64,000 nt of DNA, taken from positions 66,199 to 130,198 of the forward strand of contig JBGVNW010000041.1 in assembly GCA_045125935.1 (NCBI GenBank), written 5' to 3'. A model generated the notes under the pieces. That model did not search any database and was not told where the DNA came from. It saw nothing but the letters and a program-made list of their open reading frames with translations. Of the stretch, positions 1 to 64,000 are shown piece after piece. The position numbers and the translations under genes are program-made. Source of the DNA: Bacilli bacterium (GTDB lineage Bacteria > Bacillota_I > Bacilli_A > RF39 > UBA660). Within the stretch, counting starts at the first letter, position 1, and each line of letters begins with the position of its first letter.

Positions 1-1
1 C

Positions 2-124
2 TATGTTGGTGAAGTGGAAAGTGTTACAAGCGATAAATATGATTTAAGTAAAACTGTATATATTAAAACCAAACAAGACTTTAATAATATTCACTATGTA
101 ACAGTATTAAAGGAGAAAAATTAG
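2..124 (+). CDS. mreC: C-terminal end of MreC-like protein (5' part outside window)
   Basis: Frame open to the 5' edge, ends TAG 122-124 (..YVGEVESVTSDKYDLSKTVYIKTKQDFNNIHYVTVLKEKN*). Lies directly upstream of the mreD-like gene. Assignment rests mainly on synteny. Confidence 0.45.
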   Translation, partial: YVGEVESVTSDKYDLSKTVYIKTKQDFNNIHYVTVLKEKN

Positions 125-125
125 T

Positions 126-632
126 ATGGTCGCAATCATAATAGTTGTAATTTCCTTATTACTAGATGGAATATTAACCAATTATCTTCCATACACTGCC
201 GGAAATCTTTCTTTATTAACCCCGCTTTTAACTGTTGTTAGTTTATTTTTAATATATCCATTTTATAGAAAAAAAGAAAAAAAGTATTACATAATGGCAT
301 TTATAACAGGAATAATCTACGATTTATTTTACACTAACTTATTGTTTTATAATGGCATATTATTCGTAATGATATCTTTCTTTATAAAATTAACTTATAA
401 AAATTTTGAAGTTAATTATTTAAACATTATATTATACGTTATAGCATTAATAAGTATTTATGAAACACTTCAATGCTTATTAATCGTAATATTTAATTTA
501 GTTCCAGTAACATTAACAAAGTTAGTTTATAAAATAACTCATAGCTTATTATTAAATATTATCTATACAGAAATAATATTCTTAATAATCAATCATATGC
601 CAAATAAATACAAAAAAATAAATATCAACTAG
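126..632 (+). CDS. mreD: MreD-like rod-shape membrane protein
   Basis: 168 aa and almost entirely hydrophobic helices. Starts 2 nt after the upstream stop. Gene order mreC-mreD-spoIVFA-spoIVFB matches Bacillus. Confidence 0.6.
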   Translation: MVAIIIVVISLLLDGILTNYLPYTAGNLSLLTPLLTVVSLFLIYPFYRKKEKKYYIMAFITGIIYDLFYTNLLFYNGILFVMISFFIKLTYKNFEVNYLNIILYVIALISIYETLQCLLIVIFNLVPVTLTKLVYKITHSLLLNIIYTEIIFLIINHMPNKYKKININ

Positions 633-677
633 TATATTTATTTTTTTCTTTTCATATCCTTTATAAAGGAGATATAT

Positions 678-1250
678 ATGGAAAATAAAATAGTAAAGAA
701 AAGACTAGTACTAAAAAAAAGTATTCGCAATATTTTATCTAAAATAATGATAGTAGTTATTATATTCTTACTAGGATTAATTTGTATAAAAAATAATCCT
801 AATATAAAAAATGTTATTATAGATAACATTTATGAGAAAAGTTTTAAATTTACTAAGCTAAGAGAAATATATAATAAATATTTTGGTGATTTAATACCAA
901 TTGAAAAAATTATGGCCGAAGAAAAAACTGTTTTTAATGAAACTCTAACTTATGATGAAAAGAATGCATATAAAGATGGCGTTGCCTTAACTGTCAAATC
1001 AAATTATCTAGTACCAGCATTAGAAAGTGGCGTAGTAATTTTTATTGGGGAAAAAGCTGACTACGGTAAAACATTAATAATCGAACAGACAGATGGGATA
1101 GCAGTATTTTACTCTAATATCGAATTTGTTGATATAAAACTTTATGATTATATAGAAAAAGGAGAGTTAATAGGTGAGGCCAAAGAGGATAAAATATATT
1201 TAGTATTTTCAAAAGAAGGGAAATATTTAGATTATAAAAACTATATCTAA
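678..1250 (+). CDS. SpoIVFA-like membrane protein with degenerate LytM/M23 domain
   Basis: N-terminal TM (IMIVVIIFLLGLICI). C-terminal LytM-like beta domain (VPALESGVVIFIGEKADYGKTLIIEQTDGIAVFYSNI...GELIG) without HxxxD/HxH metal ligands. Sits directly before an M50 protease gene. Confidence 0.6.
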   Translation: MENKIVKKRLVLKKSIRNILSKIMIVVIIFLLGLICIKNNPNIKNVIIDNIYEKSFKFTKLREIYNKYFGDLIPIEKIMAEEKTVFNETLTYDEKNAYKDGVALTVKSNYLVPALESGVVIFIGEKADYGKTLIIEQTDGIAVFYSNIEFVDIKLYDYIEKGELIGEAKEDKIYLVFSKEGKYLDYKNYI

Positions 1251-1983
1251 TTACATAGAAATAAATATACTTGTCTATCTATTTGCCTTAATCTCAGTTT
1301 TTACAGCATCATATAACATATTTATAATTATAACAGTATTATTATTAATACATGAACTTGGTCATTTTATATGTGCCAAAATATTTGGAGCCGAAGTAGA
1401 TAGAATAATTATTTATCCACTTGGTGGTATCTCAAAATTTAAATTACCATTAAATACATCTATAATAAAAGAGTTATTAATCGTATTAGCAGGACCAATA
1501 TTTCAATTTATAGGATATTACTTACTTTTAAAGTTTTGGGATAGATATGAACAAATTATAAGGTTATATCATTACAGTATTCTAATATTTAATTTACTAC
1601 CAATATACCCTCTAGATGGTGGAAAAATAGTAAATTTAATACTATCAACTAGTCTACCATTTAAAACAAGTATAAATATAGCAATAAAAATAAGTTATGT
1701 AGTTATAATTGGTCTAGTAATCATAAATTATAATGATATTCATTTAAATCTGATTATAATGATTATTTTTTTAATATATAAATTAGTAACAGAACAAAGA
1801 CAAATTAATTTTTTATATAATAAATTTCTTCTAGAAAGATATATAACTAAATATAAATTTAAAAAGAGTAAAATAATATCTTCAGGAAATAATTTCTATC
1901 GAAATAAGCGGCATATAATCAAAGAAAATGGCAATTATTACTTAGAAGATGAATATTTAGAAAAAAAATATAAAAAAATATAA
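1231..1983 (+). CDS. SpoIVFB-like M50 site-2 metalloprotease (non-canonical start)
   Basis: Frame 1 is open from 1231 to TAA 1981-1983. HELGH at 1351-1365 and NLLPIYPLDGG at 1591-1623. The ORF track reports only the last 74 aa (1759-1983) because no ATG/GTG/TTG lies upstream. Candidate ATT start at 1231 follows AGAAGGGA. The start coordinate is uncertain. Confidence 0.7.
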   Translation: MIKTISNYIEINILVYLFALISVFTASYNIFIIITVLLLIHELGHFICAKIFGAEVDRIIIYPLGGISKFKLPLNTSIIKELLIVLAGPIFQFIGYYLLLKFWDRYEQIIRLYHYSILIFNLLPIYPLDGGKIVNLILSTSLPFKTSINIAIKISYVVIIGLVIINYNDIHLNLIIMIIFLIYKLVTEQRQINFLYNKFLLERYITKYKFKKSKIISSGNNFYRNKRHIIKENGNYYLEDEYLEKKYKKI

Positions 1984-1990
1984 AAAAGTG

Positions 1991-2020
1991 TTGACTTTAC
2001 GAAAAACGCTGTGCTATAAT
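1991..2020 (+). promoter_or_regulatory. sigmaA-type promoter for tRNA-Ala
   Basis: TTGACT (1991-1996), 18-nt spacer, TATAAT (2015-2020), about 34 nt upstream of the tRNA. Confidence 0.7.
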
Positions 2021-2053
2021 TCAATTACTGACTGAGAAAAAACGGTTAGTTAT

Positions 2054-2129
2054 GGGGCATTAGCTCAGCTGGGAGAGCGCCACGTTTGCACCGTGGAGGT
2101 CAGCGGTTCGATCCCGCTATGCTCCACCA
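2054..2129 (+). tRNA. tRNA-Ala (anticodon UGC), CCA encoded
   Basis: Cloverleaf read by hand: acceptor GGGGCAT/ATGCTCC, D arm GCTC/GAGC, anticodon stem CCACG/CGTGG with loop TTTGCAC, T arm AGCGG-TTCGATC-CCGCT, discriminator A plus CCA. G3:U70 Ala identity pair is present. Confidence 0.95.
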
Positions 2130-2139
2130 TATTGAATTT

Positions 2140-2167
2140 AACGTTGAGAAATCAACGTTTTTATTTT
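2140..2167 (+). terminator. intrinsic terminator after tRNA-Ala
   Basis: AACGTTGA-GAAA-TCAACGTT hairpin followed by a T-rich tract. Confidence 0.8.
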
Positions 2168-2244
2168 GCCTAGAGCAAATACATGTTGAAAAAATCCCAC
2201 CAACAAAAAAATAGCGATAAATTCTTACGAAAAAAAATAAAAAA

Positions 2245-2313
2245 TGATATAATTTAATCACAACGAGTAGCTATTTTATGGTGTAAGTCCAGTTGAAATA
2301 GCTACTTTTTTTT
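2245..2313 (+). promoter_or_regulatory. extended -10 promoter plus leader terminator hairpin in front of carD-like gene
   Basis: TGATATAAT at 2245-2253. Hairpin GTAGCTATTT(2267)...AAATAGCTAC(2305) followed by T8 (2306-2313), which abuts SD AGAGGTG and ATG 2325. Confidence 0.5.
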
Positions 2314-2324
2314 AGAGGTGAAAT

Positions 2325-2816
2325 ATGTATAAGGTTGGAGAAATTATCGTTTATAAAAAAGAAGTATGCAAAATAAAAGAAATAAAAGAAAAATATATAC
2401 AAGATAGAGATTATTATATTTTACATCCCATAGAAGATGAATCTTTAATAATTAATGTTCCAGTTGATAATGAAAAGGTCATTAGAAAAGCAATAAATAA
2501 AGAAAATGCACTTAGACTAATAGAAAAAATTAAAGATATAAGTCCGTTAGATTTAAATAATAAAAATATAGAAATTGAGTATAAACAATTATTAAATGAA
2601 GACTCACTAGAAAATCTTGTAAAAATAATTAAAACATCGTATTTAAGAAATTATGAACGAGAACAAAATAAAAAAAGAATTAGTGATGTAGATAGAACAT
2701 ACTTTAATAAAGCAGAAAAAAGATTATATAATGAATTATCTATAGGATTAGGATTAACCTACGATAAGACAAAAGAATATATAATTAAATGTTTAAATGA
2801 AAATAAAGAGGATTAA
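2325..2816 (+). CDS. CarD/CdnL-family RNA-polymerase-binding regulator
   Basis: N-terminal YKVGEIIVYKKEVCKIKEI...YYILHP... resembles the CarD_CdnL_TRCF tudor-like domain. 163 aa, typical size. Confidence 0.7.
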   Translation: MYKVGEIIVYKKEVCKIKEIKEKYIQDRDYYILHPIEDESLIINVPVDNEKVIRKAINKENALRLIEKIKDISPLDLNNKNIEIEYKQLLNEDSLENLVKIIKTSYLRNYEREQNKKRISDVDRTYFNKAEKRLYNELSIGLGLTYDKTKEYIIKCLNENKED

Positions 2817-2913
2817 TTTCCTTTTTTTTAGTTTACAAAAAGAAATAAATATTTTTGCTAAATACTATATTTTCTGATTTTTATGATATAATCATATAGA
2901 ATAGGAGGAACAT

Positions 2914-4086
2914 ATGAATAATATCATAAATATAATTTCGCTTATAGGTGTTGCAGTTATACCTGTTGCTATAATATTAATGTATGTTTACAATAAAGAT
3001 AAAAATAAAGAACCAGCAAATTTATTAGTTCTATTATTTTTAGGAGGAGTATTTTCTTGCTTTTTAGTTTTATCTTTAAGTAATCTCTTAGCACAGGTAT
3101 TTCCATTTATGACACAAACAAATACTTTCCTAGATTTATTTTTATATGCATTCGTAGGAGTTGCATTGATCGAAGAAGTATGTAAGTTCTTAATGGTATA
3201 TGCATTTGGATATCGACATAAAGCATTTGATGAAATATATGATATGTTAGCATATTCTATCTTCGTAGCACTAGGATTTGCCTGTTTTGAAAATATACTA
3301 TATGTTATCTCATCGGAAGCAGTATCGATTGGAATATCAACCGGTTTAAAAAGAGCAATAACAGCTATACCTGGACATGCTTGCGATGGTCTATTCATGG
3401 GATATTATTTAAGTCTAGCTAAAGTTTCTGCAAAGAGAAAAAATAAAATAGCAGAGAGAAATAACATATTAAAAAGTATCTTTATTCCAACAGTAGTTCA
3501 TGGAATATATGATTTTTGCTGTTTTGCCGGAACAGATTTGTTTTTTCTTGTATTTATTATATTTATAATCGCAACAGATATAATAGCGCTAAAAAAACTA
3601 AATTATGTAGCAAGAATAAATAGAAGTATCAATGAAAAACCTAAAAAAGTCATTGAACAAGTTTCAACTTTAGATGTAGCGAAAGAACAAGGATATAAAG
3701 AGAATTCAATAAATAATAATAGTGTAACTAACGAAGCTAATAGCTATAACCAGTATGCGAATAAAAGTGATTCAGAATACTTCACAATAGCACCACAGCG
3801 TCCAAGGCCAACTGCTAGCTGGAACGGCGATAATTTTAAATTTGAAAATTCATCTGTTCCATATGTGCCAGATCTTCTTCCGCAACAACATATAGAAGAG
3901 GCACCAGAAATAATAAAAGAACAATATGCAGAATATGTGCCAATTTTACCAGATGAACCAGAGGTGGAAGCTATTCCGGAAATACCAGCATCTCAATTAC
4001 CATCACCACAAAAGAGTTATTGTGTGTATTGCGGAGCAAAAGTACAAGGTGATTTCTGCAGTAGCTGTGGGCATGAAATAAAGTAA
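2914..4086 (+). CDS. PrsW-family intramembrane protease with C-terminal zinc ribbon
   Basis: Multi-TM N-terminal half with EEVCKF (EExxK) and HGIYDF (HxxxD) motif pairs. Low-complexity linker. C-terminal CVYCGAKVQGDFCSSCGH. Confidence 0.7.
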   Translation: MNNIINIISLIGVAVIPVAIILMYVYNKDKNKEPANLLVLLFLGGVFSCFLVLSLSNLLAQVFPFMTQTNTFLDLFLYAFVGVALIEEVCKFLMVYAFGYRHKAFDEIYDMLAYSIFVALGFACFENILYVISSEAVSIGISTGLKRAITAIPGHACDGLFMGYYLSLAKVSAKRKNKIAERNNILKSIFIPTVVHGIYDFCCFAGTDLFFLVFIIFIIATDIIALKKLNYVARINRSINEKPKKVIEQVSTLDVAKEQGYKENSINNNSVTNEANSYNQYANKSDSEYFTIAPQRPRPTASWNGDNFKFENSSVPYVPDLLPQQHIEEAPEIIKEQYAEYVPILPDEPEVEAIPEIPASQLPSPQKSYCVYCGAKVQGDFCSSCGHEIK

Positions 4087-4224
4087 AATGCAAAAAAATG
4101 TAAAAAAATGTACAAAATACTTGCTTAAAAATAAAAAGAATAATAAAATGAAATTATAAGGATATGGATTCGGTTGATAAACAGAAAAATATTCTTAAAA
4201 TAAATATTATAGGAGGACTTAATT

Positions 4225-4524
4225 ATGAAAATGAGAGTAGCTAAAGAAGATTTGCTAAGAGCTAAACAACAAACTGAAATCGGAAAAACTGAATACGATA
4301 ATGGAAAAAGAGCAATTGACCAAGTAATTAACGGTGTAAACAATGGTAAAATTGGTGGTTCAGTTTCAGCAGAACTTCTAAGTGTGTATGAAACAATTAA
4401 ACCAACATTAGAACAAGCATACAAATATTTTGATGAAGCAGACGGATTAATGTTAAGAGCAAACAAAGAATATGATGTAACAACAGAAGAAACATCTGCA
4501 GCACTTAAGAGTCATAGAATATAA
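4225..4524 (+). CDS. small helical T7SSb-associated protein (Lap1/DUF3130-like)
   Basis: 99 aa, predicted helical hairpin. Contains YKYFDEAD (YxxxD / FxxxD export-type motif). Strong SD AGGAGGA. Adjacent to WXG100-like and DUF4176 genes. Confidence 0.5.
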   Translation: MKMRVAKEDLLRAKQQTEIGKTEYDNGKRAIDQVINGVNNGKIGGSVSAELLSVYETIKPTLEQAYKYFDEADGLMLRANKEYDVTTEETSAALKSHRI

Positions 4525-4546
4525 TTGAGAAAGGATGATATAAATT

Positions 4547-4825
4547 ATGGCAGTTTATGAAAATGTAATTGTAAATGCAACAGAAGCAAGAGATGCAGCA
4601 GCACAAATTGATACAGCAATTAAAAATATGCAAGATGGAATTGATAAATTAAATCAAGAAATGGGATTATTACACCAAAATACTGAAACAGCATGGGAAG
4701 CAAAATTCAATGATGATTGGAATAGTTTCTATCGTAATAAAATTCCAACAGTTATCAATGCTTTAAAAGGACAAGCTGAAAACTTAAGAACAGCAGCTAC
4801 TGCAGCTGAAAATCTTAACGATTAA
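4547..4825 (+). CDS. WXG100-like small secreted-substrate/partner protein
   Basis: 92 aa helix-turn-helix sized protein with central TAWEAKF (W-x-A in place of W-x-G). Followed by two stable hairpins at 4836-4900. Confidence 0.55.
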   Translation: MAVYENVIVNATEARDAAAQIDTAIKNMQDGIDKLNQEMGLLHQNTETAWEAKFNDDWNSFYRNKIPTVINALKGQAENLRTAATAAENLND

Positions 4826-4926
4826 TAAAATATATACATTGCATTTGCAATGTATAGTAAATAGAGAAAAACTTTTCTCTACTTACTATGCTTTGCAAAT
4901 AAACAAGAAAGAAATGGGGAAGAAGA

Positions 4927-5265
4927 ATGGAAAATAAACAAAGATTTTTACCAATTGGATCAGTAGTAATGTTACGTGGCGGAACAAAAGAAGTAATGAT
5001 TACAAGTTATTGCATTTTTCCAACAAATGTTCAAATAAAAGATGGTCAAGCAGTAAAACCAGAAAGAAAAATGTATGAATATGGTGGATGTATTTATCCA
5101 GAAGGAATATTAGATAGTAATGTTTCGTGCGCTTTTAACCATGACCAAATAGTAGAAGTACTACACGTAGGATATCAAACAGATAAACAAGTTCAATTAT
5201 CAGATGTCTTAAATAATGGCTATGAAAAATACAAAGAAAAATACGAAAGTGAAGGCACTTTATAA
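4927..5265 (+). CDS. DUF4176-family protein (copy 1 of 3)
   Basis: N-terminal RFLPIGSVVMLRGGTKEVMITSY and central YEYGGCIYPEG. The same blocks occur in the 6550 and 11287 products. Confidence 0.7.
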   Translation: MENKQRFLPIGSVVMLRGGTKEVMITSYCIFPTNVQIKDGQAVKPERKMYEYGGCIYPEGILDSNVSCAFNHDQIVEVLHVGYQTDKQVQLSDVLNNGYEKYKEKYESEGTL

Positions 5266-5304
5266 TTAAAAAAAACAAGAGATGACAAAAAGTCATCTCT
5301 TTCT

Positions 5305-6010
5305 TGTATAAGAAAACCACCAGATAGTCCGGTGGTTCTTTTAAGCTTTAGCGTTGAGTCTTTAAAAAAAACACTCCTTTTGATATTATAAATTTGCGAT
5401 TCGCAGTTGCAAATAATAATATATGTTGAGAAAGGAGTGGTCAGTCCATGTGGAATGACATTAATAGTTTATCACATACTAAGTGGAATTGTAAGTACCA
5501 TATTGTTTTTGCTCCAAAGTATAGGAGAAAACAATTTTATGGTGATAATAGATTGGAAATAGGAAAGATTTTGAGAGAATTATGTAAGTGGAAAGGGGTA
5601 AATATAATAACTGCAGAAGTATGTCCTGATCATATTCATATGCTTGTTGAAATACCACCGAAGATGAGTATTTCAAGTTTTATGGGATTTTTAAAAGGAA
5701 AGAGCAGTGTCATGATATACGAACGTTGGGGCAATATGAAGTTTAAATATAGAAATCGAGAATTTTGGTGCAGAGGATATTATGTTGACACTGCAGGTAA
5801 AAATGCAGAAATGATAAGAAAATATATAGATGATCAATTGTATGAAGATCATCTTTCTGAACAATTAACAATTGATAAGTTAGACCCGTTCACGGGTAAG
5901 CAAAGATAAAATAATGCAAGTGCGAGTCGTGTGGGCGCTTTTAAGCGAAGCAAGAACCTAAGCCTTTTAGGCGCCAGAGAAAAACCACTAGCTAAGCTAG
6001 TGGATATTTT
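5305..6010 (+). mobile_element. IS200/IS605-family insertion sequence (boundaries approximate)
   Basis: Single Y1-transposase gene flanked by subterminal hairpins AACCACCAGATAGTCCGGTGGTT (about 5314-5337) and CCACTAGCTAAGCTAGTGG (about 5986-6004). No terminal inverted repeats, as expected for IS200. Confidence 0.7.
5448..5909 (+). CDS. tnpA: IS200-type Y1 (HUH) transposase TnpA
   Basis: 153 aa; HTKWNCKYHIVFAPKYRRK, HIHMLVEIPPKMSISSFMGFLKGKSS, YYVDTAG. Confidence 0.9.
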   Translation: MWNDINSLSHTKWNCKYHIVFAPKYRRKQFYGDNRLEIGKILRELCKWKGVNIITAEVCPDHIHMLVEIPPKMSISSFMGFLKGKSSVMIYERWGNMKFKYRNREFWCRGYYVDTAGKNAEMIRKYIDDQLYEDHLSEQLTIDKLDPFTGKQR

Positions 6011-6108
6011 TTACGCTGAAAAACACTTTACAATAAATGGGAAAAATGCCTTTAAATTTAAAAAAATATATGATATGATATACTCAGAGTATAATAAGGA
6101 GGAAACAA

Positions 6109-6516
6109 ATGGCGTACGTAGAAAGATTCATTTGTACTTATTCAGAAGAAAGAACAGATGAAAAAAATAGAACATATACCTGGAAATGTGATAGTAAAGC
6201 TAAAGATGCACATGATGATATAGCAGTAGAAGAAATAGTAAGTGGATGCGAAACACTTGCTAGTTATGCGAGCAGTCTTAAAGATATTGGTAAAAACATT
6301 GAAAGTTATGGAGATTTAATAACAAAAAATGATTTATCAGTTGATGGTACTGGTGTCGATGGCTTAGTAACAAACTTTTCTGGAGAGGCAAATAAATTAA
6401 TAGGAACAAATATTGTTGAACATGTAAATGGTGTAAAAGCAAATGCAATAAGTGTTTTTAACGAATTGCAAACAACATACAATGAAATAGCAAAAGCAAA
6501 TTGTTCACATAATTAA
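6109..6516 (+). CDS. hypothetical small protein upstream of the DUF4176/LXG-like pair
   Basis: 135 aa with strong SD AAGGAGGA. No motif recognised. Confidence 0.5.
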   Translation: MAYVERFICTYSEERTDEKNRTYTWKCDSKAKDAHDDIAVEEIVSGCETLASYASSLKDIGKNIESYGDLITKNDLSVDGTGVDGLVTNFSGEANKLIGTNIVEHVNGVKANAISVFNELQTTYNEIAKANCSHN

Positions 6517-6549
6517 TTACACAAAATGAAATAAGAAGGAGAGAAATAT

Positions 6550-6834
6550 ATGGATTACAAAAACGAAAAAGAAATTTTACCATTAGGTTCAATAGTTTTA
6601 TTAAAAGAAGCAACAAGATATGTAGTTGTAATAGGATATTCAATGGTTGAACACGGGAAAAATAAGATATGGGATTATTTAGGCTGTGCATATCCAATGG
6701 GAGTAATTTCAAGCGATTCAAATTTATTATTTGATAATGAACAAATTGAAAAAGTTGTATTTAAAGGTTTTTCAGACGAAGAAGGAGATGCATTTAGAAA
6801 ACAAATTAATGTTAGTATTGGGGATGAAGAATAA
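6550..6834 (+). CDS. DUF4176-family protein (copy 2 of 3)
   Basis: EILPLGSIVLLKEATRYVVVIGY, WDYLGCAYPMG. Its stop overlaps the next start (TAATG at 6832-6836). Confidence 0.7.
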   Translation: MDYKNEKEILPLGSIVLLKEATRYVVVIGYSMVEHGKNKIWDYLGCAYPMGVISSDSNLLFDNEQIEKVVFKGFSDEEGDAFRKQINVSIGDEE

Positions 6835-9800
6835 TGTCAGAAATGAATCATAATGTAATAAAAGTAAATACAGTTGTTGATAATATAAAGCAAAAAGCAA
6901 CAGAATATGATACAGCAATGTCCGAAATTGATACGCTAACTGATAAAATTATTAATGCTCATGGATTTGGGTTAGTTGGCGGCTTAAGTGCTGGGCAATA
7001 TTCTGCACAGCTAGCTGAATGTAAAGCTTCATGCGAATATTTAACCAATACAATTAGAAGTGTTCAATTAGAATTAATAAAATATTCTCAAAGTGAAGAA
7101 AGTTTAAATAGATTTTTAGGCTCAGTTACTAATGAGGAATGGGCTGCAATGGGATATTCTCCTGAAAATGTTCCAAAAGATATGGAAACTTTGATGTCGA
7201 ATGGTTCGGGTAATACTGAAAAGACAGTATCAAAACTAACCGGCGAATATGACCTTAGTTTTGGAGAAACTATTTTAGGATGGTTAGGAACAGGTGCTTC
7301 CGGTTTAGCAGAAGGTGTAGGACAATTTCTTGAAGCTGGAGTAGATTTGCTTGACATGACAGTAATCGGTGGCGGTGGTGCCCTATTGACACTTATAGCA
7401 ACTGGTTCAACGGAAAAAGCAAGTGAATATTTTGAACAAACCAAAGCTCGTGTTAGCAAGGATGTAGTAACTACTTGGTTTGATGACAATGTTTATTCAA
7501 CTGAATTAATTTCAAAATATGCTGAAGCATGTCCAAGTGGATTCAATATGACTAGAGGAATCACAAATGGAATTGGGTATTCAACCGCACTAATCGCAAC
7601 AGGAAGTTTCATCGGTGGTTTAGGTAGCGCATCAACGGCTACATCGGCTTCAACAAGTATGTTAGGAACTTTAAGAACTGCAGTTACAACCGGTAGAGGT
7701 TTAGGTATGGTAGCAACTGCAGGAGCAACTGGTTTTTCAACCGGTACAACAGATGCATGGGCAAATGGTGCAGGTACTGGAGAAGGACTTTTACAAGGTG
7801 TGGCAACAGGTGCATGGGAAGCAACACAATGGGCTGCAGGTATTGGTATAAATTCGGTGACAACAGGAGTTGGAGGATCAATATTGAATGTTACCGCAGA
7901 TACAGCTTTTGGTGCAGCAGAAGGATTTGTTCGTCCGGGAATATCAACACTAGGTAATGATACGACTTTTGAACAAGCATTTGAAGAAGCCGGAGGATGG
8001 GCCAATGTTGGGCAACAAGCAGCTGTCAGCGGTATTATGTCGGGAGCAGCTGAAATTGGTTCAGCAATTAAAACAAATATTCAAACCAGAGCGGCTACAG
8101 CAGATGGTTCAGGTGGAACCGGTCGTGTGGATGGTTCTGGTGTAACTGGTAGTGCAGATGGTTCAGGTGGAACCGGTCGTGTAGATGGTTCTGGTGGAAC
8201 TGGTAGTGCAGATGGTTCTGGTAGAATCAGTAGTGCAGATGGTTCAGGCGGAACTGGTAGTGCAGATGGTTCTGGTAGAATCAGTAGTGCAGATGGAACA
8301 CAAAGAGTAGCACCACAAGATGCGACAAATGTTGAATATAAAACCTCAGCAGACAGCTATGGTAGAACAACTTCTACAACAGAGTATGACTTAAACGGCA
8401 AACACATAAGTGAAGTAACAGGTCCTACTGGGCAAACAACACGTGTTACTACAGAAATAAATAACAATCAAACAATAACAACATCTCAACGTATAGATGC
8501 ATCAGGAAATGCAGTTGGAACAGGCAGAACAATCATAGAAACTGATCTTGGAAATGGTAAAGTTCATCGTCAAACAATAGATAGTTCCAATCAAGTAACA
8601 AACCAAATGATAACAACATCTACAACTCAAGGTGGAAATATAAAAGTTGAGACAAACACAACACTACCTTCAGGAAATACACAACAAAGAGTAGAAATAA
8701 TTAAAAATTCACAAGACAGTGCAGGAAATGCAGTTGTTACAAGAGATATAACACTAAAAGATAGTAATGGACAAACAACAAGTAAAATGCAATTAAAAGA
8801 TACTTTAGATATAAATAATCTTGATGCAAATGGTAATGCAACTAATTTAGCAACAAGTTTTAAACAAAAAGCTGGAAATAGCGAAGTTAAATCAAATATA
8901 ACATATGACAATAATGGAAATGTTACAAGTAAACAAATTAAAAACTTTACAGATGGTGCACTTGATACACTAGAAGATGTTACATATGCATTAGGTACAC
9001 ATCAAAGCTTAAAAGTAATGCAAGATGCACAAGGTAATTTTTTAAATAGTACTAACATAACAGCAAAATCAGATGGTACTTTTAATAAAGTAGAAACTTC
9101 AACTAATAGAGGCGGAAACAATACCGGTGGCTCTGGCGGTTCTGGTGGCTCTGGTGGCTCTGGTGGCTCTGGTGGCGGAACAGCATGGACTGAGTTATAT
9201 ACAGATGGCTATGGAAGAAAGTCATATGAAAGAACATATACAGATAGTTCAGGAAATAGCGTAAGAGAAGTACGCGGACCATCTGGAAAAATCACACAAT
9301 TGGTAACTGAAATAGATCCAACAACTGGAAGTCAAAAAATAACAACTAATTTAGTAGACTCTACAGGTAATATATTAAGTACACTAGGAGTTAAGAATTT
9401 GGTAGCTGATTCAGCAACTGGAACAGTAACTAGAACAGGAACATATACACTAGATGGTACAAGTAGAACATCAGCACAACAACGAATTACAACAACAGGA
9501 GATGCATTAAATGGCAGAAGAATTGTAGAAACAGATCTTGATGGTGGTACAACAAGAAGAACAATAGATACATCTACAACTACAGATGCAGCAACAGGAA
9601 ATACAACAACTACAAGAAATATAACAAGAGAAACTGGTGGCGAAGTAACAGGAAGAACCACAACAGCAGATGTAAAAAATTCTGCTGGAGAAATGCAGTC
9701 ATCTAGAACAGAGCATGTAAACCCAAATGATAGAAGTATAACATCAGAAACCCAATATCAAAATGGTCAAGTGGTTCATAAAGATATAGATACAGCAGTA

Positions 9801-11255
9801 CAAGTACAAGGCAGAAGAGGTAGAACAAGTTACGAAACAACAAGAACCGAAGTTGATTATAAAAATGTGGATGCAAATACTGGTAGAAAAGTTACAACAG
9901 AGTATGGACCAAACAAAAGAGAAGTTAGCGTATCAATAACAGATGGAAGCAGAGTAGATGGCTCTTTTACTGATGTAGGAAGTGCAAGTTATAGTAGACT
10001 TAGAGATATTCCAGGAAATGCAGCCCGTGCAGTAAGAGATGGTGGTCTATTAAATGGAGGAAGACAAATACTTGATGATTTAGCAACAAGAAACATGGTA
10101 AGATCTGACACAAATAATTATTTGAGAGCAAACAGAGAAGCGGGCAGTAATGTATTAAATCGCTATGCTGGTTATGGTAGAGACCAATTAGTTGATCAAT
10201 TTGTTAGAGAGTTAAGTTTGGAAAATGGTCAAATAACACCAGAAATAAGAGCACGTGCAGAATCAATGGCCGATAGTTTCTTAAATAGTCATATTAATGC
10301 TAATAAAACTGGAAAAGATACTAGAATCGATGAAGGTATAGCACAGGGACTAGAAAGAATCATCGCAAATAATGCATTAGATAATAGACGTGCAGTTGCA
10401 TTAGCAGCACTTAGAGAAGCAGGAGTAACAGCTGCTAAAGGTGCTGGATACACGGCTGCTGGAATTGCAGGATTAGGAGTGTTAGCTAATATTATAACAC
10501 CAGATACAGCAGCGCCAACAACTGTACCTATAACGTCAACTGATTCTGTCCCAACAACCGTACCAACATATACAGGTGGCGGCGGAGGCGGCGGCGGAGG
10601 CAGCGACTCTTCTTCCGGTGGCGGTTCTTCTTCTGATAGTGATACAGACGATAATGTAATTACAGATCAATCAACAGCTGATCCAATAGAAGATGCAATA
10701 AGCACAACAACACCAGAAGAACCAACAGATGAAACAATACCAGAAGAAGAAATAATTACAGGTGTAACAGATAATACTCAAACAGGTGGAGGAAGCAATT
10801 GGGGAACTTCTGGTGGAGGTCAATCATTTGATGAAACTGGAACAGATGAAAGCCTAGAAGATAATCTATCTGATGAGGATGCACTATTAGGAGACGAAAG
10901 CTTAGATGATTTAGAAACTGAAGAGAGCATCTATACGATTCCAATGGCATCAGATGATGCATCAAGCACAACAGTAACTAAAGATGGAGTTAATGCTGTA
11001 CCTATTCTTGCAGGACTTGGTTTAGTCGCAGCAGCTGGAGTAGGAGCTAAAATATATATGGATAATAAGAAAAATAACGAAAATGGTGATGATGATGAGT
11101 TCATGGATGATAGTGAATTCGAAGAATTCTCATCAACTGATAGTGACCTAATTGCAGACGAATGGAATGATGAATCTTTAGATGATGGTACAAATGAAGA
11201 AGCTGATTATGAACGTCCAAGTTTCTATAGTGATACATTAGGCGAAGAAATTTAG
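6834..11255 (+). CDS. giant LXG-like N-terminal domain protein with YD-like repeats, Gly/Ser/Thr-rich tracts, C-terminal TM anchor and acidic tail
   Basis: 1473-aa uninterrupted ORF. Helical N-terminus with GFGLVGGLSAGQY (LxG-like). Repeats such as TEYDLNGKHISEVTGPTGQTT and YTDSSGNSVREVRGPSGKIT. TM AVPILAGLGLVAAAGVGAKIYM near the C-terminus. Flanked by DUF4176 genes. Confidence 0.75.
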   Translation: MSEMNHNVIKVNTVVDNIKQKATEYDTAMSEIDTLTDKIINAHGFGLVGGLSAGQYSAQLAECKASCEYLTNTIRSVQLELIKYSQSEESLNRFLGSVTNEEWAAMGYSPENVPKDMETLMSNGSGNTEKTVSKLTGEYDLSFGETILGWLGTGASGLAEGVGQFLEAGVDLLDMTVIGGGGALLTLIATGSTEKASEYFEQTKARVSKDVVTTWFDDNVYSTELISKYAEACPSGFNMTRGITNGIGYSTALIATGSFIGGLGSASTATSASTSMLGTLRTAVTTGRGLGMVATAGATGFSTGTTDAWANGAGTGEGLLQGVATGAWEATQWAAGIGINSVTTGVGGSILNVTADTAFGAAEGFVRPGISTLGNDTTFEQAFEEAGGWANVGQQAAVSGIMSGAAEIGSAIKTNIQTRAATADGSGGTGRVDGSGVTGSADGSGGTGRVDGSGGTGSADGSGRISSADGSGGTGSADGSGRISSADGTQRVAPQDATNVEYKTSADSYGRTTSTTEYDLNGKHISEVTGPTGQTTRVTTEINNNQTITTSQRIDASGNAVGTGRTIIETDLGNGKVHRQTIDSSNQVTNQMITTSTTQGGNIKVETNTTLPSGNTQQRVEIIKNSQDSAGNAVVTRDITLKDSNGQTTSKMQLKDTLDINNLDANGNATNLATSFKQKAGNSEVKSNITYDNNGNVTSKQIKNFTDGALDTLEDVTYALGTHQSLKVMQDAQGNFLNSTNITAKSDGTFNKVETSTNRGGNNTGGSGGSGGSGGSGGSGGGTAWTELYTDGYGRKSYERTYTDSSGNSVREVRGPSGKITQLVTEIDPTTGSQKITTNLVDSTGNILSTLGVKNLVADSATGTVTRTGTYTLDGTSRTSAQQRITTTGDALNGRRIVETDLDGGTTRRTIDTSTTTDAATGNTTTTRNITRETGGEVTGRTTTADVKNSAGEMQSSRTEHVNPNDRSITSETQYQNGQVVHKDIDTAVQVQGRRGRTSYETTRTEVDYKNVDANTGRKVTTEYGPNKREVSVSITDGSRVDGSFTDVGSASYSRLRDIPGNAARAVRDGGLLNGGRQILDDLATRNMVRSDTNNYLRANREAGSNVLNRYAGYGRDQLVDQFVRELSLENGQITPEIRARAESMADSFLNSHINANKTGKDTRIDEGIAQGLERIIANNALDNRRAVALAALREAGVTAAKGAGYTAAGIAGLGVLANIITPDTAAPTTVPITSTDSVPTTVPTYTGGGGGGGGGSDSSSGGGSSSDSDTDDNVITDQSTADPIEDAISTTTPEEPTDETIPEEEIITGVTDNTQTGGGSNWGTSGGGQSFDETGTDESLEDNLSDEDALLGDESLDDLETEESIYTIPMASDDASSTTVTKDGVNAVPILAGLGLVAAAGVGAKIYMDNKKNNENGDDDEFMDDSEFEEFSSTDSDLIADEWNDESLDDGTNEEADYERPSFYSDTLGEEI
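8103..8291 (+). repeat. 7 x 27-nt in-frame tandem repeat (DGSGGTG[RS][VA])
   Basis: Units start at 8103, 8130, 8157, 8184, 8211, 8238 and 8265. Units 5 and 7 are identical and units 1 and 3 differ at 1 nt. Confidence 0.95.
9126..9179 (+). repeat. (GGT GGC TCT)n microsatellite encoding (GGS)n
   Basis: GGTGGCTCT-type 9-nt units repeated about 6 times, in frame within the giant gene. Confidence 0.9.
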
Positions 11256-11286
11256 TTATAAAATAAAGTTATAGACAGGAGAAAAT

Positions 11287-11613
11287 ATGGAAAAAGAAAG
11301 ATTTTTACCAATAGGTAGTGTTGTATTATTAAAAAATGCTACAAAACCAGTTATGATTACAGGATATTCAATTATTGGAAACGCAAATTCAGAAAATCCA
11401 GAAGAAATAACAAAAAAGATGTACGAGTATGGTTGCTGTGTTTATCCTGAAGGTGTTTTAAGTACAAATTTAATAGGTGGATTTGATCATGAACAAATTG
11501 AAAAAATATTATTCGTAGGATACGAAACAGAAAGTCAAGCTCAAATTTCAACTCTATTAAATGAAAATTATGATAAATTAAGAGAAAAATTCGAAAAAGA
11601 AGGAAAAATATAA
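11287..11613 (+). CDS. DUF4176-family protein (copy 3 of 3)
   Basis: RFLPIGSVVLLKNATKPVMITGY, YEYGCCVYPEG. Confidence 0.7.
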   Translation: MEKERFLPIGSVVLLKNATKPVMITGYSIIGNANSENPEEITKKMYEYGCCVYPEGVLSTNLIGGFDHEQIEKILFVGYETESQAQISTLLNENYDKLREKFEKEGKI

Positions 11614-11619
11614 AAATTA

Positions 11620-11654
11620 AAAGCTACACCAAAAATTTGATGTAGCTTTTTTTA
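11620..11654. terminator. bidirectional intrinsic terminator
   Basis: AAAGCTACA...TGTAGCTTT hairpin with an A-run upstream and a T-run downstream. Lies between convergent genes. Confidence 0.75.
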
Positions 11655-11657
11655 TTG

Positions 11658-12836
11658 TTATCTATACTTATAAGTCCTAGACTTTTCCATCGAAATATTA
11701 AGTAATATCCCAACTAGTAACATGTATGATAAAAGACTGGATCCCCCATAAGAAATAAATGGAAGAGTAATACCAGTAATAGGGAGTAGACCAACTGTCA
11801 TTCCAATATTTTGAACTTGTTGAAATAAAAGCATGCCTACAATACCAGCTAAAATATATTTATCTGTATCATCGATTTTTCTCTTCGCAAGTCTAATTAT
11901 ATTTATATCGAAATAAATAATAATTCCAAGTAGTATGATAACTCCTATAATACCAAAGTTTGATGCAAATACTGCGAATATAAAATCAGTCGATGACTCT
12001 GGAAAATAAATAGGTGTCTTATTAAACCCATGTCCAAATAATCCAGCAGATCCAATTGCCGCCAAGGCATTTTCTAATTGTAGTCCAGATCCTGTTTTCC
12101 AATCGAATAATCTATCTAATCGATAAAATATTGAAGTACCAAATATATCAATAAACAATTCTTCCTTAAAGAAGTAAATTCCTAAAACACTTCCTAAAAT
12201 TACCCCAATACAAGCAAATGCCAAGATAAACCATCCAACTCTAATACCCGATGAAAACATCATTACAAAATAGATTATTAAATAGATTATAACAGCCCCA
12301 GTATCAGGTTGTAAAAAGGTAAGTATTGATGGAATAAGTACAATAATTAAAGTCTTTAAAATAAACAAAAACTCTTGCCAAATAGTTGGATTTTTATAAT
12401 CACTTCTAAAATTATGTATCATTGTAGCTAAAACAAGCATTATAAATATCTTCATAAATTCACTTGGCTGAATACTACCAACTCCAGGAATTGTAAACCA
12501 ACATTTACTATTATTAATAGGTGTTCCAAATAATAATAATCCAACTAACAAAATATTACCCAGTACATATAAAAACCAAGTATGTCGATACAAAAACTCA
12601 TTCTTAACTTTGAGTATTATAACTACTAAAATACTTCCTACAATATACCAAATAGCTTGTTTTAATGCCAAATTACCTAAACTTTGTGAAGTATAAGTTA
12701 ATGCACTATATATTGTCATAATACTAATTATAGCCATTAAAAATATTGGAATAAGTATTTTAAAATTAATTTTATTATTTTTACTTTGTGTCATATTATC
12801 TTTACCTTTCATTTTTATTATACCAAAATCACTCAA
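11658..12836 (-). CDS. SEDS-family FtsW/RodA/SpoVE peptidoglycan polymerase
   Basis: About 10 TM segments. C-terminal ...GLLPITGITLPFISYGGSSLL... signature. The start may be one of the internal Met codons (MKGK.. or MTQSK..). Confidence 0.85.
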   Translation of the reverse strand: MSDFGIIKMKGKDNMTQSKNNKINFKILIPIFLMAIISIMTIYSALTYTSQSLGNLALKQAIWYIVGSILVVIILKVKNEFLYRHTWFLYVLGNILLVGLLLFGTPINNSKCWFTIPGVGSIQPSEFMKIFIMLVLATMIHNFRSDYKNPTIWQEFLFILKTLIIVLIPSILTFLQPDTGAVIIYLIIYFVMMFSSGIRVGWFILAFACIGVILGSVLGIYFFKEELFIDIFGTSIFYRLDRLFDWKTGSGLQLENALAAIGSAGLFGHGFNKTPIYFPESSTDFIFAVFASNFGIIGVIILLGIIIYFDINIIRLAKRKIDDTDKYILAGIVGMLLFQQVQNIGMTVGLLPITGITLPFISYGGSSLLSYMLLVGILLNISMEKSRTYKYR

Positions 12837-12879
12837 GTTTTATATCTTATTTTCATAAAATATAAAAAGGAGACAAAAT

Positions 12880-13221
12880 ATGAAAAAATTACCAAAAGTT
12901 TTTCAAAATGATTTTTCAAAACCAATAAATAATAATAAGAAAGTCTGTTATTTAAGAAATGAAGATATAAAAGAAGAAAGAGAAGTTGTTCAAATAGAAA
13001 AAAAAGAACTAGAAGATGAGTCAACAATTAATGAAGTATTAGAAGAAATCTTTAGTGGAATAGGTTATTCTTATAATATTCCTTTAGAAATAATTACTAA
13101 AAATAGAGCTTATAATACTAGTCTTATTGCTAAAACAAAGTATAATTTAATTACTTTAGATAATGAAATAATCCCTATATCAGAAATTACAAATATTACT
13201 ATTAAAGATAAATCCAAATAA
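12880..13221 (+). CDS. hypothetical protein
   Basis: 113-aa ORF with SD AAAGGAGA. No motif recognised. Confidence 0.4.
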   Translation: MKKLPKVFQNDFSKPINNNKKVCYLRNEDIKEEREVVQIEKKELEDESTINEVLEEIFSGIGYSYNIPLEIITKNRAYNTSLIAKTKYNLITLDNEIIPISEITNITIKDKSK

Positions 13222-13258
13222 AAAGAATTGTACTTCTAAAATACAATCCTTTTTATTA

Positions 13259-13663
13259 TTAGCATAATTCTATATACGTATCAGCAAGACATTTAACAGC
13301 ACCAACACATTTTAAGTCAATAGTAAAAAATTCATTAGTTCCTACAAAGTTATTTTCATCATTTAAGTAAAGTATTCTAAAAGTAGCACAACAATCATCT
13401 AATGATTCAATTCTAAATACTTCTGATTCTCTAGTTACACCATTAATTGTATAAGGAAAACGCCAAGGATTTCCAGTACAACAATTAAATAACATTAATG
13501 GTCTAGTATTATAGCAAACACTTGTACATACAGGTCCTAAATAAGGTTTATCACATCCAGTAGATTGACAACCATTATCAAAATCTTGTTTTTGTAACAT
13601 TAATATTCGTCTTAATAATTCACTTAAACATCCACAATCTCTTTCATTATTTTCATCACACAT
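13259..13663 (-). CDS. CotY/CotZ-like Cys-rich spore coat/crust protein
   Basis: Strong SD (AGAAAGGAGG). Cys pattern CGC...GC..TGC...FRIESLDDCCATFRIL...IDLKCVGAVKCL parallels B. subtilis CotY/CotZ (FFRVE..CCATL.., CFCAI.CL). Confidence 0.6.
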   Translation of the reverse strand: MCDENNERDCGCLSELLRRILMLQKQDFDNGCQSTGCDKPYLGPVCTSVCYNTRPLMLFNCCTGNPWRFPYTINGVTRESEVFRIESLDDCCATFRILYLNDENNFVGTNEFFTIDLKCVGAVKCLADTYIELC

Positions 13664-13678
13664 AATAAAACCTCCTTT

Positions 13679-14059
13679 CTATAAGTTTTCAACTACTGTA
13701 TCAACTACACATTTAATAGCACAAATACAACCTAAATTAACTGTTATAAAACTATTAGTAGAAATATAATCATCACCATCAACAGCAAGTACTCTTAAAG
13801 TTACACAATCATCAAATACTTTTTCAACTCTAAAAAAAGAACTACTTATCATATTTCCATTATCAATATAATTACTACTTAGTAGAGTACCATTCTTAGT
13901 ATATAAAGTAATAACCCTAGTATTATAACAAATTTGATTAATAGTAGGTCCTAAGTAAGGTTTAGTACAACCATCTTCTAAGCAATGTGTATTTACTGAA
14001 TTTTCTTGTAATAAATGAATTAATCTAAGTAAATTCCTAATACAATGATTAGTCCTCAT
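13679..14059 (-). CDS. CotY/CotZ-like Cys-rich spore coat/crust protein (paralog)
   Basis: Start moved to ATG 14059 (MRTNHC..) behind SD GAGGTGGAG. FFRVEKVFDDCVTLRVL and VNLGCICAIKCV blocks. Confidence 0.6.
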   Translation of the reverse strand: MRTNHCIRNLLRLIHLLQENSVNTHCLEDGCTKPYLGPTINQICYNTRVITLYTKNGTLLSSNYIDNGNMISSSFFRVEKVFDDCVTLRVLAVDGDDYISTNSFITVNLGCICAIKCVVDTVVENL

Positions 14060-14209
14060 AGTCTCCACCTCTTTATCTATTTCTAATATAAAGTATTCAA
14101 AACGTATTATTTTGTGTTTATAAATACCTATATAATTATATGTTTTATCACTAGAAATTAATCTCTTTATTTTTATCATTTTCTGTTATATAATTATAGT
14201 GGTGATAGA

Positions 14210-14524
14210 ATGGAATATATAGAATATTTAATTATAGGAATAGTATTAGTAATTATCTTACTAGCAGTCTTAAAGGCTAATAAGAAGGATGCTAATCTAG
14301 ATTTTAATAAATTAGTGGAATTGTTAGGTGGTAAGGAAAATATTATTTCTACTGAGACTAATTTATCAAGATTTAAAGTAACATTGAAAGATGTTAGTAA
14401 AGCTAATAAAGAGGGAATTCAAAAATTAGGAGCAAAGGGAATTGTTGAAATAGATAATCAGTTAAAGATAATTCTTGGTCCTGAATCAAAACAATTAAAA
14501 AAATATATCGATGAGATAAAATAA
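14210..14524 (+). CDS. membrane-anchored PTS-EIIB(Glc)-like domain protein lacking the phospho-Cys
   Basis: N-terminal TM, then LVELLGGKENIISTETNLSRFKVTLKD..GIVE. Aligns to the EIIB CxTRLR region with Glu/Asn at the Cys position. Confidence 0.5.
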   Translation: MEYIEYLIIGIVLVIILLAVLKANKKDANLDFNKLVELLGGKENIISTETNLSRFKVTLKDVSKANKEGIQKLGAKGIVEIDNQLKIILGPESKQLKKYIDEIK

Positions 14525-14616
14525 TTAAAATGAAAGTTAAAGTAAGTACTTGAAAAGGTATTTACTTTTTTCTTTAGCATAAATTTATCTTTAAATAAAT
14601 ATACTTATACTGGTAG

Positions 14617-15966
14617 GTGATCTATATTAATAAATATAAATATATACTTATTGCTTCTATATTTATAGTGGCACTATCTTTATTTTTGTTTCCTAAAGAG
14701 GAAGAAAAAGTAGAGACTAGTATTCTTAATGCTACTGTTATAAGTAGTAAAGTAAATAAGTTAACAGTTCGTGATGATAATAATTTAATTTATACATTCG
14801 ATGTAGAAAATAATTTATATGAAGCAGGAGAAAATTTAATTATTGAGTATACTGGATTATTAGATGAAAATCTAAACTTAGTAAATATTACGCCTGTTTC
14901 ACAAGATGAAGAAGAAATAGCTATTAGAACTAGTGATAGTATGTTTAATAATTTTAAAACTCTAGCTGAAAATAAGGTGAATGAAATGACTTTAGATGAG
15001 AAAATTGGTCAAATTCTTTTAGTTAGATATGAAAGTGATAAAGCCAAAGAGGCTATAAATACCTATAAGGTAGGAGGATTTGTTTTCTTTGAAAAGGATT
15101 TTAAGGATAAAACTACAAAAGAAGTTCAAGATATGATGACCTCTCTTCAAGCTATGGCTAAAATTCCGCTATTAACAGCCGTAGATGAAGAAGGTGGCGA
15201 TGTAGTACGTGTAAGTAGTAATAAGAATTTAATTGAAAGTGAATTTTTATCGCCAAGAGAATTATATCTTGAGGGTGGTTTTGACTTAATAAGTGAAGAT
15301 ACTAAGAAAAAAAGTAATTTATTAGAAAATTTAGGTCTAAATGTCAACTTAGCACCTGTAGTAGATGTTTCAACTAACTCAACAGATTATATGTATGATA
15401 GAACATTAGGAGAGGGAAGCGAATTAACTTCAACATATTCTAAAACGGTAATAGAGGCAAGTAAGGCGAATGATTCAGTATCTTATGTTATGAAACACTT
15501 TCCTGGATATGGTAACAATGAAGATACTCATGATGGTCAAGTGATTGATAGTAGAACTTTAGAAGAAATTAAACAAAATGATTTACCACCATTTGAAGCT
15601 GGTATTGCTAGTGGTGCAGAGGCAATCCTTGTAAGTCATAATATAGTCCAAAGTATTGATCAAAATAATCCAGCATCTCTTTCTGCGAGTGTACATAATC
15701 TATTAAGAGGCGATCTTGGTTTCACTGGTGTAATAATTACAGATGATTTAGCAATGGCTGCGGTTGCAAATATAGAGGATGTTACTGTAAAAGCTCTTCT
15801 TGCTGGCAACGATATCATTATAACAACAGATTATGAACAAGGCTTCAATGATATAAAACAAGCTGTAGAAGATGGAACAATAAGTGAAAGTTTAATTGAC
15901 GAAATAGCGCATAAAATCATTTCTTGGAAGTACTATAAGGGACTAATGTATGATAAACAAAAATAA
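14617..15966 (+). CDS. membrane-anchored GH3 beta-N-acetylhexosaminidase (NagZ-like)
   Basis: GTG start and N-terminal TM. KIGQILLVRY, VDEEGGDVVRV, KHFPGYG and ITDDL motifs of the GH3 N-terminal domain. Confidence 0.8.
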   Translation: MIYINKYKYILIASIFIVALSLFLFPKEEEKVETSILNATVISSKVNKLTVRDDNNLIYTFDVENNLYEAGENLIIEYTGLLDENLNLVNITPVSQDEEEIAIRTSDSMFNNFKTLAENKVNEMTLDEKIGQILLVRYESDKAKEAINTYKVGGFVFFEKDFKDKTTKEVQDMMTSLQAMAKIPLLTAVDEEGGDVVRVSSNKNLIESEFLSPRELYLEGGFDLISEDTKKKSNLLENLGLNVNLAPVVDVSTNSTDYMYDRTLGEGSELTSTYSKTVIEASKANDSVSYVMKHFPGYGNNEDTHDGQVIDSRTLEEIKQNDLPPFEAGIASGAEAILVSHNIVQSIDQNNPASLSASVHNLLRGDLGFTGVIITDDLAMAAVANIEDVTVKALLAGNDIIITTDYEQGFNDIKQAVEDGTISESLIDEIAHKIISWKYYKGLMYDKQK

Positions 15967-16060
15967 TTTTTTAAACATAAAATGACAAATTTTGTCATTT
16001 TTCCATATTTCGACAAATTTCGACCTAATAATTATGTATCATCAAGATGAGGTGCATATT

Positions 16061-17296
16061 ATGTCTATAATTGAAAACGTAGTCTTATTAAGTATCTTTT
16101 TAACATTCCCTTTAACTGTTTATTTAATCTATGTAGCCTATATGAACAATATGGATTTAAAGGAAAAAAATCTTTTCCTAGATTTTGCTTTACTTTCCTC
16201 AATATTTTTAATGACTAAATACATAGATGATAAATCTATTCATACAATCCTTTTTTATAACATTCCCTTACTTATAGCCTTCTTAAGAAAAAAGAAAACA
16301 ACAGCCCTAATCATCTCTCTAATAATAGTTCATTTTACTAATAAATATACTACAATTCCAGAAATAATAACTGTCTTAGAGTATACTATTTACTATATTG
16401 GTTATCTATTTATATCAAAAACAAAAAATAGAGAAACAAATATAATAAATACGTTAATCAGTATAAAATCCTTTTTAATTGCCTTTTTAATATTTATTTT
16501 ATTAAATCCTAATGGAACACTTCTCGTAAATTCAGCTTATATCATCACAACTTTAAGTACTTTTATAATCTTTACCTATATCAGTCTTTCTCTTTTTAAG
16601 AAAGGAGAAGAAATAATTGATTTAAATAATATTTTAAAAGAAACCAAAAAACAACAGTATTTATATGAGTCTTTATCAAAATTAACCCATGAATTAAAAA
16701 ATCCCATTACTGTCTGCAAAGGTTACTTAGAAATAATTGATCGAAGGGGATATTCGAAAGTAGAGGAGTATCTTCCTATTATTTCTGGTGAAATAGATCG
16801 AGCTTTATGTGTCATTAATGACTTTTCAACTTTAGGAAAGCTAACTACTTTAAATAAAGAAGAATTAGATTTAGAACTTTTATTAACAGAAATAATTGGT
16901 ACATTAAATCCAATATTTAAAAAGGAAAGAGCGACAATAATTCTTAATTTATCTGATGAAATATATATTTATGCTGATTATAATCGTTTAAAGCAAGTTT
17001 TTGTAAATATTTTAAAGAATGCTCTTGAAGCAAAGAAGGAAACAATTCCTTTGGAAGTTTTAATTAATGTAAAAAAATATAAGCATATAATTAAAATAAA
17101 TATTACAGATAATGGTATTGGTATGGATAAAGAAACTTTAGAAAATATGAATAAAATATTTTATACAACAAAAGCTAATGGTAATGGACTGGGCGTAGTT
17201 TTATCTACTGAAATAATTGAAATGCATAAAGGTACAATTAAATATTTATCTACAAAAGATATTGGTACATCTGTATCTATAACATTACCAATATAG
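16061..17296 (+). CDS. orphan multi-TM sensor histidine kinase
   Basis: ATG 16061 behind GAGGTG. H-box LTHELKNPIT, N-box KNALEA, G-boxes DNGIGM and GNGLGV. No response regulator is adjacent. Confidence 0.8.
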   Translation: MSIIENVVLLSIFLTFPLTVYLIYVAYMNNMDLKEKNLFLDFALLSSIFLMTKYIDDKSIHTILFYNIPLLIAFLRKKKTTALIISLIIVHFTNKYTTIPEIITVLEYTIYYIGYLFISKTKNRETNIINTLISIKSFLIAFLIFILLNPNGTLLVNSAYIITTLSTFIIFTYISLSLFKKGEEIIDLNNILKETKKQQYLYESLSKLTHELKNPITVCKGYLEIIDRRGYSKVEEYLPIISGEIDRALCVINDFSTLGKLTTLNKEELDLELLLTEIIGTLNPIFKKERATIILNLSDEIYIYADYNRLKQVFVNILKNALEAKKETIPLEVLINVKKYKHIIKINITDNGIGMDKETLENMNKIFYTTKANGNGLGVVLSTEIIEMHKGTIKYLSTKDIGTSVSITLPI

Positions 17297-17442
17297 TAAG
17301 GAACAAAGTTTTAATATTTAACTATCTAAGTAGTATTTTATCTTAATAGTAATTACAATTATATTTATCATTAGCAATTACTGTGCTTCTTCCTACAAAT
17401 TTTAAAGAAAAATTCTTATAAATAAAAAAAGTCTTTCGACTT

Positions 17443-17784
17443 TTAATAAAAATTATTATTATTACCAAAATTAGAAAAACTATTTGGAGAAGTTGCTTGA
17501 GTTGAATAAGTGCCTTGTGTTGAATATGGTGTTTGTGTTGAGTAGATTGGTTGACTATAAGGAACTTGATAAACAGGCATTGGCATTGGGTAGAATCCTC
17601 CACCACCACAACATTGATTATTCATTTGGTTGTTATTAGCGATTCCATAACCTAATGCTGTACCAGCAAGACCTCCTACAAGAAAAGGTGCCAAAAAAAA
17701 TCTTTCACCATCTTGTGAATAACTAACAGAATTTCTGTACATAGTATTACTATTATTTGGTATAATATAATTGTGAGGGTACAT
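17443..17784 (-). CDS. hypothetical Q/N/Y/P-rich small protein with central hydrophobic segment
   Basis: ATG 17784 behind SD GGAGTGAG. MYPHNY...FLAPFLVGGLAGTALGYGIA...CCGGGGFYPMPMP...YSTQ repeats. Confidence 0.45.
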   Translation of the reverse strand: MYPHNYIIPNNSNTMYRNSVSYSQDGERFFLAPFLVGGLAGTALGYGIANNNQMNNQCCGGGGFYPMPMPVYQVPYSQPIYSTQTPYSTQGTYSTQATSPNSFSNFGNNNNFY

Positions 17785-17836
17785 ATATCTCACTCCTTTA
17801 CAGTATCTTATGTAATTAGAAAGAATAGGTGATAAT

Positions 17837-18946
17837 ATGAATACTGAAAAATTAAATAATTTGGCCAAAACAATAGTAAATTATTCGCTTCATTTAAAAG
17901 AAAATAGTAAAGTATTAGTTAGCTTTACTCCTGAAGCATCTCCACTAGTAGAAGAGTTAGTAAAAGAAGCTCAAGCAGTAAAAGCTATTATGATTTTAGA
18001 CATGTATAGTCCTAAATTAAATAGTTTATTAGCAGAAAAAAATACTGATGAAAGAATTGACTTAATTAAAGAAATAAGAGAGTTTGAAGTTGCTAATTAC
18101 GATGCATTTATTTCAATAAGATATACATATAATGATTATGAAACTAAGAATGTTCCTAAAGAGATGCGTATTAAATTAGGTTTAGCAACACAAGCAGCTG
18201 ATGACATTAGAATCAATCAAAGAGACTGGGTACTATTGAATTATCCATCTCCACAAGATGCTTTTAAAGCTAAAATGACCACAACAGAATTTAATGAATT
18301 TGCTTTAGATGTAATGACTGTTGATTATGCTAAAATGTCTGCAGATATCAAGCCTCTAAAGGATTTGATGGAGAAAACAGATAAAGTAAGAATCATCTCC
18401 CCTGGTACAGACTTAACTTTCTCAATTAAAGGACTACCAGCAGTACCTTGTACCGGAGATAAAAATATTCCTGATGGAGAACTTTACTCTGCCCCAGTAA
18501 AGGATAGTGTAAATGGAACTATTACTTATAATACTCCATGTCCATATAATGGAAATGTTTTCCACCATGTTTCATTGACTTTTGAAAATGGTAAGATAAT
18601 AAAGGCAACATGTGATGAAGATGATGATAAATTAAATGAAATATTTGATACAGATGAAGGTGCTAGATATGTTGGAGAGTTTTCTTTAGGATTCAATCCT
18701 AAAATTTTATATCCAATGGGCGATATCTTATATGATGAGAAAATTTTAGGAAGTCTACATTTTACACCAGGAAGATGTTATGCAGATTGTGACAATGGTA
18801 ATAGATCAAGTATTCACTGGGACATGGTTCTAATCCAAAGAGAAGACTTTGGTGGAGGAGAAATCTATTTTGATGATGTCCTAATTCGTAAAGATGGTAA
18901 ATTCGTTATAGATGAATTAAAAGTATTAAACTACGAACAAAAATAA
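17837..18946 (+). CDS. M29-family aminopeptidase (PepS/AmpS-like)
   Basis: 369 aa. NLAKTIVNYSL.., GDKNIPDGELYSAP, YVGEFSLGFNP and SIHWDMV blocks typical of thermophilic-metalloprotease M29 aminopeptidases. Confidence 0.8.
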   Translation: MNTEKLNNLAKTIVNYSLHLKENSKVLVSFTPEASPLVEELVKEAQAVKAIMILDMYSPKLNSLLAEKNTDERIDLIKEIREFEVANYDAFISIRYTYNDYETKNVPKEMRIKLGLATQAADDIRINQRDWVLLNYPSPQDAFKAKMTTTEFNEFALDVMTVDYAKMSADIKPLKDLMEKTDKVRIISPGTDLTFSIKGLPAVPCTGDKNIPDGELYSAPVKDSVNGTITYNTPCPYNGNVFHHVSLTFENGKIIKATCDEDDDKLNEIFDTDEGARYVGEFSLGFNPKILYPMGDILYDEKILGSLHFTPGRCYADCDNGNRSSIHWDMVLIQREDFGGGEIYFDDVLIRKDGKFVIDELKVLNYEQK

Positions 18947-18974
18947 GTCTAACAATGTTAGACTTTTTCTTTTG
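18947..18974 (+). terminator. intrinsic terminator of the aminopeptidase gene
   Basis: GTCTAAC-AAT-GTTAGAC followed by TTTTT. Confidence 0.8.
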
Positions 18975-19015
18975 AAATTAAAGATATATTATAAAAAAAT
19001 TGTATTATATATATA

Positions 19016-19260
19016 GGAACATTTAATAGTTAGGTGGAACCAAACTTCAAGAGAAGGGAGGTGATTATATGAATAAAAAAGATACTCTTATCTTTTTTCA
19101 AATAATAATTATCTACCTTTTAATATTATTACTATTTATAGTCTTAATATAAAAGAAAAGCCTAACTAAAATTTCTTTTAGTTAGGTAACCAATCATGGC
19201 AACACCTAACCAAGAAATATTAAGTGTTCCTATTTTATTTTATGAAGTTTCCTTCATCTA
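19016..19260 (+). repeat. type-I-toxin-like module, copy 1 of a 322-bp tandem duplication
   Basis: Near-identical to 19338-19582 over the 5' UTR and ORF, and more diverged in the 3' UTR loops. Confidence 0.9.
19069..19152 (+). CDS. 27-aa hydrophobic peptide (candidate type I toxin)
   Basis: MNKKDTLIFFQIIIIYLLILLLFIVLI*. SD GGGAGGTG lies 7 nt upstream. Confidence 0.5.
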   Translation: MNKKDTLIFFQIIIIYLLILLLFIVLI

Positions 19261-19265
19261 AGTAC

Positions 19266-19294
19266 ATAGTATCATAACTTTTTAATAATATCAA
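19266..19294 (-). promoter_or_regulatory. candidate antisense (antitoxin sRNA) promoter, copy 1
   Basis: Minus strand reads TTGATA-17 nt-TACTAT. The transcript would run antisense across the toxin 3' UTR into the hairpin at about 19158-19186, which is followed by CTTTTCTTTT on the minus strand. Confidence 0.4.
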
Positions 19295-19337
19295 TTATAT
19301 TAAGGGAAAAACATAAATTATGCGTATCATATATATG

Positions 19338-19582
19338 GGAACATTTAATAGTTAGGTGGAACCAAACTTCAAGAGAAGGGAGGTGATTATATGAATAAAA
19401 AAGATACACTTATCTTTTTTCAAATAATAATTATCTACCTTTTAATATTATTACTATTCATAGTCTTAATATAAAAGAAAAGCCTAACTAAAATTTTATT
19501 CTAGTTAGGCAACCACCAAAGGTAACACCTAACAGGAAAAAATTAAGTGTTCCTATTTTTATTTTATGCAAGTTTCCTTGAC
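19338..19582 (+). repeat. type-I-toxin-like module, copy 2
   Basis: Second unit of the 322-bp duplication. Confidence 0.9.
19391..19474 (+). CDS. 27-aa hydrophobic peptide (candidate type I toxin), identical peptide
   Basis: Same 27-aa product as 19069-19152, with two synonymous differences. Confidence 0.5.
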   Translation: MNKKDTLIFFQIIIIYLLILLLFIVLI

Positions 19583-19588
19583 AAATTC

Positions 19589-19617
19589 ATCATATCACAA
19601 CATAAATATCTTGTCAA
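19589..19617 (-). promoter_or_regulatory. candidate antisense (antitoxin sRNA) promoter, copy 2
   Basis: Minus strand reads TTGACA (19617-19612)-17 nt-TATGAT (19594-19589). Confidence 0.45.
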
Positions 19618-19646
19618 AATAAAATACCGTTATCGGAACAAAAATA

Positions 19647-19675
19647 TTGACTTTTAGTACCGTCTACGGTATAAT
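19647..19675 (+). promoter_or_regulatory. sigmaA-type promoter of the HTH-pseudoFic/kinase-array operon
   Basis: TTGACT (19647-19652)-17 nt-TATAAT (19670-19675). SD GAGGTGG and ATG 19696 follow. Confidence 0.7.
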
Positions 19676-19695
19676 AAGCAGCCAGAGGTGGTACT

Positions 19696-20595
19696 ATGGA
19701 CTTTATGACTACAAAAGAGGCTACAGAAAAGTGGAAAATAAGTGAAAGACGTATTAGAAAATTATTAAAAGACGGAAGAATTATCGGAGCAATTAAAGTT
19801 GGAAATAGTTGGAGCATCCCAACAAATGCCACTAAGCCTATTGATAAACGTAGTATCAAATATGAAGATAAAAAAATAATTATAAATCTTAGTCAAATAT
19901 TTTTTGCTAAAGTAGATAATTTAAAAGACCAAATTAAGAAAAACGCAAAATATGCTGATGAACAATTTCTAATTGAGTGGATTTACAATGATAGCAAATT
20001 AGAAAGAAATACATTAACAAAAGATGAAATAAAAATAGTCATAAATAATATTACCGTAGGTGGAAAATCAATAGAAGAGCACCTTGAAATAATTAATTAT
20101 AAAAATGCTATTAAATACTTAATTAATTCTGTTGATAAAAACATTAAAATAACTGAAAATGAGATAAAAACCATTCATCACATAGTAAGTCAAAATATTG
20201 ATAATGAAAATACAAATACATATAGAACAGAACAAGAAAATAACGATATAGATCCTACATTAATTCCAGAAATAATGTTAAAGTTAATTTCTAATTATAA
20301 TGAGAAAACATCACATGTCATAATAAAAGCTGTTATCTTACATAGTGAATTAATTAAGCTCTCACCATTTAAGGATAATAACTTAAAGACCGCTTTACTT
20401 TTAATGAACTTAATTTTTATGAATAATGGCTACCAACCAATAATTATAAAAGAAGAGTATAAATCAAATTATTTATCACAACTAAAAAATTCTCAAATAA
20501 CAGGCGATTATACTAAGTTGATAAAATTAATTTTAAAAATAGAAGAACAGTGCTTAGAAGATGAGATAAACAAAATGGAGGTTGGTGATAAATAA
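19696..20595 (+). CDS. HTH (excisionase/MerR-like) + Fic-fold protein with degenerate active-site motif
   Basis: N-terminal MTTKEATEKWKISERRIRKLLKDGRIIGAIKVGNSWSIP. Fic-core landmarks SKLERNTLTKDEI, EEHLEIINYKNA, IKTIHHIV and ILHSELIKL. The motif position reads SPFKDNNLKTAL (20362-20397) where HxFx(D/E)GNGRxxR is expected. Confidence 0.75.
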   Translation: MDFMTTKEATEKWKISERRIRKLLKDGRIIGAIKVGNSWSIPTNATKPIDKRSIKYEDKKIIINLSQIFFAKVDNLKDQIKKNAKYADEQFLIEWIYNDSKLERNTLTKDEIKIVINNITVGGKSIEEHLEIINYKNAIKYLINSVDKNIKITENEIKTIHHIVSQNIDNENTNTYRTEQENNDIDPTLIPEIMLKLISNYNEKTSHVIIKAVILHSELIKLSPFKDNNLKTALLLMNLIFMNNGYQPIIIKEEYKSNYLSQLKNSQITGDYTKLIKLILKIEEQCLEDEINKMEVGDK

Positions 20596-21347
20596 TGCGA
20601 CTAATGCCAAACATAAGTCTGACAGAAAAGCAAGTTACATCACTTCTTGAAAATAATAGATTTGACTTTGGTGGTGAAGCTATAATCTGTCGCAATGAAA
20701 ATCCCAATACTTTATATAAAATCTTTGTTTCACAGGATGCGAAAGAACCAATAGCGATGACAAAAAATAAAGAGATAAAAATAGCATTGCTTCATCAATT
20801 AGAACTTCCAAATAGTACCATACCACTTAGTACCATAAGTATGGATGGTGTACTAGTGGGATATGAAATGACAAATGCACGTGGTTATAAACCATTATTT
20901 ATACCAGATTTGACAAGGGATTCAACAATTGAAGCACTGAAAAAAGCCAAAACAACACTAGAATATTTTGCTTACAAGGATGTGACATATGGTGATGTCA
21001 AAAATGATAATTTATTAATAAATCCCCAAACTGGTGAAATTATTTTCTGCGACATGGACAATGTACGTATTGGTTCAAGAGAAATAGATGTTGCAGGATA
21101 TGAATTACAGTATTTTAAGCAGTGTTATGGAACAATAGATGAAAAATCAGATGCTTATATGCATAATTTATTAACACTAGAAATGTTAAATTATCGCTAC
21201 GTCGAGTACGTGCAAGATATCATTGAAATGATGAAAACTGGAGTAAAACCACAAGGTTATGAAGAAAAAGCTGAATATACACTAAAAAGTATGCTTAATC
21301 CCAGAGATTTTGATGGTAAATATATAATTCAATATGTCAAAAGATAG
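20595..21347 (+). CDS. minimal protein-kinase-like paralog, array member 1 of 9
   Basis: GGEAIIC, LYKIF, KNKEIK, VGYEM, VTYGDVKNDNLLIN, FCDMDN, DAYMHN, GKYIIQYVKR. The start overlaps the upstream stop (TAATG). Confidence 0.8.
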   Translation: MRLMPNISLTEKQVTSLLENNRFDFGGEAIICRNENPNTLYKIFVSQDAKEPIAMTKNKEIKIALLHQLELPNSTIPLSTISMDGVLVGYEMTNARGYKPLFIPDLTRDSTIEALKKAKTTLEYFAYKDVTYGDVKNDNLLINPQTGEIIFCDMDNVRIGSREIDVAGYELQYFKQCYGTIDEKSDAYMHNLLTLEMLNYRYVEYVQDIIEMMKTGVKPQGYEEKAEYTLKSMLNPRDFDGKYIIQYVKR

Positions 21348-21357
21348 GAGTAAAATT

Positions 21358-22140
21358 ATGAAAAGATTACCAAATATAGAAATAGACCCAAGATGTTTAA
21401 ATAGATTATTTATGAGTCAATTAACAAGTGGTGGAGAAGCTATCGTTTGTCGAAGCTTTCAACCTAATACCTTATTTAAAATCTGTGCTGAGGCAAGTGT
21501 TCAAAGGTATTGTGATTCCTTCGGAGTACCATTTCGCCTAGATTTAATTGAAATGTCTGATAACAAGTTCGAAAAAATTAAAAGATTATATGAAATGCAA
21601 TTAGAACATAGCGTAAAGCCAGTAAGTACACTAAGCATGAATGGTCGATTAATAGGGTATGAAATGACTTATGATAAAGATGACAAGTCATTACATAATA
21701 GCCAATTATCTCATGAAGATTTAATTAACATCCTAGAACAAAGCAGAAACATCTTAGAATATTATGCTCAAAATGATATAACATATGGTGATGTTAATGC
21801 TTTTAACGTTTTAGTAAATAGCGGTACTAAACAAGTAAAATTTTGTGATGTTGATAACATGCGTATTGGAACACTTCCTATCGATGTAAAAGAAAAGAAT
21901 TCCACAATATACGATTTACTTGGTGGTAAGGAGGCCTATCTTGATGCTTACATGCATAATATAATGACTCTTTATGAATTTGAAAGTGATAAATTTGGCT
22001 TTTTATTTAAACCAGTAAGTGAAATTGTAAAAGAAGATTATTCACAGTATTTAACAGAAGAATCAAGAGAAATATTAACTAGTATGGAAGAACCAAAAAC
22101 ATTTAATGGTGAATATATAATTCAATATGTAAAAAAATAA
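21358..22140 (+). CDS. minimal protein-kinase-like paralog, array member 2
   Basis: Start at MKRLPNIEI behind TAGGAG. GGEAIVC, LFKIC, DNKFEK, IGYEM, ITYGDVNAFNVLVN, FCDVDN, DAYMHN, NGEYIIQYVKK. Confidence 0.8.
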   Translation: MKRLPNIEIDPRCLNRLFMSQLTSGGEAIVCRSFQPNTLFKICAEASVQRYCDSFGVPFRLDLIEMSDNKFEKIKRLYEMQLEHSVKPVSTLSMNGRLIGYEMTYDKDDKSLHNSQLSHEDLINILEQSRNILEYYAQNDITYGDVNAFNVLVNSGTKQVKFCDVDNMRIGTLPIDVKEKNSTIYDLLGGKEAYLDAYMHNIMTLYEFESDKFGFLFKPVSEIVKEDYSQYLTEESREILTSMEEPKTFNGEYIIQYVKK

Positions 22141-22149
22141 GGTGATAAA

Positions 22150-22872
22150 ATGCAAAGGATTCCCAACATAAAACTGACACAAGATGATTTTGAAAAATTA
22201 TTAGAGCATAAGATAATAGGTTCTGGTAGTGAGGCAACAATTTGTCGAACTGAAAAACAAAATACCGTATACAAAATTTTTTGTATTGGTAAGAAAGTAT
22301 TTCCAATGCCAGATAATAAAGTAAGAAAAATAGATAAATTATATCAAATGTCGTTAGAGCATATAACTAGCCCAATAAGTACAATAAGCTTAGATGGGAC
22401 ATTAATTGGCTATGAAATGATTTATGATTCAGAAGATAAAACCTTTAATCCTTTCGCACTAAGTAATTCAGAAGTAATTCATTTTTTAAAAGGCACTAAG
22501 GATATTTTAGAACAGCTAGCAAGTAAAGACATAACATATGGTGATGTGGCTGGTCGTAATATTTTGATTAATCATCGTACAGGAACAATAAAATTTTGTG
22601 ATATTGATAACATGCGCGTTGGAGAATATCCAATAGATCTTATCGGTAACACATTACAAAAATACACCAAAGTTCGAGGTGTTGATGCTGCAACAGATGC
22701 CTATATGCACAGTATAATGACATTAAATTCTTTCGACTTGGATGAAGATGAATGTAGTCAAGAAGAATTTGCTTGGTATTTTACGAGAGAAGGTAGAAAA
22801 ATTCTTCATCAAATAAGAGAAAAAACAGCATACAATGGTGAATACATAGTTCAATATGTTAAAAAGAAATAG
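22150..22872 (+). CDS. minimal protein-kinase-like paralog, array member 3
   Basis: GSEATIC, VYKIF, DNKVRK, IGYEM, ITYGDVAGRNILIN, FCDIDN, DAYMHS, NGEYIVQYVKKK. Confidence 0.8.
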   Translation: MQRIPNIKLTQDDFEKLLEHKIIGSGSEATICRTEKQNTVYKIFCIGKKVFPMPDNKVRKIDKLYQMSLEHITSPISTISLDGTLIGYEMIYDSEDKTFNPFALSNSEVIHFLKGTKDILEQLASKDITYGDVAGRNILINHRTGTIKFCDIDNMRVGEYPIDLIGNTLQKYTKVRGVDAATDAYMHSIMTLNSFDLDEDECSQEEFAWYFTREGRKILHQIREKTAYNGEYIVQYVKKK

Positions 22873-22880
22873 GTGATAAT

Positions 22881-23612
22881 ATGACACGACTTAAAAATAT
22901 TGAGTTTTCTGAAAATGAAGTTCATAGATTAATAAAAAAATCTTTCTTCAGCAGTGGTGGAGAAGCAGTAATTTGTCGTACTAATAATCCTAATACACTA
23001 TATAAAATTTTTATCAAAGGAACTATGTATAACACTATAGCGATGAGCGAAAATAAATTAAGAAAACTAGAAAGAATTCATGAAATGGAACTAAAGGGTT
23101 GTGTAAGACCTATACAAACAATATCAAGTCAAGGAAAACTAATTGGTTATGAAATGACATACGATCCAAATGATATAAGATTCTTTCCTGGTTATTTCAA
23201 ACGTAGTGAAGTAGTAAGAAAACTGAAAGAAACAAGAAATATCTTACAATACTTTGCGGACCACGATATAACATATGGCGATATTGCCTTGCGAAATATT
23301 TTATTTAACAAGCATACCGGTGAAGTGAAATTCTGTGATATGGACAATGTAAAAATAGGCGAATATCCAATGGATATAATTCCCACTAGATTAAGAGATT
23401 ATCATGAAATTTGTGGTATTGATGATAAAACAGATGCTTACATGCATAATCTCCTTACACTAGATGCTTTCGGTTTAAGACTATATTACTCTGATAGAGA
23501 TGACATAAGTGAAGAATTTAAAGGAAAAGCCATACCAATAGTTGAATCAATGAAAGAGCCAGAAAACTTTCAAGGTGAATATATAATCCAATATATAAAG
23601 AAAAAAGAGTGA
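22881..23612 (+). CDS. minimal protein-kinase-like paralog, array member 4
   Basis: GGEAVIC, LYKIF, ENKLRK, IGYEM, ITYGDIALRNILFN, FCDMDN, DAYMHN, QGEYIIQYIKKK. Confidence 0.8.
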   Translation: MTRLKNIEFSENEVHRLIKKSFFSSGGEAVICRTNNPNTLYKIFIKGTMYNTIAMSENKLRKLERIHEMELKGCVRPIQTISSQGKLIGYEMTYDPNDIRFFPGYFKRSEVVRKLKETRNILQYFADHDITYGDIALRNILFNKHTGEVKFCDMDNVKIGEYPMDIIPTRLRDYHEICGIDDKTDAYMHNLLTLDAFGLRLYYSDRDDISEEFKGKAIPIVESMKEPENFQGEYIIQYIKKKE

Positions 23613-23616
23613 TAAA

Positions 23617-24381
23617 ATGAAAAATTTACCAAACATTAATTTTACATTAAAAGAAATAGAAGAAATAGTTAAAAGAGATCACATTGTAGGTGGAGAAGCA
23701 GGTATCTATGAAACGGGAAACCAATTAACTTTATATAAAATATTTTGTAAGGCTGAAGAAATACGAAATTCAAATTCATATTCTTTTAACTCAAGTCCCA
23801 TAACAACGATGAGCTATAACAAACTACGAAAACTAGAAAAATTATATCAAATGCAACTAGAACATAGTGTAAGACCGATAAGCACTATTAGTGTAGCTGG
23901 CGAATTGGTAGGCTATGAAATGACAAGAGATCCTAAAGATCAAGTCATAACTTCCGTAAATCTATCAAGGTCTGAATTGATTCACTATCTAGAACAAACC
24001 AAAAATATTTTAGAATATTTTTCTCATCACGATATTATTTATGGCGATGTTGCAAAAAGAAACATTTTAATCAATCACAAAACAAGAACAGCAAAGTTTT
24101 GTGATATGGATAATATAAAGCTTGGAAGTTATGGAATAGATGTAAAATCATGGGAATTAATTTCTTATACAATAGAAAGAGACGGTCTTGATCAAAAAAC
24201 AGATGCCTACATGCACAGTTTAATGACTTTAACCGGTTTAGATATTGACATGGATTTATGTGTACTACAAAATGAATACTTCCATAAACATTTTACTCCA
24301 CCAGCATTTGATGTTATCGAAGGAATCGGAAATCCCAAAAACTACAATGGCGAATACTTAGTACAATACGTAAAAAAATAA
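23617..24381 (+). CDS. minimal protein-kinase-like paralog, array member 5
   Basis: GGEAGIY, LYKIF, YNKLRK, VGYEM, IIYGDVAKRNILIN, FCDMDN, DAYMHS, NGEYLVQYVKK. Confidence 0.8.
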   Translation: MKNLPNINFTLKEIEEIVKRDHIVGGEAGIYETGNQLTLYKIFCKAEEIRNSNSYSFNSSPITTMSYNKLRKLEKLYQMQLEHSVRPISTISVAGELVGYEMTRDPKDQVITSVNLSRSELIHYLEQTKNILEYFSHHDIIYGDVAKRNILINHKTRTAKFCDMDNIKLGSYGIDVKSWELISYTIERDGLDQKTDAYMHSLMTLTGLDIDMDLCVLQNEYFHKHFTPPAFDVIEGIGNPKNYNGEYLVQYVKK

Positions 24382-24399
24382 AAAGAAAGAGGTGAAATT

Positions 24400-25146
24400 A
24401 TGTTATCAATTCCCAATATAATACTTACAAAAGAAGAATATCAACAGTTAATTAAGAACGAACAAATGCGTGGAGGTGAAGCTATAATCTCACCAAGCGG
24501 CAATCCAAATACAAGATATAAACTATTTATGAATCAAGCACATTATGAAAGCCCGATGAATGAAAATAAAACAGTCAAAGTAATTGAACTATATAGAAGA
24601 AATATTCCTTATTTGGTACAACCTCTAAGTACAATCAGTTACAATGGTAAAATGGTTGGTTATGAAATGACTTTTGATAGACATGATAAAAGCCTTGAAT
24701 CACTATCACAGCTATCAAGAAAACAATTAATAGAAATTTTAAAGAAGTCAAAAGAAATTCTTGAACATCTAGCCAGTCAAGACATAACATATGGCGATGT
24801 AACCGCAGACAATATCTTAGTAAATATAAAAACAGGAAGAGTAAGTTTTTGTGATATAGATAATATGCGTGTTGGTGCAAATCCAATCGATATAAAAGGT
24901 TTTAGTTTATCTCGTTATTATGGAAGAGTTGGCCAAATAGATGAAAAAGCCGATGCCTACATGCACAATCTATTAACAATAAAAAAATTACATGCTCCAA
25001 GTAAATATGAATCAGAAATTATAAAAGACTTAGAAAAAGGAATCTTTCCTACAAAGTTTAAACAAACAGCCAGACCAATATTCGAAAGTATGGCAAATCC
25101 AGAAAACTTTACAGGTGAATATGTAATTCAACACGTAAAAAGATAA
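24400..25146 (+). CDS. minimal protein-kinase-like paralog, array member 6
   Basis: GGEAIIS, RYKLF, ENKTVK, VGYEM, ITYGDVTADNILVN, FCDIDN, DAYMHN, TGEYVIQHVKR. Confidence 0.8.
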   Translation: MLSIPNIILTKEEYQQLIKNEQMRGGEAIISPSGNPNTRYKLFMNQAHYESPMNENKTVKVIELYRRNIPYLVQPLSTISYNGKMVGYEMTFDRHDKSLESLSQLSRKQLIEILKKSKEILEHLASQDITYGDVTADNILVNIKTGRVSFCDIDNMRVGANPIDIKGFSLSRYYGRVGQIDEKADAYMHNLLTIKKLHAPSKYESEIIKDLEKGIFPTKFKQTARPIFESMANPENFTGEYVIQHVKR

Positions 25147-25149
25147 AGA

Positions 25150-25179
25150 TTGAAGAAATAGCAAAAATATGATATAATA
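25150..25179 (+). promoter_or_regulatory. internal promoter between array members 6 and 7
   Basis: TTGAAG (25150-25155)-18 nt-TATAAT (25174-25179) with TG at 25170-25171 (extended -10). This is the only gap over 20 nt in the array. Confidence 0.5.
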
Positions 25180-25204
25180 TGCTCACTAATGGGGGATGGT
25201 TAGT

Positions 25205-25963
25205 ATGAAAAGAATGCCTAATATTACTTTTTCAAGGGAAAGTTTAGAGGAGATAACGTATACAGAAAGATTTAGTAAAGGTGGAGAAGCAATTATCTGC
25301 CTAAGTAATAAGCCAAATTCACTATACAAAATTTTTATTAATCCATATACTGGCGAAATAATTGACATGTCAGACAATAAATTTAAGAAAATAGCAACCA
25401 TTTACCAAATGGGACTTGACTATAGTGTAAGACCATTAAGTACCATAAGTATGGACGGAAGACTAGTTGGTTATGAAATGAGTTGTAATCCATTACATGT
25501 TTCTATGAACGAAATATCATTAACTCCTCAACAATTAATTGAAATTTTAAAACGTACCAAAGATGCTTTAGAATATTTTGAATCAAAAGATATAACCTAT
25601 GGCGATGTCAAAAATAACAATATTTTAATAAATAGACATACAGGACAAATAGAATTTTGTGATATGGACAATATCAGATTAGGAGAAAATCCAATAGACC
25701 TAATGGGAAAAGATTTAAGACAATATGTTGCAAAAAATGGAGTTCTTGCTAACGCTGATGCTTATATGCATAATTTATTTGCACTAAAAGAACTAGGCTT
25801 TCCAACTAAATATACAACTAGCGAAGGTGTTATTATGACCCTTGAAAAAGGTGAATACCCAACTGAATTTGAAAAATTTGCTCATCCAATTTTTGAGGGT
25901 ATGGTAAACCCAGAATCATTTAATGGTGAGTATGCCATTCAATATATTAAAAAGGGACGATAA
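25205..25963 (+). CDS. minimal protein-kinase-like paralog, array member 7
   Basis: Start at MKRMPNITF behind GGGGGA. GGEAIIC, LYKIF, DNKFKK, VGYEM, ITYGDVKNNNILIN, FCDMDN, DAYMHN, NGEYAIQYIKK. Confidence 0.8.
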   Translation: MKRMPNITFSRESLEEITYTERFSKGGEAIICLSNKPNSLYKIFINPYTGEIIDMSDNKFKKIATIYQMGLDYSVRPLSTISMDGRLVGYEMSCNPLHVSMNEISLTPQQLIEILKRTKDALEYFESKDITYGDVKNNNILINRHTGQIEFCDMDNIRLGENPIDLMGKDLRQYVAKNGVLANADAYMHNLFALKELGFPTKYTTSEGVIMTLEKGEYPTEFEKFAHPIFEGMVNPESFNGEYAIQYIKKGR

Positions 25964-25964
25964 C

Positions 25965-26684
25965 ATGAGAAGAATTACAGATATCAAATTAACAGAAAAA
26001 GAATTTGCAAATATTAAGCAAAGATTTTGCTTTGACTATGGCAGTGAAGCAGATATTTATACAACCGACAAACCAAACACTTTATATAAAATATTCACTG
26101 GTCGTCACGGTATGTCAGAAAATAAATTACGAAAGATTGAAAGACTGTATCAAATGTCACTAGAGCATAGTGTAAAGCCACTTAGCACCATAAGTTGTAA
26201 CGGAAAATTAGTTGGTTATGAAATGACCTATGATAGAAAAGACCAAGAGTTTAGATATGTAATAAATAAATTAGATCGTGCTCAAAAGATTTATTGGTTA
26301 GAGCAAACAAGAGATATTTTAGAATATTTTGCATCACAAGATATAACATTTGGCGATGTTGCCAGTAGAAATATTCTGATCAATCCCCAGAGTGGTGAGG
26401 CTAAATTTTGTGATATAGATAATATTCGTTTAGGTGAATACCCGGTTGATATAACATCAGAATCTTTAAGTCAATACTGTAGGGTTCGTGGCGTAGATGA
26501 AGAAATAGATGCCTTTGGGCATAATCTAATGACTGTGCATGCCTTATATATATCCCCTTGGGGCGACTTACCAGCATTGAGTCAAATTAAAATGAGAGGT
26601 ATGAAAGTTTATCGTAGTTTACAAAAACCAGAAAAATTTAATGGCGAGTATATAATTCAATATGTAAAAAAGATAGGAAGATAA
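25965..26684 (+). CDS. minimal protein-kinase-like paralog, array member 8
   Basis: Start at MRRITDIKL, 1 nt after the upstream stop. GSEADIY, LYKIF, ENKLRK, VGYEM, ITFGDVASRNILIN, FCDIDN, DAFGHN, NGEYIIQYVKK. Confidence 0.8.
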   Translation: MRRITDIKLTEKEFANIKQRFCFDYGSEADIYTTDKPNTLYKIFTGRHGMSENKLRKIERLYQMSLEHSVKPLSTISCNGKLVGYEMTYDRKDQEFRYVINKLDRAQKIYWLEQTRDILEYFASQDITFGDVASRNILINPQSGEAKFCDIDNIRLGEYPVDITSESLSQYCRVRGVDEEIDAFGHNLMTVHALYISPWGDLPALSQIKMRGMKVYRSLQKPEKFNGEYIIQYVKKIGR

Positions 26685-26685
26685 T

Positions 26686-27438
26686 ATGTCAACAAAAAGA
26701 ATACCAAATGTTGAGTTAACAATAGATGAATTTTTTGCTCTAGAAGACGAAGATAAATTTGCTCAGGGCGGAGAAGCTATTATTTTAAAAACAGAAAGGC
26801 CTAATACTCTTTATAAGTTCTTTAGAGATCAAAATGGCAACTTTATTGATATGCCTGATAATAAATTTAGAAAAATCATAGCATTATATAACTTAAACTT
26901 AAATTATTCTGTAAAACCATTAAGTACAGTAAGTGTTAATGGTCATTTAGTAGGTTATGAAATGACATATAATCCCCAAAGTATTCAGTTTAAGAAAGCT
27001 GGATTAGATCGCGCTAATAAAATAGAAGTTTTAAAAAGAACTAAAGAGATTTTAGAATACTTCGCAACTCAAGATATAACATATGGCGATGTCAAAAGTA
27101 ATAATATTTTAATTGATAGAGTAACAGGAGAAATAGAATTTTGTGATATGGATAATATTCGTATTGGAACATATCCTATGGATCTGGTAGTAGAATATGT
27201 ACAACCCTTTGAAAAATGTGGTAAAATTGAACTGTGTGATGCCTATATTCATAATTTGATGACATTACAACAATTAGGATTTCCTAATAATTATCCAACA
27301 TTTAAAGAGGTTGCAAGAACACTTGCAAGAGAAATATATCCAACAGGATTTTCCAAAGAAGCAAAGGAAGTTTTTGAAAGTATGATAATTCCAAGAAAAT
27401 TCAATGGAGAATATGTAATTCAATACGTAAAAAAATAG
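26686..27438 (+). CDS. minimal protein-kinase-like paralog, array member 9
   Basis: GGEAIIL, LYKFF, DNKFRK, VGYEM, ITYGDVKSNNILID, FCDMDN, DAYIHN, NGEYVIQYVKK. Confidence 0.8.
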   Translation: MSTKRIPNVELTIDEFFALEDEDKFAQGGEAIILKTERPNTLYKFFRDQNGNFIDMPDNKFRKIIALYNLNLNYSVKPLSTVSVNGHLVGYEMTYNPQSIQFKKAGLDRANKIEVLKRTKEILEYFATQDITYGDVKSNNILIDRVTGEIEFCDMDNIRIGTYPMDLVVEYVQPFEKCGKIELCDAYIHNLMTLQQLGFPNNYPTFKEVARTLAREIYPTGFSKEAKEVFESMIIPRKFNGEYVIQYVKK

Positions 27439-27451
27439 AAGAGGTGATGAT

Positions 27452-28171
27452 ATGGAACGTTTACAAAAAGTAATCACACAAGCAGGAATTGCATCAAGAA
27501 GAAAAGCAGAAGAATTAATTACACAAGGAAAAGTAAAAGTAAATGGTCAAACAGTTACAGAATTAGGTACTAAAGTATCAGACAAAGACCATATTGAAGT
27601 TGAAAATAAACTAATAGAAAAAGAATTAAAAGAATATTATTTACTAAATAAACCTCGTGGTGTAGTAACAACAACATCAGATGATAAAAATAGAAAAACA
27701 GTTATTGATTTAATCCCAACCAGCGCTAGAATATATCCGGTAGGAAGATTAGATTATGATACAACAGGTGCCTTATTACTAACAAATGATGGTGATTTTG
27801 CCAATATTTTAATGCATCCAAAACATAAAATAGAAAAAGTTTATATGGCAAAAGTAAAAGGAATCATAAAAGGTGAACAAATAAATAAACTAAAAGATGG
27901 TGTTGAAATAGAACCAGGAGTAGTGGTAAGGGGAACAAGAGTAAAACTAAAGAAAACTGATCCTAAATCAAATACAAGTAGGGTTCAAATTACTATTACT
28001 GAAGGAAAAAATCATCAAGTAAAGAAAATGTTTGAAGCAGTTGACTTTGAAGTAATAAAACTAAAAAGAGAAAAAATTGCCTTCTTCGATTTAAAAGATC
28101 TTCAATCAGGAGAATATCGTAAACTAACACCAAAAGAAGTAAGTAAAGTATTTAGTTTAGAAACAAAATAA
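27452..28171 (+). CDS. rluB: 23S rRNA pseudouridine synthase, RsuA/RluB family
   Basis: S4 domain (RLQKVITQAGIASRRKAEELI) and catalytic GRLDYDTTGALLLTNDG. 239 aa. Confidence 0.85.
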   Translation: MERLQKVITQAGIASRRKAEELITQGKVKVNGQTVTELGTKVSDKDHIEVENKLIEKELKEYYLLNKPRGVVTTTSDDKNRKTVIDLIPTSARIYPVGRLDYDTTGALLLTNDGDFANILMHPKHKIEKVYMAKVKGIIKGEQINKLKDGVEIEPGVVVRGTRVKLKKTDPKSNTSRVQITITEGKNHQVKKMFEAVDFEVIKLKREKIAFFDLKDLQSGEYRKLTPKEVSKVFSLETK

Positions 28172-28194
28172 AATAAATTCAGGGGGAATTTATT

Positions 28195-29244
28195 ATGTCA
28201 AAATTAAGTGTAATAGTTCCTGTATATAATACTGAAAAGTATTTAGGAAAATGTATTGAAAGTATTTTAGGTCAAACCCAAAAAGATACTGAAATAATTT
28301 TAATAGATGATTCATCAACTGATAAAAGTTTGGATATAATGAATTCCTATCAAGAAAAAAATCCACGAAGCATAAAAATTCTTCAAACAAAACAAAATAG
28401 TGGACCAGCCACTGCTAGAAATTTAGGTTTAAATATCGCAACAGGAGAATATATAGGCTTTGTTGATAGTGATGACTTTATTACACCAACAATGTATGAG
28501 GAAATGATAACTGTCTGTGAAGAAACTTCCTCCGATATGGCAAGAACAAATCAAAGAGTATTAATTCTAGGTATTGATAAAGGCTTTTTCAAAAAGAATA
28601 AAGACACTACTTTTAAAGTAATTAATGCAAAAACTGATGATAGGTTCATTATAGCTGAGCCACCATGTGCTACTAATAAATTATTTAAAAGAGAATTAAT
28701 TGGCGATGAAAAATTTCCTGAAGGAATAAAATGGGAAGATTATCCATTTACAGTTCCACTAACAATAAAAGCAAATCAAATAGCGTCTATCCCAGAAAGA
28801 CATTATACTTACAATATGCATCGAAGTAATACAACATTTACTGACGCAAGAGTCTTAAATAGTCATCTTTTGGATATTTTTACTTGCTCGGACATAATTG
28901 GTGAAAAATGTATAACTGAAGATATGAATTCTAACTTAAGATACTTGCTAGAATATACACAAATTTATCATTGTGTATTTAGATTAAAAGAAATTGTGGG
29001 TTCAAGTATGCCACTAGATGAAAAAAGAGAATTATTAACTCTTACATCTGCACTTATAAAAACAAAGTATGGTCCTTGGCAAGAACATGAATTATATCAT
29101 GAACAAAAAGACAATAGATTACTTCATAGAATAAGAATGAATATAGTCGAAAGTCTCTTAGAACCAGACCTTGACTTACCTAAAGATGAAGAACAATTAA
29201 AACAAAAAATTAAAGTAAAACTAGATAAGTATTCAAAAAAATAA
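28195..29244 (+). CDS. family-2 glycosyltransferase
   Basis: SVIVPVYNTEKYLGKCIESIL, IDDSSTD, VDSDD. Confidence 0.8.
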   Translation: MSKLSVIVPVYNTEKYLGKCIESILGQTQKDTEIILIDDSSTDKSLDIMNSYQEKNPRSIKILQTKQNSGPATARNLGLNIATGEYIGFVDSDDFITPTMYEEMITVCEETSSDMARTNQRVLILGIDKGFFKKNKDTTFKVINAKTDDRFIIAEPPCATNKLFKRELIGDEKFPEGIKWEDYPFTVPLTIKANQIASIPERHYTYNMHRSNTTFTDARVLNSHLLDIFTCSDIIGEKCITEDMNSNLRYLLEYTQIYHCVFRLKEIVGSSMPLDEKRELLTLTSALIKTKYGPWQEHELYHEQKDNRLLHRIRMNIVESLLEPDLDLPKDEEQLKQKIKVKLDKYSKK

Positions 29245-29267
29245 AACTACACTATTGTAGTTTTTTT
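29244..29267. terminator. bidirectional terminator
   Basis: AAACTACA-CTAT-TGTAGTTT flanked by A- and T-runs, between convergent genes. Confidence 0.75.
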
Positions 29268-29277
29268 AAATAAAAAA

Positions 29278-29838
29278 TTAAATAATTCCATTTGACATAG
29301 CTTCAAATATTAAAATAAATATAACAACAAGGATAGCAATGGCTAAAATAAGCATTAGGATACTCGATGTGTTTTCATCATGCCTTCTTAAGTAATCAAT
29401 ATATTTTTCTTTATATATGTTCTTTATAATTTTAACTTTTATACTACATAGCCACAAATAAAGCATATTTGCACATGCTGAATATCCAATTCTTAATATA
29501 AAAAATGCCAAAAATCTTGTAAGTGCAGTATGCTTATAAAATATTAAAACCGCTAATTTACAAAATAGAAAATCAAATATCATACATAGGAAACAAAATA
29601 ATACAAATTTATTATATGCAAAATAAAATGGTCCTAAAAAGAATGCAATAAAACTATTTTCATTACGATTAATTTTATCATATCTTTTACCTAAGTACAT
29701 TTCAACATCAGAAATACTCTCAGGTTTATTTTTCCCTATAAATATTCCATTAGTCATATATCCACAGTGTAGACAATAGTTTCTTTGTAATGGCATTCCA
29801 CAGTTAGGGCAAAGATTTTTATCTTTATTATTTTTCAT
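29278..29838 (-). CDS. zinc-ribbon + multi-TM membrane protein (DUF2628-like)
   Basis: N-terminal CPNCGMPLQRNYCLHCG followed by FFLGPFYFAYNKF and hydrophobic helices. Confidence 0.5.
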   Translation of the reverse strand: MKNNKDKNLCPNCGMPLQRNYCLHCGYMTNGIFIGKNKPESISDVEMYLGKRYDKINRNENSFIAFFLGPFYFAYNKFVLFCFLCMIFDFLFCKLAVLIFYKHTALTRFLAFFILRIGYSACANMLYLWLCSIKVKIIKNIYKEKYIDYLRRHDENTSSILMLILAIAILVVIFILIFEAMSNGII

Positions 29839-29897
29839 ATCATCACCTTAATAAAAGTATATCAAAGCAAAAAAAATAAACAATAAAAAAAGAAGAA

Positions 29898-30089
29898 TTA
29901 TTTTTCTTCTACAATTGCTCCTGTTGGACAAGATTCGATTGCATCCTTAGCAGCTTGTTCTTCTTCTTTAGGAACTTCAGGTTTAATTACCTTTGATAAT
30001 CCCTCATCATCAATCATAAAAATTTTATCACAAATTGCTGCACAAGCACCACATCCAATACATGCTTCTTTATTAACTTTAACTTTCAT
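29898..30089 (-). CDS. small 4Fe-4S ferredoxin
   Basis: Start at MKVKV behind GGAGGG. CIGCGACAAIC ... ESCPTGAI. Confidence 0.8.
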   Translation of the reverse strand: MKVKVNKEACIGCGACAAICDKIFMIDDEGLSKVIKPEVPKEEEQAAKDAIESCPTGAIVEEK

Positions 30090-30197
30090 TTCAATATCCC
30101 TCCAAAACAATTATATCTAATAAAAACTTTTACGTAAAGATTAATTTATCTACTTTTGTTTTTCTATAACTTATGATAAACTTATCATAGTAAGAAG

Positions 30198-31121
30198 GTG
30201 ATTGGTGTGCCAACAAGAATGGATCGATATACAGACACTAGTGAGATGAAGACATATAGTCGCTCCGATAGAAACAAAGAATTATATGAAAATCTAGGTA
30301 ATAATACAAGGTATACTAACATTACCGATGTTACTAATGCAAATGCGATTGACTTAACAAATGCTTCAAAAAATACTAACACTAGAGAAGGATATCATCA
30401 AATAAAAGAGTTTAGAACTATAGAACCAGTACCTAAAGTAAAAAAAGAATTAGAGGACTTTAACTTTCTATATCAAAATAGAGAAAATAGAATTTATGAT
30501 GTAAATAGAGTTTTAGAAGAAGCAAGAAAAAATCGTGAACAAGATGAAAAAGAAGAAAAAAGAAAATTAAAAAATAGCAGTTATAATATTATTACAAGCT
30601 TAGATAAAGAAGAATTGGAAAAATATCGAAAAGAACGTCAAAATAAAATAAGAACACCGGAAGAAGAAGAGCTACGTGAATTAATTGATACAATTACTTC
30701 AAAAACATTAGCCGGAGAAATTGATAAAGCAACAAGTATAGATTTACTTAGTGATTTAATGGCAACTAATATCTTAGATAGAGTCGAATCACCAAAAGAA
30801 GATACAGAAGAAGAACAAGATGAAAAAACAGATCCAGAATTAGAACTATCAAGAGAGGTATTAGACAAAACACAAATAGAAGAAATAAAAAAAGTAACAG
30901 CTGATGATTTAAAGAAAAAAGCAGACGAACCAGAAGAAAAACTAACTGGAGCAGATACAGACTTTTATACTAGAAGTATGGACTTATCAAATGAAGATTT
31001 CGAAATGGATACAGAGTTCCAAGAAAAGAAAATGCCAATTGTCCTAAAAGTATTTTTAATAATACTAGTAGTAGCTGCACTAGCAGTAACAGGATACTTT
31101 ATATGGAAAAATTTTAGTTAG
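30198..31121 (+). CDS. hypothetical acidic coiled-coil protein with C-terminal TM anchor
   Basis: 307 aa, E/K-rich, C-terminal VLKVFLIILVVAALAVTGYFIW. The start is uncertain (alternative ATG 30219). Confidence 0.5.
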   Translation: MIGVPTRMDRYTDTSEMKTYSRSDRNKELYENLGNNTRYTNITDVTNANAIDLTNASKNTNTREGYHQIKEFRTIEPVPKVKKELEDFNFLYQNRENRIYDVNRVLEEARKNREQDEKEEKRKLKNSSYNIITSLDKEELEKYRKERQNKIRTPEEEELRELIDTITSKTLAGEIDKATSIDLLSDLMATNILDRVESPKEDTEEEQDEKTDPELELSREVLDKTQIEEIKKVTADDLKKKADEPEEKLTGADTDFYTRSMDLSNEDFEMDTEFQEKKMPIVLKVFLIILVVAALAVTGYFIWKNFS

Positions 31122-31235
31122 GATATCCTAACTTTTTCTTATGGATATTTTCACTTCTAAATTTCTTTTATTCTTTTAACTATTTTTTTAATATCTATGA
31201 TATTATATAATTACAAAAGAGTTACCTAAGGATGT

Positions 31236-32066
31236 GTGAATGTGGACATAAGATTTGTAGTTAATGATTATATTTTAGTATGGAATCTATTATTTAGAGC
31301 TTCTATTTCAGAACCAGTTCATAAATTAAAACAAAAATTATGGACTAACTATAAAAATGAATATAATGAAACATATAAAGATAAAACTTTAATGTTAAGA
31401 GATATAAAAAATTACATACCTAACGATGATACTATTTATAATTTGGTATTAGAAACAAAAGAATATCAAAAACTAAAAAAAGAAACTGAAAAATATCGAT
31501 TAGAAATATTAAAATTATGGGATAAAAAACTAAATGCTTATCTGCAAAGAATTTTAAAAAAAGAACCAAAAGAATATACAGTATTTTTAGTAAATGAAGA
31601 GTTTGATGTTTTAGAAACAATAAAACTATGTGATCAAATAACTGTTATTCTAGGAAAAAAAGTAACAAAGCAAGACTATCGTAAATTAATGGTAGATATA
31701 ATAATGAGTATTGTAAAAAAAGAAATTAAAGAATATAAAGATCATAATAAATTAATTGCTGATGCTATAATAGAAATGGCAATTTATAACGAGTTAGCAA
31801 CAAATTTAACCAATAATAGTCATTATTTTATGGGAAAAGAAAAATTAACATATATAAAAAGACAAGTATATCCATATTGGTTAATGTATTTAGGAATTAC
31901 AAAAGAAGATATGCCAAAATATATGTCTCGTGATAAAATAGCATTTGATCTTGAAAAATATCCATATGAAAAACAGCTAAAAGATTATGGATTAGAAGAG
32001 TTTATTGACTTTTGTATTCGTCATAAAAGATATATAATCAAAGAGGAACAATTAGATTTAATATAA
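31236..32066 (+). CDS. hypothetical protein
   Basis: 276-aa ORF (GTG start) directly upstream of polC. No motif recognised. Confidence 0.5.
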   Translation: MNVDIRFVVNDYILVWNLLFRASISEPVHKLKQKLWTNYKNEYNETYKDKTLMLRDIKNYIPNDDTIYNLVLETKEYQKLKKETEKYRLEILKLWDKKLNAYLQRILKKEPKEYTVFLVNEEFDVLETIKLCDQITVILGKKVTKQDYRKLMVDIIMSIVKKEIKEYKDHNKLIADAIIEMAIYNELATNLTNNSHYFMGKEKLTYIKRQVYPYWLMYLGITKEDMPKYMSRDKIAFDLEKYPYEKQLKDYGLEEFIDFCIRHKRYIIKEEQLDLI

Positions 32067-32088
32067 GAACGTAGTAGGGGGAATAATT

Positions 32089-35000
32089 ATGGATAATAAT
32101 ATGCAAAAACTAATAGATAAAATAAATATTGATAAAAATAATTATCAATATTTTTCTGATGCAAAAATAACTAAAATAAAAGTAAATTCTCATACTAATA
32201 TTTGGAATGTGTTTATTACAAAAACAAATTTATTACCAGTAGAAGTTTTTTCAGAATTAGAAGAGAAGAAAAATCTATTAGATGAAAATGCTAGTGAAAT
32301 AAATTTCATCTTTGAAATTACTAATTTAGATTTAGAAGCATATACAAGTTACTATCCATATTTACTAAAACAGTTAAAAGAAGAACTAAAAGTTTTAGAA
32401 ATATATGAAGATTGTCTTCATATTGAAGATGGATTTTTAATTTTAATTGTTTCAAATGAAATTGAAAAAGAAAAATTAGAAATGTGTCTTGATAAAATTA
32501 ATGTATTCTATAAAATGTTAGGCTATAAATTTAATGTTGATATAGTAATACGTCATGAAGAAAACATTCTAGAAGAAATTAAACAAGAATTAGAAGTTTC
32601 AGCACCAGTAGCGCCACTTCCACAAAAAGAAGAAAAGAAAGAAGATGCTCCTAAAGAAAAACAATTTCGACGTGAACCGAAAGATCCAAATAGTGTTATT
32701 GGTCGCGGAATTAAAGAAGAGCCAATTAAAATTAAAACACTTTTAGGAGAAGATAATAACGTTGTAGTAGAAGGCTTCGTCTTTGGTACCGATTATTTTG
32801 AATCATCTAAAACAGATTTTAAAATTATTACATTAAAAATAACAGACTATTCAGATAGTATTTATTGTAAAGTATTTGTTCGTGATGATGAAGAATATGC
32901 AAGACTTTGTAAAGAGTTAAAAACTGGTAATTGGTATAAAATAAGAGGTTATACAAAAAATGATCAATTTGCCAAAGAATTAGTTTTAAATGCAAGAGAT
33001 ATTGTTAAGATAGAAAAAAATGAAAGTGTTATTAAAGATAATGCCAAAGTAAAAAGAGTAGAACTTCATTGCCATACTGTAATGAGTCAAATGGATGGAG
33101 TTGCTAATGAAGAAGCAATTGTAAAACAAGCAATGAAATGGGGACATAAAGCTATTGCTATTACAGACCACAATGGAGTTCAAGCGTTCCCTCATGTCTT
33201 TAATTTGGTTACAGGATATAATAAGGGACTAAAAGAAGGAGAAGAACCTTTTAAAGCAATTTATGGTACTGAACTTGTCATGATTGATGACAGTGTTAAT
33301 ATTGTATTGCGACCTAATAATGAGGTAATGTTAGATCAAACCTTTGTTGTCTTCGACTTTGAAACTACAGGATTTAATGCCGGTGGTGCTGATTCAATCA
33401 TTGAAATTGGTGCTGTAAAATTAAAAGATGGAGTAGTCATTGAAAAGTATGATGAATTAATTAATCCGGGAAGACCATTACCACAAAAAATAATTGATGT
33501 AACAAATATTACTGATGAAATGCTTGCTGGTAAAGATAATGAAGAAAATGCCATAAAAAGATTTATCGAATGGTTTGGAGATTGTCCAATGGTAGCTCAT
33601 AATGCTAAATTCGATGTATCATTTCTTGAAATGGCCTATAAAAAATATAATCTTGGTACCTTTACAAATCCAGTAATTGATACTTTAGAATTGTCACGTA
33701 CAATGGATAATACTTATGCTAGACATTCACTTTCGGCTTTAGTAAAAAGGTATGAAGTACCATGGGATGAATCAGCTCATCATAGAGGAGATTATGATGC
33801 TGAAGGAACAGCTTTAGTATTCCATAAAATGATGAAAAAGTTATCTAATCGTAATATTGAAAGAATGGATCAATTAGATAACTTAGTAACAAAAGATGAA
33901 ATCCATAAATATGGACGTGCTCATCACATAAATTTACTAGTAAAAAATAAAGTAGGTTTAAAAAATCTTTTCAAACTAGTTTCCCTAGCCAATACAACCT
34001 ATCTATATAAGACTCCAAGAATTCTTCGCAGTGTAATTGAAGAACATCGTGAAGGCCTATTAGTAGGTAGTGGGTGCTACGAAAGTGAAGTGTTTACTGA
34101 AGCTAAATCAAAAAGTGATGATGAATTATCAAACATTATTAGATTTTATGATTATGTAGAAGTTCAACCATTGGAGTGTTACAATCATATGATCCAATCT
34201 GGTGACTTTGCAACAGAAGTAGAACTTGCTGCCAACATCGAAAAAATAATTAGAGTAACAGAAGAGGCTGGAAAGATAATTGTCGCAACAGGTGATGTAC
34301 ATCATATTAAAAGAGATGACAAAATCTATCGTGAAATTATTGTTAATCAAAAAGTCCCCGGTGGAGGAAGACATCCACTTGCAAAATCCGGAATCAAATC
34401 GATACCATCCAATCATTTACGTACGACAGAAGAAATGTTAAGTGATTTTAAATTTCTAGGAGAAGATTTAGCTTATAAAATAGTTGTAGAAAACACTAAT
34501 AAAATAGCCAATATGATTGAAATAGTTGAAGTAATTCCCGATACGGGAGGAATTCCTTTCTCTCCAAGAATTAAAAGTGATGATGGACAAAGTTATCTAG
34601 ATTGTCCTAGAGTTGTTACAGATTTAGTTTATACCAAAGCAAAAGACTGGTATGGAGAACCGCTTCCATATTTTATAGAAGAACGCATCGCAACAGAATT
34701 ATATGGAGACATTGTTTTAAAAACAGTAAAAGAAAATCTAAAAGATCAAAACTTATCAGAAGAAGAATTTACTAAACAAGCTTATAAACAAACCCATGAT
34801 ATTATTTTGGAAGGTTTTGATAAAGTCAAAGAACTAGTCCGTGAACATGTAAAAAAGACTAGTGAAGAAGAACTAGATGAAAAGGAGCTAGAAAAAGCTG
34901 TCAAAAAAGCGTTAGGAGGAATTATTGGTGGGGGCTTTGATCCAATTTACTTAATTGCTCAACGTCTAGTTAAACACTCAAATGATGAAGGTTACCTCGT

Positions 35001-36705
35001 AGGATCTCGTGGTTCAGTAGGTTCAAGTTTTGTCGCAACCATGATGGGAATTACAGAGGTTAACCCATTATCAGCACATTACCGTTGCCCAGAATGTAAG
35101 GTAAGTATCTTTGAAGATGAAAATGGTAATTCTTACGGAGCAGAATACTCATCAGGATTTGATTTGCCAGATAAAATGTGCCCGCACTGTAATATTCCAT
35201 TAATTAAAGATGGACAAGACATGCCATTCGCGACATTCTTAGGATTTAATGCTGATAAAGTTCCAGATATTGATCTTAACTTCTCAGATTTAAATCAAGC
35301 TAGTGCTCACGCCTATACAAAAGTATTGTTTGGAGAAGATAATGTCTTCCGTGCCGGAACAATTGGTACAGTTGCTGATAAGACTGCCTTTGGTTTTGTA
35401 AAAGGTTATTGTGAAGAAAAAGAATTAGGTGATATGCGTGCTGCTGAAATTGAACGTTTAGCAATAGGCTGCACCGGAGTAAAGAGAACAACCGGCCAGC
35501 ATCCAGGAGGAATTGTCGTTGTACCAGATTACAAAGAAGTATCAGATTTTACTCCATATCAGTTCCCAGCAGAAGATGCAACTGCAGAGTGGCGAACAAC
35601 ACACTTTGATTACCACTCAATTGACCAATGCTTATTAAAACTTGATATCTTAGGTCATTCAGATCCAACTCAATTGAGATTAATTCAAAATCAATCAGGA
35701 ACAGATATCATGAAAGTTCCACTAGATGATAAAGCTACCATGAGTATTTTTACATCAACTGAAGCTCTAGGTGTTACAACAGAACAAATTATGTGTAATA
35801 CAGGTACTCTTGGTATTCCAGAATTTGGTACGCCATTTACAATTAAACTTGTTGAAGATACACGTCCAACAACATTCGGTGAACTTGTTAAAATATCAGG
35901 ACTTTCACATGGTACTGACGTTTGGCTAGGTAACGCCCAAGAATTAATAAAAAATAACATTGTCCCATTCAAAGAAACTATTGGTTGTCGTGACGATATC
36001 ATGGTTTACCTAATGTATCGTGGTGTTGCTCCAATTAAAGCCTTTAAGATTATGGAGTTTGTCCGTAAAGGAAAAGCATCAAAAGATCCGGAAACATGGA
36101 AAGGTCACGTTGAAACAATGAAAGCTGCTAATATTCCAGAATGGTTTATTGACTCATGTGCTAAAATCAAATACATGTTCCCTAAAGCTCACGCTGCAGC
36201 TTACGTAACAAGTGCCTTTAGAATTGCCTGGTACAAAGTTCACATGCCTGTATACTTTTATGCTTCATGGTATTCATCAAAGGCAACTGATGTTGATGTT
36301 ATAAGTATGATTAATGGTTATGATGATATCAAGAGTAGATTAGAAGATATTCAAGCTAAAGGATTTGAAGCCTCTAATAAAGAAAATGGACAAGCTGAAA
36401 GTCTAAATGTAGCCCTAGAAGCAACAGCTCGTGGAATTAAATTCTTACCAATCGATTTATACAAAAGTGATGCAACTGTTTGGGTAGCAAAAAATGATAC
36501 AGAGATTTATCCACCATTTAATGCTATCGAAGGACTAGGTGATACAGTTGCTTATAACATCGTAAGAGAAAGAGAAAAAGGAACATTCTTAAGTATTGAA
36601 GATGTTCAAAAACGTGGCAAGGTATCACAAACATTAATTAATAAAATGAAAGAAATGGGTATTTTAAAAGATTTACCAGATTCAAATCAATTATCACTAT
36701 TTTAA
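32089..36705 (+). CDS. polC: DNA polymerase III alpha subunit, PolC type
   Basis: 1538 aa. PHP (VELHCHTVMSQMDG), internal DEDDh exonuclease (FVVFDFETTG, HNAKFDVSFL), zinc module (CPECK...CPHC), PDIDLNF and GQHPGGIVVVP. Confidence 0.95.
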   Translation: MDNNMQKLIDKINIDKNNYQYFSDAKITKIKVNSHTNIWNVFITKTNLLPVEVFSELEEKKNLLDENASEINFIFEITNLDLEAYTSYYPYLLKQLKEELKVLEIYEDCLHIEDGFLILIVSNEIEKEKLEMCLDKINVFYKMLGYKFNVDIVIRHEENILEEIKQELEVSAPVAPLPQKEEKKEDAPKEKQFRREPKDPNSVIGRGIKEEPIKIKTLLGEDNNVVVEGFVFGTDYFESSKTDFKIITLKITDYSDSIYCKVFVRDDEEYARLCKELKTGNWYKIRGYTKNDQFAKELVLNARDIVKIEKNESVIKDNAKVKRVELHCHTVMSQMDGVANEEAIVKQAMKWGHKAIAITDHNGVQAFPHVFNLVTGYNKGLKEGEEPFKAIYGTELVMIDDSVNIVLRPNNEVMLDQTFVVFDFETTGFNAGGADSIIEIGAVKLKDGVVIEKYDELINPGRPLPQKIIDVTNITDEMLAGKDNEENAIKRFIEWFGDCPMVAHNAKFDVSFLEMAYKKYNLGTFTNPVIDTLELSRTMDNTYARHSLSALVKRYEVPWDESAHHRGDYDAEGTALVFHKMMKKLSNRNIERMDQLDNLVTKDEIHKYGRAHHINLLVKNKVGLKNLFKLVSLANTTYLYKTPRILRSVIEEHREGLLVGSGCYESEVFTEAKSKSDDELSNIIRFYDYVEVQPLECYNHMIQSGDFATEVELAANIEKIIRVTEEAGKIIVATGDVHHIKRDDKIYREIIVNQKVPGGGRHPLAKSGIKSIPSNHLRTTEEMLSDFKFLGEDLAYKIVVENTNKIANMIEIVEVIPDTGGIPFSPRIKSDDGQSYLDCPRVVTDLVYTKAKDWYGEPLPYFIEERIATELYGDIVLKTVKENLKDQNLSEEEFTKQAYKQTHDIILEGFDKVKELVREHVKKTSEEELDEKELEKAVKKALGGIIGGGFDPIYLIAQRLVKHSNDEGYLVGSRGSVGSSFVATMMGITEVNPLSAHYRCPECKVSIFEDENGNSYGAEYSSGFDLPDKMCPHCNIPLIKDGQDMPFATFLGFNADKVPDIDLNFSDLNQASAHAYTKVLFGEDNVFRAGTIGTVADKTAFGFVKGYCEEKELGDMRAAEIERLAIGCTGVKRTTGQHPGGIVVVPDYKEVSDFTPYQFPAEDATAEWRTTHFDYHSIDQCLLKLDILGHSDPTQLRLIQNQSGTDIMKVPLDDKATMSIFTSTEALGVTTEQIMCNTGTLGIPEFGTPFTIKLVEDTRPTTFGELVKISGLSHGTDVWLGNAQELIKNNIVPFKETIGCRDDIMVYLMYRGVAPIKAFKIMEFVRKGKASKDPETWKGHVETMKAANIPEWFIDSCAKIKYMFPKAHAAAYVTSAFRIAWYKVHMPVYFYASWYSSKATDVDVISMINGYDDIKSRLEDIQAKGFEASNKENGQAESLNVALEATARGIKFLPIDLYKSDATVWVAKNDTEIYPPFNAIEGLGDTVAYNIVREREKGTFLSIEDVQKRGKVSQTLINKMKEMGILKDLPDSNQLSLF

Positions 36706-36714
36706 GGAGTTAAT

Positions 36715-36984
36715 ATGGAATATATAAGAAAAGATAATAGTAAAGTAAAATTCACAACTATTTTAGAAGATAAAGACAATGCAACAATTTTTCGTCACTT
36801 CAAAGGCCATGAATATAAAATTATTACAGTTGCTAAAGATTCAGAAGATTTAAAAGAAATTGTTGTTTATCAAGGACAATATGATAATATGCCATGTTGG
36901 ACTAGAGAAATAGAAGAGTTTTTCTCAAAAACAGATAAAGAAAAGTATCCAGATGCTCAAGAATATCGTTTTGAAAAAATATAA
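36715..36984 (+). CDS. DUF1653-family protein
   Basis: FRHFKGHEYKIITVAKDSEDLKEIVVYQ. Confidence 0.65.
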   Translation: MEYIRKDNSKVKFTTILEDKDNATIFRHFKGHEYKIITVAKDSEDLKEIVVYQGQYDNMPCWTREIEEFFSKTDKEKYPDAQEYRFEKI

Positions 36985-36995
36985 TAACACAAAGA

Positions 36996-37021
36996 GAAGA
37001 TGTCAAAAAACATCTTTTTTT
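36996..37021 (+). terminator. intrinsic terminator
   Basis: GAAGATG-TCAAAAAA-CATCTTT followed by a T-run. Confidence 0.7.
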
Positions 37022-37157
37022 CATGACTTAATTATTTCCAAAAATTGGCAATAAAAAGTTTCTTATCTTCAATTGATTTTAAAAAGTAAAAAAGTTACAA
37101 TGATATTTGTCTCCCGCTGAAAAAGACAAGGTAAGTTATAAGAATAAGGAGACAAAA

Positions 37158-38096
37158 ATGAACAATGAAATAATATTTTTTGAAAATCAAAATGTAAAAT
37201 TAGAAGTAAATATGCAAGATGAGACAGTTTGGCTTACACAAGAGCAAATGGTAAAACTATATGAAAGAGATCAATCAGTGATCTCCAGACATATAAAAAA
37301 TATTTTTAAAGAAGGAGAACTAGAAGAGGAAAGTAATATGCAAAAAATGCATATTGCTAATTCTGACAAGCCAATAATTCTTTACAACTTAGATGTAATA
37401 ATATCAGTTGGATATCGTGTGAAGTCAAAAAACGGAATTATCTTTAGACGTTGGGCAAATAAGGTCTTAAAAGATTACTTAATCAAAGGATATGCAATAA
37501 ATAATAGAAGATTAGAATATTTAGAAAAAACCGTAAAATTAATTGATATTGCTGGAAGAATAGAAAAAGACCTAAATGGTAGTGAAGCTCAAGGTATAAT
37601 TAAAGTAATTAATACATATTCAAATGCTCTAAACCTTCTAGATGATTATGATCATAAGCGAATAATTAAACCAAATGGCACAAATACAGATAAAATGATT
37701 ACTTATGAAGAATGTATGAGTGTCATAAGTAAATTAAAGTTTAACAGTGATAGTAACATTTTTGCTTTAGAAAGAAATCAAGGTTTAAAGGCGATTATTG
37801 GTAATATTTATCAATCGTTTGCTGGAGAAGAACTATACAAAACAACAGAGGAAAAAGCTGCAAACTTCTTATATTTAATTACAAAAGATCATGTGTTCAT
37901 AGATGGTAATAAAAGAATTGCCGCAACTTTATTTATCTACTTTTTAGAATTTTATAATTTACTATATAAAGAGGATAAAAAAGTAATTGATAATAACACT
38001 TTAGTTGCATTAACGCTACTCATTGCACAATCTAATCCAAAAGAAAAAGAAATATTAATAGATCTAATAATGAACTTTTTAAATTGTGATATATAA
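37158..38096 (+). CDS. RhuM-like N-terminal domain fused to Doc/Fic domain
   Basis: ATG 37158 behind AAGGAGA. N-terminal VWLTQEQMVKLYERDQSVISRHIKNIF...ISVGYRVKSKNGIIFRRWA (RhuM-type). C-terminal HVFIDGNKRIAA (37890-37925) matches the Doc variant HxFx(D/N)(A/G)NKR. Confidence 0.7.
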   Translation: MNNEIIFFENQNVKLEVNMQDETVWLTQEQMVKLYERDQSVISRHIKNIFKEGELEEESNMQKMHIANSDKPIILYNLDVIISVGYRVKSKNGIIFRRWANKVLKDYLIKGYAINNRRLEYLEKTVKLIDIAGRIEKDLNGSEAQGIIKVINTYSNALNLLDDYDHKRIIKPNGTNTDKMITYEECMSVISKLKFNSDSNIFALERNQGLKAIIGNIYQSFAGEELYKTTEEKAANFLYLITKDHVFIDGNKRIAATLFIYFLEFYNLLYKEDKKVIDNNTLVALTLLIAQSNPKEKEILIDLIMNFLNCDI

Positions 38097-38400
38097 AAAT
38101 ATTGTTGTAAAGAAAAGTGTAAAATATTTTTCTCCCCAAAAATTAAAAATGTCAATTAAAGTATAAAAATAAAGTCGTCTTATTTCTATAAGATGACTTT
38201 TTTTAGTCAAAAAAAACACAATATTCAATATATTGTGAAAGTTAATCTAGCCATATCTTATGTATAAATTATAGCTCGAAACGGCACTTTTGACAACGCT
38301 TTTTGGAAAAAATATCCATAAATGCCTAAATAATGATATAAATCTGATGTTTTTTTGGATTGTTTTTAGTCAAAAAAATGGTCACATAAAGGAGAGTTGT

Positions 38401-39723
38401 ATGGCAAGAAAAGGCGAAAATATTTTACTTGATGAAGATGGAAGATGGGAAGCAAGATATGTAAAGGGATATCATCTAAATGGTAAATGTATTTACGGAT
38501 ACATCTATGGTAAGAGTTATCAAGAAGTAAAAAATAAAAGGATTCAATTATTAATGGATCCTAATTATATTAAAGCAAATAATAAAAAACAGGATAATAT
38601 TCCTATAAGGTTTAACGACAAGATTAACGATTGGTTAGCAAGACAAAAAATTACAGTAAAAATGTCGACATACTATTTTTATTATAATACCGTTTCAAAA
38701 CATATCATACCGGAACTAGGAGAAATATTAATATCTAATATTAATGACAATCTAATTACCCAATTTATAACAAATAAAATTGAAGATAATAAATTACAAA
38801 TGTCTACTATTAAAGAAATTACAATTGTTTTAAAACAAATACTTTCATTTTGTGGCTTAAACATAAAAGTTGCATTACCAAAAGTTCCAAAATCAAGAAT
38901 TTCAGTTTTATCTAAAGAAGAAATGTTAGTATTACAAAACTATATTTCTTCAAATTTAAATGAGTATTCTATAGGTGTTTTACTATCTTTATATGCAGGT
39001 CTTAGAATTGGTGAAGTTTGTGCATTAAAATGGGAAAATATTGATTTAGAGAATGGTATTATTTCCATTGAAAAAACAGTTTCTAGGGTTAAAAATGATG
39101 ATACCAGCACTCAATATAAAACGAAGTTAATATTATTAGAAAGTAAAACAGTTAATTCAATTAGGCAAATACCACTTAATAATAATCTAATAAAGAAAAA
39201 GTTAAAATATTTGTCTATCCATGATAAAGTCCAATATAATCGCTCACTTGCGAGTTATTATGGTTATTTTTTAGGAGTATTTAAAACAAAGAAGTTGAAT
39301 TTTAAAATGAAGTTAATTGATAAATATAATGCATATAAAGATAAATATAAAAATGCTCTTGTCATTATGAAGGAAGGAATATTTTATAAGACATTTAATG
39401 ACGATGCTAAAATATTATGGTATTTATTTGACTACAAGTATGTAAATGATACTGTTTCTTTTGGCAATGTTCCTTATGATAAGGTTATCTTAAAATTAAA
39501 TAAATTGGATATTAGTTATATAATTATTGATAATGATAATATTGTTTTATCTTATTTAAGGGATGAAGAGACATTTTTATCTTACAAAAGTCTTGCTAAA
39601 AAGAGTTACAACAAGACTGAAAAAACTGAAGAATTAGTTGATAAATTAAAGTTAATAATGACTAATAGTCCTGATAATTATGAAAAGATTAATACATTAT
39701 TTGATAAATTATTAGAAGAGTAA
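38401..39723 (+). pseudogene. tyrosine-recombinase remnant fused in frame to a MutS-domain-I-like module
   Basis: ATG 38401 behind AAAGGAGA. SAM-like N-domain, catalytic Arg box (LLSLYAGLRIGEVCALKWENIDL) and beta-hairpin Lys (ESKTVNSIRQIPL), but no HxxR or Tyr. The ORF then continues as LIDKYNAYKDKYKNALVIMKEGIFYKTFNDDAKILWYLF.., which resembles the MutS N-terminal mismatch domain. Confidence 0.55.
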
Positions 39724-39797
39724 AGGAATACAAAAAAGTATTCTTTTCTTGTGAAAAAAATCTTCTAATTATATAATATAACCGAAGGACTGATAGT

Positions 39798-41195
39798 ATG
39801 AATTATGCAATTTTAATAAATAAAAATAATAAAATTAAAAGTAATTACTTAAATAGAGTAAAGCTAATAACTACAAAAGATCAGGATAATGAAGATGTTT
39901 TAGTAGAAGAAGAAACTTATAAAGCATTTAAAGAACTACAAACATTTTTAGAGACAAAAAATATTCATGTAGTAATTGATTCTGCATATAGAAGTTTAGA
40001 TGATCAAGAAGCTTTATATCAAGAATTTTTAGAAGAATATGGTGAGGATTATACATCGAAATATGTTGCTCCTGTAGGTACTAGTGAACATCATACTGGA
40101 CTAGCTATTGATTTATCGCTAATAGTAGATGGAAAAATTTTAGAAGAAGATGATAATAAGGAAAAATATCATCAACTTTACGAAGAAATACATACATATT
40201 TACATGAATTTGGTTTCATTTTAAGATACCCAAAGGAAAAAGAAAAAATTACTGGCTATTCTTATGAACCATGGCATATTCGTTATGTTGGTAAATTTAT
40301 TTCTAAAATAATCTATGAAAATAATTATACTCTAGAAGAGTATCTAACTGATTTTAGTGGAGTCCTAGTAATTAATAAACCAAAAGGAGTAACTTCTTTT
40401 GATGTTGTTAATGATATAAGTCATTTATTTGGAATAAAACGAGTAGGTCATACAGGGACTCTTGATCCATTAGCTGAAGGTGTTTTAGTCGTAACAATTG
40501 GTAAAGCTACTAAAATAGCGGAACTTCTAACAGCTGAATATAAAGAATATGAGGCTGGTGTTTTACTTGGTGTTGATACTGATACATTGGATATTACTGG
40601 TAAGGTTTTAAATACTAAAGTTGTCCCATATAATTTAAATATTGAAGATGCTATTAATAATTTTAAAAAGACCTATCTTCAAGAAGTGCCTATCTTTTCT
40701 GCTGTCAAAGTAAATGGTAAAAAGTTATATGATTATGCTAGAAATAATGAAAAGGTTGAACTACCAAAAAAAGAAGTAACTATTAAGGAAATAGAAATCT
40801 TATCGACAAACAAAAATACTTTTAGCTTCAAATGTCTTGTCTCAAAAGGTTGCTATATCAGAAGCTTAATTAGAGATATTGCTAAATCAATAGATATGTA
40901 TGCTACAATGACAAGTCTTACTAGAACAAAACAAGGTAAGTTTACGCTAAAAGAAGCAACTTCTTTAGAAGAATTAAAACAAGGAAATTATCATCTATAT
41001 AGAATAGAAGAAGTTCTAGATTATCCAGTAATAAAATTAGATAAAGAGTTAGAATACAAAATAATTACTGGTCAAAAAATAGAAAATATTTATAACATAG
41101 AAGATAAAGTGATTTTCCTAAATGAAAATAATAAATTACTAGGAATATCTGAAGTAGAAAATAATTATCTTCGCACATGGAAAAATTTTAATTAA
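39798..41195 (+). CDS. truB: fusion of VanY-like M15B D,D-carboxypeptidase domain and tRNA pseudouridine-55 synthase TruB
   Basis: N-terminal half: SAYRSLDDQEALY, SEHHTGLAIDL, EPWHIRYVG. C-terminal half: GVLVINKPKGVTSFDVV, GHTGTLDPLAEGVLVV. One uninterrupted 465-aa ORF. Confidence 0.75.
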   Translation: MNYAILINKNNKIKSNYLNRVKLITTKDQDNEDVLVEEETYKAFKELQTFLETKNIHVVIDSAYRSLDDQEALYQEFLEEYGEDYTSKYVAPVGTSEHHTGLAIDLSLIVDGKILEEDDNKEKYHQLYEEIHTYLHEFGFILRYPKEKEKITGYSYEPWHIRYVGKFISKIIYENNYTLEEYLTDFSGVLVINKPKGVTSFDVVNDISHLFGIKRVGHTGTLDPLAEGVLVVTIGKATKIAELLTAEYKEYEAGVLLGVDTDTLDITGKVLNTKVVPYNLNIEDAINNFKKTYLQEVPIFSAVKVNGKKLYDYARNNEKVELPKKEVTIKEIEILSTNKNTFSFKCLVSKGCYIRSLIRDIAKSIDMYATMTSLTRTKQGKFTLKEATSLEELKQGNYHLYRIEEVLDYPVIKLDKELEYKIITGQKIENIYNIEDKVIFLNENNKLLGISEVENNYLRTWKNFN

Positions 41196-41387
41196 AAATA
41201 AACTAGATTAGTAAAATGTTAGACTTATACTGTTAAAAATGAGTCTTTTGAAATACTAATCTTTTTTGTAGGCTTATTGCATATTAATCAAAAAACTTTA
41301 TATTTCCATCAAATAACCAGTTATTTACAAAATAAAAAAATTCTGTTATAATATGTGGCACATTTAGGGAATATGCGGTGATATCGA

Positions 41388-42116
41388 ATGAAAGGGAAAA
41401 TTAATGATTTTGAATTAAAATTATATGAAAAACTAGGTATAAAAAAATTCAAAAAATATATTATTGGTCTAAAGGATAGTTTAATAGATACAAAATATAT
41501 GAACAATCCCAAAGGAAAAGAAGAATATAAGAAAAAGCATACAAATTATAGTTTAGGAACAGCTAAAACATTAGATGATCTAAAAAGTCATAAAAAGGAA
41601 ATGCTCTTTAATGGTATAGTACATACTATGAGTTTAATTTCTTGTATTTCAATTTTAGCAACAACTCCAGTAGTGTTACCTTTATCAGCACTTAATTTAA
41701 TAGGTTATACTTCAACATTGCTTGTAACAGTGATAAATACTTATTGTGTAATGCTTCAAAGGTATAATTGGATACGATTTGATAAGGTAATAGAAAAGAA
41801 TAATGCTTCAGATATGAAGAAAAAACAAAAAGCTAAAAAAGAATTGAAAGAAAAAGACAAGGAATTATCAGAACATAAATATAAAGTAAAAAAAGTATCT
41901 AAAAGATTTAGTAAGGAAAAAGAAGTTACACTAGATGAGATAGTTGAACATGCAACACTTAGTGAGTTAAGAGAGTACAGAAAAAGATTAATAGCTGCAG
42001 AGGAAAGGTTAAATACACAAGAAGATAATAGAGTAGAAATGCAATTGCCAACAACTCACTACAAGTCATTAAAATTAGAACTAAAACCAACTGCTAAATC
42101 AAAAACAGTAGCATAA
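41388..42116 (+). CDS. hypothetical membrane protein with K/E-rich C-terminal tail
   Basis: 242 aa with two central TM helices. Not confidently assigned. Confidence 0.45.
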   Translation: MKGKINDFELKLYEKLGIKKFKKYIIGLKDSLIDTKYMNNPKGKEEYKKKHTNYSLGTAKTLDDLKSHKKEMLFNGIVHTMSLISCISILATTPVVLPLSALNLIGYTSTLLVTVINTYCVMLQRYNWIRFDKVIEKNNASDMKKKQKAKKELKEKDKELSEHKYKVKKVSKRFSKEKEVTLDEIVEHATLSELREYRKRLIAAEERLNTQEDNRVEMQLPTTHYKSLKLELKPTAKSKTVA

Positions 42117-42233
42117 AATATAATAAAATTATGCAACTGTATATACGCAAAATATCCACAAAAATAAACAAAAACTTTACAAAATAAATGAAATGTGTTA
42201 TAATTAGACAGCAATCGAGAAGGGGGAATCTGC

Positions 42234-43433
42234 ATGAAAGAAAAAGAATTTGTAGATTATTATAAACTATTAGAAATAAGTAGCAATGCTACTGAAGAGG
42301 AAATAAAACACGCATTCTGGAGAATGTCAAAGAAATATCATCCAGATAAAGTAGCAACATTAGGAGAAGAACTACAAGCTGAATACACAAAGAAGTTTCA
42401 ACAACTTCAAGAAGCTAGAAGTGTTCTATCTGATAGACTTAAAAAAATGCGCTATGATTTTAAATACAGACAACACGAACGTAAATTGAAATTTACTAAT
42501 ATCTATGAAGATGATGGCATTGAATATGAAGAAACAGATAGTGAAGATTTATCTGAACCATGGAAAGAAAGTTTAAAAAGTCGTTCATCAAAAGAAAAAG
42601 CCTCAGAAAAAACTGGGCCAGCAGGACAATTTACATATATCGATGAAGAAAAATTATATGCAATCAGTGCCAGAAGATATGAACCACGTCCAAAAAAGAA
42701 AAGTAGTATTAATATTAAAAGTGGTATTGTAAAAGTTACTGATACATTTGGAACTTTATTAAAAGGAAATCAATTATTCAAAAAAGGAAAATATAGTAGA
42801 GGATATTCACTTAAAGATAAAGTTATTGTTGGAACACTAGTAGTTGCAATCGCCGGTTCAGCAGTAGCAATGCATTTTTCTAATGACGACAGCGAAGATG
42901 TAATCACAACAGTATCATCTAGTACTGATTATGCCACAGAAAATAACGATAATTTCGAAGCTCTAAACTCAACTGAGGTAACAGAGGAAACAACTGCAGC
43001 AACAGAAGAAGTAGATGATTCAGTTGTTCTATACAGAATTCATAAAGTTGTTACTGGTGATATTCTATCAGTATATTCTAAAGATTCTAACACAACAATA
43101 GAAGAACTTAAAAGAGTAAATAATACAAAAAGCGAAGTTGTTCAATTAGGAAAAGATTATATTATTCCATATATTATTGAACCAGAAGATTTAAAATTTT
43201 ATACACAAACAGCTATATATAATCCATCAATGACAATAGAAGATTTTGCTAAAGAATATGAAACAAATATTGTAACACTTGAAACATTAAATCCAGAAGC
43301 AATAGATTATGATGGTTCACAATATGCAATCGCAACTGATACATTAGTTGTACCAAACTTCATTACAAAAGAAGATTATGAAGTCCTAAAAGCAGCAGAA
43401 AGAATTAAAGAAAAAACAAATATTAAAGAATAA
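42234..43433 (+). CDS. J-domain / single TM / LysM-like protein
   Basis: DYYKLLEISSNATEEEIKHAFWRMSKKYHPDK (J domain with HPD). TM VIVGTLVVAIAGSAVAM. C-terminal YRIHKVVTGDILSVYSKDSNTTIEELKRVNN (LysM-like). Confidence 0.65.
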   Translation: MKEKEFVDYYKLLEISSNATEEEIKHAFWRMSKKYHPDKVATLGEELQAEYTKKFQQLQEARSVLSDRLKKMRYDFKYRQHERKLKFTNIYEDDGIEYEETDSEDLSEPWKESLKSRSSKEKASEKTGPAGQFTYIDEEKLYAISARRYEPRPKKKSSINIKSGIVKVTDTFGTLLKGNQLFKKGKYSRGYSLKDKVIVGTLVVAIAGSAVAMHFSNDDSEDVITTVSSSTDYATENNDNFEALNSTEVTEETTAATEEVDDSVVLYRIHKVVTGDILSVYSKDSNTTIEELKRVNNTKSEVVQLGKDYIIPYIIEPEDLKFYTQTAIYNPSMTIEDFAKEYETNIVTLETLNPEAIDYDGSQYAIATDTLVVPNFITKEDYEVLKAAERIKEKTNIKE

Positions 43434-43443
43434 ATAAAAATAT

Positions 43444-43477
43444 ACAGGTATCTGAAAAAGATATCTGTTTTTATTTT
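43444..43477 (+). terminator. intrinsic terminator
   Basis: ACAGGTATC...GATATCTGT hairpin followed by TTTTTATTTT. Confidence 0.75.
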
Positions 43478-43596
43478 GTCTTCTACTCAGTAAACAAAAT
43501 GTAAACAATAATTCTTTTATTGTAAACTGCATATTTTATACCTTTTATACCCAAAATATTTATTGTATAATAAATTAAAAAAGGGGTAGTGATAAA

Positions 43597-44553
43597 ATGC
43601 AAGAGCTAGCATTTTTATTAATTGGCTTCTTCGCAATAATTAAAGCAAGTGATTTACTAGTTGATAGTGCATCTGCAATAGCAGTAAAATGTAAAGTACC
43701 TAAAATGTTAATTGCTCTAACAATTGTTTCATTTGGAACCTGTGCTCCAGAAGTTGCAATTTCATTTAACAGTGTAATGGCTAAAAATGGTACAATGGCT
43801 TTTGCTAATGTCGTCGGTAGCTGTATAGTAAATGTTTTTTTAATTATAGGATTAGCTGCATTAATAAAACCAATAAAAGTAAAGCATAATACCATAAAAA
43901 AAGAATTACCAATACTCTTATTAATAACAAGTTCGTTTTGCGTTTTAATGTTAGATAGTTTGTTTAACAGTAGAGCACATAATGTTTTCTCTCGAGCAGA
44001 TGGTATTGTTTTAATATTATTATTTATAATGTTTGTTGCATATTTAGTTCAGTTATTTAGAGGAAGAGCTAAAGATGAAGCTGAAGAAAAAGTAGAAATA
44101 AAATATGATAATGTAATAATTGCAAGCTTAGTTTTACTACTATCAATAGTAATGATTTGTATAAGTAGTGATATTATTGTAACTAATGCCACAAAATTAG
44201 CAAAAATACTTGGACTAAGTGAAAAGATAATTACAATGACTGCCATAGTTATAGGAACATCTTTACCAGAATTAATGCTTACAGTAACGAGTGCTAAAAA
44301 AGGTGAATTTGACATGACCATTGGTAATATCATTGGTACAAATATCTTTAATATATGCATTGTTTTAGGTTTACCAGTTACTATATATGGTGATATTTTG
44401 TTAGAAAACTTCTCCATAGTAGATATATTAGTAGTATTCTTATCATCATTTAATTTATTCTTCTTTGCAAGAAGTGAAAGAACAATCTCTAAAAAAGAGG
44501 GTATAATAATGTTACTAATATTCTTAGTATATTATGTATACTTATTTGTATAA
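43597..44553 (+). CDS. CaCA-family sodium/calcium antiporter (YrbG-like)
   Basis: 318 aa, about 10 TM, two alpha-repeats (SFGTCAPEV and IGTSLPEL). Confidence 0.8.
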   Translation: MQELAFLLIGFFAIIKASDLLVDSASAIAVKCKVPKMLIALTIVSFGTCAPEVAISFNSVMAKNGTMAFANVVGSCIVNVFLIIGLAALIKPIKVKHNTIKKELPILLLITSSFCVLMLDSLFNSRAHNVFSRADGIVLILLFIMFVAYLVQLFRGRAKDEAEEKVEIKYDNVIIASLVLLLSIVMICISSDIIVTNATKLAKILGLSEKIITMTAIVIGTSLPELMLTVTSAKKGEFDMTIGNIIGTNIFNICIVLGLPVTIYGDILLENFSIVDILVVFLSSFNLFFFARSERTISKKEGIIMLLIFLVYYVYLFV

Positions 44554-44738
44554 AACAAGACATAATAATCTAAAAGTAGATAAAAGTAATTCAAAAGGAA
44601 TAATAGAAATAGTCGTAGCTTTCAATTTAGAGGGTTACGATTTTAATTTTTATTAGACAACATCAATACTTATATTGTAAAATATAAAGACAATTCTTTA
44701 GCTTATCTTTCTAAAATAGAATTAAAACAAAGAAAAAA

Positions 44739-46553
44739 GTGTTTATGAGGGGGAATAAAAAAGTGAGTTTAGAAGTAAATGAAAATAATCAAAGTAATGA
44801 TGAAAGTAATTTGAGAAGACCAAGTAAAGTCTTTACAAGAACAATTGCTGGAGTCTTAACAACAGTAGCTCTATATTATTATGGTATGGGACTAAATACA
44901 AATAGTGATAATGCTTCATCTAATGATGCAAATATAATTCAGGATTATGATCAAGACTACTTAAATACTGAAGTAGAAATCCCTCCCTTTTACAAGGAAC
45001 AAATTGCTCAAATATGTGGTAAATTGTCATCACAAAAGATTACAATTGCGGATTTGTTAAGAATAGATAAATTTACAGGTTCACTAACTGCTGAAGCATC
45101 TCTAGACTTTTTAAACTATTGTGAAAATATAGAACAATTATCATTATATGTAGAGTCATTAAGTACAAGTAATATAAAATCATTAAAAGGCTTTAAATTT
45201 TTAAAAGAAATAAGTTTAGTCGCAACAATAGATTACATTCCCAAAGAAGAAAGATTTGTAATTCCAACTGTAAATAGTATCGATTTTGCTTTTTTAAGAA
45301 ACTGTCCTAATTTAGAAAGTCTAACTATAAGTGGAATGGGAATTGAACCAGGAGTAGTTGAAGGGCTAACTACGTTAAAGACTCTTTCGATAGATACTGA
45401 TGAAAATTATGATATAGATTTTTCAAAATTAACTTTTTTAGATGAATTAGAATTTTTCCTAGAAAAGCCATATACCCTAGCAAAAGACTTTACTCTAGAA
45501 GAATACAAAACATTAATAGATAATGATGTAAATGTAGTATTTGCCGAAGAAGAATATTTAGAAATGTTCTTAAAAATAAACAAAAAATTAGCTACCATAG
45601 TAGATAGTTTGAATTTAACTCCTGAAAGTACTGATCAAGAAAAATTAGATGCAATTCTTATATATACTCTGGATAATTTAAAATATGATCCTGATATTTC
45701 TAAAATGATTAAAAATAATGAAAATCTTGCGGGAAAATCAAGTCAATTTTATCAAGAGGGAGTATTATATGGCGCCTTAGAAATGGATACTGTAATTTGT
45801 GGTAACTATGCGGCATTAGTCGATGCCCTAGCTTCTAGAGTTGGTCTAAAATCATATTATGCTAAAAGTACAAACCACGCCTGGAATATTGCGGAGGTAG
45901 AAGGTAAATTATATTATGTTGATTCTACAATGCTAGATATTTCGGATTTTAGAATAGTCGGAGAAAGTGAATGGCGTGGTGAGATGGTGCCAGCATGGGC
46001 ATTTTATCCAGCAGCAGAAGCAATCGCCGAAGGTAATACAGAGTATTTAGAATGGTATATGGAAGATCCTATGAAGTATGGCGAAGCTGATGAAAGTATT
46101 ACACATGACGCAGTTAATATTCCAACATATATAAATATAAGACTAAGACCTGTTAAAGAAGATGAAAAAAATAATATTGATTTAGAAAGTTGTAAAACAG
46201 ATACTGATACTACTATAAGTTCAAGAAAAATTAAATTAGATGGTAAAAATTTTGAAGTAACTATTGGAGATAGAACATGGATTATTAATGCTGGTGCTAC
46301 AATTGGTATAATGACAGCTTTAGGTGGAGCAATAGCTTTAAGTATTGATGATAAAAGAAGAGAAAAAAACAGCGTAGAGCAATCAAATTATGTAGAAGAA
46401 AAATTCGTAATTGCAGAAGAAGATTGTGAAAGTATTATTAATGTAGATGATAGTTTACAAACTAGTTCATATGATTTACAAGGTGAAGTAAAAAGCATAC
46501 TAGATGATACTACATCAAATGCCTCAAGTAATAAAGTTTATAGAAAACACTAA
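44739..46553 (+). CDS. LRR-like + transglutaminase-like cysteine-protease-fold protein with TM segments
   Basis: CGNYAALVDAL...HAWN...YVDST (Cys-His-Asp core). Leu-rich repeats in the N-terminal half. C-terminal TM IGIMTALGGAIAL. The start may be GTG 44763 behind GAGGGGGA. Confidence 0.6.
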   Translation: MFMRGNKKVSLEVNENNQSNDESNLRRPSKVFTRTIAGVLTTVALYYYGMGLNTNSDNASSNDANIIQDYDQDYLNTEVEIPPFYKEQIAQICGKLSSQKITIADLLRIDKFTGSLTAEASLDFLNYCENIEQLSLYVESLSTSNIKSLKGFKFLKEISLVATIDYIPKEERFVIPTVNSIDFAFLRNCPNLESLTISGMGIEPGVVEGLTTLKTLSIDTDENYDIDFSKLTFLDELEFFLEKPYTLAKDFTLEEYKTLIDNDVNVVFAEEEYLEMFLKINKKLATIVDSLNLTPESTDQEKLDAILIYTLDNLKYDPDISKMIKNNENLAGKSSQFYQEGVLYGALEMDTVICGNYAALVDALASRVGLKSYYAKSTNHAWNIAEVEGKLYYVDSTMLDISDFRIVGESEWRGEMVPAWAFYPAAEAIAEGNTEYLEWYMEDPMKYGEADESITHDAVNIPTYINIRLRPVKEDEKNNIDLESCKTDTDTTISSRKIKLDGKNFEVTIGDRTWIINAGATIGIMTALGGAIALSIDDKRREKNSVEQSNYVEEKFVIAEEDCESIINVDDSLQTSSYDLQGEVKSILDDTTSNASSNKVYRKH

Positions 46554-46631
46554 TATCAAAATACTTTACTACTATTTTAAAAAATGATATATACTGATAG
46601 TACGAAATGACTACATATCGAAATATTTTCC

Positions 46632-46706
46632 TTGTAAAATAAAAAAAGTATGTTATAATATTAGCAGAAAGGAGTGGGACAGAAAAAATCCCACTCTTAT
46701 TATTTC
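46632..46706 (+). promoter_or_regulatory. promoter plus leader terminator hairpin of the rimP-nusA-infB operon
   Basis: TTGTAA-16 nt-TGTTATAAT (-10 at 46654-46659). Hairpin GAGTGGGA(46672)...TCCCACTC(46696) followed by TTATTATTT, directly before SD TAGGAGG. Confidence 0.55.
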
Positions 46707-46718
46707 TAGGAGGTGCTT

Positions 46719-46967
46719 ATGAAAGAGACAGTTGCAAATCTTGTAAATGAAGAAATAAAAGAATTAAATGTCTTTGTAGATGATGCTTTTATTTCAGAAG
46801 AAGAAGGAAAGAAATTATTTAATATTGTTCTTGATAGTGAAGAGGTAATTGATTTAAACAAAATTACTGATGCTTCTAGAATAATAAACAAAATTATGGA
46901 TGAACATGAAGAAGTATTAGGGGACATTGATGAACTTGATATTTATTCAAAAACGAAAGGAGAATAA
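46719..46967 (+). CDS. rimP: short RimP-like protein (N-terminal domain only)
   Basis: Position immediately upstream of nusA. About 82 aa against the usual ~150 aa. Weak sequence evidence. Confidence 0.45.
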   Translation: MKETVANLVNEEIKELNVFVDDAFISEEEGKKLFNIVLDSEEVIDLNKITDASRIINKIMDEHEEVLGDIDELDIYSKTKGE

Positions 46968-46969
46968 AA

Positions 46970-48157
46970 ATGAACGGGAAAGAGTTTAAAAAAGCACTTG
47001 ATAACATCGTAAAAGAGAAAAACATTGATCCAGAAGTAGTTTATGATGCGATGGAATTAGCTTTAACATCTGCTTATAAAAAGAATTTTAATTCTAAAAC
47101 TAATGTTAAAGTATTATTTGATCGAGTAACTGGTGAAATTAAAGTATATTCATTTTTAACAGTTGTACCTGATGATAAGATGACTAAAGAAGAATATGAA
47201 GATTACTTATTTGAAAGTTACGCTGATGACGATGAAGAAGATGACGAAGAGGAAACTACTGAAGAAGGTGAAGAAGGAAGCGAACCAGAGGTTCCATCAT
47301 TCTTTAATCCTGAAACAGAAATTAAGCTTACTGATGCTAAGAAAATTGATAAGATGCTAGAAGTTGGGGATACTATTGATAATGAAGTAACTCCAAAAGA
47401 CTTTGGTCGTGTTGCTGCATCAACTGCTAAGCAAGTAGTTGTTCAAAAGATTAGAGAAGCTGAAAGAAATAGCATCGTTGAAGAATTTGGAGATAAACAA
47501 GATGAAATGCTAGTTGGTACAGTAGCTTTAGAAGATACTGATAACTACTTCATTGATTTAGGTAGAACAAATGGTATTTTACCTAAAAAAGATATTATTC
47601 CAGGTGAAAAAATTGAAATGGGTTCTCAAATAAGAGTATATGTTTCAAAAGTTGACAATACTGGAAAGAACTTATTAGTATTATTAAGTAGAAGTCACTA
47701 TGGTTTTGTAAAGAGATTATTTGAACTTGAAATTCCAGAAATTAATGATGGAACAGTAATTCTATATAGTGTAGCAAGAGAACCAGGAAACAGAAGTAAA
47801 GTTGCTGTATACTCAGAAAAGCCAAATGTAGATCCTATTGGAGCATGTATTGGTGAAAAGGGTAGTCGTATTGCTCGTATTATTAGTGAGTTACATGGTG
47901 AAAAACTAGATGTAGTTAAATATGATAAAGATCCAGCAGTATTTATTGAAAATGCCCTATCACCTGCTAAAGACTTAACAGTAGCAATTACTGATCCAAA
48001 AAAACAAGAAGCAATGGTTATTGCCGATGGAGAAAACTTCTCATTAGCAATTGGTAAAAAGGGTCAAAATGCTAAGTTAGCAAGTAAATTAACTCATTAT
48101 AAAATTGATATTAAAACAACAGAACAAGCTCGTGAGGCTGGAATTAACTTTAGATAA
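46970..48157 (+). CDS. nusA: transcription termination/antitermination factor NusA
   Basis: NTD (DPEVVYDAMELALTSAYKK) with an acidic insert, S1 (MLVGTVALEDTDNYFIDLG), KH1/KH2 (GACIGEKGSRIARI, AIGKKGQNAKLAS). Confidence 0.95.
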   Translation: MNGKEFKKALDNIVKEKNIDPEVVYDAMELALTSAYKKNFNSKTNVKVLFDRVTGEIKVYSFLTVVPDDKMTKEEYEDYLFESYADDDEEDDEEETTEEGEEGSEPEVPSFFNPETEIKLTDAKKIDKMLEVGDTIDNEVTPKDFGRVAASTAKQVVVQKIREAERNSIVEEFGDKQDEMLVGTVALEDTDNYFIDLGRTNGILPKKDIIPGEKIEMGSQIRVYVSKVDNTGKNLLVLLSRSHYGFVKRLFELEIPEINDGTVILYSVAREPGNRSKVAVYSEKPNVDPIGACIGEKGSRIARIISELHGEKLDVVKYDKDPAVFIENALSPAKDLTVAITDPKKQEAMVIADGENFSLAIGKKGQNAKLASKLTHYKIDIKTTEQAREAGINFR

Positions 48158-48162
48158 GGAGT

Positions 48163-48432
48163 ATGCTTATGAAAGTAAAAAAGATTCCTTTAAGAACTTG
48201 TGTTATAACAAAAGAACAACTTCCTAAACAAGAACTACTACGTATAGTTAGAACTCCAGAAGGAGCTGTCGTAGCAGATGAAACTGGAAAGTTAAATGGT
48301 CGAGGAGCATATATTAAAAAAGATATCACTGTTCTTGAAAAAGCAATCAAAGGAAAAGTTTTAGAAAAACGTTTGGAATGTGAAATAGAGGATAGTGTTT
48401 ATGAGAAAATAAGAAAAATTATAGAAAAGTGA
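48163..48432 (+). CDS. ylxR: YlxR/RnpM (DUF448) RNA-binding protein
   Basis: PLRTCVITKEQLPKQELLRIV...GRGAYI. Confidence 0.85.
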   Translation: MLMKVKKIPLRTCVITKEQLPKQELLRIVRTPEGAVVADETGKLNGRGAYIKKDITVLEKAIKGKVLEKRLECEIEDSVYEKIRKIIEK

Positions 48433-48443
48433 GGTGAGTCTTT

Positions 48444-50579
48444 ATGATGACTATAGAAGATTACGCATTAGATGTAGGAAAAACTATAGATGAGATTAAA
48501 GCATTATGTGATAAAATCGGTATCAAATATGAAGATGAAAATTCAACCTTAAATGAAACTGATATTATTTTACTAGATAATGAATTACAAGACGCAGAAG
48601 ACTATATCACTGGCGATATAGATTTTGAAGAATTACATGATGAAGAAGACATTGATGATAAAGTTGAAATGTTAGCAATGAATACTAAGTTTGACTTGGA
48701 TAATGAAAAAACATTTGAAAAGGTTAAACCTAATAAAGTTGCAAAAAAGACTGAAAATAAAAAAGACTTCTTAAAAGAAAGAAAGAAAATGTATAAAAAC
48801 CGTGAAAAATTACAAAGTAACGAGGCTGAACAAGATAAAAATACGGTTCTTTATACTCAAGGTATGACAGTAACTGATTTAGCTAATTTACTTGAAGTGG
48901 CACCAGTTGAAGTTGTTAAGAAATTAATGAGTTTAGGTGTTATGGCAGGAATCAATCAATCAATTGATTATGACAGTGCTGAAGTTGTTGTCTCTGAATA
49001 TGATAAAGTATTAAAAAAGGCTGAAACAGCAGATATTTCTAATTTTGAAAATTTCGAAATTGATGATAGAGAAGAGGACTTAGTTGAACGTCCCCCAGTA
49101 GTAACTATTATGGGACATGTAGATCATGGTAAAACAACTCTACTTGACTCAATTAGAAAGAGTAATGTTGCTAGTGGCGAAGCTGGAGGAATCACTCAAG
49201 CTATTGGAGCTTACTCAGTTAAGTGCAATGGTAAGACAATTACATTTATCGATACACCAGGACATGCAGCATTTACTGAAATGCGTGCTAGAGGAGCATC
49301 AATTACAGATATAGTAATTATTATTGTTGCGGCAGATGATGGTGTAATGCCTCAAACTAAAGAAGCAATTGATCATGCTAAAGCTGCTGGAGTACCAATA
49401 ATTGTTGCTATTAATAAGATTGATAAGCCAGAAGCAAATATTGAAAGAATTATGACTGCCTTAGTAGAAAATGGTCTAACTCCAGAAGAATGGGGTGGAG
49501 ACACTATTGTTAATAAGATTTCTGCTAAAGCTGGAACAGGTATTGATGAATTATTAGAAAATATTTTATTAGTAGCTGAAATGGAAAACTACAAAGCTAA
49601 TCCATCTCGTTATGCAACAGGAGCAGTAATTGAATCTAAGAAAGATAATAAAGTTGGTTCAGTTGTAACTCTATTAATTCAAAATGGTACACTTCGTTTA
49701 GGAGATCCAATTGTTATTGGTACTTCATTCGGAAAAGTTCGTACTCTAAAGAATGATTTAGGTCAAAATATTGTTGAAGCTAAACCATCTACTCCAGTAG
49801 AAGTAACTGGTATTTCAGAAGTACCAAGTGCTGGAGATAAATTCATGGCATTTGAGTCTGAAAAACAAGCTAAACAAATTGCTGAAGAAAGACGTCTTCG
49901 TTCTAAAGAACAAGATAGTAACTTTAGTGGTATGAGTTTAGAAGATTTATTTGGTAGAATTCAAACTGGTGTAAAAGAAATTAATGTTGTTTTAAAAGCA
50001 GATGTAAATGGAAGTTTAGAGGCTGTTAAAAATTCCTTAGAAAAAATCGATGTTGAAGGTGTAAAGGTAAATGTTATTCGTGGTGCAGTAGGTGCAATTA
50101 CTGAAAGTGATGTTGTTTTAGCTAGAGCTTCAAATGCACTAATTATTGGTTTCAATGTTCGTGGAAATGGTAAAACAATGGATACTGCTAAACAATATGG
50201 AATTTCTATTAAAACATATGATATTATCTACAAAGTAGTAGAAGATATGGAAGCTGCTATGAAAGGTATGTTAGATCCAGAATATGAAGAAAAAGTAACT
50301 GGTACACTAGAAATAAGACAAATCTTTAAATTTTCAAAAATTGGTTTAATTGCTGGATGTCACGTAACTAGTGGAGTAATTAAACATAATCAAAAAGCGC
50401 GTATTATTAGAGATGATGTTGTAGTATATAATGGTGCAATAAAAACTCTTCAACACGAAAAAGATCAAGTAAAAGAAGTTAAGAAAGACATGGATTGCGG
50501 AATTACTTTAGAAAATTGTCAAGATTACAAAGAAAGAGATATTATTGAAGTCTATGATCTTGTAGAAATAAAACGTTAA
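48444..50579 (+). CDS. infB: translation initiation factor IF-2
   Basis: [25 protein letters not shown]. 711 aa. Confidence 0.95.
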
Positions 50580-50593
50580 TCTAAAAAAGTAGT

Positions 50594-50983
50594 ATGGAAA
50601 CAAAAATAAATAAAGATAATAGAACTATTCTAAGTAGTGAATTATTAAATGAAAATACATTACTAGTTGTAAGTAAAAATGATGATCAAAATCCAATGGT
50701 CTCAGTTTGTTATATGGAAAAAGATAGATTAAAAGAAGATTTAATTACGTCTTTAGATGAAAGAACCTCAATAGAACAAAATGATCGAATGGTTGCAGTA
50801 TTTAAAGAAGTGACTTGTCTTGGAATTCCACGACCTATGATATCTAAAATTTATGATTTAAGATATCATAAATTTGTAGGAGAGGATATGTTAAATACAG
50901 TATACAAAATAAGAACTAAGGATGATCCAAAAATAAAACAACTAGTAAATGAAGGAGGTCTCCTAACATGGCAAACAATGTAA
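50594..50983 (+). CDS. hypothetical protein between infB and rbfA
   Basis: 129-aa ORF that overlaps the rbfA start by 16 nt. No motif recognised. Confidence 0.45.
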   Translation: METKINKDNRTILSSELLNENTLLVVSKNDDQNPMVSVCYMEKDRLKEDLITSLDERTSIEQNDRMVAVFKEVTCLGIPRPMISKIYDLRYHKFVGEDMLNTVYKIRTKDDPKIKQLVNEGGLLTWQTM

Positions 50984-51312
50984 AAATTGAAAGACTAAAT
51001 CATGCATTTCAAGAAGAAATAAGTATGATTCTAATGACTGAAATAAAAGATGAAGATATTAAGTTTGTAACTATTACAGATGTAGATACAACTAATGATT
51101 TAAGTTATGCCAAAGTTTACTTTACTGTTCTAGATGATAGTAAAAGACAAACTACTTTAGATGCCCTAAATAATGCAGCATCGTTCATTCGCGGAGAACT
51201 ATCAAAAAGAGTAGAAGTAAGACATACACCAGAATTAAAATTCATCTTTGATACATCTATTGATTATGGAAAACATATTGAAGATATAATTGAAGATATA
51301 AATAATAAGTAA
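50968..51312 (+). CDS. rbfA: ribosome-binding factor A
   Basis: RLNHAFQEEISMIL..., FVTITDVDTTNDLSYAKVYF, RHTPELKFIFD. Confidence 0.9.
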   Translation: MANNVKIERLNHAFQEEISMILMTEIKDEDIKFVTITDVDTTNDLSYAKVYFTVLDDSKRQTTLDALNNAASFIRGELSKRVEVRHTPELKFIFDTSIDYGKHIEDIIEDINNK

Positions 51313-51315
51313 TAA

Positions 51316-51356
51316 AGAAAGGTAAATATGCAAATATTTATCTTTTTCTTTTTTAG
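51316..51356 (+). terminator. intrinsic terminator of the nusA-infB-rbfA operon
   Basis: AGAAAGGTAAATAT-GCAA-ATATTTATCTTTTT hairpin followed by a T-run. Confidence 0.75.
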
Positions 51357-51403
51357 ACTTCTCTAAATAATTATTTTATGTTAAAATAAATTTAGAATAG
51401 AGG

Positions 51404-51982
51404 GTGTTTCTTATGACTAAAAAAGTAAAAAAATTATATGATGATAGTTGGATGTATATTTTACTACTTACAACATTAACTATATTGCTATATTCTCTAA
51501 GTAGTTACAAATTTAGTATAGCTGGAGTCCAATTGTCGTATTCTCTAATCGGACTACCACTAACTTATTTTATAACAAACTACATAACTAAAAAATATAA
51601 CTATACTAGGTCAGTAGTAGCTATTTCTGCATCAGCAGTATCAATGATCTTATTTATAGTTATTATGAATTTTGCTCTAGGTAAAACAACAGACTTATCT
51701 AGTGTGACAGGTCACTTTTGTGGTTATGTAGTAAGTCAATTTGTAAATCTTACAATTTACTATTTTCTACTACAAAATACTAAGTCACCATTACCATTAG
51801 TATTCTTAACATATGTATTTTCATTAATTGTATTTTATATGTTTTATACATTAATTTATCTAAATATGATGGTAGGAGATAATTATTGGAAAGGCTATTT
51901 TATATCTCTAACAATTCAAGCAGTAATTTGCTTAGTTCTAGCAATAATTGATAATAAAGTAAAAAGAGGACGAGACGAATAA
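51404..51982 (+). CDS. polytopic membrane protein (possibly VUT/DUF165 queuosine-precursor-transporter-like)
   Basis: About 6 TM. The family call is weak and made from memory. The start is GTG 51404 or ATG 51413. Confidence 0.4.
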   Translation: MFLMTKKVKKLYDDSWMYILLLTTLTILLYSLSSYKFSIAGVQLSYSLIGLPLTYFITNYITKKYNYTRSVVAISASAVSMILFIVIMNFALGKTTDLSSVTGHFCGYVVSQFVNLTIYYFLLQNTKSPLPLVFLTYVFSLIVFYMFYTLIYLNMMVGDNYWKGYFISLTIQAVICLVLAIIDNKVKRGRDE

Positions 51983-52469
51983 ATATTAAAGGACAAATAT
52001 AAATCAAGGGTCTAGATGAACTCACTTCATTCGCCCTTGATTTTTTTTCTAAACTAGTTCTTATTTTGATGCCTCCAAAATGGAGTTCACATCACAAAAG
52101 GGTAGTTTTTAAAAATAAGTCATCATTTAATACATAATACTTGTTGTTTTAAATTTATTTATACTAAGTACAAAAGTCATATTCATCATAGGGTATGACT
52201 TTTCCTATATAATTAATTACACATGAATATATAGGTTGTTTTAAAATAAGCGGTATTTTGAAAAATAAACAAATGAGAAGAAAATATAAATTAGTTAAAA
52301 ATATAATAATGCTTAATTTTCTATCATAAAATATAGTTAGTTTAGAATAAGTGTAGCTCTTTTTTGTATGGAAAATAATCTTTATAAATTAATTAAATTA
52401 ATTTTAAGTTGAGCATTATTTACTTAACTTAAATATTATGATAAAATAAGTCACACTGGAGGAAATATA

Positions 52470-53474
52470 ATGAGCAATCTAGGAGAACAATCAGAAAGTA
52501 ATTTATTAAAAGAATTAGAAAAATTAAGAAGAAAATTTGAAAATGATTTAGTACATAGAACATTTATATATGAAGAATTAGTAGAGTATTTTCATGAATA
52601 TATGCCACATTTATTAAAATATAATCCATTAAATCTTTATACTAATCCCTTAAGTAATTTTATAAGAATTTATATGGGAAAATATGTCCCTGGATGTATT
52701 GATGAAGAGTTTAAAAAGTATGAGGATTCATTAGAGTTCAAACTGGATATGCAAGAAGTAAAAGATTTCTATAAAAGTCTAGTTGAAGACGATGCTATAC
52801 TTAGTCAAAAAGAGTTTGATGAGTTGTCAAAATTATCCATTATTGATGATGAAAATAGTTGCATATTTATAAAGTATCTATTAGGACAATTAATAGAGGG
52901 AAATAATTCAGCACAAAGTTCTGTCTCAAATATACTTATTAATTATTATTTTAGTAATTTATTAAGAGAAAATGATTTATTTTATCAAAGACCAACAAAT
53001 ATTAATACTGATATAGATACAGAATTTAAAAGTAGAATCATAAATACTTTATATCCTCTATTTTATGGTGCCTGGAGCAAGGTTCAAAGAAATGCAGAGT
53101 ATAATGATCCAAGTATCATTAGTATGATCAAAATAGATGATTATTTTAGAGATGTATATGGTGCAGAATACTATGAAGAAAATAAGGAAAGTTATAGTAG
53201 TGAAGTAGACGCTAATTTAAATGCTACTCTTTTACTAGCTGACTTTCTTCAAGAAGTAAGTCCTGTAACGTTTCATGAACACCGTGATTGGTTAAATGAA
53301 AGGGCTAAGAGATTAACTGATACTTTATATAATAGACAAAGAACTTTTAAAGATTCAAAATATGATATAGATGAAATCTTTGAACAAACACTTGCGTATA
53401 CTGGTGAAAATAAAGAGGATATAATAGGTACAAGTAATAGTAAAAAAGCTTACCAAAAAGAGATAAAAATATAA
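52470..53474 (+). CDS. hypothetical protein
   Basis: 334-aa ORF with SD TGGAGGAA after a 490-bp AT-rich spacer. No motif recognised. Confidence 0.5.
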   Translation: MSNLGEQSESNLLKELEKLRRKFENDLVHRTFIYEELVEYFHEYMPHLLKYNPLNLYTNPLSNFIRIYMGKYVPGCIDEEFKKYEDSLEFKLDMQEVKDFYKSLVEDDAILSQKEFDELSKLSIIDDENSCIFIKYLLGQLIEGNNSAQSSVSNILINYYFSNLLRENDLFYQRPTNINTDIDTEFKSRIINTLYPLFYGAWSKVQRNAEYNDPSIISMIKIDDYFRDVYGAEYYEENKESYSSEVDANLNATLLLADFLQEVSPVTFHEHRDWLNERAKRLTDTLYNRQRTFKDSKYDIDEIFEQTLAYTGENKEDIIGTSNSKKAYQKEIKI

Positions 53475-53621
53475 ACAAGGATGTAATTATCTTTGTTTTA
53501 TTTTTTGCATAATCTAAATATAAAAGGCTGTATTTACTTCTTAAAGTAATGTTGAAGCAGGTTGAACTTGAAAAAATAAAGAATTTATGGTATAATGTAG
53601 CCACTAATGAGGGGGAAGATT

Positions 53622-54503
53622 ATGAATAAGGAACTATTAGAAAAATCAAGAAAAAGAGACTTATCAGAAAGTGATTTAAGAACAAGATTAAGTGAAATAT
53701 TAAGTCATTCTATAAGAGCATATGGCTTATATGAAACATTTGGTGCCACAAGATTGGAAGATTTATTAGAAATAGATTATGAAAATCTAGTTAAAGCTGA
53801 AAAAGAAGGAAAAATACAATGGCTAAATGGAATTAAACGTGATCTTCATCTTTATGGATGTACTTTAAAAGGTGAATTTGCTCATCTTGATCTTACAGAA
53901 GAAGAAGTTTTAATCCCAATCTCTGCTCTAGAAATACCAAAAAGAGTAAAATCAATTCTAAGAAGAACTGGTTGTATTAATGTTCTAGGAGATTTATTAA
54001 CAACACCATATGAAAAGATAGTTGGATTACGCGGTATGGGTAAAAAGGCCCAAGAAGATTTAACTGTTTATCTAGATAGTTTAGGTTATCCACTACCATC
54101 ATCAGGTATTTCAATAGCCAAAAAGAAAGCTGATTTAGAAGCAAATGGAGAAATTTTAGTAGATAGTGTAATTGATTCTAGAAAAACTATGTTAGTTTTA
54201 AATAGAGCTGGAATTTATACAGTAGACGAATTACTTGAAAGAGACTTTAGAACAATACCAGGAATTGGTAAGGCATACGAACAAGAAATTATTACAAGTC
54301 TAAAAGATTATATTTCAACAGAAAAAACAGAAGAAGAAATAGAAAAAGAATCAGAACTAGCAAGTCTAACTACTGAAAGAGATAGACTTCGTCAAAGAAA
54401 TATTAAACTACGTTTAGAACAAATCGAAGTAACAGAAAAATTAAGACAAGTAGAAGCTGAAATTAGAAGTAAAAAAACAGGAGTTCAATATGGAAAAAAA
54501 TAA
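53622..54503 (+). CDS. protein with two RpoA-alpha-CTD-like helix-hairpin-helix modules and a C-terminal coiled coil
   Basis: ATG 53622 behind GAGGGGGA. LEIPKRVKSILRRTGCINVLGDLL...GLRGMGKKAQEDL and LVLNRAGIYTVDELL...IPGIGKAYEQEI. Confidence 0.55.
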   Translation: MNKELLEKSRKRDLSESDLRTRLSEILSHSIRAYGLYETFGATRLEDLLEIDYENLVKAEKEGKIQWLNGIKRDLHLYGCTLKGEFAHLDLTEEEVLIPISALEIPKRVKSILRRTGCINVLGDLLTTPYEKIVGLRGMGKKAQEDLTVYLDSLGYPLPSSGISIAKKKADLEANGEILVDSVIDSRKTMLVLNRAGIYTVDELLERDFRTIPGIGKAYEQEIITSLKDYISTEKTEEEIEKESELASLTTERDRLRQRNIKLRLEQIEVTEKLRQVEAEIRSKKTGVQYGKK

Positions 54504-54642
54504 AATAGAAGAACTAGATCAAAAAATACAAGAAGTAGAACAAGAAATAAAAGATTTAAAAAATCAAAATAAATTACTAGAACTAGATATTTTAAAGAAA
54601 GAATTAATGATACAAAAACTAGAATTAGAACAAATGAAATAA
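54490..54642 (+). CDS. possible 50-aa coiled-coil peptide
   Basis: MEKNKIEELDQKIQEVEQEIKDLKNQNKLLELDILKKELMIQKLELEQMK*. The start overlaps the upstream gene's end. Below the ORF-track size cutoff. Confidence 0.3.
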   Translation: MEKNKIEELDQKIQEVEQEIKDLKNQNKLLELDILKKELMIQKLELEQMK

Positions 54643-54668
54643 TTAATATTTAACAAATAATAAAAATA

Positions 54669-54881
54669 TGTTATAATATGCTCGTAGTAAATCAATTAGA
54701 CCATTCGCGTTTTACTACCAGATAAACAATAAGTTTAAAGGAATAATGATGAGCCTTAAGAATCTCCTCATGAATGGCAAAAAATTAACACAGTAAGGAT
54801 ATTGTGATAGTTTTTGCTGTTTATGAAAGGAGGTTCTTTTATTTGTATCACAAAATATATAAATAAAATCGAGGTAAAATT
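54669..54881 (+). promoter_or_regulatory. promoter and about 200-nt structured leader with 16-codon uORF upstream of the ABC exporter
   Basis: TGTTATAAT (-10 at 54672-54677). Hairpin GTAGTAAA...TTTACTAC. uORF 54746-54796 (MMSLKNLLMNGKKLTQ*). Hairpin TTGTGATA...TATCACAA encloses an orphan AAAGGAGG. Confidence 0.4.
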
Positions 54882-56570
54882 ATGGAATTATTTAAAGAAG
54901 TATTAAGAAAAAACAAAAAAATGATAATATTCTACGTCTTAATAGGAATAACCATAAATTTCCTAAGTCTATACGGTGTAACTTATTATCAAAAAATATT
55001 AGATGCATTCCAGTATCAAACACTAACTATAACACCGCTAATAATTTATGGATTATTATTAGTTGTATCAACAATACTTGGATATTTAGAAAATTATTCT
55101 GAACAACAAGTAAAAAACAAATTATATTTAGATTTTAAACTACAAGCTCTAAAGAAAATGAAAACAATCGATTATTTAGAATATCAAAAACTAGGTACTG
55201 GAAAACTAACCCAAAAAGTAGAAGATGGCGCTACATCATCAAGAGACATCTTAGTAAACTTTTACTTAAAAACACTAAGATATTTACTCCCAACAGGTCT
55301 TTTTAGTTTGATATTCATCTATCAAGTAAAAAAAGAATTGGTATTATTCATATTCTTAGGATATTTAATTGTCATCATCATCTCAAATATAATATTAAAA
55401 AAACTATACATCTTAAAAGAAAACATCTTAGATAATCAGGAGTTATTAAACAAGCCCCTAGTTAGAGGATTTATGGAACTAGTAGTTTTTAGGACAAACA
55501 AGAAGTATGATACAGAAATAAAAGTAACAGAAGAAGGAATAAAAAATATTGTTGATTCTAAAACAAAAATAAAACTAGTCCATGAAATATTCTTTACGGT
55601 ATTTGCGTTAATTGTAAACATCTTAAAAGTAGTGGTATTAGGATATGCAGTACTAAACTCAAATCTTTCAGTAGGAGCAATAGTAACAGTTTTATCACTA
55701 CTAGGAAAAGCATATGAACCAATTGCTATTTTTAATGTAGAATATGTTGATTATAAACTAAACAAAGTAACAGTAAAGAAATATTTAGAATTTCTAGATT
55801 TAAAAGATGATCAAAATTTAACTACAGGTAAAAGCATAAAACAAATTTCTGGAATGATTGAATTTAAAAATGTAAGTTACTCATACCACGAAAAAGAAAA
55901 GAAATTAATCGAAAACTTATCATTGAAAATAAAAAAAGATCAAAAGATAGCTTTAGTCGGGGAGAGTGGTTCTGGAAAGTCAACAATTATAAAATTAATA
56001 ATGGGTCTAATTAAATGCCAAGAAGGACAAATTTTAATTGATAAAAATAACTTATCAGAATTAAACTTAAATGAATTTTATGACAATGTTTCTTATGTCT
56101 CACAAGAGTCCCCAATTTTTGATGGAACTCTAAGAGAAAACATAGTCTTAGATAAGGAAGTAGCCGATTCCAAAATAAAAGAAATTTTAAAATTAGTTTG
56201 TCTAGAAAAATTACTTAATCGTTTAGAAAAAGGATTAGATACAGAATTAGGAGAAAAAGGAATAAGAATGTCTGGAGGAGAAAGACAAAGAGTATCCCTA
56301 GCTAGATTATTCTTTGATAAATCTAAAATAATAATTCTAGATGAAGCAACATCAGCAATGGACAACATCACAGAAAAACAAGTAATGGAAAACATCCTAA
56401 AAAGGCTAAAGAATAAAACTATCATCATAATAGCACATCGTCTAGAAACAATAAAAGATGTCGACAACATCTTCTTAATAAGAGATGGTAAAATCCTAGA
56501 ACAGGGTACTTACCAAGAACTACTAAAAGAAAATACTTATTTCAAAGAGCTATATAGAGCTACAAGATAA
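54882..56570 (+). CDS. ABC exporter, fused permease/ATPase half-transporter
   Basis: Six N-terminal TM helices. Walker A GESGSGKST, signature LSGGERQR, Walker B IIILDEATS. Confidence 0.9.
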   Translation: MELFKEVLRKNKKMIIFYVLIGITINFLSLYGVTYYQKILDAFQYQTLTITPLIIYGLLLVVSTILGYLENYSEQQVKNKLYLDFKLQALKKMKTIDYLEYQKLGTGKLTQKVEDGATSSRDILVNFYLKTLRYLLPTGLFSLIFIYQVKKELVLFIFLGYLIVIIISNIILKKLYILKENILDNQELLNKPLVRGFMELVVFRTNKKYDTEIKVTEEGIKNIVDSKTKIKLVHEIFFTVFALIVNILKVVVLGYAVLNSNLSVGAIVTVLSLLGKAYEPIAIFNVEYVDYKLNKVTVKKYLEFLDLKDDQNLTTGKSIKQISGMIEFKNVSYSYHEKEKKLIENLSLKIKKDQKIALVGESGSGKSTIIKLIMGLIKCQEGQILIDKNNLSELNLNEFYDNVSYVSQESPIFDGTLRENIVLDKEVADSKIKEILKLVCLEKLLNRLEKGLDTELGEKGIRMSGGERQRVSLARLFFDKSKIIILDEATSAMDNITEKQVMENILKRLKNKTIIIIAHRLETIKDVDNIFLIRDGKILEQGTYQELLKENTYFKELYRATR

Positions 56571-56585
56571 TCATGGTAATATCAT

Positions 56586-57107
56586 ATGAGATTAGATTTT
56601 ATGTTTAAAGACGCCCTAACAAGAAAAATCCAAATATCAACTGTACAATTAGATTTTGTCTCCCCAAAAAGATTTAACTTATCATACATCGATGAAAATG
56701 GAAATAAACAAGTACCAGTAATGGTCTATCGAGCAGTCCTAGGTTCGTATGAAAGATTCCTAGTTCTTCTCTTAGAACAATTCAAAGAAGTTCTACCAAT
56801 ATGGTTATCACCAGTCCAAGTAAATATTATTCCAGTAAATGTAAAATATCATGATGAGTACTGTCGTAAGTTAAGGGATATGTTACTTGAAGAGGATATT
56901 CGAGTAGAGTATGATGATTAAAATGAAAAACTAGGTAAAAAGATTAGAAATAGTAATATTATGAAAAATCCAATCTCAGTAATCATAGGTGATAATGAAC
57001 GAAATAATAACTTAGTAAGTTTTATAAGAATTGGAAGTGAAGAGAATTATTCTTTACCGATGGAGGAGTTTATTAAGTTTATCAAGGAAGAGATTAGGAA
57101 GAGATAG
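56586..57107 (+). pseudogene. thrS: 3' remnant of a threonyl-tRNA synthetase gene with in-frame stop
   Basis: ..STVQLDFVSPKRFNLSYIDENGNKQVPVMVYRAVLGSYERFLVLLLEQ...PIWLSPVQVNIIPV.. matches class II core motif 3 and the start of the anticodon-binding domain. TAA at 56920-56922 interrupts the frame, which continues (..EKLGKKIRNSNIMKNPISVIIGDNE..) to TAG 57105-57107. The N-terminal ~450 aa are absent. Confidence 0.75.
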
Positions 57108-57111
57108 TAGT

Positions 57112-57141
57112 TTGACAGATTATTTATAAGTGATATATAAT
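57112..57141 (+). promoter_or_regulatory. sigmaA-type promoter of candidate sRNA
   Basis: TTGACA (57112-57117)-18 nt-TATAAT (57136-57141). Confidence 0.55.
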
Positions 57142-57147
57142 GTTTGT

Positions 57148-57252
57148 ACGAAAAAGAGTCAATCTTTTTTGAGGATGGTCGTGACCCGTAGGGTTGCGGT
57201 TATCTGTCTAATGAAGATAATCCCAGTCCGTTTGGATGGGGCATCTTTTTTT
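57148..57252 (+). ncRNA. candidate ~105-nt structured small RNA (unclassified)
   Basis: Locally GC-rich. 14-bp helix 57174-57187 / 57191-57204 containing five G.U pairs, so it is plus-strand specific. Terminator-like hairpin CCCAGTCC-GTTT-GGATGGGG followed by T7 (57246-57252). Confidence 0.4.
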
Positions 57253-57386
57253 ATGTAAATATTTCAGTTGGTTACATTTTGTAACCGATTGATTGAACTC
57301 GCAACAATTTTTCATGAAATAATTAACTATTATTTGCTTTTTTATTTCTTGTTTTTTGTTATAATAATTGTAACGGAGGTGCTGTT

Positions 57387-58235
57387 ATGTCAGAAAGAGA
57401 ATTAGATTCAAGTATGATTGATTATGTTGAGAATGAAACACCTAAAAATTATATAAAACAGTTACAATGGGATATGGCTATTGGTTTACAAGAAGTAGAT
57501 GATTTAAAACCTTCTAAATATTTAGAAAAGTTATTACAAGAAAATGTAACTGGTGAAAAAACTATTTATGAAGTGGAACAAGAGTTAAAACAATATTATG
57601 TCGATAAAAATACAAATGATGAAAAGATACATGATGAATATGAATGTGATCTAGTATCGACAAGAATTGTTCAATTATTAGAAGAGGATAAGTTTGAATT
57701 ATCTGTTGATTATATAAAATATGTTCATGAGTATTTATTTAGAGATGTGTATGAATTTGCAGGTGAATTTAGAAAAGTAGATTTTTCTAAATATGAAAGA
57801 ATTTTAAATAATGATTCAGTTGCGTATGGTGATTGCAGAACATTAGAAGAATCATTAGAATATGATCTTGTTTTGGAGAAAAATAGAAATTATGATGAAA
57901 TGAACATTGTAGAAGTTATTAATAATATAACTAATTTTTCTTCAAGTATATGGCAAATTCATCCTTTTAGAGAAGGTAATACTAGAACAACAGCTTTATT
58001 TATTGAAAAATATTTAATTTCTCTTGGATATAATGTAGATAATACTATGTTTAAAGAAAAATCAGTTTACTATAGAAATGCAATGGTAAGAAGTAATTAC
58101 TATAATAATTATTTAAATATAAAACAAGATAATAGTTATTTAATTAAATTTTATGAAAATTTATTGTTAGGGAAGAATAATGATTTACATTCACGAGACT
58201 TAATTGTAAAAGAATTGTTTGATGAGAGTAAATAA
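57387..58235 (+). CDS. Fic-domain protein with variant motif HPFREGNTRTTA
   Basis: Motif at 57960-57995. It deviates from HxFx(D/E)GNGRxxR at two positions (G to T, last R to A). 282 aa. Confidence 0.8.
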   Translation: MSERELDSSMIDYVENETPKNYIKQLQWDMAIGLQEVDDLKPSKYLEKLLQENVTGEKTIYEVEQELKQYYVDKNTNDEKIHDEYECDLVSTRIVQLLEEDKFELSVDYIKYVHEYLFRDVYEFAGEFRKVDFSKYERILNNDSVAYGDCRTLEESLEYDLVLEKNRNYDEMNIVEVINNITNFSSSIWQIHPFREGNTRTTALFIEKYLISLGYNVDNTMFKEKSVYYRNAMVRSNYYNNYLNIKQDNSYLIKFYENLLLGKNNDLHSRDLIVKELFDESK

Positions 58236-58240
58236 AAACT

Positions 58241-58270
58241 ACAGGTCATAATTTTAACCTGTTTTTTTTG
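58241..58270 (+). terminator. intrinsic terminator after Fic gene
   Basis: ACAGGT-CATAATTTTA-ACCTGT followed by T8. Confidence 0.8.
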
Positions 58271-58358
58271 TTTGATGAAAAGTAATAGTTTTATTTTAAA
58301 CAAGTAATATGTAATTAATTGTTATCTGTGGTAAACTATATGTGAGGTGATTATTGTA

Positions 58359-59195
58359 ATGTTTAAACCTAAGGTTAGAGGCTCTTTTTCAGATAGAACT
58401 GGAAATGATAAAATAAATATGACTATTCAAAAAGACGAGCTTGATGAACGAACTAGAAATACTATTGTAAATTTATTTGATTATATATTAAATGTATGTG
58501 AAAATCGTAATAGAGAAGACGTTTGCTATTCATATATTTATAAACATATTTTTTGTGTTACGAAAGATGAGATTCCTTATCATTATAGTGAGAAGAGAAA
58601 ATACATTGTTGATGGAATAAAAAGCGATTGGGAATATTATGATATATTTTCGTTTTTAGAGTCATTGTTAGAGTGGTTTTGTAATAGTGATTTTACTGAT
58701 AGTACTTATGACATATTTAATGAAATGTTTGAAAAAGAATGTGTTGGTTATAGATTTATTGAAGGCAAGATAACTGATATAATTGACGATGTTGAGATTT
58801 CTGAAGTGGAAGATGCTTTAGATAATAAATTTTCTGCATGCAAGAAAAGTATAACGAAAGCATTTAATCTACTTTATGACAGAGAGAATCCGGATTATCC
58901 TAATTCTGTTAAAGAATCAATTTCTGCTATAGAAGCTATGTGTAATATTATTTTAGGAAAGGATAATGCAACATTGGGTGATGCATTAAAGCAGTTAGAA
59001 AAGCAAGGTGTTAAGATTCATGGAGCAATGAAGACTGCTTTTTCCTCTCTTTATGGATATACATCTGACAAGAGTGGTATTAGACATAATAGTGGTATAG
59101 ATGAAAATACTACATTTGAAGAAGCAAAATATATGTTGGTTTCTTGTTCTGCTTTTTTAAATTATTTGATGCAGGTTTATAGTGATGTAAAATAA
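58359..59195 (+). CDS. AbiJ-NTD4-like N-terminus + Abi_C/HEPN-like C-terminus (abortive-infection-type protein)
   Basis: ATG 58359 behind GAGGTGA. N-terminal FKPKVRGSFSDRTGNDKINMTIQKDELDERTRNTIVN. C-terminal ..SISAIEAMCNIILG...LYGYTSDKSGIRHNSG.. The family call is made from memory of the motif pattern. Confidence 0.55.
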   Translation: MFKPKVRGSFSDRTGNDKINMTIQKDELDERTRNTIVNLFDYILNVCENRNREDVCYSYIYKHIFCVTKDEIPYHYSEKRKYIVDGIKSDWEYYDIFSFLESLLEWFCNSDFTDSTYDIFNEMFEKECVGYRFIEGKITDIIDDVEISEVEDALDNKFSACKKSITKAFNLLYDRENPDYPNSVKESISAIEAMCNIILGKDNATLGDALKQLEKQGVKIHGAMKTAFSSLYGYTSDKSGIRHNSGIDENTTFEEAKYMLVSCSAFLNYLMQVYSDVK

Positions 59196-59232
59196 AAAAC
59201 TACAGGTCATTTATGACTTGTAGTTTTTATTT
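59196..59232. terminator. bidirectional terminator between AbiJ-like gene and kinase paralog 10
   Basis: AAACTACAGGTCAT-TT-ATGACTTGTAGTTT with flanking A- and T-runs. Confidence 0.8.
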
Positions 59233-59306
59233 AGAAGTGCTCAACCCTCGATTATAGGACACTTCTTTAAAGAATATTATATAAATAATAATTTATTTGG
59301 TCAATT

Positions 59307-60020
59307 TTATTTTTTTAAGTACTGAACAATATATTCATTATTAAAGTCTTTTGGATCTTTCATTGACTTTATTGTTTTAAGTGCTGGTCTTTTAAAGTGC
59401 TGTCTTAATTCTCTTCTTGATGTCCAGTAAGTATCTATTCCATATTCTTTCATAGTCATTAGATTATGCATGTACGGATGAAGATTCCTATCTATTGGAC
59501 GTGATGTATTATAGTCAATAACATAACTTGGTAATAAGTCCATTGGAAGTTCATCTAAGGCAATATTATCCATATCACAAAATTCTATTCTACCAGTATT
59601 CCTATCAAATAAAATATTACGAGCTGCTACATCACCATATATGATTCCTAGAGAAGAAAAATATTCTAGGATTTCTTTAGTTTTATTTAAGAAATATAAT
59701 TTTTCTTCTGGTGGTAAGAAATAAATATCAGCTTTAGATAAGTCTATGTCAGAAGTCATTTCGTAACCAACTATGATGTCATCAAGACTAATAGTACAAA
59801 GAGGTTGAACACTATGGTCAACTTTCATGTCATATAATCTAGATATTTTTTTGACTTTATTTTCTGGCATAGCAACAGGAGTTGAACAATGGTAAAAAAA
59901 TTTATATACAGAGTAGGGAGTATCCGCTTCGCAGATTGTTGCTTCTCCACCAAAAGATAATTTTTGGTAGTCAACAAGTCTATAAAACTCATCTCTTGTG
60001 ATTGGTTTATTAGGAATCAT
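59307..60020 (-). CDS. minimal protein-kinase-like paralog, tenth (solitary) copy
   Basis: GGEATIC, VYKFF, ENKVKK, VGYEM, IIYGDVAARNILFD, FCDMDN, HPYMHN, NNEYIVQYLKK. Own promoter on the minus strand (TGCTATAAT, about 60041-60049) and SD AAGGCGGTGA. Confidence 0.8.
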   Translation of the reverse strand: MIPNKPITRDEFYRLVDYQKLSFGGEATICEADTPYSVYKFFYHCSTPVAMPENKVKKISRLYDMKVDHSVQPLCTISLDDIIVGYEMTSDIDLSKADIYFLPPEEKLYFLNKTKEILEYFSSLGIIYGDVAARNILFDRNTGRIEFCDMDNIALDELPMDLLPSYVIDYNTSRPIDRNLHPYMHNLMTMKEYGIDTYWTSRRELRQHFKRPALKTIKSMKDPKDFNNEYIVQYLKK

Positions 60021-60106
60021 AGTGTCACCGCCTTAATTCAAGTTATTATTATAGCACATTGTGTTATATGGGGGGTAGAAGAATCACTTTGTAGTAGAGG
60101 CATTAT

Positions 60107-60394
60107 ATGGATGGTATTATAAGTAGATTTTATAATATTGGTAAAAGTTATATTTCTAAGAATAGTAATATAAGTTGTTTTGATTTGGATACAACTTATT
60201 TTAAGAAGTTATCTGGTAGTAATTGGGAAGAAGTATATGTAGAGTGTGCTAGAGGAAGTGATAAGAATTTTACAAAAGGCTTCTTCTCTAGATGGGATAG
60301 TCATATTAATGACTGTGAAAGAAATCGTTGTCCTAATAAGATTGTACTTAAGTCTGGTGAGTACTTAAGTGATGTGTTAGAGAAGTGTAAATAG
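60107..60394 (+). CDS. hypothetical 95-aa Cys-containing protein
   Basis: ORF divergent from kinase paralog 10 and upstream of the giant ORF. No motif recognised. Confidence 0.4.
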   Translation: MDGIISRFYNIGKSYISKNSNISCFDLDTTYFKKLSGSNWEEVYVECARGSDKNFTKGFFSRWDSHINDCERNRCPNKIVLKSGEYLSDVLEKCK

Positions 60395-60450
60395 TATATT
60401 TTAATATTGTATGCTATAATTTTTATTAGTTAAAAGAAAGGAGCAACAAG

Positions 60451-63400
60451 ATGAAGTTATTAAAAAGTTCGCATTTAGAGGAATATGTGAAAAATAATAA
60501 AAAATTAGCAGAAAGTGAATTTCCTTATATTATTGGTAGACTTTTAAAGAATACGGTTGATGGAATTAATGGTTTTGATATTCCAAGTGGAGATAATGTT
60601 ATTCAAATAGGATTTGATGGTGTAATAAAATTTACTGGAACTAATAAATATTTAGGTGACAAACCTGTTAATATTGAAATTGGAACTGATGCAGATTATA
60701 TATCTAAAGCAAATACGGATATAAAGAAACGAATTCCACGTAAAGATCAGAATTTTGTGTTTATAACGCCATTTAGATGGAATAGTAGAAAAAAATCAAA
60801 AAATGATTGGATATTAGAAAAAAAAGCATTGTATGATTGGAATGATATTAAAATAATTGATGGCTCCGTTTTAGAAGATTGGATAGAAGAAGATATATCA
60901 ACAACAAAGTATATATTAAATAAAATAAATATTGATTTAAATGATATTAGAACTATTGATGAATTAGAAAAACAATTTTCTCTTAAAACAAAGAGAAATT
61001 TGGATTTGAACTTTTTTGATTATGATGATAAAGGTTATGAAAAATTGTTGTCTGAGTTGAAAAAGGATTTTTATAATGTTGTTGCATCTACTAGAGAGGA
61101 AGGTCTTTTTGTTACATTATTTTATTTGAGAAAATTAAAAAAAACTGATGAAGTTTTAATAATTAATAGTTATTCAGCATGGCAAAATATTGTTATTAAT
61201 CAGATTTCCAATAATAATATACTGATTCCAAATTTTTATCATGAAGATGGATTGGAAGTTCCAAAAAATAATATAACTATTTTCATCCATGATAGAGAGG
61301 AACTTATTAAAAAATCTGATTATTCTATTGAACAACGCACAATTAATAATTTACACAAAGCATTAGAAAGTTATTATAAAGATGATAAACAACATATTGA
61401 ATATGATGAAATTAATACTATAATAAGAAAAAGTTTAGGCAGGTATATTCCTTTAAAAAGGGAATTATTTAAAGAGTTTATTGAGCCAAAATGGTATAAA
61501 AAAGAAAATATAAAATTATATCTTTATTTGTTTTTTATTAATGATTTTAAGACTAAAGACTTAAAAATTTTCGAAGAATTCAATGTTGATTTAGATGAAT
61601 TACAAAAAATGTTAAATGAATTAGTAAAAGAAAAAGATCCGTATATTGTTTATTATAAGTATTGGGATGAATATAAAGTTGTTGATATTTACAATGTTAT
61701 TGAATGGCTAGGTCCTTTTATCGATGAAATGTCTATTGATAATTTATGTAAAGTTGCTAGAAAAGTGTTGTTTTACTTAGAACCAAAATATTTACCTGAA
61801 AATATTGGGAAACAATATTATGTTGAAAAAACTGCAATTAGAGAATACAGCAAAGTAGTAAAAAATGGTTTGTTAAAAGGTTTAATAATTACAAAGTTAT
61901 TTTTACAACGTGAAAATAAAGTAACTTTGATAAAAAAGTTAGATGATTTGATTGATCAATATTATAGTATTATAACTACAGAAGGAATGTTTTTAAGTTT
62001 TGCCAACCTAGCAGATAAATTAGTTGAGTTTAACTATGAGAAGTTTCTGAAAAAAGTGCGTGATTCGTTAGGAAATAAAGAGTTTGAGAAAATGTTTGAT
62101 TTAACAAATAAAGATATTATTTTTTCCTCTAATGAATATTGCAGGATTATTTTTGCAATAGAAAAAGCAATACATAAAAAAGACTATATTGTTGATGCTA
62201 TAGAAACTTTGGCGCTTCTATCAGAAATGAATAATGCGAATTACAAAAATATGGGTAACACACCATTTAATACACTAAGAGATGTATTTATTGGATGGGA
62301 TAACCTTACCTGCCTAGATATGAATGAAAAAATTGTTTTGCTACAACAATTGATAAATAATCATTATGAATTAGGAAAAAAACTTATGAAATCACTTTTA
62401 CCTAGTCGAGGTGGGACGTGGTCTCCTTTACAAAAGCCAGAGTTTGATGTATTTGATGATGTAAAGCCAATCAAATTTGTAAAAGAACAAAAAGATTATT
62501 TTGAAAAATATTATTTGTTATATTTAAATAATTATGTAAATACATTAGATGATTTGGTTTGTATATATGAAGAGACTTATTTTATTGATTTTGAATGTTT
62601 TGCTGCAATAAAAGAAAAGACTATTCATTTGATTGCAAATAGTTCAGATGAAGAAAAGTATAAATTAAAAGAAGAAATTAGTGAAAAACTTAGAGGTTAT
62701 GAAAAATTTCATAATTCTGCGTGGAATTTAAGTTCAAGTGAATTAGAGTATTATACTTTTATTAAAGAACAACTTGTTTATGAAAATCCTATTTATGATT
62801 ATGTTTTTTTATATCAATGGCATATATTTCTTGATGATGTTGATATAAGTGATTTAAGAGTTAGAGCAATTTCATTATTGAATGATAATGATAATAATGA
62901 AGATTTGTTATTAGAAAAATGTGATAATAAAAATGCGCTTATATGTGATATTTATAAATATAAACATAATTGCCATCATAATATAGATTTTTTAAAAAAA
63001 TTATTTGATAAATATGGTGATTATGTTACTTCATATTTGAGAATGATATATTTAAATGAGACTGTTGAAGAAGTGATTAGTGTATTTAATAGTGATAAAT
63101 TAAATTATTTGTCATTAGAAAAACGTATCATAATATTGTCGCACATGGGATTTAATAATTTGGCTTATAATGAAATTAAGGACAGCGAAGCAGAATCATA
63201 TTATTGGAATAAGTTGAATATGTTTGATGGTGAAAGAAATGATTTTGTATATAAATTATGTTTAAAATATGGTAATTTTGATTTTTGCCTTGATATGCTT
63301 TACGAAAAGGCTGATATGTATGATGAAAAATGTGAACTGTTAGAGAAAATTAGAGATTCTAAAGTAAAGGCAAGTAAATTAGATGAATATAAAATAGAAA

Positions 63401-64000
63401 AAATATTTGAGAGTTTCTATAATTATACGAAAATTGATAATTTTGAAAGATTATCTAAATTAGAAATCTATTTTGGTCCAATATTACAAAATAGTACATA
63501 CTTTTTGTCAAAAGAAGCAAATAAATATCCTAGCATTGTTGCAGAATTAGTGGAAATAGTCTATAAAGACGAAGATGGGAATTCAAGTGATTATGTAGAA
63601 ATGGAAACAGTTGTTTCTACTTGTTTTGAAAAGTTACATAATTTAGAGATTGACTTTAATAATATCGATGCATTTAAATGGTGTGATGAATTTCTAGAAT
63701 TAATGAAAGAAAAGAAAAGAAGTCAAGTTATGTTTCATGTTTTAGGTCAATTATTGGCGAGAACTAATAATGATAAAGAAGATGGTATGTTTCCTTCTAA
63801 AATAGTTAGAAAAGTGATTGAACATTATAAATCTGATGATTTAGCAAGTTCATTTAAAATTGAAAAGTATAATCAAAGAGGTATGCATTTTATTGGTATT
63901 GGAGAAGAAGAATATTCTTTATATAAAAAGTATTCTGATTGGTCAAATAAAATGAAAATAGAATATCCTAAAACATCTAAAATTTTGAAAGACTTAGCGG
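60451..64000 (+). CDS. very large hypothetical protein (more than 1183 aa, 3' end outside window)
   Basis: ATG 60451 behind AAAGGAGC, with TAG at 60427 closing the frame upstream. I read frame 1 codon by codon to 63999 and found no stop. It is absent from the ORF track because it is open at the window edge. No Walker A motif seen. Confidence 0.85.
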   Translation, partial: MKLLKSSHLEEYVKNNKKLAESEFPYIIGRLLKNTVDGINGFDIPSGDNVIQIGFDGVIKFTGTNKYLGDKPVNIEIGTDADYISKANTDIKKRIPRKDQNFVFITPFRWNSRKKSKNDWILEKKALYDWNDIKIIDGSVLEDWIEEDISTTKYILNKINIDLNDIRTIDELEKQFSLKTKRNLDLNFFDYDDKGYEKLLSELKKDFYNVVASTREEGLFVTLFYLRKLKKTDEVLIINSYSAWQNIVINQISNNNILIPNFYHEDGLEVPKNNITIFIHDREELIKKSDYSIEQRTINNLHKALESYYKDDKQHIEYDEINTIIRKSLGRYIPLKRELFKEFIEPKWYKKENIKLYLYLFFINDFKTKDLKIFEEFNVDLDELQKMLNELVKEKDPYIVYYKYWDEYKVVDIYNVIEWLGPFIDEMSIDNLCKVARKVLFYLEPKYLPENIGKQYYVEKTAIREYSKVVKNGLLKGLIITKLFLQRENKVTLIKKLDDLIDQYYSIITTEGMFLSFANLADKLVEFNYEKFLKKVRDSLGNKEFEKMFDLTNKDIIFSSNEYCRIIFAIEKAIHKKDYIVDAIETLALLSEMNNANYKNMGNTPFNTLRDVFIGWDNLTCLDMNEKIVLLQQLINNHYELGKKLMKSLLPSRGGTWSPLQKPEFDVFDDVKPIKFVKEQKDYFEKYYLLYLNNYVNTLDDLVCIYEETYFIDFECFAAIKEKTIHLIANSSDEEKYKLKEEISEKLRGYEKFHNSAWNLSSSELEYYTFIKEQLVYENPIYDYVFLYQWHIFLDDVDISDLRVRAISLLNDNDNNEDLLLEKCDNKNALICDIYKYKHNCHHNIDFLKKLFDKYGDYVTSYLRMIYLNETVEEVISVFNSDKLNYLSLEKRIIILSHMGFNNLAYNEIKDSEAESYYWNKLNMFDGERNDFVYKLCLKYGNFDFCLDMLYEKADMYDEKCELLEKIRDSKVKASKLDEYKIEKIFESFYNYTKIDNFERLSKLEIYFGPILQNSTYFLSKEANKYPSIVAELVEIVYKDEDGNSSDYVEMETVVSTCFEKLHNLEIDFNNIDAFKWCDEFLELMKEKKRSQVMFHVLGQLLARTNNDKEDGMFPSKIVRKVIEHYKSDDLASSFKIEKYNQRGMHFIGIGEEEYSLYKKYSDWSNKMKIEYPKTSKILKDLA

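Follow-up and report, generated by a model that had tools for sequence, protein, structure and literature searches.

Two direct repeats, each encoding the same 27-residue hydrophobic peptide, lie between an aminopeptidase gene and a Fic/kinase-array operon in the window (the whole stretch of DNA analysed, 64,000 nucleotides), and the question is what they are: part of the regulation of that operon, a pair of small membrane protein genes, a mobile repeat, or the toxin-antitoxin (TA) modules that the first-pass annotation proposed. We put the probability at roughly two in three (0.68) that each unit of about 320 bp forms a complete type I toxin-antitoxin-like cassette in itself, belonging to a family not described before. 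Transcription of the cassette is predicted from its sequence; toxicity, antitoxin action and RNase III dependence are predicted only by analogy with known systems.

Two repeat units at one insertion site

The units abut one another (18977-19298 and 19299-19620) and have a common layout: an identical 27-aa open reading frame (ORF), a helix that closes the peptide mRNA 5' end to 3' end, a hairpin directly after the ORF and an inward-facing promoter on the minus strand. Their features, from the left border of the pair onward, are as follows.

18945-18965, plus strand: terminator that ends the upstream aminopeptidase gene and marks the left border of the insertion (terminator prediction, empty-site comparison)
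19003-19008, plus strand: copy 1, predicted -10 box (TATTAT) of the peptide mRNA, read from sequence; -35 box poor
19016-19243, plus strand: copy 1, predicted peptide (toxin) mRNA, about 228 nt (fold, covariation, strand stability)
19016-19027, plus strand: copy 1, mRNA 5' arm, pairs with the 3' arm
19029-19036, plus strand: copy 1, element A (GTTAGGTG), pairs with element C
19056-19063, plus strand: copy 1, Shine-Dalgarno (SD) sequence GGGAGGTG, paired with 19103-19112 within the ORF (mean unpaired probability 0.14)
19069-19152, plus strand: copy 1, ORF of 27 aa, MNKKDTLIFFQIIIIYLLILLLFIVLI (translation, family-wide conservation)
19161-19186, no strand assigned: copy 1, post-ORF hairpin (elements B and B'), SL3 of the antisense RNA; terminator on the minus strand only, U-tract 19160-19151
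19203-19210, plus strand: copy 1, element C (CACCTAAC), pairs with element A
19219-19230, plus strand: copy 1, mRNA 3' arm (ATTAAGTGTTCC), pairs with the 5' arm
19231-19243, plus strand: copy 1, mRNA U-tract, directly 3' of the 3' arm
19152-19259, minus strand: copy 1, predicted antisense RNA, about 106 nt (fold -31.7 kcal/mol, z -5.0)
19257-19242, minus strand: copy 1, antisense 5' hairpin with GAAA loop (predicted fold)
19266-19294, minus strand: copy 1, antisense promoter TTGATA-17-TACTAT with TG extension
19325-19330, plus strand: copy 2, predicted -10 box (TATCAT) of the peptide mRNA, read from sequence; -35 box poor
19338-19567, plus strand: copy 2, predicted peptide mRNA (RNAfold)
19338-19349 and 19351-19358, plus strand: copy 2, 5' arm and element A (fold)
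19391-19474, plus strand: copy 2, ORF for the same peptide
19482-19510, no strand assigned: copy 2, post-ORF hairpin and minus-strand terminator (terminator prediction)
19526-19533, 19542-19553 and 19554-19567, plus strand: copy 2, element C, 3' arm and U-tract (fold)
19474-19582, minus strand: copy 2, predicted antisense RNA, about 108 nt (fold -32.4 kcal/mol, z -4.3)
19580-19569, minus strand: copy 2, antisense 5' hairpin CAAG-GAAA-CUUG (predicted fold)
19589-19617, minus strand: copy 2, antisense promoter TTGACA-17-TATGAT with TG extension (11 of 12 consensus matches)

That two direct repeats carry one peptide, as annotated, is confirmed by alignment: 18977-19174 matches 19299-19496 at 92% identity and 19168-19241 matches 19491-19564 at 78%, with an offset of 322/323 nt and identical translations. 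The description of the pair as a tandem duplication holds for the direct repeat itself but not for a simple recent copying event, because the final 55 nt or so of the units (antisense 5' hairpin and promoter) belong to two different subtypes of the family (GAAG/CUUC versus CAAG/CUUG). The two ORFs differ by two substitutions, both synonymous, and differences between the copies are almost confined to the loops and linkers of the 3' untranslated region (UTR), which suggests that each mRNA may be recognized partly separately, by its own antisense RNA.

The pair was also correctly placed directly upstream of the kinase-array operon, between the aminopeptidase terminator and the operon promoter. 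At this spot the cassette is absent from two otherwise syntenic relatives of the same genus: in one (G001) the aminopeptidase terminator is followed directly by the kinase-array promoter, and in the other (G009) by a spacer of about 330 nt and then the kinase-array region. Compared with these genomes of the same genus, the window has gained the cassette pair by insertion, and the region 5' of the Fic/kinase operon proves to be an inserted selfish module and not a regulatory part of that operon.

The peptide gene and its two predicted RNAs

The peptide has a head with basic and acidic residues (M-N/S-K-K-D) followed by a single hydrophobic helix of 22 residues, and the family consensus is M[NS]KKDFLI.SL.I.I.LL.LLLF.VL[IK], with several subtypes ending in K or KK. 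An intact ORF of 18-37 aa (nearly all 24-35 aa) is present in 114 of 123 distinct units (93%). Where codons differ by a single base, 0.56 of the differences are synonymous, although only 0.24 would be expected; the other two frames give 0.27 and 0.08, and the entropies at the three codon positions across family ORFs are 0.755, 0.310 and 0.921; by these codon statistics the ORF is under purifying selection. Each unit thus holds what a type I system calls for on the toxin side, a gene for a small (<60 aa) hydrophobic peptide conserved as coding sequence. Scans of four family peptides against Pfam and NCBIfam gave nothing meaningful and no known toxin family, seven of eight peptides looked up exactly in a collection of 15 billion proteins were absent from it, and a literature search with the peptide strings returned no papers; peptides of this kind are invisible to annotation.

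On the plus strand, the promoters of both copies have usable -10 and poor -35 boxes, and in 106 of 123 units of the family the initial G of GGAACA follows the end of the -10 box by 6-8 nt. The annotation had proposed that the 5' end of the mRNA pairs over a long range with its 3' segment, and folding calculations favor this helix in both copies: RNAfold gives a minimum free energy (MFE) of -63.7 kcal/mol (z -7.2) for 19017-19245 and of -62.3 kcal/mol (z -7.9) for 19339-19568, in neither case equalled by any shuffle, and in both MFE folds the 5' end GGAACAUUUAAUAGUUAGGUG is paired with CACCUAAC...AUUAAGUGUUCC. The first 22 nt or so of the mRNA pair with about the last 35 (12 + 8 bp, plus 3-5 more pairs), so that both ends are predicted to be buried. 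The helix is present in the MFE fold of 94% of 127 units. It also covaries, with 97.4% of cells paired (36-45% in slid controls) and compensatory changes in 16 of its 20 pairs, compared with 4.2 ± 1.5 in a shuffled helix and reached in 0 of 500 shuffles, figures that come from mutually related sequences and, where a model-fitted alignment was used, from one biased towards the structure of the model. Among units sampled by their 3' UTR only and with intact ORF, the 3' end almost always finds its best partner some 50-56 nt 5' of the start codon, just downstream of the -10 box; and for 13 subtypes the cognate 5'/3' duplexes average -28.2 kcal/mol, compared with -15.3 for non-cognate ones.

RNAalifold, run on plain MAFFT alignments, joins the 5' element to the post-ORF hairpin's first arm and not to the 3' element, and finds only six pairs in the 3' UTR. 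Because all four 8-mers involved covary, covariation alone cannot separate this pairing from A:C together with B:B'; we dropped it and retained A:C and B:B', because the latter form the single-sequence MFE fold in 94% of units and are continuous with the outer helix.

The minus strand has its own predicted gene. Inward-facing promoters had been annotated in both copies, and their boxes are confirmed, with a TG extension and at a position fixed in 117 of 126 units (TG-extended -10 in 91%, 17-nt spacer in 85%). The post-ORF hairpin had been read as a terminator for the antisense strand, which terminator prediction bears out: terminator-like sites at 19186-19161 and 19510-19482 are found on the minus strand only (four such sites found, 0.1 expected), and across the family 95.6% of the cells of this hairpin (helix 1) are paired, with 9 of 11 pairs compensatory. 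The antisense RNA of about 100 nt expected over the toxin 3' UTR is accordingly predicted at about 105 nt, with a conserved promoter position. It would consist of a 5' hairpin capped by a GNRA loop, an A-rich single-stranded linker, a middle hairpin (SL2) and the terminator SL3 just past the stop codon; 16 of 20 of its pairs are compensatory, equalled in 0 of 500 shuffles.

Which strand each structure belongs to can be read from the asymmetry between G-U and A-C pairs. The closing helix is more stable on the plus strand (-23.4 versus -16.3 kcal/mol on the minus strand; plus better in 98% of units), which assigns it to plus-strand RNA, and for the SL2 region the reverse holds (-12.7 kcal/mol on the minus versus -4.8 on the plus strand; minus better in 98% of units), which assigns the antisense hairpins to minus-strand RNA. 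Because these signatures are opposite, both strands appear to make functional RNAs. The promoter, the terminator, the covariation and the G-U signature together predict a cis-encoded, overlapping antisense RNA gene, the other half of a type I system.

Control of translation looks different from what had been suggested. Both ORFs are preceded by GGGAGGTG, which the annotation supposed could be sequestered by CACCT in the 3' segment; we rejected this pairing, as it is absent from the predicted folds, in which the SD partner is the U/C-rich AUAAUUAUCU within the ORF body. The predicted SD opening energy is barely higher than with a shuffled ORF body (11.0 versus 10.5 kcal/mol, p = 0.04), so the predicted occlusion may be a by-product of composition, and the case for specific selection on it is weak. 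Masking the 3' UTR shifts the predicted opening energy by only +0.8 kcal/mol. Activation by trimming of the 3' end, as in hok, was likewise rejected, as predicted SD accessibility does not rise (opening energy 10.2 kcal/mol in the closed mRNA, 11.8 after trimming), and so was a second, par-like interaction site: no complementarity of the antisense RNA to the leader and translation start was found beyond shuffles (mean z -0.5, with z below -2 in only 8% of units).

Spread of the family and choice between explanations

In the family of uncultured gut Bacilli to which the window belongs, a covariance model of the 3' UTR (R1) detects the cassette in 165 of the 301 genomes and in 125 of the 214 genera, so that the repeats turn out to belong to a conserved cassette. 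Counts per genome reach 12 or more, tandem triplets occur, and the window's own genome has eight matches of four peptide subtypes. The 5'-arm pattern occurs in at least 120 stretches of gut metagenome-assembled genomes (MAGs). Class-wide and phylum-wide samples contained no cassette in other families, IMG/VR viral contigs gave no match to the 5'-arm pattern, and blastn found none in plasmid and phage collections; Rfam 15 (both strands, E <= 10) returned chance-level matches only, and topic searches of the literature found no description of this cassette family. Copies are often situated at contig ends. Their flanks are diverse (225 flanking ORFs in 152 clusters), the neighbors being unrelated housekeeping genes, and about one fifth of units lack the toxin half and keep the antisense half. 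Given the diverse flanks, the same-genus empty sites and the toxin-less units, the cassette behaves as a selfish element.

This distribution bears on the main alternative, which we consider unlikely: that the peptide is a non-toxic small membrane protein, tuned by its antisense RNA, that modulates a membrane enzyme, transporter or sensor. The lack of Pfam or NCBIfam homology to any known toxin, strong conservation under purifying selection, which any functional micro-protein should show, and the housekeeping neighbors would all suit such a protein. An accessory of this type should have one partner and one locus, however, and the multiple copies and tandem arrays, the presence in only about 55% of family genomes, the empty sites in close relatives, the very diverse flanks and the remnants that retain the antisense half fit an addictive or selfish module better.

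Convergent RNAs also control the pheromone and inhibitor precursors of enterococci (prgQ/Anti-Q), and the peptide could by the same token be the precursor of a secreted hydrophobic signal whose production the antisense RNA governs. A short basic head followed by hydrophobic residues to the C terminus, and the predicted convergent antisense RNA, are what one would look for, but we think this very improbable, as the hydrophobic run has the full 22 residues of a membrane span, the K/KK ends of several subtypes do not suit a C-terminal pheromone, the unrelated housekeeping flanks hold no receptor or regulator gene that goes with the cassette, and genomes hold many divergent copies. Least credible of all is a miniature inverted-repeat mobile element or structured DNA repeat with incidental ORF and promoters, which would account for inverted repeats (GGAACATTTAAT... 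and ...ATTAAGTGTTCC) flanking about 200 bp, for many copies in many contexts and often at contig ends, and for the empty site, but not for an ORF that is intact in 93% of units and has a coding signature, for conservation that reaches past the inverted repeats to positioned promoters on both sides, or for helices that tolerate G-U and not A-C on one strand, which only selection at the RNA level explains.

If the cassette is a toxin-antitoxin module, as we favor, its antisense RNA probably begins to pair at single-stranded sites, namely the A-rich linker with the mRNA U-tail and the complementary hairpin loops, and pairing would then zip along the 3' UTR and displace the mRNA 5' arm. RNase III, which is encoded in the window's own genome, would cut the resulting duplex and the unlocked ends would be open to exonucleases, so that toxin mRNA would stay low. 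Should antisense synthesis fall, the closed mRNA, being stable, would survive and support slow translation, and growth would stop as the peptide inserted into the membrane.

Being fully complementary to the mRNA 3' UTR, the predicted antisense RNA contains a copy of that mRNA's 5' arm; it has the same GGAACA...GUUrGGUG as the mRNA 5' end and would thus compete with the 5' arm for the 3' arm. Tentatively, and with the odds against it, we suggest that this mimicry is the mechanism: the antisense RNA would open the closed mRNA by strand displacement from a linker/U-tail toehold, decay from the unlocked ends would act in place of or besides a block of translation, and four copies of one 8-mer (GUUrGGUG, CACCUAAC, GUUAGGUG and CACCyAAC) would form a conformational switch. 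If true, such a switch would be common to at least several hundred cassettes in a genome-reduced gut lineage.

The cassettes would add a large family to the type I TA world (several hundred copies in the searched samples, probably many more across the lineage) in an uncultured small-genome lineage of Bacilli from the gut of humans, mice, rabbits, ruminants and chickens, a lineage in which no such system has been described. The cassettes vary between strains as insertions and probably interrupt assemblies, which makes them useful as markers and calls for caution in MAG analysis; and a closed mRNA with an antisense RNA mimicking its 5' end would be a compact, highly covarying RNA device that could be reused as an RNA switch.

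Comparison with known type I systems

The ShoB and Ibs-type toxins of Escherichia coli are very short peptides that are hydrophobic to the C terminus; the cassette peptide resembles them in shape only, and sequence, RNA architecture and host are unrelated. Closer in RNA architecture are hok/sok of plasmid R1 and aapA1/IsoA1 of Helicobacter pylori, in which pairing between the distant 5' and 3' ends locks the toxin mRNA in its full-length form (PMC5416894), as predicted here. In those Gram-negative systems, however, trimming at the 3' end makes the SD accessible and it is the 5' region that the antisense RNA binds, whereas the cassette folds have no SD opened by 3' processing and its antisense RNA is complementary to the 3' UTR only.

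The par locus of Enterococcus faecalis pAD1 (Fst/RNA II) and SprA1/SprA1as of Staphylococcus aureus have, like the cassette, convergent promoters, an ORF that the antisense RNA does not overlap and complementary hairpin loops that could form the first contact. The extreme 5' end of the Fst mRNA is taken up in an intramolecular helix (5'-UH) and its SD in a local stem (PMC7472228); the cassette mRNA has a predicted counterpart of both, with an SD opening energy of about 10-11 kcal/mol that is not clearly above the composition control. The PXXXG motif, conserved Trp and charged C-terminal tail of the Fst toxin family (PMC7472228) are absent from the cassette peptides, which have no Pfam match, and no second complementary site of DRa/DRb type over the SD and start codon was found. 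The cassette also differs in having no shared bidirectional terminator: its mRNA would read through the post-ORF hairpin and end about 70 nt later.

The 3'-overlapping layout of txpA/RatA and bsrG/SR4 type, proposed at the outset, is supported, every proposed architectural element being present and conserved or covarying. With txpA/RatA, bsrG/SR4 and bsrE/SR5 of Bacillus subtilis the cassette shares convergent genes, an antisense RNA whose complement is the 3' portion of the toxin mRNA (here from the stop codon to past the mRNA 3' end, as predicted), a small and here predicted membrane peptide, and a Firmicute host. Systems of this type reportedly depend on RNase III, and by analogy control through duplex formation and RNase III would be expected here too. 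The B. subtilis loci lie within prophage-like regions, whereas the cassette is found among housekeeping genes and is absent from phage collections. There is no sequence, Rfam or Pfam relationship: when the cassette was compared with Rfam 15, Pfam and NCBIfam, neither txpA/RatA nor bsrG/SR4 was matched by sequence or covariance model. The B. subtilis antisense RNAs also overlap the toxin ORF (PMC8594479), whereas that of the cassette is confined to the 3' UTR and reaches no further than the stop codon. Judged by its sequence features, the cassette is thus a layout analogue of txpA/RatA and bsrG/SR4; by sequence it belongs to neither of these families, nor to those of hok, AapA1 or Fst, and it is set apart from the B. 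subtilis systems by the long 5'-3' closing helix, which makes its predicted antisense RNA a mimic of the mRNA 5' end.

Two abutting cassettes and their predicted RNAs

A repeat search resolved the locus into two abutting units of about 322 bp (18977-19174 versus 19299-19496, 92% identity; 19168-19241 versus 19491-19564, 78%). As the first-pass annotation had proposed, these tandem units encode the same peptide, MNKKDTLIFFQIIIIYLLILLLFIVLI, at 19069-19152 and 19391-19474, each downstream of GGGAGGTG; two synonymous substitutions separate the two open reading frames (ORFs), and differences between the copies are almost confined to the 3' UTR loops and linkers. The inward-pointing minus-strand promoters that it had described were recovered by a consensus scan, both with a TG extension, and the minus-strand features are as follows.

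19294-19266, minus strand, promoter, copy 1
19617-19589, minus strand, promoter, copy 2
19186-19161, minus strand, terminator-like hairpin, copy 1 (consensus scan)
19510-19482, minus strand, terminator-like hairpin, copy 2 (consensus scan)
19259 to 19152, minus strand, predicted antisense RNA, copy 1 (three hairpins, fold z -5.0)
19582 to 19474, minus strand, predicted antisense RNA, copy 2 (three hairpins, fold z -4.3)

Single-sequence folds of both copies reproduce the suggested 5'-3' pairing of the mRNA, in which the first ~21 nt pair with CACCUAAC...AUUAAGUGUUCC directly before the U-tract, and the predicted mRNAs fold at -63.7 kcal/mol (z -7.2) and -62.3 kcal/mol (z -7.9), far below shuffles. 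One 8-mer is present four times per unit, in alternating sense.

Element A, GUUrGGUG, mRNA 5' end
Elements B and B', CACCUAAC and GUUAGGUG, together the post-ORF hairpin
Element C, CACCyAAC, 3' UTR

A second small ORF (window 19196-19261, plus strand, ...LNVPFLFYASFL...) lies in the 3' UTR and recurs at the same position in many relatives; it has no Shine-Dalgarno sequence (SD), its start position varies among units and it extends past the predicted mRNA end, and it is probably incidental to the conserved RNA sequence.

Evolution of the peptide and of the two predicted RNAs

An ORF of 18-37 codons (nearly all 24-35) is kept in 114 of 123 distinct units, with the consensus M-[NS]-K-K-D-F-L-I-x-S-L-x-I-x-I-x-L-L-x-L-L-L-F-x-V-L-[IK]. 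Of the single-base codon differences between 55 distinct ORFs of 27 codons, 56% are synonymous versus 24% expected (27% and 8% in the other two frames), and in the cassette ORFs conservation is by far strongest at the second codon position. The cassette peptide is a real coding sequence, and these peptides are missed by gene callers; an exact look-up found seven of eight sequences absent from a collection of 15 billion proteins and the eighth present, unnamed.

Of 127 units, 94% have the closing helix (5' arm and element A paired with element C and 3' arm) in their minimum-energy fold. The helix alignment (40 distinct 5'/3' pairs) has 97.4% of cells paired, falling to 36-45% when partners are slid by 1-3 columns, and compensatory changes occur in 16 of 20 pairs; shuffles average 4.2 +/- 1.5, and none of 500 reached the observed count. 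Across 13 subtypes the mean 5'/3' duplex energy is -28.2 kcal/mol for cognate and -15.3 for non-cognate ends, and elements A, B, B' and C change in concert across divergent subtypes. We also sampled 60 hits picked by 3' UTR alone: in those with an intact ORF the 3' end nearly always finds its best partner ~50-56 nt 5' of the start codon, directly downstream of a -10 box, a position that is the predicted first transcript nucleotide. The 3' UTR/antisense hairpins covary too (16 of 20 pairs compensatory; 0 of 500 shuffles as high).

The two strands differ in what they stabilize. The closing helix is worth -23.4 kcal/mol on the plus strand versus -16.3 on the minus (plus more stable in 98% of units), and SL2, the middle hairpin of the antisense RNA, -12.7 on the minus strand versus -4.8 on the plus (minus more stable in 98%); non-standard SL2 cells on the plus strand are frequently C-A, which is U-G on the minus strand. 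Only RNA-level selection on both strands explains this pattern, which argues against an inverted repeat acting as DNA. By this sequence evidence the cassette appears to specify two functional RNAs, one per strand. The antisense -10 carries a TG extension in 91% of units and a 17-nt spacer in 85%, its position being fixed in 117 of 126, and the mRNA -10 ends 6-8 nt 5' of GGAACA in 106 of 123.

Sequestration of the SD by CACCU, also suggested earlier, was not borne out: in the folds the SD pairs instead with ORF-internal sequence. Opening the SD-to-AUG stretch costs a predicted ~10-11 kcal/mol whether the mRNA is closed, masked by the antisense RNA or trimmed at its 3' end. These predictions thus give no activation of the hok or AapA1 kind on 3' trimming, and antisense binding adds at most +0.8 kcal/mol. 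Shuffling the ORF body leaves occlusion nearly equal (10.5 versus 11.0 kcal/mol with the real ORF), and it may simply follow from hydrophobic codons being U-rich. Antisense complementarity to the translation start does not exceed chance.

Distribution and genomic setting

A blastn comparison of one unit with 60 related genomes recovered full-length copies, 66-76% identical, from many genomes belonging to its genus and family. The 21-nt 5' arm, scanned against one genome per species, matched at least 120 stretches in gut MAGs of rabbit, goat, reindeer, chicken, mouse and Hadza people, labeled, among the matches listed, as uncultured Bacilli, Tenericutes or Mollicutes, Candidatus Onthousia, Candidatus Aphodocola and Firmicutes bacterium CAG:582. 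Covariance model R1, built on the 3' UTR/antisense part, hit 165 of 301 genomes in the window's family (125 of 214 genera), with up to 12 scored copies per genome and tandem triplets; in samples of 400 class and 400 phylum genomes all matches fell inside that family. Viral contigs scanned for the 5' arm, and phage records and plasmids compared by blastn, gave no match. Some cassette-bearing MAGs (loci L039 and L131; CAYRAF010000019.1 and CAYRAF010000040.1, versus G033:C19 and G033:C40) are publicly titled Muribaculaceae or Clostridium; these titles look like mis-assignments, the matching genomes being placed in the window's Bacilli family.

The window's own genome has eight matches, two of them in the window, with four peptide subtypes in all. 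The six others (loci L160-L165) bring three other subtypes (MKKKDLLISF...IKK, MTKREFSLF...LLK and MKKR[TI]FII...[IK]K), with matching 5'/3' arms particular to each.

C59:8336-8851, tandem pair, subtype MKKKDLLISF...IKK
C24:418-539, unit
C24:2113-2235, unit
C53:35088-35203, unit
C16:40090-40202, toxin-less remnant between tRNA-Leu and tRNA-Thr

Three-cassette arrays in two other genomes (G130:C3:184239-185063 and G497:C1:289137-290164; spacing 358-456 nt) indicate that tandem amplification is common in the family. Many copies are only a few hundred bases or less from a contig end.

Cassette neighbors are diverse (225 flanking ORFs in 152 clusters, 110 of them singletons) and by eye resemble housekeeping genes (LepA, an ABC exporter and ScpB among them). 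In two genomes of the genus, G001 and G009, histidine kinase, aminopeptidase and kinase array follow one another in the same order as in the window, and both the cassettes and the Fic gene are missing; the array promoter follows the aminopeptidase terminator by ~12 nt in G001, and the spacer is ~330 nt in G009. By these empty sites the ~650-bp pair in the window is an insertion between terminator (18945-18965) and promoter (19647-19675). The Fic gene, with homologs beside cassettes in three other genomes of the genus and absent along with the cassettes from the syntenic site in G001 and G009, may be a variable insertion in its own right. In those three genus genomes (L009 in G014, L016 in G005, L013 in G011) the HTH/dead-Fic homologs (43-64% identity to window 19696-20595 over aligned parts) adjoin the cassette convergently, with no kinase array. 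About one-fifth of the 3'-UTR-selected hits lack ORF and 5' arm; at least two such toxin-less antisense remnants adjoin tRNA genes (L190, G164:C9, tRNA-Arg; L161, tRNA-Leu and tRNA-Thr).

Proposed mechanism and relation to known systems

In our structural model the stable mRNA pairs A with C and B with B', with A:B pairing a possible alternative form. The antisense RNA, as complement of the 3' UTR, bears a copy of the mRNA 5' arm and may mimic the mRNA 5' end; in predicted folds its single-stranded A-rich linker faces the mRNA U-tail and its loops face the mRNA loops. It would pair along the 3' UTR and oust the 5' arm, exposing the mRNA ends and forming a long duplex that could be a substrate for RNase III, which the genome encodes. 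When antisense RNA is scarce, the closed, stable mRNA would be translated into a membrane-active peptide.

The first-pass reading, a type I toxin-antitoxin-like system, is essentially right. Sequence analysis shows the parts, their conservation, the covariation and the strand assignment; transcription, toxicity, decay route and trigger we infer. The cassettes are a well-supported new family within this already known class, a reading to which we give a probability of roughly two in three. Our literature searches found no description of the family, and comparison with known type I families on sequence, motifs and second interaction site placed it in none of them. The architecture is familiar; the family is large and unannotated, its covariation is unusually abundant, and it is restricted to one uncultured lineage of the gut. 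It shares the 3'-overlap layout of txpA/RatA and bsrG/SR4, but its predicted antisense RNA, unlike theirs, halts at the stop codon, as also in Fst/RNA II and SprA1 (PMC8594479), and its 5'-3' lock appears functionally similar to those of hok and AapA1 and to the upstream helix of par RNA I (PMC7472228).

Follow-up and report, generated by a model that had tools for sequence, protein, structure and literature searches.

A chromosomal row of nine diverged kinase-like genes, headed by a gene for a helix-turn-helix (HTH) Fic protein, raises the question of what such an array does and whether its two parts belong together. We addressed this question for a window of 64,000 nucleotides, the whole stretch of DNA that was analysed. 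The ORF listing, a family HMM and a nine-way alignment bear out the arrangement described in a previous sequence-only reading, namely, an operon of an HTH-pseudo-Fic gene followed by nine tandem paralogs, K1 to K9, all on the same strand and head to tail (20595-27438). Nine is the correct count for the array, but a tenth, dispersed family member, K10, had been missed. The genes considered here are:

19696-20595, + strand: HTH plus catalytically degenerate Fic, 299 aa, HTH at residues 3-42
20595-21347, + strand: K1, 250 aa, catalytic loop DVKNDN, K-type
21358-22140, + strand: K2, 260 aa, loop DVNAFN, N-type; a longer ORF starts at 21334
22150-22872, + strand: K3, 240 aa, loop DVAGRN, AxR-type
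22881-23612, + strand: K4, 243 aa, loop DIALRN, AxR-type
23617-24381, + strand: K5, 254 aa, loop DVAKRN, AxR-type, long β3-αC insert
24400-25146, + strand: K6, 248 aa, loop DVTADN, T-type
25205-25963, + strand: K7, 252 aa, loop DVKNNN, K-type, the copy used for the AF2 model
25965-26684, + strand: K8, 239 aa, loop DVASRN, AxR-type
26686-27438, + strand: K9, 250 aa, loop DVKSNN, K-type
27452-28171, + strand: rluB (S4 plus pseudouridine synthase), the conserved downstream neighbour of the kinase family
59307-60020, - strand: K10, 237 aa, loop DVAARN, AxR-type

The sizes of the nine array products (239-260 aa) agree with independent gene calls on an identical Logan contig. The junctions from Fic/K1 through K8/K9 measure -1, 10, 9, 8, 4, 18, 58, 1 and 1 nt, and 13 nt separate K9 from rluB. 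At the first junction, the Fic stop and the K1 start share the 1-nt TAATG overlap noted earlier, which is kept in the loci L020, L022 and L028. Type I toxin-like modules lie directly upstream of the operon. K10, whose neighbours are AbiJ-like and canonical Fic genes, clusters with the singletons L016_1 and L017_1.

The paralogs clearly form one family: K1 is 37-46% identical to the other copies, each paralog matches the family HMM at E values of 1e-94 to 1e-111, far beyond chance, and the nine-way alignment of K1-K9 contains 37 invariant columns, with all the previously listed motif blocks present. The AF2 model of K7 (pLDDT 95.9, pTM 0.91) adopts the kinase fold that had been proposed: the top Foldseek matches in the PDB are exclusively protein kinases (IRAK4, Hck, Lck, Src and Fyn; E of about 1e-10, TM 0.59-0.67), as are all the 50 matches listed, and protein kinases likewise head the matches in a viral library. 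In a profile search against the PDB, the segment ityGDVaarNiLi...kfCDi aligns with ilHGDVKADNVLL...alCDF of NIK, so that the Asp of CDxDN falls on the Asp of the NIK motif in the DFG position (printed as CDF). The assigned roles of the Lys, Asp, Asn and Asp residues are upheld by this alignment and by the conservation pattern: among 268 full-length members, E28, K42, K62, D134, N139, D153 and D155 are 100% conserved, K59 and N156 are 99% conserved, and the β3 Lys, the catalytic Asp and Asn and the DFG-type Asp show no exception. The description of these proteins as catalytically competent stands as far as these residues are concerned but needs a caveat, given that no conserved αC Glu was found in the family alignment. 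The segment between CDxDN and PxD spans only about 11 residues, that is, the activation loop is missing. An αF-type Asp (in DAYxHN), a feature typical of eukaryotic protein kinases (ePKs), is present in 85% of the members.

The catalytic loop had been matched to that of the APH/choline-kinase, RIO/Bud32 and Kdo-kinase branches. Pfam comparisons do not sustain a placement there: Pkinase is matched by 46 of the 47 members (best E value 7.9e-9) and PK_Tyr_Ser-Thr by 34, compared with a single member each for RIO1, Kdo and Choline_kinase (the last at E 0.06) and none of the 47 for APH. Even the matches to Pkinase, the nearest Pfam family, are below threshold in the window, where all nine copies score under the gathering threshold, with coverage mainly of the catalytic loop (K7 reaches 30.1 bits, where the cutoff is 31.7). 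We found no curated family or defence model that covers these kinases, in agreement with the earlier reading, which could not place them in a named family. The best explanation of these comparisons is that the K family represents an unnamed, lineage-restricted protein-kinase-like branch, closest to the Hanks-type (eukaryote-like) protein kinases. Its members were found only in uncultured low-GC gut Bacilli, where they are chromosomal, and searches of phages, plasmids and IMG/VR detected none. The neighbours of distant family members are inconsistent, the family occurring in other contexts as well, and no partner or substrate gene conserved near the kinase genes was found.

Across related species, the array occupies a conserved slot, (M29 peptidase)-K(n)-rluB, with n ranging from 1 to 9; the relatives hold 1 to 7 copies upstream of rluB and the array of the window comprises nine. 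A distant family member is likewise located directly upstream of rluB. The copies are colinear orthologs in species that share only about 60% identity in RluB, and the catalytic-loop classes (DxKxxN, DxAxRN, DVNxxN, DVTxxN) are constant within ortholog groups. Broken kinase copies occur in L008 and L011. The gene-wide dN/dS ratios are in the range of 0.12 to 0.28 for every copy compared, rough values given that dS is near saturation, which indicates that all compared copies evolve under purifying selection. The dN values of the K genes are 2.5-6 times those of the flanking genes. The variability is centred on the β3-αC insert and on C-lobe columns 101-110, 171-180 and 201-230. The accessory or conflict island suggested previously gives way here to a fixed slot with colinear orthologs in every related species found; in this respect, the array partly fits the picture of a common core feature.

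The leading gene has a different history. Its product matches Pfam Fic (4.9e-10), with HTH_17 at 24.1 bits falling under the cutoff of 27, and its AF2 model (pLDDT 79) is closest in Foldseek to human FICD (TM 0.64-0.70). Alignment with canonical relatives confirms the degeneracy: the motif SPFKDNNLKTA (residues 223-233, nt 20362-20394) replaces HPFxDGNGRTS, and the flap strand is deleted. The protein is about 50% identical to a large family of 308-aa proteins with an intact HPFxDGNGRTSR motif, encoded in an integrase-Fic-1067-aa cassette, whereas the array-linked subgroup combines (S/N/C)PFK(D/N)NNxK with a 6-residue flap deletion. The dN/dS of the pseudo-Fic gene is about 0.2 (rough, dS being near saturation). 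The array-linked Fic was found only in the nearest relatives of the window and in none of the 12 loci (about 11 species) of a genome-collection scan, so the two families are not a conserved pair, contrary to the combined system envisaged before. These comparisons mark the Fic gene as a late addition in one sublineage, derived from the canonical HTH-Fic of the integrase-linked cassette. The control elements of the operon are:

19625-19638, + strand: operator candidate O1, palindrome TACCGTTATCGGAA (TACCG-N4-CGGTA with 1 mismatch), just 5' of the -35 hexamer
19647-19675, + strand: operon promoter TTGACT-17-TATAAT, 11 of 12 consensus positions
19658-19671, + strand: operator candidate O2, perfect palindrome TACCGTCTACGGTA, in the promoter spacer, overlapping the -10 hexamer
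25150-25178, + strand: candidate internal promoter TTGAAG-17-TATAAT with a TG extension, 10 of 12, a consensus match only

The σA-like promoter was thus found as described; it is the best plus-strand match of the region, where promoter-like sites as a class are not enriched (57, against 57.9 in shuffled sequences). Both hexamers are invariant among the window, L020, L022 and L028, and the canonical HTH-Fic gene in L023 is preceded by identical hexamers and spacing. The pattern TACCG-N4-CGGTA, with at most one mismatch, occurs twice in the 64 kb, both times in the operon promoter (0.17 expected). The O1 counterpart in L020, L022 and L028 is the perfect palindrome TACCGACAACGGTA, and the O2 palindrome occupies the equivalent promoter position of the canonical 308-aa HTH-Fic gene (L023-L027). 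The exact pattern is present in 9 of 9 fetched loci that include the HTH-Fic promoter and in 0 of the 25 others. Promoter and palindrome are therefore common to the canonical and degenerate forms, and the promoter region is 93% identical between lineages whose Fic proteins are just 58-60% identical. The operators were co-inherited with HTH-Fic, which apparently arrived with its own promoter and TACCG-N4-CGGTA sites. From this co-inheritance alone, we infer that the pseudo-Fic protein binds the candidate palindromes; it is probably the DNA-binding switch of the array.

No terminators were found within the array or between K9 and rluB, and the array and rluB appear to be co-transcribed. The candidate internal promoter is located in the sole long (58-nt) gap, ahead of K7; K7 and K8, downstream of it, are the two copies missing in L020 and L028. 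The element GGTGATAAnATG, previously taken for a recurring array junction, is a general Shine-Dalgarno sequence plus spacer of this genome that also precedes M29, rluB and other genes.

Several functions can be weighed against these observations. Duplication of small-molecule kinases resembling APH, Mph or choline-kinase-type enzymes could have widened the range of related substrates (antibiotics, xenobiotics, diet- or host-derived sugars, nucleosides or amines). The size of about 250 aa, the missing activation loop, the lack of a conserved partner gene, the extra invariant polar residues around the acceptor site and the invariant D-x-D-N after β8, which resembles the ID-x-E of the choline-kinase motif, all fit this possibility; it nevertheless appears unlikely because protein kinases, rather than CAK-type enzymes, are the closest matches in both sequence and structure, down to the ePK-like αF Asp. 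We consider somewhat less probable still a role in defence against phages or mobile elements, whereby each kinase would sense or modify a different invader protein and the pseudo-Fic would act in sensing or regulation, in a manner reminiscent of Stk2 or of PD-T4-6-like abortive infection. The variable copy number, broken copies and elevated dN would suit such a role, as would the neighbours of K10, which match PDC-S32 (the AbiJ-like gene, 2e-87) and PDC-S72 (Fic, 1.5e-77), and the origin of the Fic head, which matches the PDC-S04 and SoFic models. The PADLOC matches to the kinases themselves, however, reflect generic catalytic-loop similarity (E of at least 2.7e-5), and the fixed, vertically inherited locus, its apparent co-transcription with a housekeeping gene, the low dN/dS, the absence from phages, plasmids and IMG/VR and the lack of the Fic in most species all argue against defence.

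A HipBA-like module, in which K1, or the whole K set, would act as toxins that arrest growth and the HTH-pseudo-Fic as an autoregulating antitoxin, would explain the conserved 1-nt overlap, the palindromes and the toxin-like modules upstream. It is highly improbable, considering that K genes lack an upstream Fic relative, usually following M29 directly, in all 12 genome-collection loci, which implies that the family is not intrinsically toxic; besides, the K1 motifs are the same as in the other copies and the family is unrelated to HipA. Just as improbable is a CotS- or CotH-like role in the spore coat, which fails on sequence, with no APH/CotS or CotH similarity found, and is further disfavoured by the σA-like promoter, the apparent co-transcription with rluB and the other contexts of the family. 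The neighbourhood is its main attraction: a SpoVE/FtsW-family gene, a histidine-kinase gene and a CotZ-like pair lie 3-8 kb upstream, as they do in L028, the pair about 6 kb from the array:

13259-13663: CotZ-like gene
13679-14179: CotZ-like gene

No response-regulator gene was seen beside the histidine-kinase gene.

Compared with the defence, toxin-antitoxin and spore-coat readings, all of them weaker, the observations are best explained by a set of minimal kinases that are active, inherited vertically and sub-functionalised, under the control of a pseudo-Fic repressor that also regulates itself; to this reading we give about an even chance. K1-K10 would be cytoplasmic, single-domain, ATP-dependent phosphotransferases, with ATP held by the β3 Lys beneath the G(G/S)EA loop, the YGD Asp as the catalytic base and Mg bound by the Asn and the CDxDN Asp; because the activation segment is so short, they probably need no switching by loop phosphorylation and are active constitutively. 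Old tandem duplications upstream of rluB would have expanded one copy to nine, followed by sub-functionalisation in which divergence affected the substrate-facing segments of the C-lobe and the catalytic-loop class but left the chemistry unchanged. The most likely targets are Ser/Thr residues of proteins or peptides that differ between the copies, with Tyr as a possible target of the AxR-type copies. Within the sublineage of the window, the array would have acquired, as its leading gene, a mobile-element HTH-Fic that came with its own promoter and operator and subsequently lost the catalytic His, the anion-binding nest and the flap. As a DNA-binding repressor or adaptor under autoregulation, this protein may now control the whole operon; its gene would be translationally coupled to K1, with transcription reading through into rluB. 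Compared with ePKs, the K family possesses five additional invariant polar residues (E28, K59, K62, D155 and N156) that have no counterpart there, which suggests a reaction that may depart from simple protein phosphorylation.

The array consists of a gene for an HTH protein with a catalytically degenerate Fic domain (pseudo-Fic) followed by nine head-to-tail kinase-like paralogs (K1 to K9), an organization that had been read from the sequence alone and was confirmed by ORF listing, gene calls and a family HMM that matches each of these nine paralogs with E-values from 1e-94 to 1e-111. The nine tandem copies thus stand as claimed; a tenth member of the family (K10), detected by the same HMM on the opposite strand, had been missed. 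The genes and the catalytic-loop class of each kinase-like protein are as follows:

19696-20595, plus strand: pseudo-Fic gene, 299 aa
20595-21347, plus strand: K1, DxKxxN loop class
21358-22140, plus strand: K2, DVNxxN loop class
22150-22872, plus strand: K3, Dx(A/S)xRN loop class
22881-23612, plus strand: K4, Dx(A/S)xRN loop class
23617-24381, plus strand: K5, Dx(A/S)xRN loop class
24400-25146, plus strand: K6, DVTxxN loop class
25205-25963, plus strand: K7, DxKxxN loop class
25965-26684, plus strand: K8, Dx(A/S)xRN loop class
26686-27438, plus strand: K9, DxKxxN loop class
59307-60020, minus strand: K10, Dx(A/S)xRN loop class

The products of K1 to K9, all encoded on the strand of the pseudo-Fic gene, are 239-260 aa long, and identity to K1 across the nine paralogs is 37-46%, with 37 invariant columns in the nine-way alignment. 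The spacing from the pseudo-Fic gene to K9 is -1, 10, 9, 8, 4, 18, 58, 1 and 1 nt, rluB starts 13 nt after K9, and every gene of the array is preceded by its own Shine-Dalgarno sequence. The sequence GGTGATAAnATG, previously taken for a junction motif of the array, is the general ribosome-binding site of this genome that is also found 5' of the M29 aminopeptidase gene, rluB and other genes, which rules out an array-specific role.

The proposed kinase fold was borne out by profile search and by structure prediction, with the Lys, Asp, Asn and Asp residues aligned. The profile of the nine copies matches the PDB sequences of NIK/MAP3K14, CDKL3, ERK, VRK1, PKA and ASK1; in the alignment, ityGDVaarNiLi...kfCDi of the profile falls opposite ilHGDVKADNVLL...alCDF of NIK, which pinpoints three residues of the K proteins, namely the catalytic Asp, the Asn of the catalytic loop and the Asp at the DFG position. 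The top Foldseek matches of the AlphaFold2 model of K7, which was built from a 47-sequence alignment (pLDDT 95.9, pTM 0.91), are protein kinases only, namely IRAK4 and the Src-family kinases Hck, Lck, Fyn and Src (E ~1e-10 and TM 0.59-0.67 against the PDB), and protein kinases were likewise retrieved from the viral library BFVD.

Among 268 full-length members, seven positions of the family alignment are 100% conserved, namely E28 in the G(G/S)EA loop, K42 (the β3 Lys), K62, D134, N139, D153 and D155, and K59 and N156 are conserved in 99%. The kinase core, that is, K42, D134 and N139 of the catalytic loop and D153 at the DFG position, is accordingly present throughout, and the K proteins are predicted to be, very probably, active enzymes because no paralog lacks the core residues. 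Judging from the alignment, the active-site residue set is non-canonical. An αC Glu that would pair with the β3 Lys is not conserved (columns 59-70 are each at most 26% acidic), and the sole conserved acidic position near αC is 57, at the N-terminus of the helix (82% D/E). Only about 11 residues separate CDxDN (153-156) from a conserved PxD (165), compared to the 20-35 residues of the ePK activation segment, and the family invariants further include (D/E)NKxxK at the start of αC and a C-terminal GxY(I/V)(I/V)xY tail.

The assignment to the APH/choline-kinase, RIO/Bud32 and Kdo-kinase branches fared less well than the protein-kinase-like fold itself. For the nine copies in the window, Pfam yields only sub-threshold matches to Pkinase and PK_Tyr_Ser-Thr, centred on the catalytic loop, with Pkinase (PF00069) scores of 14.8-30.1 bits against a gathering threshold of 31.7; K7 comes closest (30.1 bits), and K5 scores higher with PK_Tyr_Ser-Thr (22.6 bits; cutoff 23.1) than with Pkinase. 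When the 47 members of the alignment were scanned, Pkinase was matched by 46 (best E 7.9e-9) and PK_Tyr_Ser-Thr by 34, compared to one each for Choline_kinase (PF01633, E 0.063), RIO1 (E 0.11) and Kdo (E 0.037) and none for APH (PF01636) at E <= 1. Therefore, the family is ePK-like rather than a member of the APH, RIO or Kdo branches. RIO chains are also absent among the 60 best PDB profile matches, and some family members carry the Pkinase flag in precomputed tables. Searches of Pfam, NCBIfam, PHROGs and PADLOC with the K proteins gave no family above threshold and nothing specific, and the NCBIfam NleH model matches K6 weakly (E 0.041).

The K family comprises 311 clusters at 90% identity; at 50% identity, there are 304 representatives below E 1e-10, the best 150 of which are all shorter than 280 aa, mostly 230-275 aa (the shorter ones are fragments), the few with a source name being called 'hypothetical protein'. 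A scan of one genome per GTDB species with two exact peptide patterns, which distant members would escape, found the family in uncultured gut MAGs only, labelled as Bacilli, Bacillota, 'Mycoplasma', 'Tenericutes', 'bacterium' and, in one case, Muribaculaceae. No K relatives were detected by tblastn in 50,697 phage and 72,556 plasmid records or by a scan of IMG/VR.

The central finding is the synteny of the family. Of the 12 loci from the genome collection, 10 have a histidine-kinase gene on one side of the K genes and rluB on the other; in seven of these ten, as in the window, the M29 aminopeptidase gene is directly 5' of the array. The number of copies in this slot is 1, 1, 2, 3, 3, 5, 5, 6, 6 and 7 in the ten loci and nine in the window, with one broken copy in each of two loci (L008 and L011). 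In both single-copy species, RluB is about 60% identical to that of the window, and one or two uncharacterised genes separate K from rluB; a distant K member (E 2e-31) is also located directly 5' of rluB. The neighbours of singleton and distant members are inconsistent (Flg_new surface protein, ASCH, ABC transporter, PNP, HD, AI-2E transport). In another related locus, L009, two unannotated ORFs (7855-9882; 322 and 353 aa, no Pfam match) are inserted between the sixth and seventh K copies.

A neighbour-joining tree and reciprocal BLAST showed that K orthologs are colinear between arrays: the loci L020 and L028 of relatives carry counterparts of K1-K6 and K9 in unchanged order (57-84% identity), K7 and K8 being extra in the window. 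In the genome pair used for the array comparison, the flanking proteins are about 90% identical. In dN, the K genes exceed M29, rluB and GT2 by a factor of 2.5-6, and their dN/dS is 0.12-0.28, a ratio of limited use given that dS is near saturation (about 0.6-1.5). The sequence varies most in the β3-αC insert, which can add up to 26 residues, and in columns 101-110, 171-180 and 201-230 of the C-lobe. The catalytic-loop classes are stable within ortholog groups; the DxKxxN class, to which K1, K7 and K9 belong, is probably ancestral, since it is present in both single-copy species. These features are those of an old multigene family, vertically inherited, with birth-and-death turnover and stably sub-functionalised copies. 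The view of the locus as a conflict or accessory island largely did not hold up: a slot fixed 5' of rluB, orthologs colinear across species and the lack of phage, plasmid and IMG/VR relatives do not conform to the pattern of a mobile island.

The pseudo-Fic protein matches Pfam Fic (PF02661; 4.9e-10, 40.6 bits, cutoff 24), its N-terminal HTH_17 falls below the Pfam threshold, and its model (pLDDT 79) is nearest to human FICD/HYPE (Foldseek TM 0.64-0.70, 28-30% identity). In agreement with the initial reading, it is degenerate: instead of the catalytic motif HxFx(D/E)GNGRxxR, the window protein has SPFKDNNLKTA. The homologues fall into a canonical group of more than 100 clusters, whose members are mostly 308 aa long, share about 50% identity with the window protein and keep HPFxDGNGRTSR intact, and a degenerate group of about 12 clusters (293-300 aa, 54-59% identical) with the motif (S/N/C)PFK(D/N)NNxK. 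Relative to the canonical proteins, the degenerate group has lost six residues (VTIKGA) that we take, from Fic structures, to be the target-docking β-hairpin flap, as well as 7-12 residues from the linker that follows the HTH and, in the inhibitory motif (S/T)xxxE(G/N), the Ser. The HTH itself is almost invariant across both groups.

The degenerate Fic gene heads a K array in all three contexts examined (L020, L022 and L028), each with seven K copies and the Fic stop overlapping the K1 start. The canonical gene (one representative, in five places) belongs to an integrase - HTH-Fic - 1067-aa cassette beside secA. No Fic relative was found in the twelve genome-collection loci (about 11 species); the Fic gene was therefore captured in one sublineage, where purifying selection maintains it as a pseudo-enzyme (dN/dS about 0.2, with dS near saturation), and the notion of a combined Fic and kinase system largely fails. 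The cassette is found 3' of secA in L023-L027 (4613-10142) and contains a split integrase, the canonical 308-aa HTH-Fic and the 1067-aa protein; with more than 100 clusters listed, the 308-aa family is widespread, and its integrase-linked pairing with the 1067-aa protein is a possible unrecognised two-gene conflict system. The 1067-aa partner was rejected as an ancestor of the kinases, since neither Pfam nor PADLOC models match it and it does not resemble the K HMM.

The regulatory elements in and before the array are:

19625-19638: palindrome O1, operator candidate, just 5' of the -35 hexamer (pattern search)
19647-19675, plus strand: promoter TTGACT-17-TATAAT
19658-19671: palindrome O2, operator candidate, in the spacer and overlapping the -10 hexamer (pattern search)
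25150-25178: candidate internal promoter in the only long gap, before K7 and K8, the lineage-specific extras

The promoter is present as described and is the best plus-strand match in the region, with such strings occurring at chance frequency in this ~29% G+C DNA. Across the window, L020, L022 and L028, the 145 nt 5' of the Fic start share 93% identity, compared to 58-60% for the Fic proteins. The palindrome TACCG-N4-CGGTA, at up to one mismatch, has two matches in the 64-kb window versus 0.17 expected; the promoter of the canonical HTH-Fic gene is identical in hexamers and spacing and likewise contains the palindrome in its spacer, and, of 34 fetched loci, the exact palindrome is present in all nine that contain an HTH-Fic promoter and absent from the other 25. 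From these sequence patterns, we infer autoregulation through binding of the palindrome by the HTH of the Fic family; once the gene had been captured, the same circuit would control K1-K9. It probably reaches rluB and GT2 as well, because terminator-like sites are absent both within the array and ahead of these genes.

Between the M29 gene and the Fic promoter lie two type I toxin-antitoxin-like modules (18977-19241 and 19299-19564) that are 92% identical over the best-aligned 198-nt core and 78% over the adjoining 74 nt. Each encodes a 27-aa hydrophobic peptide, MNKKDTLIFFQIIIIYLLILLLFIVLI (19069-19152 and 19391-19474, stop codon included), with a strong Shine-Dalgarno sequence sequestered in a 31-nt inverted repeat. 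Minus-strand promoter-like sites (19294-19266, 19617-19589) and terminator hairpins (19186-19161, 19510-19482) could yield an antisense RNA; the modules have no Rfam match. A single copy occupies the equivalent place in L022 and L028 (88% nucleotide identity), and in L028 there is a stop codon within the peptide ORF.

The interpretation that we favour, with confidence and doubt in about equal measure, is that the array encodes minimal Hanks-like protein kinases that are active, probably constitutively, have diverged in substrate specificity and are controlled by an autoregulated pseudo-Fic repressor or adaptor. The main rival, a battery of small-molecule kinases, would fit the minimal size, the lack of an activation loop and the D-x-D-N motif, but the ePK-like sequence and structure and the αF Asp make it rather unlikely. 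A defence battery we consider unlikely: K10 has an AbiJ-like PDC-S32 gene and a Fic PDC-S72 gene as neighbours, the Fic gene is of mobile origin, and the K genes diverge fast and vary in copy number, but their synteny is fixed, they are linked to rluB, and the family is absent from mobile elements and defence databases (PADLOC 2.0 models give only matches of about 50 residues at the catalytic loop, best E 2.7e-5). Distinctly doubtful, too, is the idea of a chromosomally fixed, vertically inherited repertoire of 'innate-immunity' kinases, each paralog recognising a different invader- or host-derived protein, gated by a domesticated pseudo-Fic repressor. The defence-derived pseudo-Fic would then have traded its 1067-aa partner for K1, and the AxR-loop copies would be Tyr-kinase-like, which, to our knowledge, would be unprecedented for bacterial Hanks-type kinases.

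Two further readings carry very little probability. A HipBA-like toxin-antitoxin role fails because the K genes occur without a Fic relative in all 12 genome-collection loci, so that pairing with an HTH antitoxin is not obligatory, and the K proteins have no HipA-family match in Pfam or NCBIfam. The suggested role as CotS-like spore-coat kinases has support from the neighbourhood, where a SpoVE/FtsW-family gene and a pair of CotZ-like genes lie 3-8 kb 5' of the array, but none from sequence, and seems just as improbable: neither a CotS (APH-like) nor a CotH domain was detected in the K proteins with Pfam or NCBIfam, the promoter is sigma-A-like, and there is apparent read-through into rluB.

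Several neighbouring loci are of note. The pair of CotZ-like spore-coat genes, adjacent on the minus strand (13259-13663 and 13679-14179), the SpoVE/FtsW-family gene (11658-12836), a short minus-strand ORF (17443-17868) that is rich in Q, Y and P, has a single hydrophobic segment and occupies the same position in most related loci, and an MreD gene (126-632) suggest a walled, possibly spore-forming organism, not a wall-less mollicute. K10 is adjoined by a defence-island-like gene pair (57387-59195), a Fic gene with a near-canonical HPFREGNTRT motif (57387-58235; PADLOC PDC-S72, 1.5e-77) and an AbiJ_NTD4 protein (58347-59195; PADLOC PDC-S32, 2e-87), with a truncated class II aminoacyl-tRNA synthetase fragment just upstream of the pair (56586-56921). 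A third Fic gene (RhuM + Fic, 37107-38096), directly 3' of polC and with a similar counterpart after polC in L003, is followed by an ORF with integrase-like and MutS_I-like matches (38290-39723), and the segment 37107-39723 looks like the remnant of an integrated element. Finally, a DUF4176 gene (4927-5265) and an IS200-type transposase (5448-5909) precede a 1473-aa ORF without a Pfam match (6834-11255); DUF4176 and large unannotated proteins occupy the equivalent place in L002, L003 and L028.

The kinase fold, Fic pseudo-enzymes and tandem gene families are all of known kinds; new are the unnamed kinase branch with its invariant set, the expansion to ten copies with ortholog-stable catalytic-loop classes, and the case documented here of an HTH-Fic gene that was captured with its promoter and operator and now heads the array. 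Literature searches turned up no description of the K family or of the Fic-array arrangement. The locus defines a well-folded protein-kinase branch with unusual invariants (the Gly-loop Glu, NKxxK, CDxDN and no αC Glu), so far from uncultured gut Bacilli only, with as many as ten genes in the 64-kb window. Its stable Ser/Thr-like, Tyr-like and two further loop classes amount to a natural experiment in kinase specificity after duplication, and in its Fic gene it offers a clear example of a mobile-element enzyme that has turned into a pseudo-enzyme, probably a regulator. The value of the locus is that of a defined target for biochemistry, not of a solved system.

Hanks-type Ser/Thr kinases, which include small stand-alone bacterial members such as B. 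subtilis PrkD/YbdM, are the group that the K proteins match best in both Pfam and the PDB, and share with them the bilobal fold, the β3 Lys, the D-x-x-x-x-N loop, the DFG-position Asp and an αF-type Asp. The K proteins differ in lacking the αC Glu, in having CDxDN for DFG and an activation segment of about 11 residues, in the invariant Glu of the G(G/S)EA Gly-rich loop, the invariant (D/E)NKxxK and C-terminal tail, and in their sub-threshold Pfam scores. OspG, NleH and HopBF1, secreted type III effectors of Gram-negative pathogens, have pared-down kinase domains that measure roughly 200-300 aa and lack a normal activation loop. The K proteins are similarly pared down but, unlike these minimal bacterial effector kinases (reviewed in PMC9950578), are encoded by chromosomal core genes of Gram-positive-type gut bacteria, in arrays, and have no recognisable secretion signal (sequences judged by eye). 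The K paralogs split into Dx(A/S)xRN and DxKxxN classes that are stable among orthologs, much as eukaryotic catalytic loops divide into HRDLAARN of Tyr kinases and HRDLKxxN of Ser/Thr kinases, although the Tyr likeness is one of loop sequence only and the DVNxxN and DVTxxN classes have no eukaryotic counterpart.

The defence kinases Stk2, PD-T4-6 and MADS mad6 are, like the K proteins, stand-alone Ser/Thr-kinase-like proteins and match them weakly at the catalytic loop, but these matches are generic (E >= 2.7e-5, about 50 residues), and the K array is syntenic, neither mobile nor patchy. HipBA resembles the locus in this window in that an HTH gene lies 5' of, and overlaps, a kinase gene, with palindromic operators in the promoter; the K proteins are not of the HipA family, and in most species the K genes have no HTH partner. 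With class II Fic AMPylases (FICD/HYPE and C. elegans Fic-1), the window protein shares the Fic fold but has Ser in place of the catalytic His and NNLK in place of GNGR, and, compared with these enzymes and with the 308-aa bacterial HTH-Fic family alike, it has lost the six flap-hairpin residues and the inhibitory-motif Ser. It resembles the 308-aa family in sequence (about 50% identity), HTH, promoter and operator, but the downstream partner in that family is the 1067-aa protein, whereas in the window it is the kinase array.

What the first reader, a model, noticed from the sequence alone, without database searches (positions are those of the whole stretch)
20595..27438. Conserved catalytic core with four hypervariable segments across the paralogs
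Aligning the ten copies by eye shows near-invariant catalytic blocks, while variation is concentrated in discrete segments. (i) Between YKIF and (E/D)NK there are 0 to about 20 extra residues, for example AEASVQRYCDSFGVPFRLDLIE in member 2 and KAEEIRNSNSYSFNSSPITT in member 5; member 8 has the shortest version. (ii) About 15-20 residues after GYEM vary. (iii) About 20 residues after FCDxDN vary, at the activation-segment-equivalent position. (iv) About 45 residues between DAYMHN and NGEY vary. Overall identity between copies looks roughly 35-55% (eyeball estimate, not computed). The DNA is clearly diverged, so these are old duplicates kept under selection for catalysis while surface or substrate regions diversify. 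That pattern is characteristic of recognition families in host-parasite or inter-bacterial conflict.
Basis: partly seen in the sequence, partly recalled or inferred. Interest (0 to 1): 0.65.

Follow-up and report, generated by a model that had tools for sequence, protein, structure and literature searches.

The report
Ten diverged compact protein-kinase paralogs
An uncultured gut bacterium carries nine back-to-back copies, plus one distant copy, of a small uncharacterised protein kinase; the copies differ mainly in four stretches, but those are the stretches that vary in any kinase family and they are under purifying selection, so this is not an arms-race signature.

Summary
Nine tandem genes (20595-27438, + strand) and a tenth at 59307-60020 (- strand) encode 237-260 aa paralogs that are 36-50% identical. 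Divergence concentrates in four segments (column identity 0.09-0.26, against 0.55-0.71 in the blocks). AlphaFold2 (pLDDT 95) and Foldseek place them in the eukaryotic-like protein kinase fold, and the ATP-binding and catalytic residues are invariant. The family is unnamed, falls below Pfam's Pkinase cut-off, and was found only in uncultured gut Bacilli genomes.

The conflict or hypervariable reading is not supported:
- The copies are old. They are colinear and orthologous across species and always sit between an M29 aminopeptidase gene and rluB.
- The variable segments are 44-58% identical between orthologs but 6-21% between paralogs.
- Their dN/dS is 0.22-0.28 (core 0.04-0.14), with a maximum of 0.40.
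- The neighbouring histidine kinase shows equally clustered divergence.
- The segments fall at the classic variable gaps between kinase subdomains.

The most likely reading is stably subfunctionalised kinases with different substrates. An overlooked feature supports this: the catalytic loop differs by orthogroup (D-x-K, D-x-A-x-R, or neither). I could not compute 3D clustering of the segments because no model coordinates were available.

The parts
20595..21347 (+). m1, kinase paralog (250 aa), catalytic loop GDVKNDN. Its ATG overlaps the stop codon of the upstream Fic-like gene (TAATG).
   Evidence: ortholog L013_1035 at 75%
21358..22140 (+). m2, kinase paralog (260 aa from the family-consistent start; the ORF opens at 21334). 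It has the longest V1 (22 aa). Catalytic loop GDVNAFN.
   Evidence: AF2 model pLDDT 92.5 with V1 ordered
22150..22872 (+). m3, kinase paralog (240 aa), catalytic loop GDVAGRN
22881..23612 (+). m4, kinase paralog (243 aa), catalytic loop GDIALRN
23617..24381 (+). m5, kinase paralog (254 aa), 21-aa V1, catalytic loop GDVAKRN
24400..25146 (+). m6, kinase paralog (248 aa), catalytic loop GDVTADN
25205..25963 (+). m7, kinase paralog (252 aa from the family-consistent start; the ORF opens at 25196), catalytic loop GDVKNNN. Best Pfam Pkinase score of the ten (30.1 bits against a cut-off of 31.7).
   Evidence: (AF2 pLDDT 95.4, pTM 0.91)
25337..25366 (+). V1 in m7 (INPYTGEIID): the loop between strand beta3 (Lys42) and helix alphaC
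25484..25528 (+). V2 in m7 (CNPLHVSMNEISLTP): follows the GYEM hinge at the alphaD position. The model shows no helix here.
25703..25756 (+). V3 in m7 (MGKDLRQYVAKNGVLANA): a helix between the conserved PID and helix alphaF, at the P+1/APE/alphaEF position
25787..25918 (+). V4 in m7 (44 aa): two helices between alphaF and the conserved C-terminal FNGEYxIQYxKK, at the alphaG/alphaH position
25965..26684 (+). m8, kinase paralog (239 aa from the family-consistent start; the ORF opens at 25923). It has the shortest V1 (5 aa). Catalytic loop GDVASRN. No close ortholog was found (best 51%).
26686..27438 (+). m9, kinase paralog (250 aa), catalytic loop GDVKSNN
   Evidence: ortholog L013_5626 at 84%
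59307..60020 (-). m10, the tenth paralog (237 aa), outside the finding's coordinates. Catalytic loop GDVAARN. This is the singleton type, found alone in L009-L012.
   Evidence: 82% to L011_9992
19696..20595 (+). HTH + Fic-fold gene directly upstream of m1. The Fic motif is degenerate (SPFKDNNLK; the catalytic His is lost). It is present only in the window and L013, so it is not a conserved partner of the array.
19647..19675 (+). Promoter-like site TTGACT-17-TATAAT (11 of 12 matches), 20 nt upstream of the Fic-like gene. No terminator-like site was found on the + strand from here through the GT2 gene that ends at 29244.
   Evidence: a consensus match only
27452..28171 (+). RluB-type pseudouridine synthase gene, 13 nt after m9. 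It is the conserved 3' flank of the array in every related genome.
17837..18946 (+). M29 aminopeptidase gene, the conserved 5' flank of the array in most related loci (absent from L001 and L003)

Best explanation
The ten genes encode a lineage-restricted, uncharacterised family of compact (about 250 aa), soluble, single-domain kinases with the eukaryotic-like protein kinase fold.

Mechanism. ATP would be held by the GGEA loop and the invariant beta3 Lys42. Phosphotransfer would use the catalytic-loop Asp134 and Asn139 and the metal-binding Asp153 of FCDxDN. The catalytic loop is Y-G-D, with no Arg before the Asp, and the activation loop is short. This suggests that no activation-loop phosphorylation is needed.

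Evolution. The duplications are ancient. The copies have been kept as distinct orthogroups in a colinear array at one chromosomal site, with gains, losses and a few apparent pseudogenes (2 to 9 copies per genome).

The four variable segments are the usual low-constraint gaps between kinase subdomains: the beta3-alphaC loop, the hinge/alphaD region, the P+1/alphaEF region and the alphaG/alphaH region. Each segment is fixed within its orthogroup and under purifying selection. Together with orthogroup-specific catalytic-loop residues (K at +2; A-x-R at +2 to +4; or N/T), this most likely gives each paralog its own substrate or partner specificity. That is stable subfunctionalisation, not ongoing diversification.

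The genes are probably co-transcribed with rluB.

Shown: the fold, residue conservation, orthology, synteny and purifying selection. Inferred: enzymatic activity, protein substrates, different specificities and the operon structure.
For: Fold:
- AF2 pLDDT 95.4 (m7) and 92.5 (m2).
- Foldseek probability 1.0, TM 0.60-0.65 to the IRAK4, Src, Lck and ASK1 kinase domains.
- PDB profile hit to the NIK catalytic loop at 4e-5.
- hhalign to PKA pairs Y132/D134/N139/D153 with Y164/D166/N171/D184.
- 102 of 121 family members hit Pfam Pkinase at E<=0.01.

Catalytic residues are invariant in 121-157 sequences.

Orthology and colinearity.

Fixed synteny (HK - M29 peptidase - array - rluB).

Selection: core dN/dS 0.12, variable segments 0.24, per segment 0.22-0.28, maximum window 0.40.

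Variable segments are 44-58% identical between orthologs against 6-21% between paralogs.

Catalytic-loop class is conserved within each orthogroup.

Variable segments are ordered in the models (pLDDT blocks mostly above 83; minimum 76, in V4 of m2).

Gaps between genes are 1-58 nt, and no + strand terminator-like site was found.
Against: - No biochemical evidence exists.
- No family member reaches Pfam's gathering score.
- A conserved alphaC Glu and an APE motif are not evident, and alphaC instead carries invariant Lys59 and Lys62. The active-site geometry may therefore differ from that of canonical kinases.
- m2-type and m6-type copies have neither the +2 Lys nor the +4 Arg and could be weak or inactive.
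- dS is about 1 between the closest available orthologs. The dN/dS values are therefore rough, and only pairwise segment averages were computed. Positive selection at a few sites, or a burst right after each duplication, would be missed.
- The V-to-core distance ratio is somewhat higher between paralogs (about 3.4) than between orthologs (about 2.3) (my arithmetic).
- Spatial clustering of the segments was not computed.
Confidence: 0.6

Rival explanations
1. One reading: a recognition family in host-parasite or inter-bacterial conflict. The kinases act as a bank of sensors or effectors, and their surface segments diversify under positive selection to track changing targets such as phage proteins or competitors' proteins.
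For: - Copy number varies from 2 to 9 between species, with lineage-specific duplicates and two apparent pseudogenes.
- Fic-type defence-candidate genes lie next to kinase genes twice in the window: PDC-S04/SoFic-like at 19696, and PDC-S72 plus PDC-S32 beside m10.
- There are weak PADLOC hits to the defence kinases PD-T4-6, mad6 and MkoA.
- The V-to-core divergence ratio is modestly higher among paralogs than among orthologs.
Against: - dN/dS in every variable segment is 0.22-0.28, and no window exceeds 0.40.
- The variable segments are conserved within orthogroups.
- The array is colinear and syntenic across species, between housekeeping genes.
- The Fic and PDC neighbours are absent from the orthologous loci of the other species examined; only L013 also has the Fic-like gene.
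- The PADLOC hits cover only the generic catalytic loop, at E 3e-5 to 0.07.
- No relatives were found in IMG/VR, INPHARED phages or PLSDB plasmids.
- There are no near-identical DNA tracts or cassette-like repeats.
- An ordinary neighbouring protein shows the same clustering.
Confidence: 0.1
2. Plain rate heterogeneity with no functional meaning. The four segments are simply loosely constrained loops and peripheral helices that drift, and the paralogs are largely redundant.
For: - The segments sit at the known variable gaps between kinase subdomains.
- They also evolve about 2-2.5 times faster than the core between orthologs.
- The control protein shows the same degree of clustering.
Against: - Redundant copies should not persist as nine distinct, colinear orthogroups across species.
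- dN/dS of 0.22-0.28 in the segments still indicates clear constraint.
- The catalytic-loop classes are fixed per orthogroup.
- The segments are confidently structured in the models.
Confidence: 0.15
3. These are small-molecule kinases (sugar, lipid, antibiotic or metabolite kinases of the kinase-like superfamily, as in the APH, choline-kinase or Kdo-kinase families). The variable segments would then shape different small-substrate pockets.
For: - The size is compact (about 250 aa), the C-lobe is trimmed, and there is no APE motif.
- FCDxDN has a second invariant acidic residue.
- There are weak Pfam hits to RIO1 (E 0.11) and YrbL (E 0.04-0.08).
- A GT2 glycosyltransferase gene lies two genes downstream.
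Against: - The best sequence and fold matches are all protein kinases.
- No hit to the APH, choline-kinase or Kdo-kinase Pfam families was listed at E<=1.
- An alphaF-type Asp (DAYMHN) and alphaG/alphaH-like helices are present.
- GT2 is separated from the array by rluB and was detected beside the array in only two of the eight syntenic loci.
Confidence: 0.15

Closest known systems
Hanks-type (eukaryotic-like) Ser/Thr protein kinases of bacteria, Pfam PF00069. The stand-alone cytosolic type, such as B. subtilis PrkD/YbdM, is cited from my own knowledge.
   Same: - Bilobal kinase fold.
- The beta3 Lys, the catalytic-loop D-x4-N and the DFG-position Asp are aligned to PKA and NIK.
- There is an alphaF Asp.
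- The protein is a single soluble domain.
   Different: - Scores fall below Pfam's gathering cut-off (best 30.1 against 31.7 bits).
- The G-loop is GGEA with an invariant Glu.
- The catalytic loop is Y-G-D, not H/Y-R-D.
- FCDxDN replaces DFG.
- There is no APE motif and no evident alphaC Glu.
- The C-lobe is shortened.
- There are up to nine tandem copies at one locus.
Eukaryotic tyrosine-kinase catalytic-loop signature HRDLAARN, as opposed to HRDLKxxN in Ser/Thr kinases (textbook Hanks classification, from my own knowledge)
   Same: - Five orthogroups (m3, m4, m5, m8, m10) have D-V-[A/E/S]-x-R-N with the same spacing as D-L-A-A-R-N.
- Three orthogroups (m1, m7, m9) have D-V-K-x-x-N, like Ser/Thr kinases.
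   Different: - There is no evidence on which residue is phosphorylated.
- The rest of the tyrosine-kinase signature was not examined.
- m2 and m6 fit neither class.
Anti-phage defence kinases in PADLOC (PD-T4-6, mad6, MkoA, STK_OB)
   Same: The kinase catalytic loop is shared, with weak HMM hits at E 3e-5 to 0.07.
   Different: - The hits cover only about 50 residues around the catalytic loop.
- Those proteins are larger or have several domains.
- This array is at a fixed syntenic site rather than in a mobile island, and it is absent from phages and plasmids.
Minimal kinases with a trimmed C-lobe (RIO, Bud32, Kdo kinase/WaaP, YrbL)
   Same: The size is about 240-270 aa, the substrate-binding lobe is reduced, and the protein stands alone.
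   Different: - Only marginal Pfam hits were found (RIO1 E 0.11; YrbL E 0.04-0.08).
- The top 50 Foldseek PDB matches are all canonical protein kinases.
- Helices after alphaF are retained.

Membership tests
Protein kinase domain (Pfam PF00069, Hanks-type) | Score at or above Pfam's gathering threshold (31.7 bits) | tested here: not met
   The best window score is 30.1 bits (m7). 102 of 121 family members match at E<=0.01, and in my scans of the ten window copies none reached the cut-off. The database's precomputed table lists PF00069 for some members. A distant 234-aa relative (P0248) has a Pkinase hit on record.
Protein kinase domain (Pfam PF00069, Hanks-type) | Bilobal kinase fold | tested here: met
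   AF2 pLDDT 95.4, pTM 0.91. Foldseek probability 1.0, TM 0.60-0.65 to IRAK4, Src and ASK1.
Protein kinase domain (Pfam PF00069, Hanks-type) | Invariant beta3 Lys, catalytic-loop Asp and Asn, and metal-binding Asp at the DFG position | tested here: met
   K42, N139 and D153 are invariant, and D134 is at least 90% conserved, in 121 sequences. They align to PKA D166/N171/D184 and to the NIK catalytic loop.
Protein kinase domain (Pfam PF00069, Hanks-type) | Gly-rich loop GxGxxG, alphaC Glu, and APE motif | tested here: not met
   The loop is G-G-E-A with an invariant Glu. alphaC carries invariant K59 and K62 and no conserved mid-helix Glu. No conserved APE is present; P-I-D lies 12 residues after D153.
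Tyrosine-kinase class of the kinase fold | Catalytic loop D-L-A-A-R-N (Ala at +2, Arg at +4) | tested here: inconclusive
   The spacing is matched in five orthogroups. The remaining signature features and the phospho-acceptor residue were not tested.
Diversifying recognition family (conflict-driven) | dN/dS above 1, or at least near-neutral, in the variable segments | tested here: not met
   Nei-Gojobori (NG86) pairwise estimates on 8 ortholog pairs give V1 0.23, V2 0.22, V3 0.28 and V4 0.23, with a maximum 10-column window of 0.40. Caveat: dS is about 1 and no site models were run.
Diversifying recognition family (conflict-driven) | Variable segments differ between close relatives (rapid turnover) | tested here: not met
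   The segments are 44-58% identical between orthologs whose overall identity is 62-76%, against 6-21% between paralogs.
Diversifying recognition family (conflict-driven) | Variable segments form one exposed surface around the binding site | not testable with these tools
   No model coordinates were exposed to scripts. Only a secondary-structure and motif mapping was possible. The segments are ordered (pLDDT blocks mostly above 83; minimum 76).
Known anti-phage defence kinases (PADLOC PD-T4-6, mad6, MkoA) | Full-length match to the system's HMM and the system's partner genes | tested here: not met
   Only matches of about 30-110 residues around the catalytic loop, E 3e-5 to 0.07. No conserved partner gene was found.

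The most novel reading that the evidence does not exclude
The array is a chromosomally fixed repertoire of immune or conflict kinases. Each paralog's alphaD, P+1 and alphaG surfaces would recognise a different invader or competitor protein. Selection would have acted in bursts at duplication and would now be invisible at dS of about 1. The Fic-type defence-candidate genes repeatedly inserted beside kinase genes would be functional partners.

A milder version is that the orthogroup-fixed switch between D-x-K and D-x-A-x-R catalytic loops marks Ser/Thr-specific and Tyr-specific enzymes within a single bacterial kinase family.
Probability: 0.08. Interest if true: 0.75.

Novelty: new variant of a known kind. 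Interest (0 to 1): 0.38.

Why it matters
It should not be read as a conflict signature.

What remains of interest is the object itself:
- It is an unnamed, compact kinase family with unusual motif variants.
- It is confined to uncultured low-GC gut Bacilli.
- It has expanded to ten ancient, separately conserved paralogs in one genome.
- It shows catalytic-loop classes that mirror the Ser/Thr versus Tyr split of eukaryotic kinases.

If the paralogs prove to have distinct specificities, the array would be a compact natural system for studying how kinase substrate specificity is encoded by a few surface segments. It would also hint at extensive phospho-signalling in a poorly known gut lineage.

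Tried and rejected
- I looked for a tenth copy inside the interval. There is none; it is at 59307-60020.
- NCBIfam, PHROGs and PADLOC gave no family assignment for the kinases.
- I tested whether the upstream Fic-like gene is a conserved partner. It is absent from L001-L012 and present only in L013, and its active-site motif is degenerate. I rejected it as a core component.
- I tested for synteny around m10. It is limited, and the PDC-S72/PDC-S32 pair is an insertion specific to the window.
- I looked for gene conversion, cassette or phase-variation signatures (near-identical repeats, short tandem repeats). None were found.
- I checked for an alternative genetic code (AGG reassignment or UGA readthrough). 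Codon usage looks standard.
- I searched viral, phage and plasmid collections. There were no relatives.
- Literature searches by lineage, motif strings and general terms turned up nothing on this family.
- Rfam found only one tRNA in the window.
- I tried to obtain model coordinates to compute 3D clustering. They are not available to scripts.
The mapping of V3 and V4 therefore rests on secondary structure and residue spacing.

Full report
WHAT IS THERE

The interval 20595-27438 holds nine same-strand ORFs of 240-268 aa, separated by 1-58 nt. A tblastn of these against the whole window finds one more copy at 59307-60020 on the minus strand (E 1e-41 to 1e-60). So 'ten copies' is right for the window, but only nine lie in the stated interval.

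The family's conserved N-terminus (M-x-R-x-P-N-I) puts the likely starts of m2, m7 and m8 at 21358, 25205 and 25965. This removes the apparent overlaps between genes.

CHECK OF THE OBSERVATION

A MAFFT alignment of the ten copies (A2) gives pairwise identities of 36-50%, mean 42.6%.

Column identity is strongly non-uniform:
- V1 (between YKIF and xNK): 0.09
- V2 (after GYEM): 0.21
- V3: 0.26
- V4 (between DAYMHN and NGEY): 0.18
- Five conserved blocks: 0.55-0.71

Lag-1 autocorrelation is 0.46 (z 7.5), and the variance of 15-column means has z 13.7 against column shuffles.

- The 12 residues after FCDxDN (IRxGxxPID) are fairly conserved. The variable 17-19 residues follow PID.
- Only V1 (5-22 aa) and V4 (33-44 aa) vary in length.
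- The catalytic loop itself varies by class.

The DNA is diverged. Identity is 62-77% in the best 181-nt block, with no near-identical tracts and no short tandem repeats of note.

The same statistics applied to orthologs of the flanking histidine kinase give an equal variance ratio (4.8 against 4.7) and a lag-1 autocorrelation of 0.30. The clustering is therefore real but no greater than in an ordinary protein of similar divergence.

WHAT THE PROTEINS ARE

Sequence searches:
- Pfam gives only sub-threshold Pkinase hits centred on the catalytic loop. The best is m7 at 30.1 bits against a cut-off of 31.7.
- 102 of 121 family members hit Pkinase at E<=0.01.
- A profile search of PDB sequences hits the catalytic loop of NIK at 4e-5.

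Structure:
- AlphaFold2 with a 121-sequence alignment gives a very confident model of m7 (pLDDT 95.4, pTM 0.91) and of m2 (pLDDT 92.5).
- Foldseek matches the IRAK4, Src, Lck, Fyn and ASK1 kinase domains at E about 1e-9 and TM 0.60-0.65. It also matches viral protein kinases.

Conservation and deviations:
- Invariant across 121 sequences: G26, E28, K42, K59, K62, G89, Y90, N139, F151, C152, D153, D155 and N156.
- Deviations from canonical kinases: the G-loop is GGEA; the catalytic loop is Y-G-D, so there is no Arg before the catalytic Asp; FCDxDN replaces DFG; there is no APE motif; there is no obvious alphaC Glu; and the C-lobe is short.

Distribution:
- The family is narrow and unnamed. There are 318 hits in 5.8 billion proteins, all unnamed apart from one labelled 'hypothetical protein'.
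- There are 124 representatives at E<=1e-30, and the full-length ones are about 240-270 aa.
- Among GTDB species genomes, only 12 loci were found, all in uncultured gut Bacilli MAGs from goat, water deer and human samples.
- NCBIfam and PHROGs give no assignment. PADLOC gives only weak catalytic-loop hits.
- No relative was found in IMG/VR, INPHARED phages or PLSDB plasmids.

EVOLUTIONARY STRUCTURE

In every related genome the array occupies the same site: histidine kinase, M29 aminopeptidase (not detected in two of the loci), array, then rluB. Copy number ranges from 2 to 7 in those genomes. Single m10-type copies lie elsewhere (L009-L012).

The nearest relative is a 6.4-kb Logan contig, L013. 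It carries the Fic-like gene plus seven copies that are colinear with m1-m6 and m9, at 66-84% identity. m7 and m8 have no counterpart there.

Neighbour-joining trees group each window paralog, except m8, with positional orthologs from other species (bootstrap 58-100%). The duplications therefore predate these species. There are also lineage-specific duplicates (in L002 and L003) and two disrupted copies (in L003 and L005). This is birth-and-death evolution at a modest rate.

ARE THE VARIABLE SEGMENTS HYPERVARIABLE?

They are not, on the evidence available.

- Between orthologs whose overall identity is 62-76%, the segments are 44% (V1), 50% (V2), 58% (V3) and 58% (V4) identical. Between the window's paralogs the figures are 6, 21, 20 and 17%. 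The core blocks are 72-91% and 54-71% respectively. The segments therefore carry most of the paralog-specific signal and are maintained within each orthogroup.
- Nei-Gojobori estimates pooled over eight ortholog pairs give dN/dS of 0.12 for the core and 0.24 for the variable segments.
- Per segment, dN/dS is 0.23, 0.22, 0.28 and 0.23, against 0.04-0.14 for the blocks. The highest 10-column window is 0.40.

Caveats:
- dS is about 1, which is near saturation.
- Only pairwise segment averages were computed.
- From, the V-to-core distance ratio is about 3.4 between paralogs and about 2.3 between orthologs (my arithmetic). A modest acceleration after duplication is therefore possible, although gaps counted as mismatches inflate the paralog figure.

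WHERE THE SEGMENTS LIE

These positions are inferred from the model's secondary structure and the PKA anchor.

- V1 is the beta3-alphaC loop. In m2 its 22-aa version is ordered, with a short helix (pLDDT 83-90).
- V2 follows the hinge, where alphaD lies in canonical kinases.
- V3 is a helix between PID and alphaF. The spacing from D153 to the alphaF Asp is 32 residues, against 36 in PKA, so V3 corresponds to the P+1/APE/alphaEF stretch.
- V4 comprises two helices between alphaF and the conserved C-terminus, at the alphaG/alphaH position.

These four positions are the classic low-conservation gaps between Hanks subdomains (II/III, V/VI, VIII/IX, X/XI; established knowledge). In canonical kinases, alphaD, the P+1 loop and alphaG line the substrate groove and docking surfaces. 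It is therefore reasonable that V2-V4 tune specificity.

AN OVERLOOKED DIFFERENCE

The catalytic loop differs by orthogroup, and the difference is conserved within each group:
- D-V-K-x-x-N in m1, m7 and m9. This is the Ser/Thr-kinase pattern.
- D-V-[A/E/S]-x-R-N in m3, m4, m5, m8 and m10. This has the same spacing as the tyrosine-kinase D-L-A-A-R-N.
- D-V-N-x-x-N in m2.
- D-V-T-x-D-N in m6.

This argues for functional differentiation at the active site itself.

CONTEXT

- A promoter-like site (TTGACT-17-TATAAT) lies 20 nt upstream of the Fic-like gene.
- That gene's stop codon overlaps the m1 start codon (TAATG).
- No + strand terminator-like site was found through the GT2 gene.
- Co-transcription is inferred, not shown.
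- The Fic-like protein has an N-terminal HTH and a degenerate motif (SPFKDNNLK; LPFKNNNQK in L013). It has lost the catalytic His and is absent from most orthologous loci. It is not a core partner.

VERDICT

The reading of old duplicates under purifying selection for catalysis is supported. The reading of conflict-type hypervariability is not supported.

The best explanation is a set of stably subfunctionalised, probably co-expressed, compact protein kinases with paralog-specific substrate surfaces and catalytic-loop chemistry (confidence 0.6).

The family is an undescribed, divergent variant within the protein-kinase superfamily. The flagged pattern itself is ordinary.

Noticed in passing
window 18977-19241 and 19299-19564 (small ORFs at 19069-19152 and 19391-19474): There is a tandem duplication of about 265 nt (92% identity over 198 nt) in the spacer between the aminopeptidase gene and the Fic-like gene. 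Each copy has a GGAGG ribosome-binding site and a 27-aa, very hydrophobic ORF (MNKKDTLIFFQIIIIYLLILLLFIVLI). A hairpin follows (GCCTAACTAAAA...TTTTAGTTAGGC), flanked by A/T runs on both sides. This resembles small membrane-peptide or type I toxin-like cassettes.
   Followed up: no
window 19696-20595; L013 139-1041: The HTH + Fic-fold gene upstream of the array has lost the catalytic His of the Fic motif (SPFKDNNLK; LPFKNNNQK in L013). Its stop codon overlaps the m1 start (TAATG). It matches PADLOC PDC-S04 (9e-20) and SoFic (3e-16). It is present only in the window and its closest relative.
   Followed up: partly
window 57387-58235 and 58347-59195: Two 282-aa genes next to m10 match the PADLOC defence candidates PDC-S72 (1.5e-77; Fic fold with an intact HPFREGN motif) and PDC-S32 (2.2e-87). 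They are absent beside the m10 orthologs in L009-L012, so they are an insertion. This makes Fic-type genes adjacent to kinase-family genes twice in one window.
   Followed up: partly
catalytic loops of m1-m10, e.g. window 25598-25618 in m7: The catalytic-loop class is fixed per orthogroup: D-V-K-x-x-N (m1, m7, m9), D-V-A/E/S-x-R-N (m3, m4, m5, m8, m10; tyrosine-kinase-like spacing), D-V-N (m2) and D-V-T (m6).
   Followed up: partly
all ten copies: G-loop GGEA (residues 26-29 of m7) and alphaC N-K-x-x-K (residues 58-62): The Gly-rich loop contains an invariant Glu, and helix alphaC carries two invariant Lys. No conserved alphaC Glu is present, which suggests a non-canonical arrangement around the beta3 Lys.
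   Followed up: no
L003 6817-7619; L005 5808-6590: Two array members in related MAGs are split or truncated. One has a frameshift and the other an internal deletion. They are either pseudogenes or assembly errors.
   Followed up: no
window 25150-25178: A promoter-like site with an extended -10 (TTGAAG-17-TATAAT, TG present) lies in the largest gap inside the array, between m6 and m7. It could be an internal promoter. It is a consensus match only.
   Followed up: no
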